The notes under the pieces were generated by a model. It saw only the letters and a list, made by a program, of their open reading frames with translations, searched no databases and was not told the DNA's origin. DNA of 64,000 bases from Curvularia clavata (taxonomy: Eukaryota): the NCBI GenBank assembly GCA_023920165.1, contig CP089279.1, positions 434,001 to 498,000 of the forward strand, in the 5' to 3' direction. This document shows positions 1 through 64,000 of the stretch, piece by piece. Each line of letters starts with the position of its first letter. Within the stretch, counting starts at the first letter, position 1. Position numbers and translations under genes: made by a program.

Positions 1-3000
1 ATCTTGATGCATCTGCTTACCCTTGATCCCTCCTTGCAGATGGGTGGCCAATGCAAAGGTTTCTCGTAATCTGAACGATGACAGTTTGTATAGTCAATCC
101 TTCGGTGAGCACCAGTCGGTCAAGCATGTCCATTGTTTCTGAGAACACGACCTCTTGGTAAATAGCATGTCCGGATACCGAAGGCCGTAGAATCTTCTTC
201 AGAGCCTGTAGGATTTCTAAGATCTGTTCCTTGGACGCTTGCAGATCACCTGGACGCCCTGCGAGAGCCTCAAATGCGAGACCGAAGAGGACAAAGAAGA
301 AAGCAACGGGCTCATCCCGATAGTTGATGTGATCAGCTCTCGGGTTATGGCCCGACTCAGACAGCTCAGTCTTGCCATCAAGCGCATCGAACACGAACTC
401 GCTATCCTCGTCGATGAGACTAGCAATGGCATCAACAAGATTGAGCCAGCTGTCCTGATAAAACTACAAAACGTCAGCACATGTATTCACGTGTCCGTAT
501 AGAGTCCTACCTTCAACAATGTCTCGCGATTGAGTGCCGCATAGATGGTGTCTAGGCTACCGGAAAGCGACGCAGAGCCCATGGAAGAAGTGATATCAGG
601 CTCGAATCTAAGACGAGCGTATTCTCGCAGAGACGCCAACCAAAGAGGTGTTAGCTTGGCAATATGCGGTTTTAGCACATCCGCTAGATATGTCTGCTCG
701 GCACTGGCGATTTGTAGTTCGGCCCAGGCAGAGAAAACTGCCATCTTGACCATGACTTGGGCATTCGAGCTCAGCCCCTTCAAGTCACCTATTGCTGCAG
801 TCTCGGATTCGCCTAAGGAGTTAGCAAATTATGAGGGCCATGCACCGATAGGACTTACTGGAAAAGTTTTCAAGTGCTGAGACGAGCAACTTCAAGATAC
901 GGCCCATTCGATCTACATCTGTTACGATACCAGTAGCAATGAACGTAGCACACACATTCACAGCTTCAGCTGCAAGCTCAGGTGACGAATCGGCTGCAAA
1001 TGCCGGTGTGAGTGCTGAACCAATTTGTGCCTGGTACTGTTCGAGCAGGGTGACTTCAGCAAAGTCCGGATCAGGCGTTTTACCGAAGAGCTATATAATG
1101 AATTAGTTTACACTCTGCTTGGGACAAATAGATGCATACCTTGAGGACTTGATCGATAATCTTAAGACCGCGTATCCGCAGTTGAACAACACCCGCGGTA
1201 GATGCAGAGAAGGCGATGCGCACCACATCAGCAACCCTTTGTTGCAATGCCAAAACACAAGGGGCTTCCTCTCGAAAAGCAGCTTCCTTGCTTACCATTG
1301 CAACGAGTTCGCTCAAGCAATCCATTCCAAAAGTCCGGACTTGCCACTTGAGCAACTCCTGGCTTACTTGTGCGCCATCTCCGGCTTCAGCTCCTGGTGC
1401 ATTTGACGCAGATGCAAAGCCTGCAACTTCCTCGTCCTGTAGGTCTGTTGCGCCCGCTTTTGGTTTTTCTTCGACCTTGTCCTGGGCCTCAACCTTCTTA
1501 GTCTTCGTCAAGACCGAGTGACATCGTTGTACCCATGTTGCTGTGTCCGACAATCCCGTTTGGTGCAGCCAGTTGCGGATTATATTTTGCACGACTTCGT
1601 GATCTGGATCTCGGTCGAGGACATGCCACAGCTGGTCTTCTAACCCTGAATCGGCTGCGCGAATAACCTCTTCGGTGTTGCGCCTCATGATGTTGTGCAA
1701 GCCGTCAATAGCCATATCGCGTATCTGGGTCGAGTTGCTTTCCACAGAACGTTGTAAACTCTTGACATAGGCTGAGAACTCCATGTGACCTGGTGCATAA
1801 AGAGAGATGTGTTCCTGACAACGTAGACTCTCGATGACAACAAGTTCATCAGCATCGCCCTGGAACAACCCTACAAGAGTCATGATCAAGTCTCTTGCTT
1901 TTGCGACATCTTGCAAATCTGGACCTAGTACATTGATCATACTGTCAACGCATCGCGCAATGACAGCAGGAGTCGGTATGTCGATCTCAATGTTGGAGTA
2001 TGGAAGGGATGCCGATTCATCGTTGTGTGTATCCAAGGCATATAGCTGCGCCAGCATACCGAGCGTGCTTGTGACATAGCTTGAAAATGACAGCCCAGCG
2101 GAGTCCGCAACGCGCGCCAGACTATCAATGGCCCAAAAGTGCACAACAGGGTGAGGATCGTTGCCAAGTGACATGAGTATTCCCAGGATATTGTTCAGGT
2201 GGAAACCAGCAGCCATACCACCTAGCTGAGAATGTATACAACCAAGGGCCACCGCATAACCGGAACGAGCATTTGGCTCGCGATTGGCAACGATTTGGTC
2301 CACCAGGTAGTTGACTTCAGTAGTGGTGAGTGCATTTCCGGAGCTATTGCATAGTCGGCCTAGCGCTTCTCCCGCAAGGTTGCGAATGAAGGGATCAGGA
2401 AGAATTATGAATAACTATTAAATTAGTGAGAGACCAGAAAGGCTGTGAAAAAATACTCACATGTAACAAATCCTGCATGACCTTTTCAACCGCTGGCCCT
2501 TTCAAACTTCCAGGAGCCGAGCGAGTCTCCTTTACTGCTACTTTCAGTGCGGACAAAACCGCGTAAGCGATGTTGACCATCATAGCAGTTTTCCTGTTGA
2601 TGTCCCGCTGCAGACTGCTTGCAGATAGAAAAGACGTCATCTGCTCCAAGATGCTTTCTTGGATCCTGGCAGTCTGCAAAGGAAGGCAAATCGCGAACAG
2701 TTGAAGCGCTGCGTTAACAACCTCAGTAGCTGGTGGGTCTGGAAGCTCATGCGAGTCACCCGATGTCCCGATATACAGAGAAATCGAATCATGCTCACGG
2801 GCACCGCAGATTGGAGAGAGAAGAGTGCGGTCAATAATAGCCTCGGGGCCATGGCGAGTAAGCCAGTGGTGGTGAGTACCTGTTTCGTGCTCGCCTGGTA
2901 GGGGTGTAATGTCGAACCCACGCACCAGCCCAGTGACACCAAAACCGTGATTGTCAGCCACTTCCCAGATGCTTTCAAAAGTTCCCGCAGCACTGGCAAT

Positions 3001-5334
3001 TGCAGTACTGAATGAACTTGTAGTGTAGTTGTCGGGCTCTGCGAACGAAGCGATAGCAAAAGGTAGCAAGTTTGTCTGAAGCAACACATCCATACTGCTT
3101 GCTGGACTAAGTTCCACCAATTTGGTGTAACATTGGAGAACTCGCCTTCGAACCATCAAATCGAAGTCATAAAGTTGTAATGCAGGCGATAGCCGCTGCG
3201 ACATATCATCAGTCGTCTTCTTCGCCGGTAAAGTATTCAAGAATAAAGTTGTGTTCTGGAGCATTGCAGCCAGTCTTTTTGTTACGTCCAGCGTCAGGAT
3301 CCGGCTGTTGAATTCCAAGAATGTCAGAATTGAACCCAGAGCACATTCTCTTACATGTGTCAGAAAGCAAAGCTCCAAGTAGTTCCTTTGAATCATGTTG
3401 TCCCTGTTCAATGGCTTGGGCAGTGCATTTTTCCACAACAAGAGCAATTGTGAAAGGTGTATTTTGACAAAATTTGGACCCAAAGTCATTAATCCTCCAA
3501 TCAGGATCCAGGCAACTTGTATCTGGGTAGAGCCGATCCTTAGATCAGAGTTGCTAGCCGACTTCAACAAGGAAGTGGCCTGCGAGAGTACTCTTGAATT
3601 GACATCCACGGAGCCATGTAAGGGCTGAGATGTCGACGTGCTCAGCACAGCAGAAAGGCCGTTAGCCAGGCCAACGCATTTTCGTGGCGACTGTCGCGGC
3701 CCTGCGAGAAGACCAAGTTCTCTGTTGACGCTGTTCATGCATATGGTAACAGCAGGAAGAAGCTGTAGAGGGCAAGCCAGAACGAAAGCGCGGAGACAAG
3801 CAGAGGCTGTAACTTGAACTGTGTAACTTGGATGTTGCAAGACTTGAAGTAAGGCGTCCCTACAGGAGTCTGCAATTACATTGGTGGCCGATCCAAGGCT
3901 GTTGAACAGAGACGACAATGTGCTGAGAGCGCCAATTAGAGTTTGCTTCGTTGGCTCAGGGCGCTCCTTCAACACCTGCGGGTAGTCTTTGAGGATCTCG
4001 TTGACCAAGAATCTCACAGCATGCAGCTGCCCAGATTCACCTAGCAAGTCGCGGCCGATAACGTTTTCCAAGATGACCGCGACGAATTTCCTTGTACTAA
4101 GCGTTCGGTATCGATTCTGTACAATGACGTTGTTGCTGAGAATATCCACAAATAAGCTCTGCGCAATGGCTGAGTATTTGCTCTCGATGATTTGCTCGCC
4201 CAAACCCTTGATAGTCTTGATATAGCAGACTGCGATCCCAGCCCTGGCGCGATTGCCAGCCTGCAGACGACAATACTGCGTTGCAAAAAGCTTGAGGATA
4301 CTCTCAATGGTAAAAGAGAGCCGTGTGGCTGATTTCTTGGGCGCAGGCGATTCGGATCGCTCCATGACCACATCGTCGCCATCGTCGTCGCCTGGCTTCT
4401 TGCTCTTTCTCTTTGCTGTTTTTGATCGTGTGAGAATGGGGAGATCGACCGGCGCATTCTCTGAGTAGTTCTTGACCAGCGCGGCGCTGATGCACGACGC
4501 CACTGCATGTCTCACAGAGGACGAAGGGCTATCTATGGTTTTCCAGACCACATTCTGCAGTTTATCGAAGTCGGTCGAGTTATCGAAGAAGGGAGTGTAC
4601 CGAATCAGCTGCTCCAGACAGTAGCAGGCAGCTGTCTGCACGATATATGACTTGTCGCTACTAGCATTGCGAGCCTGTTTCCATGCATCTCTTGCAATCA
4701 ACTCATCCGCATGAGAGCTGACCCCTTTGAACACCTTTCCCACGGCTTTGAATAGTGTTGCGCGGAGACCGCTGTGGCTCTGTGCAAACTTTACGAGACC
4801 CAATAGAGTCTTTACTGCCAACGGCGACAACTGTATAGCGCTGTCTCCTGCCGCCTCGAATATGGAGCCCAAGCAATGCGCAGCTGCGTGCTTGGTCCTA
4901 ATGTCCTTTTCGCTCTTGCCGGCAGCATTGAGAATATTAACCGACTCATTGATGGACTCGAAGAGCAGCTTCCTATCTCCCTTTTCAAATATGCCTGCAA
5001 TCGCTCGTCCCAGGTTGTTTCGAATCACTCGCGTGGGTGCGGGGGATGCGAGGTTGACGATTTGGAATACCTCTTTCTTAATATAGATCTGATGGGCCGA
5101 GGCATCATCACCGTCCAGAGAAGCCACATGACGCGCGAGGTCGGAACTGAAGGTCAACAGGTACAGGTCCTGTTGTTCGGTGGGGAGGGCATGTAGCTTC
5201 TTGATGTCGAGTTCAGGGTTCGCGGGGCTCTCGTTGGTGGGTTGGTCGTCCGCTGCCATGGCTGCATAAGGTGGGCGTGCGCCTCCGGTTTCTCGTCGTG
5301 AGGTTGTCGGTCCTCGCTGCTCATGCCCTGACAA
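1..5334 (-). CDS. LAA1: HEAT-repeat protein, Laa1/HEATR5 family (AP-1 accessory factor); 3' end runs off the window
   Basis: ORFs 2395-5334, 1080-2303, 487-783 and 17-394 join through GT-AG introns at 2415-2460, 1091-1139, 813-858, 464-510 and one starting at 20. Motifs include LGPNFVKIHLSQLLLLWKNAL and PDPDFAEVTLLEQYQAQIGSALTPAF. Start may be at 5334 or at the MAADDQ ATG ~75 nt downstream. Confidence 0.88.
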
Positions 5335-5475
5335 GGTCCGTCATGACAGATGTCGGCTGTGGAGTTGGTGTTGGGCGGGATGCATGTGGGAGTTGCGGAC
5401 CCCCGTCTTGGCAGGAACGATGATCTCCAACTTTTTGGATGTCCGCTCCATGTTCCCCAGAATTGGTCACCATAC

Positions 5476-6453
5476 ATGTCTGCTCCATTGCGCCGTGCAG
5501 TACGAGCCACAGTTTTTGGCAACGGTGTAGTGCTTTGCAGCTGTCGCTATGCGTCGCAGCCCAGGGTGCGCATAGCGGAGCAGGTGCGGTATTTAAGCAC
5601 CAGTCCTGCCTTGTTCTCAGGTCACTCGTAAGTAAATTTCCAGTGTATGCGCACGAATTGGACTTCATACTGACTCCATTGTAGGAAATGGGCCACTATC
5701 AAGCACGACAAGGCGAAAAATGACGCTGGAAAATCAAAGCAGCGGTCACTCATGACGCGTGATATCACCAATGCCGTCAAACTTGCTGGACCAAACCCTG
5801 ACATGAACCCCCGCCTCGCCCTTGCCATAGCCACCGCGAAGAAATCGGCCGTTCCAAAGGCTTCTATTGAAGCTGCCATTGCACGTGGACAAGGTCTCTC
5901 TACCACAGGCGCTGCGCTTGAATCCCTTGTTCTCGAGGCCATAGTCCCGCCATCCGTTGCCACCATTATAGAATGCCAGACCGACAACAAGCTGCGCACG
6001 TTGGCTGACCTCCGCCTACTGGTCAAAGAAGCCGGCGGCACCGTCTCTACAGTCGCTTTCATGTTCGAGAAGAAAGGCCGAATAATACTCCGGAAAAAAG
6101 ACGGCGTAACGGTAGATGAGGTGCTTGAGCCAGCACTAGAGGCTGGTGTATTGGATGTAGACGAGGATTCTCAAGGCAGAGTAGTATTGTATACCGAGCC
6201 GGCTATGACAAACAAGACTGCCGACAAACTGTCCAAGGAAATGGGCTTTGAAATCGAAGAGAGTGAAATTATCTACGATCCTAACGAAGACACAAAGGTG
6301 GCATTGGATGACGAGGGTGCAGCGAAAGAGTTGAATAATTTCTTGGACGAGCTGCAGGAAGTGCAGGGTATACAGGGCATTTACATGAACTGGACCAAGG
6401 GAGGTATAGCAGATGACTTGTGGGAGGAGCTGAGAGGAAAGGCGAGCGTTTGA
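5476..6453 (+). CDS. TACO1: YebC/TACO1-family mitochondrial translational activator
   Basis: ATG 5476, intron 5628-5684. Spliced protein has an Arg-rich presequence, then SGHSKWATIKHDK...GPNPDMNPRL...TDNKLRT, the YebC signature. Confidence 0.9.
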
Positions 6454-6686
6454 TATGCTCTTGGATCCACCTGGGATCCTGTATCATACAGTATTGTACA
6501 TTAATGTACATATCTCCTCTCTGAGCGCATGATGATCGCCAAAACACCAATTATGCCATGTCCCAAGTCTCAGGCTCCTCAGTCGCCGGTATCCGCCACG
6601 CAGTCGTGACTCTTTTTCTCGTCTCGTGGCTCACATGCTATGAAGCACCTCTTTTGCGCAACGTCTTCCCTTGGGTATATTTTCAC

Positions 6687-7073
6687 TCACCCCTCCCTAG
6701 TCTGCTCGCCCATCTCCCTCAGCCTCTCCCTCTCCTCTCTCCTCCGCTTGTTCTCCAAGTTCCTTGCCTTCAGCCTTTCTAGCTCCTTGGCTATCTCATC
6801 GCGATCATATGGTATCTTGTGCGTTTGGCCAGGCTTGGGCCAGAAATCGGGAACTGAGAATCGACCGTCGAGATTGGTTCCAAAGTAGTACATGACACTA
6901 ATCGGAAAGAGGATGTACATTCCAAACTAGAAACATTGAATTAGCACCGCATACCTGTGGCTGTTGGAGAAAGTATCGAGGGCATAGGTGAGACCCGTAT
7001 TGTAAACCAGTGCTAGGGACAGTTTTTCTGAGAAGAAACGTACCTTGAAGACTTCGAGATTTGGGCCTCCCAT
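6687..7073 (-). CDS. PET100: Pet100 cytochrome c oxidase assembly factor (89 aa)
   Basis: Exons 7044-7073 and 6687-6926 (intron 6927-7043) give MGGPNLEVFKFGMYILFPISVMYYFGTNLDGRFSVPDFWP followed by a charged coil. Confidence 0.85.
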
Positions 7074-7611
7074 GGTTACGGTATGCGACGAAGAATGTGG
7101 CTTTGCGGGGCGTTTGGCAGAACGACTCGGCGTGGAGTGATGATGGAATCCAAAGAATCTCAAATCTCCGCTCGGCGATGCCTCGGCGATAACTCTCTTC
7201 GACCAAATCACCGGATCTAATCTTCAGCCCTACTGTCCCCACCATCTAGAACTTGGGGTAAGCTTGCCGCAAAACATCACATGCGTTGCGATCGGTAGGA
7301 GCAAGCTTTCTCTATCACCATTCTTGAATATCACTGTACCCGGGCTCCTCTCAGCACGTCAAGCAACATGTCGATATTTATTCATCAATCTCACCCTGAC
7401 TTTCCTTCCAAGACGATGCTCCATTTCTCATTCGGATGATCCTATCCCTCTCCGCATTCTCTAAGCCTCGGCTCAATCCATTCGTCTCATCGCCCATCTC
7501 CACGCGAACCTACACCCGAGAAAGACGACGACCCCCTCTCTTTCTCACTCACCTTCTCGTCCATCTCCTCAGACACCTATATTTCTCCTAGGAAACCTGC
7601 CTGATCTCATA

Positions 7612-8524
7612 ATGGCCTCCGAATCCCCCGTCCTAGTCGAATACCGCGGCAAAACCGCCATCATCACGCTCAATGCCCCCAAGAAGCTCAACGCCCTCGG
7701 CGCAGACGACTACTACCAACTGGCCCGCGCCATGAACGAAGTCGCCGCGCGCGACGACGTCTGCATTACCATCTTGACCGGAAAAGGCCGCTTCTTCAGC
7801 GCAGGCGCAGACGTAAGCTTTGGTTCACAGAAAGATACTTCATCCATGGATGAGCAGCAAATGTATCTGCGAAGCTTTGTCGCCAACAACCTATTCGTAC
7901 GTTGTCTCTTTCTTGAATGACACAAAACCACCAAGAAAAAGTGTGTATATGCCATAAACTAACATAACTCCCGTCCAGATAACCCACGCCTTCTACTCGC
8001 ACCCCAAAATCCTCATCACCGCCCTCAACGGCCCTGCCGTCGGTCTCTCCGCCGCCCTAATCAGCTTCTCCGACTTCATCTACAGCGCACCACACTCCTT
8101 CCTGCTCACACCCTTCTCCTCCCTCGGCCTCGTAACCGAAGGCAACGCCTCGATCGGCTTCGTGCGTCGGCTAGGCCTCCCAAAAGCCAACGAAGCCCTC
8201 ATCATGAGCAAGCGCATCACAAACGACGAGTTACTGGCCACTGGCTTCGTGAACAAGACGTTTGACGCGGGAAACATCAAGGATGAAGCATATAGTGAGA
8301 GGTTTCTAGGCCAGGTGCTGGCAGAGGTGGAGGACAGGTTGGGTGATCATTTGAATAGGGAGAGTTTGGTGCAGATCAAGGCGTTGATTCAGAAGCCGAT
8401 GCGCGAGGCGTTGGATAGGCAGGGAGTGGAGGAGGTCATGGGGGGACTTAAGAGGTTCTTGAAGGGTGTGCCGCAGGAGGAGTTTAGGAAGTTGGCGTCG
8501 GGGGAGAAGAAGCATAAGCTTTAG
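7612..8524 (+). CDS. ECI1: Peroxisomal delta3,delta2-enoyl-CoA isomerase (crotonase family)
   Basis: Intron 7897-7978. Motifs PKKLNAL, GRFFSAGAD, ALNGPAVGLSAA, TPFSSLGLVTEG; PTS1-like C-terminus KHKL. Confidence 0.88.
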
Positions 8525-8890
8525 TGAGTGAGCTCGCTTTGATTGGATTTGCCACAATTCAGTGGTTGTATGAGAGCATAGATCTTCTTTATTAGAACCT
8601 CGAGCAATAGAATATACGAGGAGAGAAAAACTTATGTACAAAGACAACGTATTAACGCAGATGATACACGACTGTGACAACTACCGCTACTTTTCAAAAA
8701 TAGAGTTATAAGTGCAAGGGATGAGTAACTGTGACAACTACAGCTACTTTTGCAAGTGGTAGTTGTACTAGAATACTATTTTCCGGCTTCACAAGTTTTG
8801 GGACAGCTATGAACATGGTTGCAACCGGGAGATGGAGAGCCATCATGTGATTTCCTTTGGATATACTACACTTCACATTCATTCGTCCAT

Positions 8891-10177
8891 TCATCCAAGT
8901 GACACGCCCTGCGTAGCCAACAGCTCACCTCCCAGCGCCTCATGCGCCGTCGGACTTGCAAGATCAGTCATTGGCCTGCCCGGCTCCCCTGCCTCCTCCG
9001 ACCCAGATCCAACTGACGGCGGCGAGCTACTCTTCTTCTTCTTCCTATTCTTCTCCTCCTGCTTCTGATGCTGCACATAGCTCGTGTACCTCAGCGCCAC
9101 AAACAGCATAAACGCCGAGACGCCAACGGTAATTGCGGCTCTACGCGTTAGTACCCAGCGTAGCGCCTCGACTTCTGAGCGTGCGTCTGAGTTCAAAGCA
9201 ACGGTAATTTTGTAATTGAGCTCTTGAATCTACAGGGAGGGTTAGTTTCCTGCAAAGCAAAAACAAGGATACTCCCAAGGAGAAAACAGACATACCTTTG
9301 TCTCCATAGCCCGCTGCTCCTGCCTCACAGCCATCTTCCTATCGTCAAAAAGTCCCTTTAACTCATCTTTCAGCCCACCCGTCTCCTGGCTCAGCCTCTG
9401 ACCCAGAATATCGACTTCATGCTGCAATTGGCCCCTTTCTTGCCGCATCCGCTCCATCTCGCCTTTGCGCGCATTTCCGATTTCCGTCTTGAGCTCGCTG
9501 CAGGCTGCGCGGAATAGGTAGGTTTCGTTTTCTACGTTGCTCTTGCTTACGAGGCCCTCGCGCGCCAGAGCCATGTTGGTGAGGAGGGTTTGTCGCACGG
9601 CTTTCATGATTATGATGGATTGTTCCGAGGTGTAGCCAGATGCTGAGAGGCGGCGCACGAGGCCATAGGTATCGAAGTGGTGAACATAAGGTGGCGTTTT
9701 TAGGTGCGGTGGTTTGCGCGATTCCTCTTCGGCGGCGGTTGGAATGTGAAGGACGCTGTCGAGGGGTTTGTTTTCGTTGGGTTTGGGGGAACTAGGTGGC
9801 GGAAGCGTTATAACCGGCGATTCTTCAGATGCGTTGGCTTTGCTGTGGGGCGAAAACCCAGGTGAAGCTGCCGGCGCATCTTCTTCCAGGTCTTCCTTCC
9901 CATAGTTGAGTGTCTGAGAGGGCTTCCCAGTGGTTGCAGAACCTTTCTCTTGAGGCTCACTTGGCCGCGCCTTTTGCTCGCCTGAAACAGCATGCTCGTA
10001 TGCCTTCCCGTACCGCTGTGTGCTGGATTGTTCCGACAAGCGTGGTGTTGTGGTCAAATGCCGTTGTACCTGGCGCGTGCGATGCGCGCTCTCCTTCGCT
10101 TTAGAAACGTGTATTCGTGCTGTCTTTGTTGGCCTGAACAGCATAGGCCATAGAAATGGCAGGTTTGGTGAGCCCAT
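8891..10177 (-). CDS. Mitochondrial CCDC90/MCUR1 (DUF1640; Fmp32/Put6-7-like) coiled-coil protein
   Basis: Intron 9230-9295. HHFDTYGLVRRL, a coiled coil, and a C-terminal TM after EVEALRW. Confidence 0.82.
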
Positions 10178-10768
10178 GTTGTCGTATAGGTGAAGAGTCA
10201 GGAGAACTCAAACTTTGGGGATTATTTCGTCATTTGGAGATTTCGGGTGATCTAGGGACAGTTAGTCTAGCGGGGGATCTACCGTCCTTAAGCGGTTGTC
10301 AATTCCGAATCCAATTCCGAATCACTATTATTACCCGCGGGCCGCCCTCTCCAAAACGGTGATGCAATTCACTATACTTTGTTGCTTTGGATAACAAAGC
10401 CATCCTAGTGTCAAGAGTGTGGTACGAGCAGTCTTGCTTTAAAGTATTCAACCACGCAGAACGTAGTCATAACTTGCGATTGAGCCGAGAGTTGTACGGA
10501 GATGTTCTACACTACCTGTACGTGCAACAGAGACATAGGAAAAATTCATACACTTCGTTCTTGCATTCCTCCTTTTTTGTGTAGATTGACATAATAGTCA
10601 CAATAATCTCAGTACTTCGCAAACGCCACACAATGCAACCACTCGAAACCCCCTCCATCCGCTTGCAATGAAAAATCAATCAAACTTTTGTGTGGTAATC
10701 AAAACCCTGGGTATATATCTTTAGTGCCTATTGGAACATCAAGAAACAAAAACTTTTGGTGCGCAACA

Positions 10769-13700
10769 TCAGGCGTCGTGCGAGGAGCTGCTGATGGAGC
10801 TGCGACTAGTGCCATCCGTGACATGGGTCGCGATACTCAGCCGCTGGAAAGGCGAAACTATATTCTGTTCTCGGGACGGTGGGCTTGAAAGACCTTGACC
10901 TCCCGTTGGTGACGTTGGCGGCGCGTAGCTTGGTTGAACATTGTTGGCTCCGTATCTTTCTCGTAGACGCTTGATCTCGCGCAGTCTGTTGCGCCAGGAC
11001 GAGCTTGATTCGCCTCCTTCTCGAATGAACCATACACTGGAGAAGACCACTGCGTTGATCGCAATCAAGCGACAGTAGTCTGCAAGATACTTTCCACAAA
11101 GAATTTTAGTCTCAACAGCTGGAGATATATCAGGGAAGCCAGGCTTTGAGATGGCCTGAACTTTGTAGTAGCGGTTTCTGCCTTCTGGATCTGCATCCAG
11201 CCTGCGATCTACGAAGCTGGCCCTCGACTCGGGAGAAATCACAATGTGGACGTAATTGAATTGTGAGGGGAATGTGTCGAAGTTGTAGGGGAGACCGGAG
11301 TCGTTGAAGATGATGTTGACAAAATCGTTTCCAATGTGGCGCTTCTTGTTGGGATAGGTCATCTCATCATCGCGGTTTGTGGGCATCATTGTTGGTATGT
11401 GGAAGACAAGCTCCATACAGCGATCACGCCAGCAGTATGTGAACTCGCCGTCCATGTCTTCGCGTGTGTCCAGACCTCCGGTATTGAACTTGGCACCCTT
11501 CAAGCGACAGAGAGTGCCTAGGTCGCTGAGGAAGGACGTGTATGCTGGGGACCCGATATCGTTCATAAAGATTTCTCGTTCGTTCGTTTGGCCCTCGCCG
11601 ATGTATATGACACCTACTTTGTAATTGTCGACGGTTGCAATCCTGTCAAATGAAGTAATAGCGCGGCGCGTCGGTTCATCGTCGGGAAGTGGAATTGGTG
11701 GATTCGTAAGGTCAAGAGGCGCGTAGAACGTTTGGAAGATGTCGTCCGGCAGGATACCAACATAAGAATCGGAATAAAATGCTTCGGAAGCAAGACCTAT
11801 CGTGATGGGCACTTGGTGCCGCGGAGGCGACGTAAGCAGCGGCCGGACTTTGATGCATCTGGTACCGCACTGATAACAATTAGCAAACTCAACAGTGAAT
11901 GCATGATAGACAAGGATTACTTACTGGTCGGCGTGTCGTTATGAGAGATGCGCCGGACCTCGCAGCAGTCTCTATTGTCACTAAACCGTTTCCTACGATC
12001 CAAGTCTTCTTCCAAATCTCACCATCCCCAGGTGTCACATTGAATTCTTCACGTGTCGTCTCATCGCGGTCCGTGTATGCCACCATATTCATGATGTCGA
12101 CAATCACCTGACCTTGTTCCTCCATGACCTGTCGGCCAGAACTGTCGGTGAAGTACAAGTTTTTGATGATCCACGGAATTTGCTTTGGACGATCTTCCAT
12201 CTTCAAAGCCATGAACCAGAAGGTAATAACATGGTAGGCGAGGGAGTTCAGGTATTGAGGAAGGTCGTCTTCAACACTTCTTGGCCTCAATGCACCAGGT
12301 TCTGACGATGCCGCAAAGTCCCTTGATGTGCCACTGTGCCTAAGGGTCCGATGGCCGTTCTGGGAGGTACCGTTCGTTCGGCCTCGCTGATCGCGAATAT
12401 GCTGTAAGTACCGAAAACATACTCCAAAGACTAGCTTGAATTCATCTTCGCGAAAGTTCTTGAAGAGTTCTGGAAGACGTGCCATAGACACCAAGAATTC
12501 CAGGATGTGTATCGCAGTAGCTGGTTTTGTGATAATCTGCGACATTTTCTGAACGATGCTGTCGAGGGACTTGCTGACTGACAGAGGAATCTCAAAACAA
12601 CACACGGAAAGTGCGTGGATGCACCATTTTGATGTCCTGTCCCACTGCACGATGCCCTGCAGGAATGCTTTGACCAGGTCGTCTTCCTCGCTCTTCTCGA
12701 AATACTCGTGGTAACTGATGATGACAGTCAACGTATGGAATAGACAAACTGCCACATCGGCCTTTTTAAGGAGAGTATGAGGTGGAGGCTCGTGGAAGCT
12801 CGCATTTCGTACTTGTTCGCAAAGCACATTTCGTAGCATCCGAAGCTGCACAACGCAACTACGCACCAATGCCTGATTGGAAAGTTGAGGACCAAGATGG
12901 ACAAGAACATAGGAATAAATCTCCCAATCAGGCGGTCTCTGGAGCAAAGAGATGATCAGTTCCAGCCAAAGAGTGATTTCCATGTCTAAAACATCGTCGC
13001 TGAGAGGATACTCGGAAGCATCAATATGTGAAAAGACAACTCGACTAGATTCGGTTGACGGCTCTTCGGGTAGACCCTTAGGACCCGGATACATCCATAA
13101 AGGCGGTATCGGCCTTGATACGCGACCTGCAGCAGCAACCTGGCGACCCGAGTGGCGATTGAGGGAAGAACGGGGGCTGGTTCCAGAGGTTTTCCGATTG
13201 TCTCTCCAAGAGCTATGGTCTTCAGACCGAACCTGATCTCCTGATGTGTTTTCGTCGCTCCTTTCGGCAACAGCTGTTTCTTCTGTGCGGCACAACTCTG
13301 CAGCGATCCTCTCGCCTTCGGAAGACGAATTGACTATGAGAGCAAAGCGAGCATCGGCGCGCAAACGGAACAATAGCTTGAGAGCCGTCAGGCGTGCATC
13401 ATGTGCGTACTTGTCACTACCAGCAATCTCCCTTAGTAGTTCGTACAGAGTACGAGTTTTCCGGGCAGCATGAATAACGCTCCGAGTAAACAGCCGCACA
13501 TAGGCAGCGGTAATGACTTTGCACGGGGAGCATCCGTCCTCTTTTGCAAGAAATGAATGGGGTTGCCAAGATGTGGATGGAGCAGGTAGCGCGGGCTGCG
13601 GACGGTCCAGGCGTCTCTTCAAGATACCAACAACGTACGAAAAACGATCGAAGGATGCTTGATCAGCAACGTACATGGCAAAATCTACGAGTTCCTGCAA

Positions 13701-15719
13701 AACCTCAATGTCATCTTCGGGTTCAATGCGTTCGAGCAAAAGCTCTTGGCACTGCAGCACCACATCAGTCTCACACAGTTTTTCTACGGCGCTGTACGTT
13801 TCTCGTAGCACTTGTATCACCAAAGTCCGGATTGATCGTGGGCGTATAGTGTCGTTGAAGATGCCTGTGACAATGCACTGACAAAAGTGCAGCCAATCTT
13901 CGTTGGAGGGGCTAAGGCGGCGTTCATCTGCATAATAGCGGATGACTCTTTCAGCGGTTGCATCGCTCACACGATGAGAAAGGCGTAAAAAGAGGTCCAT
14001 GGTCGCTTCACGCTGGACAAAATCAAAAGAATCGCTAAGATGGTCCAGCTTGACCAGGACTTTGAATATGCCATCTGAAGGGTCTCTATGATGATGCTGC
14101 TCTTGTTGCGATGAGGCATTCTGGTCGTGTGGCCCTACATCGTCGTCATGCTCAAATCCGCCTATAGGCGGCGAGTACGAAGCAAATCGATGACGAACCA
14201 CAGGCCGGCCATTGTTCGATCTAGCATCCTCGGGAAGAGATGTTTGTCTGTCAAAGGAGGCCTTCTTCTCGATACTGAGCTTATCGGTTGTTTTGGCAGC
14301 TCCAGCACGGAAACGGTCGTCGTCACGCTCGGCACAAACACAGATTACCTCAAGCAAATCCCCCAAATCGCTTTCAGCCAGAAGCAGATCCTTCATGCCG
14401 TCTTGGTCGAGAACGGTATCTATCAAGCTGATGATGATCTGTTCCTGGTCGGTGTTTGGCCTCTGGATGGACGCTTTAAGGGCAGGGAAGAGTAACGACA
14501 TGGGGACCTTGGGCAACTCGTTCCGGCCATTCTCCAGGAGAAGGAGGCGCAGAACTAGCGTGGTACCTGTATACATGCTGTCGAGCTTTTTCTTTTCAAC
14601 CTCCGGCAAAGGGTCTTGGGTGGGGCCGTCGAGGAGCATATGTAGCAAGACAGATATCGCAGCCTGACCTATGTGAGACTTGAACAGATTACTCAGCGTG
14701 TTCCACGCTTGGTCCTGGAATCCAGGGATGCGCTTGTGAATCTCGCTCAAAACCTGCAAACATGGATGAAGCGATTTTGTGGGAACGTGGACATAGGTGA
14801 TGATGGTATCAAAGAGTTTGATGCCACATTCAACATCAGGCCTGTACGATGTAGCTTTACAGATGGCGACGGTTCTCCGTATCAAGAGATCCAGATCATC
14901 GTCAGTGAAGACCTTGGCGTTGAATTTGCAGATGTCGATAGCGAACTGAAAGGCACGGAACATATTGGCGGCCTCTTGCGGTGGGTTCGCCGCCGGCTTC
15001 TTCCCACTTGACCTGCTCCGCTGGGCGTTCAAAGCGTCTCTGCTTGCGTGGAAACAGGTGTCCAGCGAGGTCAAGACAAAGGAGACTATACCGGCCTCGC
15101 AAGACTCGACGTCGCGGCCATCGTGGGTCAGAGTAGTGACAACCTCGAGTCTCCTGTCAAAAAAGCGATCGTTCTTGCGGAGACAGGCCGCGTCGAAAAG
15201 GACGGTTCGCTCGATATTGGTGAGGTTGGCGAGGGAGGCGCAGGTCTTGAGGAGCTTGTAGCCCACTTCCGCGACGTCATCTGGCTGTTCGGGGAGGAGC
15301 AGGTCGCTGGCCACGGACCACAGGGCCAAAACGTTCTGCACCGGGGACTCTTCAAGGATGGCGCATATCTTGTCCACAACGACGGCCCTCTCGGCAAACG
15401 GGTGGCTCCGGTCGAGCTGGACGATAAGGTCTTCGAGTTCTGGGGGGCCGCCCGTCACTGTCCTGGCAGCGCGCTGGCCTGTAACATGGCCGATGCGCTG
15501 AAGGGTACTGTCGGCTGGGTGCGGGCTAGAGAGCGAATGGGATCGGACGGTACCAAGCGAGGGAGTGCGCGCAGGCGTGCTGGTAGCCGATGTGATAGAG
15601 GGCGGCGGCGTTGGGCTCTTCAAGCGACCACCCGTGAGGGAGCGAAAGGCTGTGAAGAGAGCCTGGGTGGAGGAGCGGCGGTCGGGCGTGCGTGGGTCAT
15701 GGTCCAACGGCGGAGACAT
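10769..15719 (-). CDS. TSC2: Tuberin (TSC2), Rheb GTPase-activating protein, ~1631 aa
   Basis: Intron 11870-11924. Tuberin region CIHALSVCCFEIP...HILEFL; C-terminal Rap-GAP domain KVGVIYIG...KKRHIGNDFVNIIFN...FPSQFN. Confidence 0.93.
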
Positions 15720-16275
15720 GCGTCTCGGTGTCGCGAAGGTGCGTGGGCCTTGGGAAGGGGAAGGGATAGAGAAATATGGTGTATGTGGCTCCTGGGCTAC
15801 AGCGCTATCGCTACGAGGAATAGAGAAGAGGGCTATGAGAGTGGCGCAAACGCATCGAGGCTATCATCCGGGCGGGTTGGCGAGACGGCGGGGCTGGCGG
15901 TGCCCATCTGCTATTGCTGGCGGGTATGCGGCGCGGAGCACAAGCGGGGGGCGGCAGAGGCAGCAGACACGGCGCCTGGATGCTGGCGAGGGCGAGGCGA
16001 GTCGTCGTCGTCGTTGCTGTCGGCGTGGGCGTGGAGGAGAGGCGGCGTGTGTTCATGTCCTGGCATAAGATGGACTGAAAATCATCATCTGGGGTATCGA
16101 ATCCCTGTCTCTTGCGCGCCAAAGCTCCCGCGCCCACTAGCGCAGTAAAGTGGGCAACAGCCCCAAACAGCAACCATCGGCCAAACACTTGTCGTCGTCT
16201 TTTTTTTTCCTCCCTCGCCCTCGCCCGCTCTTCGTTCCTCGCGCCTTGCTGCTCCTGTGCTTCATTCTCGCAATC

Positions 16276-19200
16276 ATGGCCGCTGATATTGCCACCATCT
16301 CACAATTGCTCCAGGCTAGTCTGGATCCCCGCCAGAACAAGCAGGGTGAGTTCGTCTTTTGTTTACCCAGCGCTCCTTTTGATGAAGAATGCCAAACCGC
16401 AAAGGAATAGACGCGGATTTCATTGTCTAGCCACTATAACGGACGGATAGCAGATGCACTGACGGCATCGTACGCCGTGTGGCTAGACTTCACATCCTCA
16501 CCGCACCCCTCCATTGCTTTCGCCGCCATACTGACTTTTCGCAGCCGAAGCCGCCATTGCCCAGGAACAGACCAAGCCTGGCTTCTCGCTCACCCTCCTT
16601 CAGATTGTCGCCTCAGATGCCGACCCCCAGACGACACGGTTATCCGCCGCACTCTACTTCAAGAACTTCATAAAGCGGAATTGGGTCGACGAGGACGGTA
16701 ACTACAAGCTGCCCCAGGATGAGGTGGTCGCAATCAAGAGAGAGCTCATTGGCCTCATGGTCTCTGTGCCGGCGAGCTTGCAAGCCCAGCTCGGTGAGGC
16801 CATCAGCGCCATTGCAGACAGCGACTTCTGGCAGAGATGGGACACGCTGGTTGACGATCTGATTTCGCGTCTCACCCCCGACAACACCGTCGTCAACAAT
16901 GGTGTACTCCAAGTTGCACACTCCATCTTCAAGCGATGGCGGCCGCTGTTCCGCTCCGACGACCTCTTCACCGAAATCAACCACGTTCTGTCCAAATTTG
17001 GCACCCCCTTCCTCCAGCTGCTCGAGAACACCGACACCCTCATCACAAACTCGCAGGGCAACCCCGAGACACTCAAAAACGCCTTCACCACGCTCGATCT
17101 TCTCATCAAGCTGTTCTATGATCTTTCGTGCCAAGATCTGCCGCCCGTCTTCGAGGACCACATCGGTGTCATTTCAGGACTGCTCCACAAGTACCTCGTC
17201 TACGACAACCCCGCTCTACACACAGATGACGACTCCGAGTCGGGCCCGCAGGAGTATGTGCGCGCAGGCATCTTCGAGGCACTCATGCTGTACATTCAAA
17301 AGTACGAAGATGTCTTTGGCTCACATCTGGGTCAGTTCATCGAGAGCACTTGGAGTTTCTTGATGTCAGTTGGACTGGAGACCAAGTACGACATCTTGGT
17401 CAGCAAGGCGCTGCAGTTTCTCACTTCAGTCGCTTCGACACAACACGCCGAGGCTTTCAACAACCAGACTGTCTTGGTCCAGGTCATTGAGAAGGTCATT
17501 CTACCAAACCTGACACTCCGCGAGTCCGATGTCGAGCTGTTCGAGGATGAGCCGATTGAGTTCATCAGGAGAGATTTGGAAGGTTCTGACAGCGACACCC
17601 GCCGACGCGCTGCGACAAACTTTCTGCGCCAGCTCATGGCCCGCTTTGAGACTCTCGTCACAAGCACTTCCAAGACGTACATCGATGCCTACCTCCAGGA
17701 CTACGCAAAGGACACTGCCAACAACTGGAAGTCCAAAGATACGGCAGTCTACCTCTTCACTGCCATTGCCGCAAAGGGTACTGCTACCGCTGGTCAGGGT
17801 GTTATGAGCGTGAACGAGAATGTCAATATCCTCGAATTCTTCCAATCGCACATCGCCGCTGATTTGCAGGGACAAGGCGCCTCGCCAATCCTCAAGGTGG
17901 ACGCCATCAAGTTCCTATATGTCTTCCGCAGCCAGCTATCACCCGATCTGTGGCGCGCTGCCTTCCCACTGCTCGTGAATCAGCTCGGCGATGAGAACTA
18001 TGTCATCCATACATACGCAGCTATTGCCGTAGAACGCGCTCTGTTTATGACCGACGCCAACCGACAGCCCATCATCCCCAAGGCCGACGTAATCGGATCC
18101 TCCAAGGATCTCCTGGCACACCTGTTCAAGCTCATCACCAAGAACTCTGCCCCAGAAAAGATCCAGGAGAACGAGTTCCTGATGAAGTGTGTCATGCGTG
18201 TCCTCATTTTCGTGCGCGATGGCGTTCTGCCAATCTGCGAAACTGTCCTGCAGAACTTTATCAATATTGTCAAGGTTATTAGGCACAACCCTAGCAATCC
18301 TCGCTTCCAGTACTACTTGTTTGAGGGCATTGGAGCGCTCGTCCGATTTGGAGCACCAAAGCACCCCCAGTTCTTCGAGGAGAAACTATACGAGCCGTTT
18401 GCAGCCTGTCTACAGGCCAACGTTGAGGAGTTCTCCCCCTACATTTTCCAGATTTTCTCTGCCCTGCTCGAAGCGAACCCCTCTGGTCAGCTGAGCGAGT
18501 ACTACAGGAGTCTGTTCGCAATCATCATCCAGGGTGCCGTTTGGGAGCAGCGTGGAAATGTGCCTGCATTGGCCCGTCTGCTCAGCGCTATGGTCGCCCG
18601 CGATTCTCAGCACATCGTAGCTAACAAGCACCTGGAGCCAATTTTGGGTATTTTCCAGAAGCTCGTCACCACCAAGGCACATGAAACTTACTCGTTCGAA
18701 CTCATCGAGTCGGTCGTCGCCCACATTCCGGCTGATGCCCTCCAACCATACTTTGTCACCATTGTCCAACTTATGCTGACAAGATTGTCCAACATGAAGA
18801 CGGAGAACTTCCAGCAGCGTTTCATTGCCTTTTACCACTTTGTCTCTGCACGACTAGACAAGGGCCTTGGCACTGATTTCTTCATCAGTGTTACTGACCA
18901 GGTCCAGCACGAGTAAGTTGCCATTATTGATGACGGTGATTCACGACTAACACGACCACAGTGTCTTTAAGCCCATCTATCTGACCGTCATCCTCCCCGA
19001 CACCCAGAAGCTTGCGCGTCCCACCGACCGCAAGACTGCCGTGGTATCCTTTACCAAGACTCTGGGCGACTCACAGGCTTTTGTCGACAGATACCCCAAG
19101 GGCTGGATGCTGACTACGCAGCGTCTGATTGAGCTGCTTGTCAACCCGCCTGTGCCCACAGCAGCCGACGACATTATCCCTGACGCTGACGTCGATGAGA

Positions 19201-19403
19201 TTGGCTTTGGTGTTGGCTTCACCCAACTCAACACGTGCAAGAAGGCGCCTCGCGATCCGTTCCCAGAGATTGCTGATGTCAAGCAGTGGGTGGGTGAGTA
19301 TCTCAAGGACGCAGATGCGCGCCACGGCGGCCGAATCGTCAAGTTTGTGCAGGAGCGTCTGGACGATACATCTAAGCAGGCGTTGGCAGCTTATCTGAGC
19401 TAG
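16276..19403 (+). CDS. CSE1: Importin-alpha re-exporter Cse1/CAS (959 aa)
   Basis: Exons 16276-16345, 16545-18912 and 18962-19403. Motifs ALYFKNFIKRNW, FEDEPIEFIRRDLEGSDSDTRRRAA, ENEFLMKCVMRV. Confidence 0.95.
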
Positions 19404-20263
19404 ATGGCTCAAGGAAGTCGGTTATGGCTGCTGTAGTAGATTTGGATGTGGAAAAATAACAATGATGGAAAAACGAAATCAACGGCGTGAGGTAGATGGG
19501 GAGAAAAAGTGGGTTTCTTCAGGGACGAGGGTTAATGATACCAGGGTTAGAATATGTGGTAGGGAATTTTTTTTTACGAGTTATTTGGTAAAGTGTTGAT
19601 CTTTTTTTTTCTTCTCAAAATAGAGCAAATACAGCTTCAAGTTTGAGACTTTGTGGAAATCCTGCCGAATTAAAACGTGCATGTTTCATCTAATTTTGCA
19701 ATGCATGTTTTTTTTTAACTTTATGGTTAAGAAAGTGGATGCAATGAGTACCACAAAGAAGACAGCGTAGGAGAAAATGCAAAGGCACAAAGACAGATAC
19801 GAAATGCACCATTCTTCACAGCACAAACGAAAGGTTTTCAAAAAACAACAATCATATTCGTTTCAAAAAAAAGGTCACAAAAAAGCCAGAATACATCTGA
19901 CCGACTTGATTAAAGTAGATGCCTATATCGTTTGGAAAAAAACAAAGATAAAATCAAGCGCTCGCTAAAAACCCCCCATTTCTTTTTATGAATTTGGCAA
20001 TGAAAAGAGACAACGCCTAAAGGAGATTGAAAACGCTCCAAAAAACACCTTTCTTTCCATCCCGGTGTTCGTGTCTTCCCAAGCAAATGCTCCCCCAAGA
20101 TGTCTAACAAACCATGTTGCATCAAATGAAAAAAACCGTGTCCCAAGACTCTCTATTCCCGTGCAAGAAAAAGTCTTTGAAATGAAAAATGTCGGTGGTC
20201 ATCAACTATGGGTATCTCTTCTTTTTCTGTCACACACACAACTGTGTCAAACACCATTCTTGT

Positions 20264-21970
20264 CTAAGCGTACTTCTCAATCATGGCCATGGCACCGTGC
20301 TTCTCAAGGCCCTCAAGCGCAGTCTGGAGCTCAGCAACAAAGCGCTTGTCGTTGCGGAGGTCGTCACCGAAAAGGCTGGTGATGTTGAGCTGGGCCATGG
20401 GACCCTGGGCGGCATGGGCCTGGAGCTCCTCGACCATTGGGTCGTCGACCTTGAAGGCCTTGCCGGCGTCGTCGATGCCGTTGTTGTAGCGGAACCAGGC
20501 GGCGGCGACAAGGGTGAGGCGGCGGAGGGGTCCACCGGCAACGATTTGCTCGGCAATGCTGGGCATGATGAATTGTGGGATCTTGCCACTGCCGCCGAGG
20601 CAGATGCGGGGAAGCTCGTCCTTAAGAGTGGGGTTGGAGAAGCGGCCGAGGAGAGTGTTGCAGTAGTCGTCGACGCTGACGCCGGGGATCTGGGGGAGCA
20701 GAGGTTTGACTTCCTGCTGCATCATGTTGATGATGAATTGGCGGTAGACGGGGTGGCCGATGACCTCGTGGATGTAGTTGAAGCCGGCGAGCTGGCCAGC
20801 ATAGCCCATGGCAGAGTGGGATCCGTTGAGAAGACGGAGCTTGATCATCTCGTACTCCTCGACCTGGTGGACGTTGGGGACAATCTGGACACCGGCCTTC
20901 TCGAAGGGAGGGCGGCCGTCAACAAACTTGTCCTCGAGCACCCACTGGTGGAAGGGCTCGGTGACGACTGGCCAGGCATCCTCGACACCAAAGTTCTGGG
21001 CAAGGCTGAGCTTGTCCTCCTCGTTGGTGCGGGGAGTGATGCGGTCGACCATGGAGTTGGGGAAAGCACCGTTGCTGGCGATCCAGTCGGCAACCTCGGG
21101 GTTGAAGTGGCGGGCGAAGGAGACGAGCATGTCACGGCTGATGTCACCGTTCTTCTGCATGTTGTCGCAGGACAGAACGGTGAAAGGGCGCAGACCAGCT
21201 GCGTGGCGGCGAGCCATGGCGGCATAGAGGTAACCGAAGACGGTGCGGGGAGGCTGTCCACCAGCCAAGTCGGCGGCAACGTCAGGGTGGTCGGTCTGGA
21301 GCTCGTGGGTGTTCTCGTTCATGTAGTAACCGCTCTCGGTGACAGTCATGGAGACAATGTGGGTATCTGGGTGGGCCATCTTGGCGACAACAGCCTCGGC
21401 GTTGTCGGGAGCAAAGAGGTAGTCGGTGATGCTACCAACAACACGGGCGCTGCTGCCCTCGGCGGCACGCTCGATAATGGTGTAGAGGTTGTCCTGAGGC
21501 TTCAGGGCATCGCGCATGGGAGCAGCGAATGGCTGGAGGTCAACACCGCAGATGGACCAGTCCTGGACGTTGAACTGCTCGAGAAGGGTGTCGACGTAAG
21601 CGGCAAGATGGGCGCGGTGGAAACCACCAACACCAACGTGGACGATGCCCTGCTTGACGCCTTGCCTGTTGTAGGTGGGGACAGAGACATTCTGGAGCTG
21701 TGCGAGGTTCTTGGTGTTGAGCTTGATGGGGGCAGCTACTGCGCGGCGAGCTTGTGTTTGTGTCTGGCTAGGGATCTTCTCTTCCTTTCGGTGAGTGAAC
21801 TCCCTTGGGGGAGCGTTGTAGATGGGCTTTCCCTCTGAGGGTGTCTGTCGAACAGCCTCGGTGCTCTGGAATCTGATGGGAGCGGCAGCACGGTAGCCGG
21901 GCCTGGTAGACTGGAAGACAGCGCGGGCGCGGGCTGCTCGCAGCAGGTTCCTTGGTACTTGAGGAGGCAT
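20264..21970 (-). CDS. Mannitol 2-dehydrogenase (long-chain polyol-specific family) with N-terminal extension
   Basis: Intronless 568 aa; GIVHVGVGGFHRAH, SMTVTESGY, SCDN, FPNSMVDRITP, KLRLLNGSH; strong C-ending codon bias. Confidence 0.93.
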   Translation of the reverse strand: MPPQVPRNLLRAARARAVFQSTRPGYRAAAPIRFQSTEAVRQTPSEGKPIYNAPPREFTHRKEEKIPSQTQTQARRAVAAPIKLNTKNLAQLQNVSVPTYNRQGVKQGIVHVGVGGFHRAHLAAYVDTLLEQFNVQDWSICGVDLQPFAAPMRDALKPQDNLYTIIERAAEGSSARVVGSITDYLFAPDNAEAVVAKMAHPDTHIVSMTVTESGYYMNENTHELQTDHPDVAADLAGGQPPRTVFGYLYAAMARRHAAGLRPFTVLSCDNMQKNGDISRDMLVSFARHFNPEVADWIASNGAFPNSMVDRITPRTNEEDKLSLAQNFGVEDAWPVVTEPFHQWVLEDKFVDGRPPFEKAGVQIVPNVHQVEEYEMIKLRLLNGSHSAMGYAGQLAGFNYIHEVIGHPVYRQFIINMMQQEVKPLLPQIPGVSVDDYCNTLLGRFSNPTLKDELPRICLGGSGKIPQFIMPSIAEQIVAGGPLRRLTLVAAAWFRYNNGIDDAGKAFKVDDPMVEELQAHAAQGPMAQLNITSLFGDDLRNDKRFVAELQTALEGLEKHGAMAMIEKYA

Positions 21971-23863
21971 GGTTGGAATTAAGTGTATATGTGTGTGTGG
22001 AAAGAGGTTACGGTGGAGGAAGAGAAAAATAGAGACGGATGAGCAGAGAAAGAGAAGGCGAGGGCTTGGGGGTTATAAAGGCAATGCTCAATCCTTTTTG
22101 TGGGCTCGAAGGTACATGTCTCGTAAGCATATGGTGCGAGGAAAAAAAAAGTCGCCCATAGCTCTAGTGGCCCCTATTTTTTCAGAGGGTCTAGGCATGG
22201 TGGATTCTGAGTCGGGAAACGAAGGCTGATAGCCTGTGCTTCGGGAAACGTGGGCACGACGACCAAAGGGGGAGCATGGTGAGAGACGGGGGGACGGGTG
22301 CTGCGGCTTGGATTGTGTTGTGTCGGCGGGCGGTGGCGGGCTGGATGGGGGACGTGGGTACGTGCAGGGGTCCGCCCACCGCCGTGCAGGAACAGTTTGG
22401 CGGGTTGGTACCGGACGGACAGTTAGGCTTTTTTCTTGCCCTCTTGACGCGTCTGCTGAACGAAGCCCCGGTTTTTAGACTGGATAAAAGTTTCAGACTT
22501 TTTTTTCTGCTGCCCGTACTGCGGCCGCCGACTTGAGGGCAGTGGGGGACGGCGAACCACAATTGAGCCGTAGTGCTGATGCTTCAAGGCGAGATTGTGC
22601 GAGCCATGGTGACAAGTGACAGCAGGCTGTGGCTTGCGGCTCTATCCAAAACCACACAGTGCACTACGCGGCTGGGTCTATTGGCGTGGGGCATAGCGTG
22701 GGGAGCGAGGGGAGAGGGATGGGGGGTGCGTTGGTTCGCGCCCGACATGGCCATGAAGCCGCGACGCCAGGGCTGGCTGTCGTGTTGTCGCTGCTGTTGA
22801 CCGCATTATCAGGTGGCGCTTGGCAAGCCATGCAGCGAGAGGATGCGACGGCTCTAGCCTCAGCGTGGGAGCGGGTCTGGAAGGCGTGTAGGAATACAGC
22901 CAGATGTGTTGAGGGATGGACTCCAGCGATGACTCGTTCACCGACTTCTGGACGTCAAAACGGCCACCAAAAGGATCTACGCCTTGCAGGCCAGCCTCAT
23001 GCGATATCGCACTTGCACTTGCGCAGCGGCACATCATCCCCGCCAAACTTGACTGCACATGCATGTGCATGCTTACAATAGATCGGCACCCATATGCACC
23101 AAAGCCCACCTTTTCGCCGCTTCGACGTCAAGAGGGCCCAGACTCGCCACCGGTTATCCTTATTTGGTGCAAGCCGAGGCGGTCCGTCCAGGGGGGCTGC
23201 ATGCAAGCCGACCAACCGAACAGCCATGGAAGCACGCCATTCCCACTTTCGTGGCCTTCTCGAAGGAAGGCGAAAAAAGGAAAAAAACAAGATATGCACC
23301 TTGAGCTTATCCGGTGGTCCCCAGATAAGGTATCGTGATCCACTCCTAGGTGTGCTCCCCACGCTGCCGGACGCTGATACACTCCCGGCCATGGGGATCC
23401 ACAGTCAGCGAGACTATGGCATTCTCCAATGCAGCTCCAAACGCGTTGAGGATGCTCTAGTCGTGAAGAAGCAACTCGCAACGCAAACCCGCTCCATCCT
23501 TCTCTTGGGCCTGCTTCAGCACAGACGCCATCCGGAGAATACCTTTGAACAATCAAACATGGCGAAAGCTTGGAATTGTCTCGGCATATTGTTTGCACGC
23601 GGCCGCCCTGGCCATGGGACTGCCGCCTGCCCCGTGTCCATCGTCACGCGTAACATTTAGGTTCGCGGAATGCTTGCCGCCTTCCTCCCCCAAGCAATAA
23701 GCAACGTAATCTGCTTCTTCACGATGCCCGTTTCGAGACGGTCCATTTCCCCCCAGACGGCCCAATGGTCTTTGCACACTTCCCCACGTCTTCCAATAGC
23801 CACAGGTTACGCGTTCCTATTCTCCTTTTTTTCTTTTTTTAATCTTGCCCGCGGCGCAGCGCC

Positions 23864-25954
23864 TCAGCCCAGCCTCAAAAACACTTCGCGCATCTTCTCA
23901 TACCTTGGCGTTCCATGCCCCGTGACTGCATCCCATCCGGTGCTCGCTGCAAAGCCCTCCGTCCCGCACCCCGGGTTCTTGCCCTCGGTGATGTCGTTGA
24001 ACATGTCCGGGTACTTGTAGATGATGGGGTTCAGGAAGCCAATCGGCTTTTTGCCCGCCTCCAGCCGCTCTTCGTTGAGGAGTGTGATGATGCTAGCAAA
24101 GATAGGCGCTGCTACTGAAGTACCGCCCTCGGTGGCGTCGTTGCCCTGAAGCACTATCGGCATGTTGAGGCCTATGGCAGCCACGTCGGGATACGCCCGT
24201 CCGGAGGAATTGAAAACCGATTTCCCGTATGCGGGCGCATGCTCACTCAGGTATTTTGATACGGCGCTGGCTTGCCACGGCGGACGAGCAAACACATCTG
24301 AGAAGCCTCCCCCAGAGTAGTATGACATCCCGTACATCGAGTCGGCCACCGCCTTTTCTCCCCCTGATATGCTTCCGTCACGAAGTGTTGTCCCACCAAC
24401 CACAGTTACCTACTTGCGGTTAGCATATGCATACACATTCACAAGAATCAAGTATGAAAAGCCACTTGCATAAGGGCAGCTCTGAGGAAAGCTGGGTGCA
24501 AAACGCGTGCCTTCGGCGTCCACATGACCATGCTCAGCATCGAGGCACACATCCTGTCTGTTAGCAACACCATTGTCTCCCGAAGCAAAGATGACACTAA
24601 CACCTTGCAGTGCCAGTTTCATCCATTCGTGACACTGACGCTCTTGGTAGAACCGGGGAAGCCCGCCCTCGACCAAGCCGTAGGAGATGGAGAGCACGTT
24701 GCTCATGGGTGCCCCACCGCATTGCAGCGGGCCCACGTAGCCGCCATCCTTGGGGCTAGGGTACGACGGATCCGTGTAGGGCTGATTGCCACCTTGATAC
24801 GTGCAGTATGAGGCGTCCTGCGGCGGGTCAGCTCGTTAGTGAAGGCGGATCTAGGGCTTGGAGCGGGACCCACCAGAGCATCTAAGAATACGTTAAACGA
24901 GCCAGTCTGGTCCATACTAGCCGAGTCTCCCACTTGATACAGCCGTACCTGTTGTGGCCAGATGATGGAGTAGGCAGTTTGCACGTCCAGTGCACTTTCA
25001 GATCTCCCAGCTGTGGGGGCCGCAGTGTCATTTGCGTCCTCGCCACCAATGTTGATAACCTCAGGGAAAACATCGGGCGGAATTTTAGGGTCGGTAAATC
25101 TCTGATGGAACTGTTTTAGATCTGCAGCCGAAAGGTAGTCCCACCATTGAGGTATGCCGAGCTGGTTCCCAGTGTGGTTGTACTTGCCCGTGGGGATGCC
25201 GTAGAGAGCGCGCAAGCAGTTGATGGTCATCATGTTTTTACAGTGCGAGAGATCATTCAGGTCCGTATAGCTCGGTGGGCTTGACTTGAACAATCCAAAC
25301 TGGCCTACAGGTCGTAATCCATCGAGTTGGATTGTCGGCATGACAAAATCGACGTGCTCGCGTACATGTTGTGGGAGGCCATACTCGTCGCACGCAATGC
25401 GAAAGTCCCCGCTGAACGTGTTTTTGAAAATGTAGTACCGAGCGTCGAAGAGCCTCTCCGCTTCTGCAATAGTGGCTGAGAACTCTATCCAGTTGCGTCC
25501 TGAATGGTCAACCAAAAAGGAATTGTACATTTGCATAGTCCTTGACGTACCTGCCGAATAGCTGATTCGCTTGATATTTATGCCCGACACCTGGAGCCAC
25601 TCAAGCGTGATGTCGGTCGATTCCTTGCTTGGTGCAAATGTGTTTGCGATTTTCTCAGCTGTCCAGTGTTTGCCTGCATGTCGCTATCAGCAGAGAGAAG
25701 GAGCCAAGGCGTGGGGCAGCTCTACCAAAATTGGGCGAGTCTGGATCCGAAATGTCGAGGAGAAAACGTTCGCCGTTGTCAAGGTTCTGCTGCTTCAAGG
25801 CGACTCGAATAGGCAGGATGACGTCCTTCTGTGCTCTCGACTGCTTGGTCCATGCATCTGCTGGCCCGTCTCGTTTCTCGTGAACTGTGTGCGTGCTGGG
25901 TGGCGTCGTGGCAAAGACACCGAGGCTGCACAAGAGCCACGTGAGGACACGCAT
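23864..25954 (-). CDS. Secreted sedolisin / tripeptidyl-peptidase (peptidase S53), ~623 aa
   Basis: Signal peptide and pro-domain (DISDPDSPNFG-KHWT). Introns 25674-25725, 25500-25550, 24818-24873 and a GC-AG intron 24410-24469. Catalytic ESALD, SGDNG, GGTSVAAP; Ca-site WDAVTGHGTP. Confidence 0.9.
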
Positions 25955-27029
25955 GTTGTGTGACAGGGTGACAGGAATCCAATTGTTGCTTGGATTGGCA
26001 GGCCACTGCACGGGAGCGGACCGCCCGCGATTAATATGTAGCTACTGGATCCAGGCAGGATGGCATTGGTGCAGGTGTGTTGGCTGACTCGGCCTCAGAT
26101 ACCCATGGCGCAGGCCTCGTCCTGCCCACCTTGCCCGAATAGTGGCCCCGGGCATGTAAGCATCAACGCTGACTGGCTGCCCGCCACTACGGGCCCTTTT
26201 TCCCCTCAAGTACGAGTGTACCCGCATGCTAACGATGGACCCGGCGACATCTGCACCAACGGCTCTTGATCCAGCGTCCGCCCCTTTCGTCGTTCACGCG
26301 GCAGAGCTTGGTTGTGGATAGCGCCCGAGGTTTACAGAGGCGAGGAGCTAGAGTGCCGCCTCCACGGGACGCTCGTCTATGTCCTCGCTTGGGTAGCCAT
26401 GGTAGGTTTGAAAGACGTTGGGTGTCCGAGCAGCCACTATGTGATTGGTTGTCTCTATAGCGTAGGAGAATGATATTTACTGTGGCAAGCTAAAGATTGC
26501 CTCCTCCATAGCGCCTTGAGGCACTGTAGGCAGAGCTGGTCTCCTTTCTACCCTCTTCTTATTCCTCTCACCGGACTAGGACGAGCATTTTGCTACGAAT
26601 ATGTATTCATGTAGGTTGTATACCTGGCAGGAGCTAACCGCATCTGTCGGACCCTGATGCAAGGGACATGTCCGAGGTCAGATCAGCAGCAACATGCCAA
26701 AGTACTCAAAAATTTTATCGATACAAAGTAGAGATTACAACATAGTTTCTCTAGCCAAGAGCCGATATTCAATCATGCCAGTCTTCCTGCACTTCCGTCG
26801 ACGCCTGCAATGGCCACCTGGAGAAGGGAGTAGACAATGCAATGATTCAGCCGGGGATACGTCAACGATGCGCTGAGCAAACAAAATTATTGAAACGCGG
26901 GTTTATCTATTCCAACCCCGACAGGTGCAAGCAGGCCATGGCTCCATCAACGCCTAAGCAGTGTGTCGCGACAAGACGTACAAACGTCTCCATTACGATA
27001 AAAGTCCCAATTCCTTGCGTACTCAAGTC

Positions 27030-27867
27030 TCAACAACAGCTGCCCCAGCCTTGCTGCTTTCCCTTCTTGCTTGCGTCATTCAGATTGATGCCTCCTCGGT
27101 TGGCGCCTCCGCCGCCAGGGCCCTTGACACCGCTCCGCCGGTCATTCAGATCATATTTGCCTGCCTCAATGTTTTGATATATCCTCTCTGCCACCTCGAG
27201 AAACGCTCTTTCTACACCCTCTCCACTCTTGGCACTTGTCTCAACATATTGCATTACGCCATTCGCTTTGCACCACTCTTCAGCTTCTTCCCTTGTTACT
27301 TGTCGCTTGTTGGCAGCATCCGAACCCGACACGGTAGAGGAACCGGCGAGATCAGACTTGTTGCCCACGAGGACCACAACAATGCCCTCCTCTGCGATTT
27401 GACGCAAGTCGTTCAACCATGACGTCGCCGACAGAAACGTGTTCTTGCGCGAGATGTCAAACACCAAGAGTGCGCCCGAGGCGCCTCGGAAGTAGCTTCG
27501 CGTGATGCTCTTGTACGTCTCTTGCCCTGCCGTATCCCAGAGCGACAGCTTCATGTGCTTTTGTTCCTGTTTTTGTTTCTGGGGCGAGGTGGGCGTTTGT
27601 GCTTGGGTAGATTTGGCGGGGTTGTTGATGTTGAGGGCATACGAGGCTGGAGGTCCGACCGGGACAATGCGCGAGCCGAACTCTACACCGATGGTTACGT
27701 CGTGATGGGGTGAGAAGCGGCCTTCGCACAGGCGGACAGTGAGCTGCACAAGGTCAGTATTGAACAGCAGGACAGGGGCGGGGGACTTTGTCGCATACAC
27801 TTGATTTACCGCATCCCGAGTCGCCCAAGGACACTATCTTGGCTATGTAGTCCCATGGCTGAGCCAT
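27030..27867 (-). CDS. Rab-family small GTPase (Rab2/4-like)
   Basis: Intron 27744-27798. G1 GDSGCGKS, TIGVEF, WDTAGQE, NKSD, ETSAK; C-terminal CC prenylation motif. Confidence 0.92.
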
Positions 27868-28896
27868 GACAGTATGCTACGCCGTGCGGCGGCGGGTATC
27901 GAGGCTGTGACTCGGAGCGGAGCGCAGGCGGCAGATCAGGTGCTAGGGGGTGCTTGGGGCTTGGGTGTTGTACAGGCTCAGATTGTCGACAGGAACAGAG
28001 GCGTGGTAGCTGGTTTGACAGAGGGCAAGTTGGTAGATGGAGATTCAGGTGAGGTCAGGTCAGGGTTCAGCAATGCGGTCATAGCTCGGCAACCGCTGGA
28101 AGCAGAGAATGGGAGGCAGCGAACCACGAGCTTGGTGCAGAAGCAAAACGGTGCCAACCAAAGGCGCCGCTAGCAAGCGCTGGATGTATGCCTGGTAGGC
28201 TGCTGCGTCCGTCCCCCGGTCTTTCGCCGTGGCTGGTACTCGGCATGCTACTTGACATGGCCGCCGAAGTGTCTCCGGGCAGTCTTGCTTTCTCATCTCG
28301 ACTTGCATCACCCTGACGAAACCCAGCCCGCTGTCCCAGAAACAGCGCGTGCAGGACGTGCAACCATTTCAAGCAGATGAGGATGACAGCCACGTCGATT
28401 GAGTGGGCATGGCAGGTCAGGTAGATAGGCGTGTGAAGCTGGCAGCGGAGCGGCGCGTGCGCCCATGTTCACGAGGTTGCTGGGCTGGGTCCGATATCGA
28501 TAAGCCTGGACGCGCGCACTAGCTGGTGAGCCATGAGCAACCCCATCACACAGCAACTCGCCCGGCAGCTTCAGCCTCAATACCGCCCCAGGCCCTAGCG
28601 CCCTACTTTGTCTATTCCCACCTCCGGCCTATCCAGTCCACTATTCTCACCATCACCTCCGTCTCCCACCCGCCCTCGTCGTCATCCCGCAGACTGGTCG
28701 CGTCGTCGGGCTGCATGTCTCTTCGACTGCGTCATCCGCGCCTGCCTCTTGTACTCCGGTACCCTTGTACTCGACCGCCTCACAACCGCTGACGGCCTAC
28801 GCTGCGAGCATACTTCACTCAGCATCCAAATATCCGGCGCCCCCCACGCCAAAGCCACCCATATTTTGACCACATCCATCCCTCGCTTCGCCTGTC

Positions 28897-31278
28897 ATGT
28901 TCTCCGAGTGTAAGTAGCCTGGCGCCTTATCAGGTACATGTGACAGGGCCACCGCCTCTTGTCTTATGTGCCTTGCTCACTCGCGTGACTAACATGCGTG
29001 CTTCACAGATGCATCCAAGTTCCTCTCGCAGTCACAGTCGCGACTGTCACTCGGCCAGCCAGATGGCACTTTGAACCGCAACGCCCCCGACAGGCAACGT
29101 CCCTCATCGCGCGCCGCTCAAGCCTACCTCCAGCGTCGCAACATGCCCAACCCCTACAACTCACAGGCCATGAGCCGCTTCGCCTTTGCCTCACGAACAT
29201 CAAATGCCCCCGCTCCACTGTTTTACTCAGCCACGGACGACTTCCGGGAAGAAGACGACCATGTCGAGCACGATCGGGAAATGGCAGATCACTATGCCCT
29301 GCAGCGGTCACGGCGGCAGTTTGGTGCAAGCAACCTTTCAGAATCATCCGAGGTCGAAGACGACCACGTTCAGCAATCAGACCACACAATAGAAGCCGAC
29401 CGGGGCGACAACGATGCTCCCGGTTACGGACTCGGCCGGGGAATCAAGAGCTCATGGATAGGGGACAACCCTGCTCGCGGAAGGCCTACAACCGCCAAAA
29501 GATCCTACGATGAAGAGCGAGAGTCCAGCGTCCCCCTATCCGAGACCACAGACCGCAGTAGCAGGGGGAGAGTAAATCTGGTAGATGTCGAGCTGGAATC
29601 CACAGATCGAGAGAGCATGGAAGAGCTGGACCGTGATGAATTATTAGGACACCAAGACGAACCACCACCTTCATTCCAGCAGTTTCGGAACATGCCTAGG
29701 CCAAAACGCGGTCGCAGTCCGCTACGAAACACCCTCCCCATACCCCAGGAGACTGACGAAGACACCCTGCTGGAGCACCCACGGCCCATAAGTCCGGACC
29801 GCCAAACTGTTCCCGACGATGTCCCCGAAAATCCGACATTGGCGCCCCGGCATAATTTCTTCTGGGCTGAGCTCTTCATAATTGTGCAGTGTGCCATTCT
29901 GGGCACATGGTTCATTTCTTTCTTGCAGGAATCGCCACCAAACAAGAAAAACCCATTAGGCGATACGATCTACACTGTTCTGCGCTCGTCATTCCATCTG
30001 ATTGGTGTCTACTCGCTCGTCTCAGTTATAGTCGGCGTCCTGTGGCTGTCGCTTCTTCGCTCTTTTGCTCGACCCTTAGTGAGCCTCATGTTACTGGCAG
30101 TACCGGTCATTTCCGTGTCTTTCTTCTTCTACCCTTTTGTCTCAAGCTTCAAGGGGTACTGGCACGGCGAGAGCGTTCAAGACCGGCTGATGCGCTGGCT
30201 CTCTTTCGGTCCACTATGCTTTGCTGGCTTCTGGGTGTACACTATCCTCAAGGCACGGCATTCACTCGATAAGGCTACGGGCATGCTAGAGTTTTCCAGC
30301 GAAATTCTGAGAGCACAGTTCCCACTACTTCTTGTAGGAATCGCAACATTAGGCGCTGTAATTCTGTGGTCGTGGCTCTGGATTCTCATGTTCACCCACT
30401 TGTTCCTCGGAGGCCACTTCACAGGCAACAAGTCTCGATGGATCATCGATGCAAGCACCTGGTGGCTTGGCATCGCCTTCTTCCTGGACTATTTCTGGAC
30501 ACTGGCTGTCATTGCCGGTGTGCAGCGAGCCACTACAGCAGCAACTGTATCTCAATGGTACTTCCATCGCAACAGCGTGCCAACACCTTCTCCCCGCACC
30601 GTCGTTCAGGCCTCCCTTAGCCACGCAACCTACACGATGGCTGGCACGATTTGTCTGTCAACGCTAATCTCCCTGTTGGTCCGCCTTCCACTAATTGTTC
30701 TCCCGAGGAGATTCGCCGGCATGATAGGCATGTGTGCTTACGCGGTTGTGCCGACTCCGATTGCTGCCTTGACAAACCCACTCACTCTGACCTTCGCCTC
30801 CATTCATGGAGTGCCTCTTAACCAGGCTGCACTGGGTCTGTCTCAGATGAATTTTATATCTGCGGCGTCCCCGACAACGACCCTCGGCCCAAGCTCGTTC
30901 AAAGATCACGGCCGACCATCCATACAATCTTACCGGCTGGCAAAGCTTCTCCTTCACGCCATCCGTTGGGTCATTACCCTCGCGCTCGGCTTTGGTGGTT
31001 GGGTATCTACTGCACGCATGCTTCAATTAGGCAACGGCACGGTGCCATACAAAGGCAGTCTCTACGCCTATGTCGTCGGTCTGATCAGTGCGGCAATTGG
31101 CTGGGGCGCGCTAGGTGCCATGGAAGGTGTGCTTGGTGGCATCTTGGACGCAGTGTTAGTATGCTGGGGCAGTGAAGTGGGAAGAGACGGTCAAGGAGAG
31201 GCTAGGTATTGTGTTGATGCGGGACGTTTGTTTGGAAACGAAGTCACGGGTCGGGGAAGAGCCAGATATGAAGTCTGA
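28897..31278 (+). CDS. Choline transporter-like (CTL/PNS1/SLC44) membrane protein
   Basis: 13-nt first exon (28897-28909), intron 28910-29008. Long disordered N-terminus, ~10 TM segments, TTAATVSQWYF motif. Confidence 0.82.
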
Positions 31279-31795
31279 TGTAAGTTTGATATAAACATCA
31301 ACGGCGTGGAGTTTTAAGGTCAATCTGGACAGGATCACGGATATTCGTGCTTGGGTATACCTATTCTTTTTGTCTTCTTCTTTTTTTTTTTTTTAGTTTC
31401 TTCTCCGTTTATTCTTTCTTTCTCTTTGTTCTCCCATAAGACTTGTTGATGGCATCATATGTAGCGATCGCATAGTGTAGCCGTACGTAGGGAAAGCATC
31501 ATTGTTTGTTGGTGTCAGAGTCGAATTGCACCCTACCAGATCTTCGTCCGTAGAAATGCTTCCGGCAGAGATTGGTCGTTGCATCCAGTATCAGAACGGA
31601 CTAGCTAGGTCCGGACGTGTAAACAAAGTCCCAGCCCGTCCTGCGTCATGGTTCGGTTAATAGCTAGCGCGAACTGACGCGTAGGAAAGCGGGACCCGAT
31701 CAACATGGCTACTGCAGCCCAAACATGGGCCACCGCAGTGACGAGCACCACGACTACACTACGCTCAGCCTCTATGGAGTGCCTTTCCCGCCGCC

Positions 31796-34626
31796 ATGTC
31801 CTCGCGCAACGTCCCAACCATGAAATCCCTGTCTGCGGCTGAACGTCGTTCCGTGAATGCCAGTCACTCGTCGACCGCGCGACCCCGCGTCGCCATGGGA
31901 GAAGAACAAGACCGTCGAAGCACCACCACACCATTACATGCGAAGAGGCACTCTGCCACCATGCGCGCAACTGGCCCGGCCACAGGCGAGCGACGCACCG
32001 AAAAGCGTGAGGTTCGTGAACGGGAGACAGAAATTAGGCGCATCAAAAGCCCGCTGAAGCCCTCGAGCGAGAGCCGGCCAAGTGCTCGAAGCCGCGTAGA
32101 GAAACAAGCGCGTGATGTCGAGAGACCGTCTCGAAGTTCCGCCTCGCAAAAGTCTACGCATGAAGAACCCCAAGCGCCATGGGAACCACAAGCATCCCTA
32201 GTGCCGCATACCACAGCCCCGTTGGCTACTCGCATCTCCGTTCCTCCCCTCGCGGCCACCGCCCCTGTGTCGTTGCAGCCCACACCGCTCGCGCAGCTGT
32301 CTTTGGAAGCGCAGGAAAAGGCGATCCTAGAGGATCTGTTGTTTGTATTCATGGGGTTTGAGGGACAGTACATTCGTTTCAGCGATGTATATAATCCACA
32401 CGAAGAGAAGGAGCGCCTGGTCGGACCCCAGTTCCGCCTGATGCCTGGCCTCGACCCGAGTCTGCGCGACCTGACCAAATCCATGTTGAAGACTGCCACT
32501 CACTACATTGCTGTCGAAGCTTGTGTCGAAGTTCTGAGCAGGGAGGAATACGGTGCTGTTAACCACGCTCTGTGTGCTGCTGTACGGCGGTTGCTGAAGG
32601 ACTATCTCACCCTGATAGCACAACTGGAACACCAACTTTTGACCAACGATTCCTTTACCCTCCATGTGCTGAACCTACATACCAAACAAACAAGCCACAT
32701 GCTGTTCCAACTCTATACCACAGGCATTGAACTGCTGAAAGCAAACGGGATACTGGAGGATGAAAAGGACGAGGATTCGGCCGACGACGATAGCAATGAT
32801 TTTGAAAACATCCTCGAATCGTTACGTGAAGGAGGGAATGCCACAAAGAAAATCTGCAAAGGTGGAAGTGTACTGGGCCTTATCACAAAGCGCCTTGCCT
32901 CCATGTCAGGAGATCCAGCAGCGCGCACACTATTGACGACCCTGCTACGAGAAGCTAGCAGACCATACATGGCCATGCTTAACGAGTGGCTACATCATGG
33001 TGGGATCAAGGACCCGCATTCCGAGTTCCTGATCAAAGAGCAGAGGAGCATCAAGCGGGAGCGATTGGACCAAGACTACACAGATGAATACTGGGAGAAG
33101 CGATATACTATACGTGATAACCTGGTTCCTCCACAGCTCGAGGCAGTGAAGGATAAAGTACTGTTGGCAGGCAAATACCTCAACGTAGTCCGCGAGTGCG
33201 GAGGCGTTGATGTGAGCAAAATTGTGCAGGACGCGCCAACTAGCTTCGATGACCCTCGCTTCCTGGACAATGTCAACTCTTCATACGCCTACGCCAACTC
33301 CTCCCTCCTCAATCTGCTCCTCACAACACATCAGCTCCCTGCACGATTACGGTCACTGAAACACTACTTCTTCCTCGATCGATCCGACTTCTTCACATAC
33401 TTCCTTGAGATGAGCGAGCTCGAGCTCAAGAAGCCAGCCAAGCACGTTAATGTCGGCAAACTGCAGTCTTTGTTGGATCTCGCCACCCGCCATGCTGGTT
33501 CAGTGGCTGTGGAGGATCCATACAAGGAGGACATCAAGGTCCAGATCAACAATACTGGATTGACCAATTGGCTTATGAAGATTGTCAACGTCCAAGGTCT
33601 TGACCAAGAAGCCGCTACTGCCACTCTTTCAAGCTACACACCGGCAAATTCTGCCCCCATTACAGACGATACGAACATCACCGGGTATCAAGCATTGGTC
33701 TTTGATTACGCTATGCCATTCCCACTGTCACTGGTAGTCAGCAGAGTCACATTGACTCGCTACCAATTACTCTTCCGCTATCTCTTGAGTTTAAAGCACC
33801 TTGAGACTGACCTGGCCAAGTGCTGGGGCGAGCAGGGCAAAAATGCAGCTTGGAAACATCGCTCGAGAAACCCCCGTATTGAGCAATGGAAACGTCGAGC
33901 CTGGACACTTCGTGCGCGTATGTTGGTGTTTGTCCAACAGCTTACATATTACTGCACGTCAGAAGTCATTGAGCCAAATTGGGCCTCATTGATGTCGCGG
34001 ATAAGTGAGGAGAAAAATCAGGATGCAAGAGCCAAGGGCAAGACGACGGAAGACGACAGCGGTGGGCCTCAGGTGAAGCGAACAGTGGATGAGCTGATGC
34101 AAGATCACGTCGACTTTCTTGCTACCTGTTTGAAGGAATGCATGCTTACTAACAGCAAGCTGCTCCGAGTAAGTTCTTCTTCCACTTTGCAACGAAATTG
34201 TCGCTAATTTATTCTCAGATCAACAACAAGATTATGCAGACATGCAGCATGTTCGCATCCTTTACCTACTCGCTTTCCCGCTACCTTATCACCGGCGACC
34301 CGGATCTCGTCGCCCAAATCAATGCCACTCTTGCACCCCCACAGCCATCCAAGTCCTCCAAAGCCCCTGCTGCTCCGCTCCTTGCTGCAACACATCGACC
34401 CACATCCCAATTCGTGTATGATCCACAACGCGTGGACAAGATGTTCGACATGCTAGCCAAGTACGAAGAGAATTTCACTCGCCATCTGAAGATTCTGCTC
34501 GACACGCTGAATTACCTTGCCGCCACCGAGACGGTCGTCTTCTTGAGTCTCTGTGCCCGTTTGACGAGCGCCGGAGAGGGCTTAAGCGGATTCCAGGTGC
34601 CCATGGGTATGGAGGGCATTGCCTAG
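31796..34626 (+). CDS. SPC97: Gamma-tubulin complex component GCP2 (Spc97/Alp4)
   Basis: Intron 34169-34218. ILEDLLFVFMGFEGQYI, DYTDEYWEKRYT, AGKYLNVVRECG, LRSLKHYFFLD. Confidence 0.92.
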
Positions 34627-34955
34627 CGCTGGACCAGGGTCCTCATTTTTCTGTTTATTCCATGTACACAAAGTTTGCTCCAGGCGCTTCAGCGATACCA
34701 GACAGTGTTCTCTCTCTGCCTTTATTCATGGCTAGTAAGAGGGAGATTGCAAATGAGTTATGACATGTTTATCCAACCAATAGAGTTTTTTTCTTTTTCT
34801 GATCTTCTTGAGGTGGCCGTCAGAGGATGAGGCTTCGGCTTATTTCACATAGCAACGACGCAAAGTCCTATTGTTAAAATCGGGCCATGTATAAGATACC
34901 AAATAGCTTTGGCTAGATCAATGGTAGCAGAAAAGAGACCCTCAATGAGACTATT

Positions 34956-36179
34956 CTAATACATCTTAAAAGGACACCCCTTATCCGCACTCTGACTCTT
35001 CGTCTTCTCTTTTACAACCTTCCATGTCAAATCCATCAACTGCTCACCCAACTTCTCATCATTCGCCAATTCACTCCCTGGCTCTGGAATCGCAGGCGGA
35101 CACACATACTGGCCCGTCTGTTCCGTCTTGGTAGCGGCAAACATGGTGCTAACGGCACCTTCAAACTGCGTCTTCTTGAACGGCGCCAAACCGACGCTGA
35201 CGCCGTACCCGGCCAAAGGAAACGCCTCGTGGATGTGCTCGACGGACTGCCGTGTCTCGACGACACCGGGGTGCGCGGCATTCGAAAGGATGTTTGGGTG
35301 GGAGGAAGACAGGTGCCGGGCTAGGTAGCGGGCGTATAAGATAGCAGCGAGTTTGGAGCGACCGTATTGTGCGTTTGGTCCAAGGTCTTGGTTGAGTTCC
35401 TCGAGAGAAGCATATTTTGTGTCTTTGGGCGCGTTTTGATGCGCGTTGGAGGCGAGCTGCACGATGCGGACTTTATCCCCCTTCTCCGCGGTTGATTTGA
35501 GCAAAGGTAGGAGATGTGAAGTTAGTACGACGTGGCCCATGTGGTTGCCAGCCATGTGTAGGTCGACACCGTTCTTGGCGAGCTGGTACGTCATGATTCC
35601 CCTGCCGGCGTTGTTGATGAGGATATCCAAGCGGTCGGTCTTCTTGGAGATTTCAAAGGCGGTTTTGCCGGTTTGCTCCCAGTCAGATAAGTCGCATTTT
35701 AGCCATTCGACGCGCGAGGCTTTGTCCTCGCCGAGTTCTTTAGCGATGGCGGATGTGGCGTCCGAGGCAATGTCTTCGCTCATAGAGATGATGAAGAGTT
35801 TGGATATGTTCTTGGAGAGAAGCGTGTGTGTGCACCCATAGCCGATGCCTTCTGAACCACCAGTTACGACGGCAACTTTGCCGCTGAGGTCGGGGACTTC
35901 TTCGAGAGAGAATTGCTGGTCGGCAGGCGCTAGGGAGTGGGCATTTGAGATTGTTTTGCCGAGGTTCTCAGCAATGGTGTTTTTGACGGCTTGCATGTTG
36001 TTGGATATTGGAGTTTCTACTGGGCCAGCGAAGCGGTCGGTGTTTGGCTTGTTGGATGATGAAGTGGCTCTTGAGGTGCAAGAGAATCTAGCAATCGATA
36101 TGCGTGGGAGGACTGAGGTGTTTTGGATGCTGCAGGAAAAAAGGGGAATTCCACGCCTAAATAATCGTGTTGATTGCAT
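34956..36179 (-). CDS. Short-chain dehydrogenase/reductase (retinol-DH/WWOX-like, Bli-4-like)
   Basis: TGGSEGIG, NNAG, YGRSK, AHPGVV motifs. In-frame ATGs at 36179 (presequence-like) and 35996. Confidence 0.88.
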   Translation of the reverse strand: MQSTRLFRRGIPLFSCSIQNTSVLPRISIARFSCTSRATSSSNKPNTDRFAGPVETPISNNMQAVKNTIAENLGKTISNAHSLAPADQQFSLEEVPDLSGKVAVVTGGSEGIGYGCTHTLLSKNISKLFIISMSEDIASDATSAIAKELGEDKASRVEWLKCDLSDWEQTGKTAFEISKKTDRLDILINNAGRGIMTYQLAKNGVDLHMAGNHMGHVVLTSHLLPLLKSTAEKGDKVRIVQLASNAHQNAPKDTKYASLEELNQDLGPNAQYGRSKLAAILYARYLARHLSSSHPNILSNAAHPGVVETRQSVEHIHEAFPLAGYGVSVGLAPFKKTQFEGAVSTMFAATKTEQTGQYVCPPAIPEPGSELANDEKLGEQLMDLTWKVVKEKTKSQSADKGCPFKMY

Positions 36180-36790
36180 AGTTGGCAAATATGTCACAAG
36201 ACGTCTTAGACGGCCTTTTTAGGTATTTGGATCTGAGGTCATTGTCCGCGGTGAATAGCCAAAAGCAATGCTGCAATTGGCGTGAATGCTCTCAGACAAC
36301 ATGGCAACCAATAGTATTTTCATTGATGTCAGCACTTCTGCAAGGTCGGCATGTTGCCTGGACATTGTGGAGTAGATCGAGGGTAGATCGAATTTATTGA
36401 CATGCTGATGACGCGTTGATGAAAGCCATGCCAAGTGTGATGGGTTAGGATTAGCGTGGCTGCTATACTCAATCTTATCGATAGCCTCAATCTCATCTGC
36501 AGGCACCCGGCGGGCCCTAACATGACGTGCGTCAAGGATTGTAGATGAATCTGATTCGTGGAGGTGCTGGTTGCGATTCATGTGAGTGGTGAAAGTGAGT
36601 CCTAATTCCCCGTGCTTGTTGTCTCTGGAGTGAAGATGAAACACAATAATTTCGGTTACAATGTGCTGTCACCTGTTACACATCTTACAACGGCGTTTCG
36701 AAGTTGGTGTAACCATTCTCGAAGAATGATTGGTGTTCGTTCGTCAACAGCTATTTTACAGCAGGTTCTAAGATCAACGTCTGACAGAAG

Positions 36791-37516
36791 ATGGACATGT
36801 TGCGGGATGTCACCATGGAATCACCAGCCAACTCTCCAACGGTCTCCCGGCGGTTGAGCCTCGCCAACCTTGCCTCCACTTTTGTCTCTAGCAATATCGA
36901 CCCAACTGAAGCGGCGGTGATTCGGAAGGCTCAAATGAACTCCGATCTCATTAGTGCGTTCAAGAGCGCTTGCTACCCAGGAATAAAGCCTTACATTACA
37001 GGCGTGGGTCTTTATACGCATATCGCGGGCCCTTCAAAACCCTCCACGTCTACTCAGGAGGAAATCTTGCCATCGCAACCCAGATTTGTACCTATTCAAC
37101 GACCCTTTGGAAGTCAGGACTCTGGCTCAAAGTTACCCGAGAAAGTACGCAAGGCCTGGGAAGACCTACGGGACATCATCAAAGTCGAGGGGGAGGTGGT
37201 TGGCAAACTCAAACTTGGGCTTGAGCATCTCACGGAAAGATATCGAGGGCTTCCAGTTCCGGACCTTTCGGTGTTTCTAGCACACTCAGAGCGACAAGAC
37301 ATGTTGATGCCATGGGATCAACCGATTCGACGTGATACCGTCATTGTCGAAGTAGCAATGGAATTGCAATCTGCGAGTCGTCGAACCCCTGACGTGGTGG
37401 GCGCGAATGTTTCTGAGGATGATGTACCTATGCAGGGGATGGAAGGAGAAATAAACAGGAAAATTCCTTCCAGTACGCAGATATACGGTCCGGATCCGAG
37501 GAGGCAAAGGCAATGA
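36791..37516 (+). CDS. Hypothetical protein (241 aa), no recognised domain
   Basis: Uninterrupted ATG-to-stop ORF, divergent from the SDR gene; ends in DPRRQRQ. Confidence 0.55.
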   Translation: MDMLRDVTMESPANSPTVSRRLSLANLASTFVSSNIDPTEAAVIRKAQMNSDLISAFKSACYPGIKPYITGVGLYTHIAGPSKPSTSTQEEILPSQPRFVPIQRPFGSQDSGSKLPEKVRKAWEDLRDIIKVEGEVVGKLKLGLEHLTERYRGLPVPDLSVFLAHSERQDMLMPWDQPIRRDTVIVEVAMELQSASRRTPDVVGANVSEDDVPMQGMEGEINRKIPSSTQIYGPDPRRQRQ

Positions 37517-37964
37517 GATGGAACATGTAAATTAATGGAATTTTTCCTAAGACACAAAGTTAGCACAGTGAAGTTCTTGATCCTATGTTTCAGCCTGTCC
37601 AGAATAATATTTTTCTAACCGTGATAGCTGGTTGAGGGATGGTATAAACAGCAACAACCGCTAGGCAGAAAGACAAACGACAAAGACTCTAAAAAATTGC
37701 TTTCGTTTTATCGGTGGGAACGACTGAAGTGGGAGCACTTCTGGTACGTACCTTTTGACAAGGATACACTTATAGCGGCCTGCAAGGGCTAAAGCTCTCC
37801 AGTAGACAAGATACGAATGTATTCACGGCGATTTAAGACAACAGTAGCGGGAACAGGTAGGCCTACTACAAGCGGCCTCTAAGCAATACAGCCTCTACGC
37901 ATTAAATTCCTACCAATAAGGCTCAGATGCGGCTAAGAGACCGTGATAGGCGCCCAAAACATAC

Positions 37965-38525
37965 CTCCTTGATTACAAAAGTCCGAAGGTTCGAGATTGA
38001 TGGAAGCGCAATGGATCCGCGAATACGCTTAGCTTCGCCAGCAAACCACCACGCGAACCCGAGAGCATAATCGATCTCCCCCAAGGCCTCTGTGGTCAGT
38101 TTATCAGTCTCGTAGACTACTAATCTAGCAGGGTCATATAGTGCAGCAGTGATAAGGTCGTGCCATTTGAGGAGCATCTGAGCACGGTTACGCGGATTGG
38201 TTGAGCGGTAGCTTAGGAAGGCTTCATGGGAAGTTTCAACATGTTGGTCAATATCAGATAGGTTATTCGTTGGGCACCAAGCGAACACCTGTCAAGTGCC
38301 AGGGTTTGTTCTGTTGGTCAGGGTTGACTGTGTAATTTCATGCTCTAGCGTCGTCATCCCTGTTTACCTTCAAAGTCAAATGACTCTTCGGATTCAGCCT
38401 ATACCCATTGGCCATTCGATAGTGTTATCTCATGTAGGAGAGTTGGATCGCCAAGCTTTTCGATGTTAACGCCAGCGAGTGTACTTTTCTAGGTCACTTA
38501 CCTGAGAAGGGAGTTTTCTTGGCAT
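37965..38525 (-). pseudogene. Truncated succinate-semialdehyde-dehydrogenase-like ALDH pseudogene
   Basis: ATG 38525; ALDH N-terminus (NGQWV*AES; PGT*QVFA...RAQMLLKWHDLI...GEIDYALGFAWWFAGEAKRI). In-frame stops at 38399-38401 (TAG) and 38292-38294 (TGA). No recognisable ALDH sequence after the intron donor at 37964. Confidence 0.85.
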
Positions 38526-38744
38526 GATGCTATATTCAAACAACACTTCTATTTGTGTCACGACGACTTCGGGCTTCCGTTTACATTTTTCAAGAAAACT
38601 CGATCGCATTCGCATTGAAATGTAAGGTGAAAGTCGTCATTAGAGTAAATAATTCAGGGATTCTCAGCACCTCCGAACTACGACTCGTGTCTGGAACAAC
38701 TTTAGCGAGGTTGACGACTCCCTAGTAGCGTGACCGCCAACGCA

Positions 38745-38999
38745 AGCCAGCTTTACCTTTAGAGGTGCGCATTCCCGATCAACAAGTTTTAATCATAATT
38801 AGCCATACCCCTAAAGGCATGTACATACGTGAATCTAGAAAGCGATATCGCTCTACATACCAACATATAATTTTTCATAGCTAGCCTTACCTTTGGAGGT
38901 GCGTATTTCCGATCAACAAGTCTTTACTTTAATTAGCTATACCTCCAAAGGTATGTGCATACGTAAAGCTAGAAAGCGACATCGCTCCGAATGCCGACA
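38745..38999. repeat. Diverged tandem duplication, 2 units of ~120 bp, period 134 bp, each with an internal inverted repeat
   Basis: Unit 1 38745-38865 (agccagctttacctttagaggtgcgc...agcgatatcgct...) aligns to unit 2 38879-38999 (agctagccttacctttggaggtgcgt...agcgacatcgct...). Confidence 0.9.
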
Positions 39000-39131
39000 A
39001 GTGCTATTGGAGTCGTATGATCTTGCCACTGGCTTCAAGGATTAGTATAGCCTATGTTTCGAGAGATAAAATGCGACCGACATCCTGATACTCTGCCAGA
39101 CCAAAGTTTCCATTCTTGAGAGACATTCATC

Positions 39132-41365
39132 ATGCTTGTACCTCATCCTTTCGATCCTCTGTCTCCGTCCGAAATCTCCGAAGTAAGACAGATTGCTCAT
39201 CCCAAAGTTCTATGCTAACAGCAAACCGATAGGCGGCGAAAATCGTGCGCTCGCATTATGGGGAACAAGATGTGAATTTTAGAGTGATTACTCTGAAGGA
39301 GCCTCCAAAAACAGAAATGATAATCTTCCTCGATCATGAACACCGCAAGGTTCCCGCACAATGGAACACCATTCGTGTCGCCCGTGTCGAGGTTACTCTT
39401 ACGACAGCTGCAGGAGACAATGAGCTGCATGAAATTCATGTAGATCTTGTCAAGAAAGTTGTCCGTCAGCACCAGGTCATCAAGGGGAAACATTCTTACA
39501 TTGATTCTACGTATATGAAAGACGTTGAAAAGGCATGCATGGCAAATGAAAGGGTGCAAGATGAGATACGGAAGCTTGATTTGCCTCCCGCGGCGTCTGT
39601 CGTCGTTGAACCGTGGGCATATGCGACTGACGGCCAGAATGATATGTCGAAGCGTGTTACTATGGTACTATCGAACCTTACATTGTGAAAAATCATTCTT
39701 ACTAATGTTAACCTTAGTGTTGGTTCTACCTTCGTCTGTTGGATCACCAGGATGCGAACTACTATGCTTACCCTCTCGACATTTGCGCAGAGATTTCAGA
39801 GGATCTTGAGGTTACCAAAGTATATCGCCTCCCCTCCTCCCCAGATGAGCAAATTCACAGCGAACCCCGCCGGTTTGATCGTCGCAAAATACATTCAGCA
39901 GTCGCAAGTGAATATCATCCTGATTTACGACCAAGCCCCCGCAGTACTACCAAACCGTACCAAGTAGTCCAACCAGATGGACCATCGTTCGAGGTTCGCG
40001 GCAATCAGCTGAACTGGGAAAAGTGGTCATTCCGGGTGGGTTTCAACTATCGAGAGGGCTTGACCCTCCATGACATTCGTTATGATGGTCGTAGCCTCTT
40101 CTACCGTCTCTCTCTAGCCGAAATGTTTGTACCTTACGGCGACCCACGTGCACCCTATCCGAGGAAAGCGGCGTTTGACCTGGGTAACGATGGCGCTGGT
40201 ATCAATGCAAACAATTTGAAGCTTGGGTGCGATTGCCTCGGTAAGCCTCCAGCCTTGCCAATTTTCAATGAGGGCCAATCTAATCAAAGTTGTGAATACA
40301 GGTACGATCAAATACTTCGATGCATGGCACAACACGCGAGACGGAGAACCAATGAAGCTACCCAATGTAATTTGCTGCCACGAACAAGACGATGGGATTC
40401 TATGGAAGCATACAAACTTCCGTACCGGACATGCAGTGGTGGCCCGATCTCGGATTCTGGTGTTGCAAACTATTATTACGGTCAGCAACTACGAGTACAT
40501 TTTTGCCTTCCACTTTTGTCAAGACGCATCAATATTCTACGAGGTGCGTGCCACAGGCATTTTATCCACAGTGCCCCACAACTACGGAGAGCAGAAGAAG
40601 ATCACGTACGGAACCATTGTTGCGCCTGGAGTCCTTGCCCCGTATCACCAGCACCTATTTTGTCTTCGAATCGATCCTGCTATTGATGGCCAGAACAATT
40701 CAGTATTGATTGAGGAGTCCGTACCAATGGCACTGAACGAGAATAATCCTTTCGGGGTGGGCTATACGTCCAAGTCCCAGTTTATCGAAACGGAAGGTGG
40801 CTTCGATCTAGACTTTACGACAGCGCGAACATACAAGTTCGTCAACGAGGCAAAGATAAATCCTATCACAAATACACCTGTTGGCTTTAAGCTCATGCCA
40901 GTTTATAGCCAGATGCTTCTTGCAGATAAGAACTCTTTCCACGCAAAACGTTCAGAGTATGCGCAGCATGCCGTATGGATAACCAAATATCGAGACGACG
41001 AGCTGTATCCTTCAGGCAAATACACAATGCAGTCCATGGGCGGAGAAGGCATTGCTTCGGCGATCCAGAAACGAGCCACAGAGGGCAATCAGGATTGTGT
41101 TAGGAACAGTGACGTGGTTGTCTGGCACACGTTCGGTTCTACCCACAATCCACGTCTTGAAGACTGGCCGGTAATGCCTAATGAGAAAATGATAGTGGGA
41201 CTGAAACCTGTCAATTTCTTCCTTGGAAATCCGGGCCTGGACGTTGAACCCTCGACCCAAGAAAAGAATAAAAGTAGTCTGTATACAGAGGAGGATTTGA
41301 AGTCAGATTGCTGCACTTCGAGATTGTATGATGAAGGGCCAGAAACAGGACCTTCAGTACTGTAA
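39132..41365 (+). CDS. Copper (TPQ) amine oxidase, ~689 aa
   Basis: Introns 39183-39232, 39665-39717, 40241-40301. HPFDPLS start, AFDLG (catalytic Asp), TVSNYEY TPQ consensus, HQH and THNP Cu ligands, EDWPVMP. Confidence 0.93.
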
Positions 41366-42528
41366 CTACACCCTTATTTGATTCGATGTTGACTTAGTTC
41401 GTCTTTTTCTATTTAGAAATAAATACACGTTATCTTGTTGATCAAGCGCTTTAGTGAAGATTTGTCACCCAGCCTGCCACCGTCTTGGGTGAGGAAGTCG
41501 ACTGCCCTAGGCGTGCTCGGCTCTTGGCGTCCAGACGTGTGTGGACTTCAGATGTCTAATTCCCAATTTACTACAGACAGATTGCCGGAGCCCCACATTT
41601 TGCGACCTGTTGAGTAGCATTGGATGCCAAAGAGTAGCGTTTCTCTGCGCTTCCGGCGCCCCACATACGCGCTTCTTCTTTTTTTTAGCTGCAATACTAG
41701 TAACTATGGCTAGTTATAAGGAAGATGCAAGAGATATAATTAAGATAATACAGGCTTTTATCGGTAAAGCATTTGAAAGCTATATGGTAGTCCTCCTAAA
41801 GGTACGGATTAAGAGGCATAACCATAATATCAATAAACTCTGTAACTAGTTGGGGGTCCTGTTCTATAGATAATAGCATCTGTCTCTAACTATCACAGGT
41901 GAGTGAAGCGTGTTATGCTCTTAGCTTGGCGATAGTAAAATGTAGGGTGGGTGTTATTTTGCACTCTGTGGTTTCTTTTCCCACCGGTTTTGCCACAAGC
42001 GTGGAAGGTTAACCTAAGGAACGCCAAAACAAAGATGTTTGTAAAGAGTATATAGCCAACACGAAAGATGTCGCTGCTGATTGAATCGTTTTGGGGTTGG
42101 GCCCGCAGCCAAGGAACATAGCCACTCGGACATAGTCCTGCTTGACTTGGCCATGGGGTCCAAAACGCCCTTGTTCGCGTGTCGGCATACATCGCTCGCA
42201 ATCTTCCATCAGGGGCCAGCAACGCATTGTATTTTATAAGCGCCGTATCGATACAAGGCTGAGCATGACTGATGTTCCTCATCTTTCCATTTTTTGGTGA
42301 TCGATCCGCAGGACCCCGGAAGAATTTACTCCGCTCCAGTTGCACCGCCCCCAATGGCTCGCCTGAAGGTGGAGTCCTACGCCCAAATACATCTTGCTTG
42401 CTGGCCGTGACATTCAGTACTCTCACTCTCGCATGCCAAATTCTAATATCATGCACTGCCTTGGACAGGTGCAGTGAACGCTCACTCGATCCTCACGTAG
42501 TTGGTAGTTCTCCGTCAGAACCAAAAGT

Positions 42529-44827
42529 ATGGTCACCAACAATCCAACGGAAGAGAATCAGTTATTAGAAACACACGTAAGAATTTGCGACTTTAACCAT
42601 GTTGCGTAACGAAGACAAACTGAGTTCACTCCTCTAGCATGGCAATGTTACCGAACAGAATCATATGCATCTCAAGCGCCACTACCCTGCTATTTGGCTA
42701 GTGATTATCTATCTGCCGCTTGTTACTTTGCCATGGATTGCAACAGTACTCCTTTCATATCGCCCGTTTTCCAGATCAACATATTACTATCCAAAAGGCT
42801 TCGATGCGACTGAGCACAAGCAGATGCAGAGATGGGTCACGACTATCTACGTACTAAACTCTATTGCTAGCACACTCGCACTACCAATTGTTTCGTTCGT
42901 GATCGCTCAAACAGCAGTCGTGTTTAGTCAGAAACGTCCATCAGAGCGCCAGTTGAGCGTGCGAGATATATTTGCCTTCGCAGACCGTGCATGGCTTGAT
43001 ATTAGTGTTTTGCTCAAGCTTATTCGGGCAAAGGGGCGTGGATCAAGAGCATTCAACGCCTTCACTGCTTTGGCTTCAGGCCTTCTTTTCATTAGTAAGT
43101 TTGTTGACCTTGTTTCATATGCAACAGCCTACCTTCAATCAGTTCTCTTAATGGATGCGTGAAAGATTTTAATGGTTCCAGGTGCCCTACAGCCTCCTTT
43201 GTATCAACTTTTGGTTGATTGGAAGAGCATCCAGGTACCGTCTGGAAAGGTAAAGATTGAGCAGATTTCTGCTGGTACATGGATCAATTACTACGACAGG
43301 GTGTCCTTGGGTAGGGATGCTGAGCCTGCTACAATGGAGATGATTCCTCACGCTACAGTTGTGGACAATGTCCAATTCGACCTACAATCGATCCAGGCGC
43401 GTGCTGCCCAACCTTACATGTGGATCGACTTCAACAGAACGGATCCCTCAAGAGTTGCGGCGGAAGATCTATCAATTCGACAAGGAGATGCACAAAACAA
43501 CTGGGCCAATATTCAATTGAACAGACTTCCAACTTTTTTCGCAGCGTATCCTTTCAATGTGACGACAGGGACTATGCGATATCACGCAATGCGCTTCAAC
43601 TCAACGGTCAGTTGCAATGCCGTATCTAGGGATTTGTTTCCTTCGATTTGCCCTGGGGAAAAACCTTACATCACTTCTTTTGAAGTGCGAAATGTGAACA
43701 CCTCGGTTGAAGTTCAGATTTGCGTGCCCGGAAAATGGGGATCCTCTCCATGGACGTTGAGTCGTAACAGACAAGATATTGGTGAAGAGGTATATATTCA
43801 GAGCTCGGTGGATAGAAACTCGTCCACTATTCACTGCTCTTCCGCGACGACGAGGGGCTACTTCGAACTTGGTAACTACAGAACCAATGGCGCGTACGGA
43901 CAACTATTGGAGTATTGGCCATCATCTGGTATTATAAAAGAACATTTCAACGATCTAGGAACGTACTGCTTGACCAATAGCACAGTCCAGTGTGAGCAGC
44001 GGACATACATTCCTTCAGAGCGGTAAGCTCCACGCCTCAAGGCCTAGGACGATAACTGATATCGAAATAGAGATCCATACATAAGCAACGCCATAGGATG
44101 GACTCCAGATGAGCCAGAGTATATGCGCTGGAATGCGTCGGGCCCTCTGGTAACATCTATCATGGCGCTCTTCGGGGAGAGCTCTTGGATTCGTACAGCT
44201 TCCAACCTCACCTCGACGATGGCTGACTCAACGACCGAATCCACACCCGTGCCAATTTGGTGGAACTCAATCTGCGAAAGTCAACCTCTGTACCGGGATA
44301 ACTTCAATCGCACTGATATCCACCAGTGCATATCTGGCCGAAGACCCCGCGAGGTAGTGGCGGACTGGCTCGATAAATACTTGAAGTCTAGTGACACGTT
44401 GGAAAGCCTTGTTGAGGAAGGCGTAATGCTTGCGAATAAGGCAGTCCTCACTGTACACAAGGATACTCGAGCACCACGTCAGCTTTGGAATGCAGGCGGA
44501 CGAGGTATCTCTTCCAGCTCCGGATATTCGGTCCTGAAGCCGAACGTATCGCTTGCCTCCATTGTCGTCATCTCGACGTTGCTTGTACTTCAAGTCGCTG
44601 GCCTTATGTTCTGCGTGATTCTTGTCGCGCGTACACCAACGTGGACAAGAGTATTCAATGCGATGGCCATTGCGAGAATTGGAGCTGGTCTGGAGAAAGA
44701 TACATTGCCGGCCGACGGGAAGTATGCAGAGGATGAAGACTATGAGAAGCTGAGAACGGTTAACGTACCACTTAGTATGATGTCTTCGAATGGGTTTAGA
44801 CAGCGCAGGATCTCTAAAGAACCATGA
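42529..44827 (+). CDS. Uncharacterised fungal multi-pass membrane protein with large Cys-containing luminal domain (~700 aa)
   Basis: Exons 42529-42576, 42638-43094, 43182-44022 and 44071-44827 join in frame. About 3 N-terminal TMs, several N-x-S/T sites, TRGYFELGN and GPLVTSIMALFG motifs, and a C-terminal TM. Confidence 0.72.
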
Positions 44828-44973
44828 CTATTTATCTATCATAAGAATAGAATTCATGTAGAATACCAAGTAAGAATCCTATTAGGCTGCTGAGATCTGT
44901 CCCCAAGGTTTTGAGATTTGTCTCTAACGCTGCTTATACCTGTTCACCTGAGTATTCTGTTCCTATCTACCTT

Positions 44974-45171
44974 ATGGCATTATTGATCTCAATCACTTTA
45001 ATTACTCTTGTTTTTGCTAGTCTGGCTTCAGCGGGACCAGCGGCCTACGAATCATGTTAGGTGGGCTACTCTGCGGTAGTTACGGCCTGCTACTCTGCAG
45101 CTGGATTTACCTGGGATGCCACTTTTGGCGCTTCCGCACCTGCTAGCATTATTGCATGCAATGCTGCCTTT
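44974..45171 (+). pseudogene. Decayed small secreted Cys-rich protein gene (GPxxYGxCQxGC...ACY...CNxAF family)
   Basis: MALLISITLITLVFASLASAGPAAYESC*VGYSAVVTACYSAAGFTWDATFGASAPASIIACNAAF; TAG at 45058-45060; the expected C-terminal Cys residues are missing. Confidence 0.7.
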
Positions 45172-47019
45172 GTACTAGGAGTGAAAATCCTCGGTTATGG
45201 CGTTGCCGCGGCTGTAGGCATTGACGGCCCCCTTCCTCTGTTTGTTTTCCTCGTCATTGTCAGTGTTTACATTAGGGTAAAAATAAATCCAAACAGCAAG
45301 ATACTGAACCTACCACGGGTAGAGGCCTGGGCCGTAAACGCCTACTTTCTGTTACACCCAATTTCGTAGGGGGACGCTATCATTCTTATCTGCAATATGG
45401 CACACACTATAGCGCAGTGGTGTTTGAGTGAAGCCGGTTTCGCTAAAGACTGTATCTTGTTGCGACTCGTTCTGCAAAGAGATGATGGTGTTTTGCTGAC
45501 TGGGACCAGCATCGACATAACACACCACCCTGATCTTGCCGGCTGACAAATATACGTTAACTAGTTAACTCACGATGAGTGATTATGTGAGAAATGTGAG
45601 ACCATCCTTTGCCTTTCGAACATGGCACTATCGCCAACTGGAAGTACCGACTAGAATGGCGAGGCTGCATAACATTGCGTGTTACAGCAGCTACAAGGCT
45701 AGTATGACTTTATTGCTCGAGTGTAAGGTTTTTCCAATTAGTGAGAATGTTCCTGACCCTGCCAATACTTCTAAAAGCCTTGTGGTGCTGCTCAATCGAA
45801 GCTGGATCGTTCTGGTCGTGATTGGCTCACTCTGCGTATTAGGCGTAATAGCGACTATGCGACAGTAATTTATTTGATATAACTGGATGTAAGTGCTCGT
45901 AGGAAGCTATAGTATATTATCTACAAAGGCTATAAAAGATTCCTATGTGTGGAAAGAGTAATACTCGCTCGAAGTCGAGGTACCTCGCTTGTTTTCCGTT
46001 GCAGGGGGGTTTCCTGGAGTAAGGGATGGATAGTAGTAAGTATTCAACGAATAAAAACCCCATACTCAATCTGATGTTGTACAAAGGAGATTTGAATGTC
46101 CATATACATAATTGTACCAAACTAACAGGACTCTTGCAACGGCTAACAGCACAATCCCTGCTCATAAATCACATGGTAGTCAATCAAACAACCTGGTGCG
46201 GAGTCCTAGAATCCGCGCCAACACCTTCCTCTACATCTACAGACCTCAAAAAGGTCCCATAGCTACGAAATAGCCAGTCTCGGCGTCTGTCCCGCGGAAA
46301 TGCATCAGTCGCTAACGGACGGCTGCGCTCATATCCAGCTAGCACGAGGGCAAGCAAGACTAGCAGCAGGATCACGACGAGGAGCATCGCGAGATAGATT
46401 CCGAAATTGCTTTAGAGAGCATGTCTAGAATTTTGGGAAGTTGGATGGGAAATGAGAGAGAAAGTGAGCATGTAAGTAGGGACGGGGGGAGCGATCGAAT
46501 AGAAATTAGAGTAGGAGGGGGTTGAGACATTGTGAAAGGTTACTGTATGTGATATGAACAGTGTTTTTGATTTCACGGTGATTAATTAAAGTGGAATGTA
46601 TGAGTATAAGACGCTTTGTTAAATGTTTTACAATAATCAGTAGACGGGGCGGAAATGAGATCGAGATTGCCTAGGATGAATGACCACCTTGTATCTTTCC
46701 TTTTTCATTCTGACGCTGGGATATGTAAGATTTTGAGAGCACCTTTCGCGCAAAAAAAGCCCTGTCCATGTTTTAGTTCTTGTGCTTAGGTAGTTACCGG
46801 CGTTTTTCTCAGAGTCAATTGTTTGGCTAGCAAGCATCTAATTAGAACCCGTCTGGGCATTCTTAGTGAACATAGCACTGGTCGCTGGGGATATGTCGCG
46901 GTTCAGTTTCCGATGCAATTATACTAAGTACCACAGTATTGGCTTTCTTAACGAGAAGCTCTCAGGGCCTAGGAGGTTTGCTTCATTTTACAGTGATGAG
47001 AGGATATCAATACCTGCTA

Positions 47020-48181
47020 TTACACAGGCAAAATACCTGGCGCAACCCAGTCCTCAGATTCGCAGTACTTTTTCAAGCTCATCGTCGGTACCTTGACACC
47101 CATCTGAGGTAAAATTTGTTAGCTGAGTGGCTCCAAGTGGTACAAAAAGGCTGTTCGTGCTCACCTTTTCTAGATCCCATGCCATCAGCGTGTCCTTCTG
47201 ACTCGCATTATACCCCCACTTACTCGAAAACTCAAACATCTCTCCAATCTCTTTGCCCGCGCCCCCAGGTATCTGTTTGTCGAAATCTTCGACGCTTACT
47301 TGCTTGTAGCTAGTCTTAACCCCATTTACCTCACCCCAGGTCTTGATCCAATCAGGCCATGTGCACCACTCACTCGCTGCCATGACCGTTGATTGCGGAG
47401 GTAGCTGCAGCATCGCACGCACAAACGACCCAACATCAGCTCGGGGATTGAGATGAGGTAGCACAACATCTGGGGCAGTCGGAGACTGCATTTGGACCGA
47501 TCCATCTGGAAGCTGCTGGAAATATTAGCAACACTACACTCTACACCTCCAGCAGCTCTATCCTGGGAAGAAATGAAATGGCCGAGAACAAACCTTTGCA
47601 AACCAGCGCTGTGGCATATACCTCCAACTAGTATAAAAATACCCCGTATGCAGATAACTCGTCTTCTTCGCTAATTCTGGATACTTCTCCGCCAAATATC
47701 CTGGAAAGACATCCGCTTTAGCATCGAAATGGTACAACTCCTTGTACCGCCCCTCACTGCTCTTCTCCGCCTGACACAGCGTACTTGCTACAAACCCAAC
47801 CTCATCCAGCCCATCGACCACACGAGCGACAGCATCAACGATGTTCTTACCCTGCTCGAGCTCTAGCTCGTACGCGTATCGTCGGATCGTTTTCCCCAGC
47901 TCTTTTGCACGCGCCTGGTTCGCAGGGTTGAAAAACGGAGTCCAGAAATCTGTTACGCTGAAGACGAGATTGGCATCTTTGAAGGCAGTAGCTAAGGATG
48001 AGGGGTCGTGTAAATCTGCCTGGACCATTTCTACGCCCCGGGCTGCAAGGGCTTGTGAGGCGGCGGATTGCGGGTCTCGTGTTAAGCCTCGAACGCGCCA
48101 TGCTGAATCGAGAAGGAATGTAGAGGCTACAGAGGAACCTTGGTTTCCTGTTATACCGATAATGACGATGAGTTTGGTCAT
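47020..48181 (-). CDS. NmrA-like (NMRAL1/HSCARG-type) NAD(P)-binding protein, 339 aa
   Basis: Introns 47513-47593 and 47104-47164. GITGNQG, VRGLTRDP, VFSVTDFW, HFDAKA motifs. Confidence 0.88.
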
Positions 48182-48606
48182 TTTTGGAGAGTTGAGGGCT
48201 CGGGAGTTTAATGTGGTTTTTTCTTATTTTTGGTGCTGGGGACGAAGATGAGGTTGGAAGGATGGGCTTAGCTGTGGGGAGACTCAGCCGAAAATTGAGT
48301 ACGTAGGTACCCCGCGCTGTCTCTTGGAGAATAAGGCGTACGCTTTATATACATGCGTTTGCAGCAGAGCTGTGAGTCATAGTCTAATCTTACATCTTCC
48401 GGTCAATCTTCATGTTGACTAGGGCGATGTTGTTGTGGAGACTCTCGTATGTGATGTTATCGAGGGTGGCCTGATTCGCAACTTTTAGGTACCAGGCCGG
48501 CTAACAACCTTTCCTTTGCAGCACTCTCAAATACAGAAGGTTGCTATCGTTGACTATTGATTAGATATACCTATTGCTACTCGATCAATAAGGCACCCGC
48601 AGGGTA

Positions 48607-50442
48607 TCATCTTCCATTGACCCCAGTAGCGCCGTTCAGTCCATTCACTTTGTCTCTCCCAGGCACAGGTACCATACTTCCCAGTCGACCCTCCTCCTCT
48701 ATTTTCTTCTGCCACGGAAGCATATCTCTGGCTGGTTCGGCCGGACCAACCTCACCTCCATACTTCCTTTTCTCAGCCCACTCGTCAAGATCCTTCTGTT
48801 CGACAAAATTCCCATGCAAGCCCAATCGGAGTTTTACAGGAAGATGAACGATTGCAAGCGGGCCCTGAGCGAGATTCTGCGCATCAAATATCAGAATATC
48901 GTTGCGTAGAACGTCGAGATGATTCAAAAGCGCCATGATATATCCCTCTCCTTCCTTGAAGTCCGCTGAAGAAGACTCTTTAGGCACAAAGACAGGTTCT
49001 TGAAAAGTGCATGTCGGGCCAGCCCAATACACGTCTTGTCTACCCGTATCCCATTCAAAGTGGCCGAGCACGTTGAATAGCCCCCCGGCAGGTGGGCCGC
49101 ACTTTGCGATGTCGTAGGGTTTACCTCGATCAATGTTACATTGCCAGAAGTGATTGTACTTCTTTGTCAGCACCCTGTCGTCAATGCGGGAAAATTCTCC
49201 ATTATTCCCAAAGAGCTTATGTGGCTGAACTCGCGTGTTAGCGGGCGAATGCGGATCAAATGCCCAACGATAGGTATCGGAGACGAGCTTGTTGGGCCGG
49301 AGAAGAGTGCTCGGAGCGTCCGTCTCGGTGTCTGGAGGGAAAAAGTAGAAGACGTTATCCGAGGCTACGGTTAAGTCGACCACTATCTTCCCATCCGAGT
49401 CTTCATAGGAGCCAGCTACGTGGCCATGAAAGCCTGGCATTGTTAGGGCATACATCTAAGTTTCAACAAATATCTTACCATTGTCCGCGCGTAGCCACAC
49501 TATGTCTTCCGGCTTTCCATTCCGACGTGGTACGATACCATACCACTGATCTTCGTTTGGATCCCAAGCAAAGTGATTGCCACCTTTTTTAAGTCTCTCC
49601 GTGTTGACTTTGAGCGGAGTCAAGGGTAAGATCAGATAATTCTTCGTGATCGCGCAGTCATGAATCATCCCGCAAAACGGCGCTTTATACCAGCACTCCT
49701 CAGTCTTCTTTCCTTCTTTCGAAATCGTGTACACGACAATGTCGCAGCTAGCGTCATGTCCGTCACCTCCAGCTTCGTAGCCGTAGCAAACCATTTCTCC
49801 GGTGTCTGGGTCAAACTTGGGATGCGCAGTAAAAGTCGGTGATTGAACTTGGCCGTCAAAATCGTAGCGGCCAATGGTTTCGAGTGTGATTGGATCCATG
49901 GCGAACGGTGGGCCATCTTCCTTCATTGCGAGAAGAACACCTCGCCAGAAGATGATATTGGTGTTTGATGCAGTCCTTATGATGCCTCTTACCATCTCAT
50001 TGTCGGTATAAGGGTTTCTATACCGACCGAGCAACGCACGGCGTGCTTTTGTCTCCGCTTTGAAGCGATCAGTGTGTACATATCGCTGTCGAAAGTCGAC
50101 ATGGCCGTTCTCAAATCGGAAGGCTGAGACTGATCCGTCTCCATTAAAGTGTGTGTCCTCTTCGAATAGTGGCGGAAAGCGATGGTCTGGCTGTATGCGA
50201 AAGAAAGTGCCATTGATATCTTTCGGAATCTATGGCGGCTAAGGTTGAAGCTCTGTAGTTAAATATAATGCCCGACTTACTGTGCCGGTAGTCTCCAGCT
50301 CAAGGATATCTGCCTCAAGACGTGATGGCTTGTTGAAGCCGTTGAAGAACCCACTATCTGGGAATTTGACTTCATCACCACACTTCTTGCCTGCTTGATA
50401 AGCGGCAGGTGCCGGAAAGGCAAGGGAAAAGATGTGTGCCAT
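48607..50442 (-). CDS. Stilbene-cleaving (lignostilbene/resveratrol-type) dioxygenase, carotenoid oxygenase family, 579 aa
   Basis: Introns 50230-50280 and 49434-49478. FNGDG, four Fe-ligand His (TAHPK, MIHD, HGHV, LHG), [13 protein letters not shown] and MKEDG carry the Tyr/Lys pair typical of 4-hydroxystilbene-cleaving enzymes such as NOV1, LSD and CAO-1. Confidence 0.9.
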
Positions 50443-50567
50443 GGTATGCCCCCACTCTCTCCAATCTTGGTAACTGCCAGTACTTCTTCTATGGATTCTT
50501 GGATGCTGATTTTTGAAGTAAGCAGCCAATTCTTGAGTGATAACTAACAAACTATGAATTGCCGTGC

Positions 50568-50610
50568 CTGGGGTTGGTAGGAATGGATGTGGGGTGCTTC
50601 ACTTGCGGGG
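50568..50610. promoter_or_regulatory. Three clustered CreA/Cre1-type SYGGRG sites upstream of the dioxygenase
   Basis: CTGGGG 50568-50573, GTGGGG 50589-50594, GCGGGG 50605-50610. Confidence 0.45.
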
Positions 50611-50642
50611 TAACTCCCGGATGCCCATGGGTCCATGTAGGT

Positions 50643-50658
50643 CGGAGTGATGGAACCG
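50643..50658. promoter_or_regulatory. Candidate Zn2Cys6 site CGG-N10-CCG (dioxygenase promoter)
   Basis: CGG AGTGATGGAA CCG, ~200 bp upstream of the ATG. Confidence 0.45.
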
Positions 50659-51346
50659 CGTAGCATCGACGGCGGCTTCACTTCTGCGATCAGATGATCA
50701 TATTAGCCGGGCATGGCGCTGCATCGTTTCCTAATTGCCGCGTCACCGTATGTAGATAGTATGGATATTCCCAAAACCTTACACTAGATGCTGAACTTGC
50801 ATGGTCCAGAGTTAATCAGCTAGAAACCCACGACTTGTGATATGTAAATTGACACGATATTTCACCTACCATATAATACCTCAACCCTCCCTTCATAATT
50901 GAATAGTATTCGGGACTGAAATTATCGGGCCAATCACTTGCCCCACATATTTGTATTCAGTCAAAAATCACCAAACGTTTTGCGGTATTGTGATTCCTGA
51001 TTAACAATATCAAAAAGTTAGAGTCTTGATATTTCACATCTACACATTTAAATTACGTCGCTCGCCAGAGGAATGTAGGGTTGTTACTTAGATAATGTGT
51101 TGAGAAGGTAGCAAATATGCTTTCGGGTGCTTACTCTTTCTAAAAGAAGGTATTCAGACTCGGTAGTAACTCTCTAGAGCATCAAATCTCTTCAGTCCAG
51201 TAGAACATGAGAATGTCGACCCAAATAGTATAGCCATGTCTATAAGGCGATACAATCGATGCTATCTCCCACAAAAGAAACATTCGTGACTAAACTCGTT
51301 AAACTAACGGAGACATGGCCATAAACACACTGTTTTGCAGTCGCGT

Positions 51347-52240
51347 CTATGGCGTACCATTCGTCTCCGATTGAGGCTTACTCAACACCAATGGAGGTGG
51401 GCTTGTCGACGGATCTTGTCCAAAGTGGGGCGCTCTCAAATCATCGTCAGCGACCTGCTCGCCTGTGACAGGATGCTTGTAGTGGAATGGCACTACGCGA
51501 GTATCCGGCCAAAGCATCGGATGCTCACACAAGGCATCTGGACCGTAAGGATCTTCTGGGAATGTCTTTGAGAGAAATGGGATGTAATTAGGCTTGGTGT
51601 GTGCCCATCCTTTCTCGAACGTCGCATGCCAGAAGGGAAAGTATTTCAGTCGGAAGATCTTCCAAACGCCATCTTGTTTGATGTACTCGTTCTCGTATAT
51701 TCCACCTTCCCACCACTGTACTAGACCGCGAGGGTGCGTATCTTTGATGCTGTCGTGAGTACCAGCAGACATCATGCTGCGGAATCGGCCCTTTGCTCGA
51801 GTACCTTCGGCATCCACGTCAACTATGCCCTGCATTTGAGGATGATCGAGCAGAAAACCGTAGACGGGCCCGTTTCGCCCAGCTACGAATGATTTGGCAA
51901 ATCGTTCAACATAAAGGCGCTTGACGCCCTCTTTCCCATTGTAGCGTCCTCCAAGAAATTCGACGCAGGTATCAGGGTGGTCGGCGTAGAGATCGGCAAC
52001 CTATTGTGATAAGCCACTGAATTTTCTTCGCATTGCAGGCCCACCTACCTCTTTATAGAGGCACTTGTCAAGATAATAGCCATATGTGTATTGAAGTTTA
52101 CGAATGTCTTCTTGGTCTAGTTGTGGGATCAGCATCTTCTAAGCGTGAGTAGTGATTGGCGCAGCCCCACCACTCAGCCGCACTACCTGTGACTGCAGCT
52201 TCTCTACCATAGCCCTCAATTGCTCGATTTCGCTAGCCAT
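51347..52240 (-). CDS. NTF2-like/SnoaL_4 (LinA/BaiE/LdpA-like) enzyme, 263 aa; candidate gamma-formaldehyde lyase
   Basis: Exons 52171-52240, 52049-52116 and 51347-52000. LSDQEDIRKLQYTYGYYLDKCLYKEVADLY...LLDHPQMQGIVDVD...AKGRFRS...WWEGGIYENEYIKQDGVWKI. Confidence 0.8.
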
Positions 52241-52468
52241 GCTGTCACGAGTAGTTTTCAGAAATTCTTGGTTTATAGATTGGTCCTTCTCCATGTCAAG
52301 GCAGCTCATCACTTTTTAACTTCATTGATCCGGCACGAACCTAGCCACAATCCTACGAAGCTATTACCCCATTCTGTGGATAGTCGGGTATGGGGTAGCC
52401 TCCGTGCCGAATCCGCGAATAAAATAAGCTACGGAAACGGTGGTATAGTTGTGATGTGCTGAGAATAC

Positions 52469-52484
52469 CGGCTAGATACTACCG
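52469..52484. promoter_or_regulatory. Candidate Zn2Cys6 site CGG-N10-CCG in the divergent SnoaL/ALDH promoter
   Basis: CGG CTAGATACTA CCG, near the middle of the 496-bp intergenic region. Confidence 0.45.
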
Positions 52485-52736
52485 ATGGAACTATCCACAA
52501 CGGCCATGTGGAGCACAGCGGCAAGGAACGTCTTGTGGTGGGGTCATCCACCCACAAGACTCCCGCATTGCGCAGTAGCGTTTTTCCAAGAACCGCCACA
52601 ACCCTTGATCCTATAATATCTATTGAAGGAATATCTGAAATTGGTGTATTGCATTACAGCCCACATTCTGCCATCGAAGCCCAATCAACGCTTGTTCTGC
52701 ACAGAAGAGCGACATTATTGAACTCCGGACTTCAAC

Positions 52737-54525
52737 ATGGGTTTACCCGACAAGATCGAGACGCGCCTTTTCATCAACGGAGAGGTCGGTCTTCGGAAAA
52801 CACGAGCGCTGGATGCTCACGCTGACTACTGCGCAGTTTGTTGAGTCGTCGAATGGCAAGACGTTCGATATTGTCAATCCGTCGACATTGAAGCTTGTTG
52901 CTAAAGGTTACTCCTGTTGGATCCCTTAGGAAGACAACCCATTCTGACATTAGCACAGTTCACGAGGCATCTGAGCAAGACACGGACAATGCGGTAGCAG
53001 CCGCGAAAGCGGCGTTTCCTGCATGGTCCCAGCTATCTCCAGATCAAAGAGGCCAGTATTTCAAGAAGCTGGCAAAGCTTATCCGAGAGAACAATGATGA
53101 ACTAGCCGCACTGGAGGCGAGCTCGATGGGCCGCCCGGTGGGACAGTTCTTCGATGCACATATGGCCGCCGCAAAATGGGAGCGCTATGCGGAATGCGGA
53201 TACAATGTGCAAGGTGAGAGCCCTAGCATGCTATAGAATTACTGTACTGACTCTAGGCAGGCACCACCAGCGTACAGACTCCGGGTTTCGTTAACATGAC
53301 CATACGCCAACCATATGGCGTAGTTGCCGGGATCATTCCGTGGAACGTACCCCTGTTCTTCCTGTCGAGCAAACTTGCTCCAGCGCTGATTGTTGGAAAC
53401 ACCGTCGTTCTCAAAAGCTCTGAGAAGGCACCCTTGACTGTAGGTAAAGGATTCATTTCTGGTTTCAGAAGCTGATTGTGATAGTCTGCAAAAATCGCTT
53501 CTTTGGTACAACAAGCTGGATTCCCACCCGGTGTTATCAACATCATCACTGGCTTTGGAAATGTAAGTGGCTCAGTGCTGAGCCATCACATGGATGTTCG
53601 CGCTTTGTCATTCACTGGATCTAGCCGCACTGGAAGAATTATCCAAGAAGCTGCGGCCAAGTCCAATCTCAAGCAAGTTTACCTTGAGCTGGGTGGAAAG
53701 TCACCGGCAGTCATTTTTGAAGATGCCGACCTGGAGAAAGCAGTAAAGGAGACGGCGCACAGCATTCAGTGGAACAGCGGCCAGGTCTGCATGGCCAACT
53801 CGCGTATTTACGTCCAAAACACAGTGGCCGACAAGTACATTGAGCTGTTCAAGCAGTACTTTGAGAGTGAAGTCAAGATGGGAGATCCATTGGCCGCGCC
53901 ACAAGATGGGGTGAATCACGGTCCCCAAGCAGATGGGGCACAACACAAGACGGTCCTCGCGTACTTGGAGTCTGGAAAGCAGTCCGGCGGAGAACTGATT
54001 ACTGGTGGCGGCGCGCCTCCGGGCCGCGAGGGCTACTTCATCCAGCCCACCATTTTCAAAAACACGCCCGAAGATGCCAAGATTATGAAAGAAGAGATTT
54101 TTGGCCCAGTGGTCAACATCAACGTCTTCAATTCGGAGGATGAGGCTCTTGCAAAAGCCAACGCGTCTGAGTGCGTTTCACCCGCCCTTGATAAGACGAC
54201 ATGAGACAGGCTGACTAATTTCTTACAACTCAGGTTTGGACTGTATGCCTCGGTATACACCAAGAACATTGACCGGGCGCTGCGCTTCGCCAAGGGGCTA
54301 GAGGCTGGAACCGTCGGCGTCAATTGCACCTCACCAGGTAAGGGCTCGATCTGTTTCTTGTTGTTTTCCTAAATCAACGAGACGGTAGCTGATGTAAAGG
54401 CAGTGACGGCCACCGACATGCCATTTGGCGGATACAAGTCATCTGGGTCGGGTCGTGAAGGAGAGCCTTTGTACTCACTCGACAACTTTCTTGAGACAAA
54501 GACGGTGTTGATGAAGATAGGGTGA
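52737..54525 (+). CDS. NAD(P)+-dependent aldehyde dehydrogenase, 487 aa
   Basis: Introns 52785-52836, 52907-52958, 53214-53260, 53440-53484, 54171-54233, 54338-54403. [24 protein letters not shown] (Glu), NSGQVC (Cys), [16 protein letters not shown]. Confidence 0.93.
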
Positions 54526-54893
54526 TGGGACGGCAGTGGCAGGACGGCAGTGGTGGTGTAGCTGCAAGGCAGGATGAGATGATATGTTCGTGGGGGGGAG
54601 AGGGGGGGGAGGCGCTAAGCTGTTCTGGGCCGAGGATTTGATTAGCCGATCGGCAAGCCCTGCAAGGTGGCTTTGCGTGAGCGCACACCCAACGAACCAC
54701 GTCCCCAGCAGATCCCCCATCCCCCATCCCCCACTAGAAATGGAGTCCCTTCCCTTCTGTCCTCTCCACTGCTGCAACGGGCGCCATGCTCCGTGATCTC
54801 ATTCAGGACTGCTGCAAGTGTGCCGGATGAGCTGCATTGCGTCGATACTAGTGTCATCTGATTTGGCCGGGCTATCGCGGCCCTCGGATCGAT

Positions 54894-57329
54894 ATGGCCG
54901 AGTTCTCTGCCGCCCCGCCCCAGCCTCAGCTGCCTCGAGCACCCAACAGCAGAGCTCCCAACGCCCATCGCGTGCACAGCAGCTGTGATCGCTGCCGGAG
55001 TAGGAAAACCAAAGTACGTACGCTGATTTTTCTGCCGGCTTTCCGTCTGTCCGTCCATCTGCGTCCTAATCCTAGTGCCAAGCAACTAACCATGACTTGA
55101 CATAGTGCATCGATCCCAGTACGACTCTTACTCTCCTCCCTCTTCTTAATGACGACGACTCGATCATCTGCTGCTGACACGCTTGCCTAGTTCCCGGGCC
55201 ATGTCGTTATTGTGCCCGCACAGGCGCCGTTTGCACCATTGCCACGCCCAGGAGGAAGCGGCCCTACTACCATGTGACCGAAGAGGAGTATCAATGTGCC
55301 ATGCGCATCCTCGAGCACTTCTTCCCTGGCCGTGAACTCAATCTTCAATCTCTTCGTACCATTGCCAAAGCCATCAAAGATGGCACCTTCCAAGCTGAGC
55401 CCATTTTGCACACCGAAGCTCTCTTTGCCACCACCCATGCCTCGCCCGAAGACGGAGACAGTGTCGACAATGGCGAGGAGCAAGATGTCCAAGAGCTGCA
55501 TGAGCCACTCGGCTGTATGATGAAAGACTCGCTTGGCAAGTTTCGCTATGTCGGAGCCCATAGTGAGATACCCTTTAATGCTGCTGTGGCCACCTTGGGC
55601 ATGCAAAGAAAGGACCCTTCCATCATTCCCACACCAAAAGTGGGGGCGTATCCACCTACGCTTCCTGTCGCATCCCCCTCTACTGACTCGGGCGCTGAAG
55701 AAAGTTACTACCTCCCCAGCCGTCAACTGTGTGACATTTATATTTCTCGCTTCCTCGAAGATGTCCATTGTACCTACTGGCTTTACCCAGTCGAAGCATT
55801 GCTACACCGAGTGGACAACACGTACTCAGAATCAGCGCCGTCTTCATCCAGCTCTTGGATGTGCTCTTTATATACCATCTTCGCTATCGGAGCAGCCAAC
55901 TATGCAGGAGCCAATGGCAACTCCCCGCCGCCAGACTGGCCGGCAGCTTTGGATACAAAAACATCAGAGGACTACCTTGCACTTGCAAAACAGCTCATCC
56001 CCACAGTGTACGATGAAGCCGACATAGACAGTATACGCGCAATGGCCATCATGGTAATGTCATGTCGTGCGCCGTGTGGCGTGTAATCTAGCTGACAATC
56101 GTGCAGTCTCTCGCAATGGAGAACCTTTGCTCTAGAGTTAGCGCCTACTTGTACATGGGCGCTAGTGTACAAATGGCCTTCTCGCTAGGTCTGCACCGTG
56201 ACCAAGTCGCCGAGTCAGCTACCGCACTTGATCGCGAAGAGCAACGCAGGATCTGGTGGACTCTCTTTCAGCTCGACCAAGAGATCTCCTCACGAGGTGG
56301 TAGCCCAACTGTCATAGATGAGCGTTTCACCAAGGTTACTACGCCTATGCCATCTGAGCAGGTACGATGTCCACCTTCGTCTTGAATTTCCATACACTGA
56401 CGCATTTCGAGGTTGTCTATCCGGGTCTGCACACACCTCTTTCGTGGATGGCCACATCAGTGTCACTGTGTCGCCTCAAGCGCGAGATCATTCAAGCAGT
56501 CTACATGGAACGCGCATCAAACTCTATTTCTTTCTCGACAGTCTCCAATTCACTCCTTTTGTTACAGAAATGGCATCGTCAAATGCCGGCACATCTGAAA
56601 TTTGATGTACCTGCACCGCCAACATACAGGCGCGCAATCGCCGTGCTGCACCTACAACACTGGAGCACTGTCATTCTCTTGACTCGGCCCTTTCTTCTCT
56701 ATCTGGTCATCAGATATGGCGCACTCGCGTCAAGCAAAAAAATATGGTTTGAGCGTATGGGAAAGACGTGCATAGACGCCGCACAGAAAAGTGTTACCAT
56801 TTTGACACAGATGAGCAGTACCGGCACACTCTCCAGTTTGACTGCTTTCGACAGTACATGCATTTTGCGACTAATCATAATCTTCATTCTAGCCTACTCT
56901 CATACCAGACTGTCGCAGTACAGTGAGCAAATATGGAGCTTGATGAAGCTCATCAATGGCATGGAACAGATTGGCTTCACCAAGATGGTGTCGCAGGAAA
57001 CTCCTTTGCGCCTAGCCGAGTTGGGTGTACCAGAGCACCCTCAAGACAACGTTGGTGATAACCACGCGCCTATTCACTTGGACGATGCCACAATTGCCCA
57101 GCTGTGGGGCAACTGGGACCCGTGAGTTTGTACGCTGCAGATCCATGTTCATAACTAACACTTGGCCAGCAATTTCATGACTCCGTTACAGACGCAGCAA
57201 AGTCTGGATCTTACCTTTGATGACTCGGGCGCTTTCGACATCAACACTGAAATTCTCGCATTTACCAACCTGGATGATTCTATCGCAATTGATCCTTCGC
57301 ATGCCTACCCGCAGTACGGGGTACAATAA
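54894..57329 (+). CDS. Zn(II)2Cys6 transcription factor with fungal middle-homology (Fungal_trans) domain, 706 aa
   Basis: Exons 54894-55013, 55106-55118, 55191-56053, 56107-56361, 56412-57121 and 57170-57329. CDRCRSRKTKCIDPIPGPCRYCARTGAVC; AFSLGLHR...RRIWWTLFQLD. Confidence 0.9.
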
Positions 57330-58319
57330 CGCTTTTTCCCCACCCATTGAGTGTTTGCGACGAGATACGACGTTGATTTTCATGGCCACGGACAATGCCA
57401 GAGACACGTCGTGGACGGAGATGAAGACAGATTGGCCTGCACTGGACTATGCAACGCATCCGTGAGAACATCTATGGTTTCTATTTTGACACATGACTGT
57501 ACGCCAAAACATCATCTTCCAGCGTCTTAGACCGCTTCTGGTCCAGAGAGTTGGAACTCAAACACTGCAGAATCGGAAAAGGGGCAGCATTAAGAGGGCT
57601 GGCCCATATACACATGGAGCCAACTCGAGCAAAGCTACATGTGGTCCACACTGGGATGAACTCTATATTACAGATTCAGTCAAATTGTGATTAGCCACGA
57701 CAGGATACTATGACAGTGGACGACGGGAGCGTGGATGGACGCAATTGCCAGCTTGGGAAATTGAATCCAACAAGCGGCTTGTGAACACAAACATCTACAT
57801 AAGTAGAACTTTTCGATATTGGCAACATAACTTATCTCCTAAATAACATCTTCAATTTAACTTTCGATTTCATCTTCCAACTTTGTATCGGTGACTAGGA
57901 TTGAAGGGGATTGGAACATGGAAGAATTTTACGTGAATACAACTTGTGTGGGCAGTCAGGAAGTCAAATAGTTGCGCAATGAGAAGAATATCGTTATTGA
58001 AAAAAACAGCAACGGTATGTTCTGGCCAACCAAAGCAACCTGGATTTGAAGACGTTGCGTGACACATGCAGTAGTTTGGGGCAAAGCTAGCTCTTCTTGG
58101 ACACGAATTTCGAGGGCATCTCCTCTCTGACAAGAAGAGACGTAAAAAAACAGTAGTCTTGCACTTGATAACATTCTTAGAACTCCTTCTAAACGCCATA
58201 GCAATGCTCTGGAATTATCCTAACAACAGCATACCAAGAGCACCTCCTGTAAACGCCTATTTAATCCCTGATTCCTACCGAATCCGAAGCTCTTTGTCAA
58301 ATGCTTTCTTGCCGCCCTC

Positions 58320-60385
58320 TTAAACCAAAAGCATCGCAGCAACCAGCCCAACAGCCATCAGCATGCTCTCCCACCTGACGCTCAGTATCCCTGCACCACC
58401 TCTGGCATTGAGCTTGACCACCGCGCCTGGAAAGCTGCACGTCAATCTATTAGGATCCGGATCCCTCCTCCCATACATGAGATCTCTCTGCGGTCCATCC
58501 GGACATCCAAAGTTCAGCTTAGCAGGACAACTGCGCACAATGTCAAAGCATATGTCCTCACAAGGTTTCATCTCCTTGTAAGGACCAGGCTTGATAACCT
58601 CGTCGATGAGCGGGTTGCGAGATTGCGTGTAAGCAACCGTCTCGGGGAAGGTGTCGTTGAATTGCAACGAGAGTCCATCTCGGGAAGGTATTGAACCGTT
58701 TTTAAATGGGGCGTTGATGTTGCGGAGTTGTAGGTTTTCGTCGGTTGCTGTCCAATCTTCGCAGCGGGGGATGAGGACCATGCAAAGCCAGTTTTTGTAA
58801 TCTCTCTCGCAGTCTTTGCATGTTCGGGCAAGCGAATACTGCGATTCTGGCTTGGCGTCACATGCGACTTGGGCTAGGGAATTGGTAAAGTTGGTGTAGT
58901 AGGCGCGAGCTTGGTTGTCGTAGATTTCTGCGAGGGCGGTGTCGTTGAATTTGAAGGTGGAGTTGGAGGGCACGGCGTAGGCGACAGAGTCGCAGAAGTC
59001 GAGATCGAAGATCACTTGACAGGAGTCATCTGAGCATTTAGTTAGTATGGTCTTTGAAGGCAAGAAGTGTACCGTCGTTTCGTACCCGCTTTAGTGGTCC
59101 AGTTGAAGGCTTGGAAGACTCGTCCGCCACCCCTCGTCGTACCGGCACCTGGGATATATTGGGGGTCTTGACTTCCTTCGATGACAACAAACCCATTGTA
59201 CGTTGTTGCTGCTTCCAGGCCCCTGACGTGAAACTGATTCTTTGGATAGTTGTCTCCTGGGAATCTCCCAAACTTTGTAGTGATCCTACTGTCGATAGTA
59301 AAGTTTCTGGTCGTATTCACGTTGAATTGGTCTTTGATGGCGCAATATGAGCGCTCCATGCCTGTAATCGGGGCGTATTCACCCGCCTTGAACGCATACA
59401 TCTGAAACGGATTCTGCTCTTTCCACTTGTCGACGGCCTCGGTTGTATTCGAATCACCCAGATCGTAGCTGATGAACAACGCAGACTCGCTGTCGGTGTC
59501 AATCATGTACAAGAACGGGTCTGATGCGTTGTAATTGTGGTAGGGACCATCGGTACTGGCAGCAAGCTCAAAGTGCCAACTTCCAAACCAGTCATCTTCA
59601 AGTTTAGGTGCTGAAATGCCGATGTATACGTCAGAAGTAGTGTTGAACTCAAAACTGGCATACCCGCTGTTGAAAAGACCAGTCGTAAGATTCGTGATTG
59701 TATGCTCGGTAGCGCCTGGCCCGGGTTTCTTGTTCTCGGGTGAAGTCGACACGTACATGACTAGTTGGGGGTGGTTTTTGGATGCTTCAGTCGAGTTTCC
59801 GTTAGGTACAGGCTGCTTGCAGGTGTTGGCTGTGAGCCATACCCGAGTGCCTGCAGCCTGTCGCTTGCTCAGCCCCTCACTAGTTCCGTCAACGGTATCA
59901 TCATGCGCTTCTGCCATGCCTTGTCTTTCAACGCTGGTATCGTATGACGTGTTTTCTGTTCCTCGTGCTTCCAGCGCATCTTCGGGAACGTCAGCGAGTT
60001 GGCGTGAACGCAGCTGACTCTTCTCCAGCACAAAGTGTATCGTATTCTCAGGGTCAATATCCCTCTCCATCTTCTGATTGTTCACCAACCTATCCATGTC
60101 CTGCACCTGTCGTCCGATCAGGCTTCGATCGATAAGGCCGAACTCAGGCTCATAGCCCTCGCCCTCTCCTCGGTCGTAAATAGCATCCTCGATATGCGAC
60201 AAGGCATCGCCTGCGAGCGCATGCAATACGGGGGTATCAGGAAGGTCGGTATCCGGAGTGTCGAGGACTTCGGCGTGTGCGAATAAACGTGGCGTGAAAG
60301 ATGTCCATATTGTGAGACAAGAGACTGCAGCGAGGAGGTGTAGGAGCAGTCTCAAGTGTAGAGACGAAGGCTTCGGGCGTTGCAT
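58320..60385 (-). CDS. MID1: Mid1, subunit of the Cch1/Mid1 high-affinity Ca2+ channel
   Basis: Intron 59030-59085. Signal peptide, VWLTANTCKQP, CQVIFDLDFCDSVAYAVPSN, YKNWLC..IPRC, GPYKEMKPC, hydrophobic C-terminus. Confidence 0.92.
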
Positions 60386-60990
60386 TGCCCTCTACGCTAG
60401 GTTATCGATAGAGCAGGGAAGGCATGAGGTGTCGGTTGGGCGCAAAGGGTGCGCAGCGAAGAAAACGGGTCTCAGACAATCGCAGGCGTAGGAGAAAGCG
60501 ATTGACACGACGGGGAGAGGTTTGGGGCTAGAGAAGAGCCAAAAGAAGGGATTGGTGGAGGTGCTGATTGTCAGACGTTAGGAATATGCACCGCCTCTCG
60601 GAAGGCCACCGTTGTGGCTGATCCATGCCAAGACATGTGGCTCCCCGTATCCGATCCATGCACCGTCTCATAATCCGCATGGTATCTGGTCATCAGTATG
60701 TCAATATCCCGCTGCTAGTCAGGGAAACCCCTATGCGATATCGATGCAAAGCTCTGTGAACACAATGTGTCATTTTGAGGAAAACGATATAAGATCAACC
60801 ATAACCTTGTATAGTCAACCAGTGTATTGTTTTGAATTCCCCACAGGGGATTCATGAAGAAGTTCAATATATACAGTTCGCAATCTATGTACAAATTCAT
60901 ATCTACATTCCTCTAGTTCTGCTGTAAAAACCATCCGCCGGAAACGTGTCGCCTCAACAGGATAGCTAGTTTGCCCAAAGAACAGTTGCT

Positions 60991-62244
60991 TTAAGCAAGA
61001 GGAGGGTTAGCGTTCTTGAGAAGCATCTCAAAGTAAGCCTGGAACCAGGTTCCAGCCTCAGGAGCAGGCTTGAAGGCGCTGTTACGGCCGCAGTGAGCAT
61101 CGTAGCGAGCAGCAGAGGTGTCGGAGGTGCCGTCAGACTGCGAATGAGTTAGCGATTGTAAACATAATGTTCGTTTCATGAAAATAGCACTTACCTCGCC
61201 ACCGGGCTTGACCCAGACAATAGCATCAATGAGGCTGTTACCAGTGTTTGTGGTCGGCCTGGTACCGAAACCAGCACCCGAGACGTTGCACCAGTCGCCC
61301 CACTCCTGCTGAGCTGTAGGTACCTTGCCAGAGCGTCCTTGGTCAACGATGAAGTGAGCTGGGAAACCTTCGGCCTTGAGGAGAGGGGCGAAAGCGTTGA
61401 TGTAACGCTCCTCGTCACAGTTCTTGTTTCCTTGGGTGATGGAAGGGCAAGTGGAGACACGTAAGGCGTTGTAGTTGCTGACGTTGGTGACGATACCACG
61501 GACAGCGCGGGGAGAGCCAGCAGCCTTGTAAACTTCGGCAAAGAGCTTTGCGGCAGGGCCGATGTTGGCGTCCCATCCCAACCAACCAGCGTGGCCACCG
61601 TCGAGGTACATGTCGACGTTGTTGAAGTTAAGCGTCTTGAGGGCGTAGGCGGTGAGTTCCTTGTAGTAGGGAGCAGCACGCGAGCACTTCTGTACGCCCA
61701 TGTTTGTGACCATGTTGGCAAGGGAGTCTGGCTCAATGGCCAAGTTGATCTTGACATCGGGGTACTTCTTGATGATAGCCGCAATCTTATCGATGTACTG
61801 AGTCTTGTACTTCTCGACACCACCTTCGTCGATCTTCAGCTCACCGTTGGATGCCAGAGCAGCGCAGTCACGGTCGGGCAGATCGTACACAACGAAAGTT
61901 CCCATGAGGTTTGCGCCCGCGGCATTCTTGGCCTTGATGTCGGCAAGGTAAGTGTCCATGAGAGGTACTTTGGCCATGGTGTCCATCCAGACGAATGAGC
62001 CAACCTTAGCCACTGCAGTAGCAGCAGGCTTCAGCGAGGCCGCAAGCGAGGGCATGGCCAGGGTGTGGACCTCAGACGAATAGTAAGGGTTCGCATAGAA
62101 GTTCTTGCCTGCGAAAGGATTGCCAGAGGCGACAGCAGTCGTTGCGGGAGCAGAGCTGGTGGCCGTCGGCCTGCCCGTGGCTTGCGGTAGAGCCTGAGCC
62201 ATGCCGGCTGCGAGCACAGCGGTAAGGAGAACGTTGGAAACCAT
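60991..62244 (-). CDS. GH6 cellobiohydrolase II without CBM1, 398 aa
   Basis: In-frame intron 61138-61194. GNPF, ANPYYSSEV, VYDLPDRDCAALASNGE, IEPDSLAN, DGGHAGWLGW, WGDWCN, KPGGESDGTS. Confidence 0.95.
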   Translation of the reverse strand: MVSNVLLTAVLAAGMAQALPQATGRPTATSSAPATTAVASGNPFAGKNFYANPYYSSEVHTLAMPSLAASLKPAATAVAKVGSFVWMDTMAKVPLMDTYLADIKAKNAAGANLMGTFVVYDLPDRDCAALASNGELKIDEGGVEKYKTQYIDKIAAIIKKYPDVKINLAIEPDSLANMVTNMGVQKCSRAAPYYKELTAYALKTLNFNNVDMYLDGGHAGWLGWDANIGPAAKLFAEVYKAAGSPRAVRGIVTNVSNYNALRVSTCPSITQGNKNCDEERYINAFAPLLKAEGFPAHFIVDQGRSGKVPTAQQEWGDWCNVSGAGFGTRPTTNTGNSLIDAIVWVKPGGEVSAIFMKRTLCLQSLTHSQSDGTSDTSAARYDAHCGRNSAFKPAPEAGTWFQAYFEMLLKNANPPLA

Positions 62245-63724
62245 CGTTTAGGACCAAGAAAGAATGTGATGAAGTGCGTGAAGAAGGTAAACTGGGAAGT
62301 CTTCAAGCCATATTTGTATGCTGGCTGTCAGCCCTTGCTGGCGGCTATGTAGACTTCATCAATATCCAAATTACTTCGGCCGGTGACAACGTCCGCAATG
62401 CCGTAGTCAAAGGAGTTTACCGCGCTTTGGCAGAGTGACACTCGTCCACATGACTGAGCAAAAACGGTACCTGCGCCCCCGCAACTTCTCGAAACATGCA
62501 CCGAAGACGCCACCTCATGATTGGGGAAGTCCCCGCATTTGATGAAGGCACGTTGCTAGGAGTGTACCTTTGACGGACACTAGGCTGTGTACTCCGGCCG
62601 CCGAGAGAAAAGCCCTTGGTTTCATAAGTAGACTATTCCTGAAGGGAACTTGGCCGGTGGATGATATTGGGGGTGGGTCTTGGGAGTTGTCTTGACTGTC
62701 CTTGGCCGAACGCAGCACTGGGTGCAGACGGATGACGAGAAGCCCCAAGACTCAGGTGGTTTTAAGTTCATCTACAGTTGTTGTGATAGGTGCTCCTGGC
62801 AGTCTGCCGAGCAACCAGATGGTACTTGGCGCGGTTGATTCGTGCCGCAGCCTCGCATCGGCTGTTAGGGGTAGTGACGGCAGAGTCTCGGCTCCTTCGA
62901 ATTGTTAGCGCGCCTTGGACTACCCACCAGATACTCTTAACACAACCTCGTCTCTTCAGAGATATTCTTCGTACCATTCTCAGTTTCTTTGCCTCTGATG
63001 GGCCAAGGTGTTGTCAAAACTAGGCGCTGCAAGCGAGTTCCCATAACCAGGTTGCGTAGATGAAGTGATAGTGCTCGACTGGGCTGCTCCCCGGTTCGGG
63101 TGCGGCGGATTAATCTATTGTACTGCGGCATGTATATTGCTGGCGCTCTACTACCGAACCAAATGACGTTTTCCGCACTGTCGATACCGGGGTCTCGTCG
63201 AACCCCAAAGGAGAACGGACTCTAGTTCGTCGCACAGCCAGTATCTGGCCTTGTCATGTACATTGTGGGAGGTACAACGAACAAAGTGGTGCGACAGGTA
63301 GGTCACGACGCTAGCCAACGGCGTTCACGACTGCATCTAGATGCCCGCCTGGACTCGGCGAACTTGGTCAGTGTTTGCAGATCTTGGTGTTAGCTGTGCG
63401 GGAAATCACAGAGCTTTTCGCTCAGATCAGACTACGAGCTCTGTTCCTCACCACCTATCTTGCTCCAAAAAAGACCGTATACTGAAATGGCAAGACACAG
63501 AAAGAAAAATAGTTTGCATATGTAATCAGAGCCCTTGTTATAAACTTATGCACGAAAGACATGCAGAAGCTATCTTCAACTCTTAATTGCACCCGGTCCG
63601 TTACCGGCATCGTAGCCTGTCTTCCCGTCACCCCCGCGCCGCGCTTCTTCCCCTTTCCAGCCTCCTTCTCGGCCAATATCAAAACTCTAACTGTCTATTG
63701 TACAACGATCCACATGACCCTTGA

Positions 63725-64000
63725 TCATAGTACACCATTTACTGCCTTGGGCCCAATTCGCCACACCACACTCCCATCACTCATTTCCGTACCGACTCCC
63801 AGCCCCAACCTCAGTGCTCTGTCCCACACGACAGCCACCTCCGTATCCCTCCTGATTCTTTTCGTAGCCCTCAATACCACTGGCTCTAGATCCCTATTAC
63901 ACCTGCGCGAAAAGAGCACAATTGCATCCGAGATCTGTTCTGCCACTTCTTCGGGCTCTTGCTCATCGACACGCTTCCTTTTCTTCGCTTTTATCTCAGG
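63725..64000 (-). CDS. 3' end of an unidentified gene entering from beyond the window
   Basis: The frame is open from 64000 to the stop at 63725: PEIKAKKRKRVDEQEPEEVAEQISDAIVLFSRRC...WRIGPKAVNGVL, with a basic NLS-like stretch. Confidence 0.5.
   Translation of the reverse strand, partial: PEIKAKKRKRVDEQEPEEVAEQISDAIVLFSRRCNRDLEPVVLRATKRIRRDTEVAVVWDRALRLGLGVGTEMSDGSVVWRIGPKAVNGVL

Follow-up and report, generated by a model that had tools for sequence, protein, structure and literature searches.

The block of five genes at positions 47020-57329 of the window, by which we mean the whole 64-kb stretch of Curvularia clavata DNA analysed here, contains a unit of four genes whose conservation is confirmed by other genomes: a SnoaL-type enzyme, a stilbene-cleaving dioxygenase, an aldehyde dehydrogenase (ALDH) and a Zn2Cys6 regulator. 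The product of the SnoaL gene may be a gamma-formaldehyde lyase that needs no cofactor, akin to PcfL and LdpA. We think it probable that the unit serves a plant-associated fungus of the Pleosporales type as a catabolic regulon under Zn2Cys6 control, working like the sphingomonad lyase-dioxygenase-dehydrogenase route for C-linked lignin or neolignan dimers. The first-pass annotation had proposed a regulated eukaryotic route of this kind. Homology, linkage and a shared promoter palindrome speak for that proposal, while the fifth gene, of the NmrA type, which had been counted as a member, drops out of it.

All five genes (Table 1) are intron-bearing and transcribed. Their intactness, noted before within the same outer limits, is upheld by the agreement of Pfam domains called on exon translations, spliced contigs and spliced models that read open from ATG to stop. 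Spliced RNA contigs of all cluster genes come from four of four RNA runs (X1, X5, X9 and, at 99% identity or more, the root metatranscriptome X11) and together remove introns in all five genes; those of the SnoaL gene occur in each of the four. Contig depth in X1 and X5 varies from gene to gene; it is unfit for ranking the genes and nothing is drawn from it. The divergent promoter between the SnoaL and ALDH genes has the length originally given.

Table 1. Genes, shared promoter and candidate operators of the locus (positions in the window).
Feature	Positions	Strand	Details
NmrA-like gene	47020..48181	-	339 aa; introns ~47104-47164, ~47513-47593; Pfam NmrA 6.6e-27
Stilbene-cleaving oxygenase (SCO/LSD type, RPE65 family)	48607..50442	-	579 aa; introns ~49433-49477, ~50230-50280; Pfam RPE65 1.5e-82, 2.3e-43
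Palindrome CGGAGTGATGGAACCG	50643..50658	.	201-216 bp upstream of dioxygenase ATG; candidate Zn2Cys6 operator
SnoaL_4/NTF2-like gene	51347..52240	-	263 aa; introns ~51999-52046, ~52117-52170; Pfam SnoaL_4 (PF13577) 6.4e-14
SnoaL-ALDH divergent promoter	52241..52736	.	496 bp; palindrome CGGCTAGATACTACCG at 52469-52484
Aldehyde dehydrogenase	52737..54525	+	487 aa; six introns, contig-supported; Pfam Aldedh 1.2e-76 and further matches
Palindrome CGGATCGATATGGCCG	54885..54900	.	straddles regulator ATG (54894)
Zn2Cys6 transcription factor	54894..57329	+	706 aa; five introns; Pfam Fungal_trans (PF04082) 3.1e-12

The same gene families lie together elsewhere. Among 21 fungal loci of at least 6 kb the dioxygenase is linked to the SnoaL gene in 16, the ALDH in 15 and the transcription factor in 12, and an Amidohydro_2 gene stands next to SnoaL in 13. 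The order of the cluster genes is rearranged in distant fungi, and five Sordariales gene models fuse SnoaL_4 with RPE65. In 79 named bacterial loci the dioxygenase occurs 47 times, the ALDH 58 times and both together 43 times. One organism, represented by three loci (L017, L018 and L081), has SnoaL and the amidohydrolase, with no dioxygenase, ALDH or transcription factor seen within 8-10 kb. Since the same families are linked both in other fungi and in bacteria, their adjacency goes beyond chance. The first-pass annotation had named beforehand, as an outcome that would refute it, a lack of conserved linkage in other fungi; the linkage is present.

The NmrA-like gene is an expressed neighbour outside this unit. 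Linkage of such a gene was seen in 0 of 33 related fungal loci, and the region upstream of it has no CGG-N4-AT-N4-CCG palindrome. A PDB search with its product returned generic NmrA-like/HSCARG proteins only, and no phenylcoumaran or pinoresinol reductase. Its spliced contigs come from runs X1, X5 and X9; the stretch left uncovered in X11 is a gap in cover and not evidence.

The translation of SnoaL exon 3 matches the LdpA structures 8ABT, 8ABU and 8ABV (PMC9942872) with E values of 9.4e-48 to 2e-46. The best of these, to 8ABT, covers query residues 4-183, and the C-terminal region aligns up to LdpA residue 230, the family trait at issue here being a homotrimer formed via a C-terminal arm. NCBIfam returned no family for the fungal protein and none for a bacterial PcfL-type protein. 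In NaLdpA numbering, the window protein has His97, Asp40, Glu143, Tyr35, Tyr147, Tyr74 and Tyr165 all present, including the His97-Asp40 acid-base dyad of motif I, mutants of which are inactive in LdpA (PMC9942872). We surveyed these residues in 102 aligned family members, comprising 27 LdpA-side, 14 sphingomonad PcfL-type, 30 other PcfL-side bacterial and 31 fungal rows. His97, Glu143, Tyr147 and Tyr165 are kept in every fungal row, Tyr35 and Asp40 in 30 of the 31 and Tyr74 in 29. By sequence, then, the protein is clearly homologous, much as the first-pass annotation had it, to the gamma-formaldehyde lyases of sphingomonads, and its catalytic set is retained.

That annotation had left the choice between the LdpA and PcfL types undecided, and here the residues and the tree refine it. 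The motif II triad Glu143-Tyr165-Gln170, in which Gln170 contacts the C-alpha hydroxyl, has been termed exclusive to LdpA (PMC9942872). Position 170 is Gln in 27/27 LdpA-side rows but His in 14/14 sphingomonad PcfL-type, 28/30 other PcfL-side bacterial and 31/31 fungal rows, and position 183 is His in all 27 LdpA-side rows as against 0/44 PcfL-side bacterial and 0/31 fungal ones. The window protein keeps Tyr165 but has His at 170 and Asn at 183, and so lacks the signature of LdpA proper. Its identity to PcfL-type proteins ranges from 52.7 to 58.7%, that to an LdpA orthologue being 44.1% over the full length. In the tree the fungi form a single clade (SH-aLRT 98) within the non-LdpA half (97), sister to the sphingomonad PcfL clade at an SH-aLRT of only 80, PcfL being represented by close relatives. 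N. aromaticivorans was not recognisable among 201 sampled genomes of its genus, which leaves PcfL itself outside the sample with close relatives as stand-ins; the stand-in LdpA orthologues differ from 8ABT, by eye, at few aligned positions. Within one genome, the sphingomonad class 1 protein and the LdpA orthologue show 45.1% identity, the published figure being 44%, and the class 1 layout, SnoaL-ALDH-x-amidohydrolase...dioxygenase, is that of Saro_0796/0797/0799/0802. By this match in identity and layout, the class 1 genes are PcfL orthologues. By the two diagnostic positions and the tree, the fungal enzyme would fall with PcfL (beta-5) and not with LdpA (beta-1). A substrate assignment drawn from two positions is nevertheless weak, because only two family members, LdpA and PcfL, have been characterised. 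The SnoaL gene may plausibly have come from bacteria, given one fungal clade among bacterial ones in an unrooted tree.

With the beta-1 route from LdpA (LsdE) to LsdA (PMC9942872, PDB 8ABT-8ABW) the fungal system shares its fold, its His-Asp dyad, Glu acid and Tyr oxyanion hole, and the pairing with a stilbene dioxygenase; it differs in the replacement of Gln170 and His183, the lower identity and the other half of the tree.

The dioxygenase is of the stilbene-cleaving type, as annotated at the outset. Among solved structures its two large exons match best, at 4e-129 and 4.5e-103, the fungal 'Lignostilbene dioxygenase' 9LP3, which aligns end to end, C-terminal extension included, followed by Neurospora CAO1; a literature search found no paper on structure 9LP3. 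The best NCBIfam match is lignostilbene-alpha,beta-dioxygenase. The histidines of FHGH and LHGN align with 9LP3 and LsdA, and those of TFTAHPKF and GMIHD, counting by hand, with CAO1 His197 and His248; together they account for the four His iron ligands. The window motifs RYRN and MKED align with the 4'-OH contacts Tyr133 and Lys164 of CAO1, and the Tyr of YRN and Lys of KE are described as the 4'-OH recognition motif of stilbene-cleaving oxygenases (10.1101/343673). CAO-1 of Neurospora, Rco1 of Ustilago and 9LP3 share the family, the 4-His iron site and the Tyr/Lys contacts with the window protein; they have been studied singly on free stilbenes, whereas the window gene is embedded beside a candidate stilbene-forming lyase.

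Among solved proteins the ALDH comes nearest to class 1/2 ALDHs of eukaryotes and to a maize ALDH; the ALDHs at the bacterial loci, 28-40% identical to it, are not its orthologues. A LigW-like Amidohydro_2 decarboxylase was not found in the 64-kb window (best tblastn E 0.029) or at the closest-relative loci L001-L009. Where other relatives have the amidohydrolase, it is 28-38% identical to the bacterial one. These figures limit the fungal-bacterial parallel to the level of families, and transfer of the whole cluster from bacteria, which we considered, is not favoured by an ALDH that looks eukaryotic and by identities of only 28-40% for ALDH and amidohydrolase. The beta-5 route of Novosphingobium aromaticivorans consists of PcfL (Saro_0796), FerD (Saro_0797), LigW (Saro_0799) and LsdD/NOV1 (Saro_0802) (PMC11323797). 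An NTF2-like lyase, a lignostilbene dioxygenase and an ALDH are linked in both systems, and the fungal candidate has PcfL-type residues at 170 and 183; the LigW-like decarboxylase of the relatives apparently completes the PcfL-LsdD-FerD-LigW parallel, while the window is without it. The window differs further in its eukaryotic host, its introns, an ALDH that, like the decarboxylase of the relatives, is not orthologous to the bacterial one, and a Zn2Cys6 regulator of its own, to which a CGG palindrome belongs.

The zinc-cluster domain of the regulator contains a 13-nt micro-exon (55106-55118), and the spacing C-X2-C-X6-C-X7-C-X2-C-X6-C becomes visible once it is added. This spacing, the Fungal_trans domain, the linkage in 12/21 loci and the palindrome footprints all agree with the earlier call of a regulator belonging to the cluster. 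The palindrome is a 16-bp CGG-N4-AT-N4-CCG pattern with only three matches in the window, all in the cluster, against 0.58 expected per 64 kb, the central AT having been added to the pattern after the sites had been seen. An alignment of eight orthologous SnoaL-ALDH promoters brought out the palindrome and the conserved blocks GACCCCAC and ATTCGCGGA, whereas searching the divergent promoters for exact k-mers yielded ACCCCAC only (7/8). In 11/11 promoters the palindrome stands at -229 to -267 relative to the SnoaL ATG, and CGG-N10-CCG is found 202-251 bp upstream of the ATG in 10/10 dioxygenase promoters compared. The arrangement over the regulator ATG recurs in L003, L005 and L008, where coding constraint could explain part of the conservation. 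The zones upstream of cluster genes amount to 15.2% of the bases in 23 non-redundant fungal loci and contain 40 of the 43 matches there, and the palindrome is found again at the same promoters in distant fungi. That the promoters share such a palindromic element speaks for joint control of the cluster genes.

Taken together, the pathway might run as follows. Judged by homology, the SnoaL_4/NTF2 enzyme would take a 4-hydroxyphenyl dimer bearing a gamma-hydroxymethyl group; going by the residue signature, a phenylcoumaran (beta-5) acid of the dehydrodiconiferyl type is a likelier substrate than a beta-1 diarylpropanediol. If the mechanism proposed for LdpA applies, formaldehyde would be expelled via a quinone-methide intermediate to leave a 4-hydroxystilbene, with Tyr35 and Tyr147 as oxyanion hole, Glu143 as acid and the His97-Asp40 dyad as base. 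The 4-His Fe(II) stilbene-cleaving oxygenase, whose family is clear, would then presumably split the central double bond of this product into two aromatic aldehydes, which an enzyme of the ALDH family would turn into acids. In relatives only, a LigW/DHBD-type amidohydrolase adjoining SnoaL may add a decarboxylation step. To judge from the footprints, the regulator would bind the palindromes at the SnoaL/ALDH promoter, at the dioxygenase promoter and at its own start.

The synteny itself has been described before, contrary to the first-pass statement that no such fungal cluster was known. Gluck-Thaler, Vijayakumar and Slot (2018) defined a 'model 1' SCO cluster of Pezizomycotina consisting of sco, ALDH, SnoaL (PF13577) and dhbd, with 80 full and 52 partial clusters among 120 genomes and ascomycetes as the only fungi having it; in the portions of that study available to us, the SnoaL gene is given as of unknown function and the cluster is interpreted as one for stilbene degradation (10.1101/343673). 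The window appears to hold the same synteny unit, with three of the four model genes and dhbd missing. The available description lists no transcription factor in model 1, whereas the window has the Zn2Cys6 regulator. Unlike the synteny, the lyase assignment, the regulator and the operator are without a report in the literature searched.

The 2018 interpretation leads to a different pathway, in which the dioxygenase of a stilbene phytoalexin cluster takes free stilbenes of plants (resveratrol, pterostilbene, piceatannol), the ALDH and decarboxylase process the monophenolic products, and SnoaL forms no stilbene and carries out, for example, some other quinone-methide or isomerase-type step on those products or on a modified stilbenoid. 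Characterised fungal SCOs do cleave 4'-OH stilbenes, among them the Chaetomium enzyme CgRco1, whose gene lies in a partial model 1 cluster and which was characterised with resveratrol and other free stilbenes (10.1101/343673); for this reason free stilbenes may be the real input. The window dioxygenase has retained the 4'-OH recognition residues, and the decarboxylase expected of a beta-5 route is absent. We nonetheless hold this pathway to be unlikely, though the most serious of the alternatives, since it gives no account of a complete LdpA catalytic set in the most constant fungal neighbour of the dioxygenase, nor of the same pairing in bacteria, where the lyase demonstrably makes the substrate of the dioxygenase.

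Less probable again is the same family of chemistry acting on a beta-1 diarylpropanediol or on another class, for example lignans or host-specific neolignans, in which case specificity could not be read from the PcfL-type signature. Without a clustered decarboxylase, the genes present would suffice for a beta-1 route, in which an ALDH is all that the two vanillin-type aldehydes need, and many uncharacterised bacterial clades sit on the PcfL side of the tree. It is at odds with the His that all fungal rows have in place of the LdpA-exclusive Gln170, with their lack of His183 and with the identity figures, which are higher to PcfL-type proteins than to LdpA. That the genes are neighbours by chance or shared chromatin, with no common pathway, is highly improbable: the NmrA gene is an example of an unrelated gene beside the unit, but the linkage of the others outlasts rearrangement in distant fungi and includes fused SnoaL-RPE65 models in another fungal class, their promoters share the palindrome, and the same triad is linked in bacteria.

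The lyase-dioxygenase-dehydrogenase reading, which we prefer, extends beyond this locus. We see roughly even chances that many Pezizomycotina, among them plant pathogens, endophytes and saprotrophs, carry an intracellular regulated pathway for C-C-linked lignin or neolignan dimers whose central enzyme, a gamma-formaldehyde lyase without cofactor and probably of bacterial descent, makes the stilbene that fungal 'resveratrol' oxygenases evolved to cleave. The locus provides material for tests in the form of three enzymes, one regulator and a defined 16-bp candidate operator, and eukaryotic enzymes for lignin valorisation. If the wider reading is true, no fungal pathway for assimilating dimers would precede it, and the model 1 gene left without a function in 2018 would gain one. 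According to a 2026 minireview, no specific fungal pathways for lignin model dimers like the bacterial ones have been reported, and oligomers are suggested to be degraded mainly by bacteria (PMC12997858). Should the fungal SnoaL enzymes be lyases, that picture would change, in that ascomycetes themselves would consume such dimers, and the physiological role of the fungal stilbene oxygenases would have to be re-read.

Stop-to-stop open reading frames and Pfam matches place five consecutive genes in the region: an NmrA-like gene, an RPE65-family oxygenase gene, a SnoaL_4 gene, an aldehyde dehydrogenase (ALDH) gene and a gene for a fungal-specific transcription factor domain protein. RNA contigs of four public runs were aligned to window positions 46500-58000, and in all four runs they skip short GT..AG intervals in the genes of the cluster region. 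The contigs thus stem from RNA and show transcription and splicing of all five genes. One of the four is a root metatranscriptome, 15 of whose 17 aligned contigs are at least 99% identical to the window. Once the contig-supported introns are removed, each of the five genes reads without interruption from ATG to stop; at some intron borders the splice joint has more than one possible placement, which leaves these borders uncertain by 1-3 nt. The first-pass annotation had correctly recognized a gene cluster here, and the spliced models reproduce exactly its outer coordinates for the five-gene stretch and its 496-bp divergent promoter between the SnoaL and ALDH genes. The letters of the regulator micro-exon match the window exactly and were found between the flanking exons in three runs; the six-cysteine cluster is complete only when it is included, and the frame breaks without it.

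Spliced gene models and palindrome matches in the window
Feature	Position	Strand	Remark
NmrA-like gene	47020-48181	-	339 aa
Oxygenase gene	48607-50442	-	579 aa
SnoaL gene	51347-52240	-	263 aa
ALDH gene	52737-54525	+	487 aa
Regulator gene	54894-57329	+	706 aa
Regulator micro-exon, 13 nt	55106-55118	+	within the Zn2Cys6 DNA-binding domain; AG before, GT after
CGG-N4-AT-N4-CCG	50643		pattern match
CGG-N4-AT-N4-CCG	52469		pattern match
CGG-N4-AT-N4-CCG	54885		straddles the regulator ATG

One contig of run X1 (record 3, 3140 nt, window 51041-54550) spans both SnoaL (-) and ALDH (+) and lacks the introns of either gene, so the 5′ ends of the divergent transcripts may meet or overlap, or else the contig may be a merger made by the assembler. 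The host is an ascomycete of Pleosporales type. Elsewhere the window carries housekeeping genes (tuberin, Cse1, a gamma-tubulin complex protein, Mid1). Three consecutive plus-strand ORF pieces (174, 287 and 255 aa; 42638-44824) without a Pfam match lie between a copper amine oxidase upstream (39718-41362, +) and a GH6 cellulase downstream (60994-62247, -); none of these is linked to the cluster in the other loci.

The SnoaL protein, whose best match (91% identical) comes from Exserohilum turcicum, is by its sequence a member of the PcfL/LdpA family with a PcfL-type pocket signature, and a predicted lyase. Its large exon matched only four solved sequences, three of which (8ABT, 8ABU and 8ABV; E 9.4e-48 to 2e-46) are LdpA, a cofactor-less lyase converting erythro-DGPD to lignostilbene and formaldehyde (PMC9942872). 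The residues named for LdpA are the His97-Asp40 dyad, Glu143, the Tyr35/Tyr147 oxyanion hole, Tyr74 and His183, and a Glu143-Tyr165-Gln170 triad was termed LdpA-exclusive (PMC9942872). PcfL, described as the only other characterised member of the family and 44% identical to LdpA, opens a beta-5 phenylcoumaran acid to give a stilbene and formaldehyde; it is Saro_0796, with FerD (an ALDH, 0797), LigW (0799) and LsdD (0802) as neighbours (PMC11323797).

Relatives of the SnoaL protein were gathered from 80 metagenome loci and 80 loci of named bacterial genomes, and paralogues from the genus Novosphingobium were added (matches in 61 of the 201 genomes sampled, mostly two in each). LdpA is the weaker of the two paralogue classes, several of its members being by eye only a few positions off the 8ABT alignment. 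The stronger one is the PcfL orthogroup, since its identity to the LdpA orthologue in the same genome is 45.1%, near the published value, and its gene order (ALDH next, Amidohydro_2 one gene further, then the dioxygenase on the opposite strand) agrees with the published locus tags. A quick IQ-TREE tree with SH-aLRT support only, drawn with midpoint rooting, was built from 102 hand-picked rows comprising the window protein, 28 of the 120 fungal proteins listed, the SnoaL parts of two fused models and 71 bacterial sequences; HSPs with stop codons were excluded, as were fungal metagenome HSPs with introns. All 31 fungal rows group in a single clade (SH-aLRT 98), which falls in the half without the LdpA side (97) and is weakly sister to the sphingomonad PcfL clade (80). 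In LdpA numbering, position 170 is Gln in all 27 LdpA-side rows and His in 14/14 sphingomonad PcfL-type, 28/30 other PcfL-side bacterial and 31/31 fungal rows, while position 183 is His in 27/27 LdpA-side rows and in 0 of the 75 others. These residues agree with the tree placement and, together with a catalytic set that is essentially invariant throughout the 102 rows, they indicate that the fungal protein belongs to the family, its catalytic apparatus intact and its pocket signature of PcfL type.

The two large exons of the oxygenase match 9LP3 at 4e-129 and 4.5e-103. This 585-residue chain is deposited under the name 'Lignostilbene dioxygenase', and the alignment with it reaches through the C-terminal extension; the next matches are Neurospora CAO1 and the bacterial LSD/NOV enzymes. 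The YRN Tyr, the KE Lys and the His ligands align with those of solved relatives, and the best NCBIfam models are lignostilbene dioxygenases. The ALDH is nearest to eukaryotic class 1/2 ALDHs and only 28-40% identical to the ALDHs of the bacterial loci; by its sequence it was probably recruited within fungi and not transferred along with the lyase.

Linkage was assessed by tblastn of the window genes against the collected loci. Thirty-three were judged fungal from split exons and a SnoaL identity of 59-91%, and partners were counted in the 21 of at least 6 kb, several of which are near-duplicates of each other: the dioxygenase accompanies SnoaL in 16, the ALDH in 15, Amidohydro_2 in 13, the regulator in 12, an MFS transporter in 3 and a Zn-ADH in 2. 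The NmrA-like gene, which the first-pass annotation had counted as the least certain member, accompanies SnoaL in 0 of the 21 and has no palindrome site upstream; it is outside the cluster. The gene order of the window is kept in close relatives, and four distant loci (L019, L022, L026, L028) hold the same genes in other orders, as selection for linkage predicts. Among 79 named bacterial loci, the dioxygenase is present in 47, the ALDH in 58, the two together in 43 and Amidohydro_2 in 55. No Amidohydro_2 gene was found in the 64-kb window (best tblastn E 0.029) or in loci L001-L009. In L012 a weak remnant of it (2081-2425; 31% identity over 116 aa) sits between the SnoaL and dioxygenase genes, suggesting that this decarboxylase decayed recently in the lineage to which the window belongs.

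Five Sordariales gene models (P0121-P0125, 832-883 aa) hold SnoaL_4 and RPE65 in one protein. These could be real lyase-dioxygenase fusions, but in one of them the reading frame continues across the start methionine of the dioxygenase, which makes merged neighbouring genes the probable explanation; merged or real, they show SnoaL/dioxygenase adjacency in a second fungal class. Three loci from one organism (L017, L018 and L081) have SnoaL and Amidohydro_2 only, within the 8-10 kb seen. L081 comes from a contig titled as a Deltaproteobacteria MAG. Its SnoaL match has the same statistics as the two metagenome loci (67% over query residues 1-210), one of which is carried by a 1.14-Mb contig; the match has 62-67% identity to the fungal protein and an interruption resembling an intron, and the Amidohydro_2 gene adjoins. 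L081 looks eukaryotic in origin and wrongly binned with a bacterial MAG.

In bacteria, Steroidobacteraceae-type operons (e.g. L035, L038, L087, L092, L124) carry two lyase genes in tandem, a PcfL-side and an LdpA-side paralogue, with a dioxygenase and an ALDH immediately after them, so one operon may handle both dimer classes. Many bacterial proteins among P0126-P0240 are 640-700 aa long with several SnoaL domains, and others of ~1000 aa have an esterase/lipase domain fused to SnoaL domains, both kinds being 30-41% identical to the query.

Alignment of eight orthologous SnoaL-ALDH promoters revealed a CGG-N10-CCG site. All 11 promoters compared have it at -229 to -267 relative to the SnoaL ATG, and each of the 10 dioxygenase promoters compared has a similar site 202-251 bp upstream of its ATG. 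All these sites have a central AT in common, giving CGG-N4-AT-N4-CCG. This pattern occurs three times in the window against 0.58 expected (3 of 100 shuffles reach three). CGG-N10-CCG occurs eight times in it, four of them within the cluster, against 18.3 ± 4.4 in block shuffles. After 10 near-duplicate loci had been dropped, 40 of 43 matches in 23 fungal loci (208,782 bases) lay at most 900 bp upstream of cluster genes, a zone making up 15.2% of the bases (binomial p 1.3e-29), a figure to be read with the central AT having been added post hoc from sites already seen and some counted promoters being those that yielded the pattern; the initial site was found without use of the distant loci or the dioxygenase promoters. 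The divergent promoter (52241-52736) and its orthologues hold two more conserved blocks, GACCCCAC and ATTCGCGGA-like, the CCCCAC core of the former being present in 8/8 aligned promoters.

The first-pass annotation knew of no such fungal cluster, yet the synteny appears to be that of the published stilbene-cleaving oxygenase cluster, model 1 of Gluck-Thaler, Vijayakumar and Slot 2018 (10.1101/343673), and the cluster itself is not new. Model 1 is described there as sco, a 2,3-dihydroxybenzoate-decarboxylase-like gene having PF04909 in common with LigW2, an ALDH and a SnoaL 'with unknown function', in 80 full and 52 partial clusters of 120 Pezizomycotina genomes; it was read as degrading stilbene cleavage products, and the available text lists no transcription factor in it. 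The lyase family was named later, LdpA (formerly LsdE) in 2023 (PMC9942872) and PcfL in 2024 (PMC11323797). Our literature search, largely outside subscription journals, found no published link of these lyases to fungi: the six papers retrieved that mention PcfL, LsdE in the lyase sense or gamma-formaldehyde lyase were all bacterial by title and abstract, and a 2026 minireview states that no specific fungal pathways of this kind have been reported (PMC12997858). The proposed route from lyase through dioxygenase to dehydrogenase is well supported as far as homology, linkage and regulation go, and its chemistry would follow that of the bacterial enzymes. What appears to be new is the assignment, from sequence, of the 'unknown' SnoaL gene of model 1 to the PcfL/LdpA lyases, the parallel of four enzyme families with the bacterial beta-5 route, and a dedicated regulator with a candidate operator.
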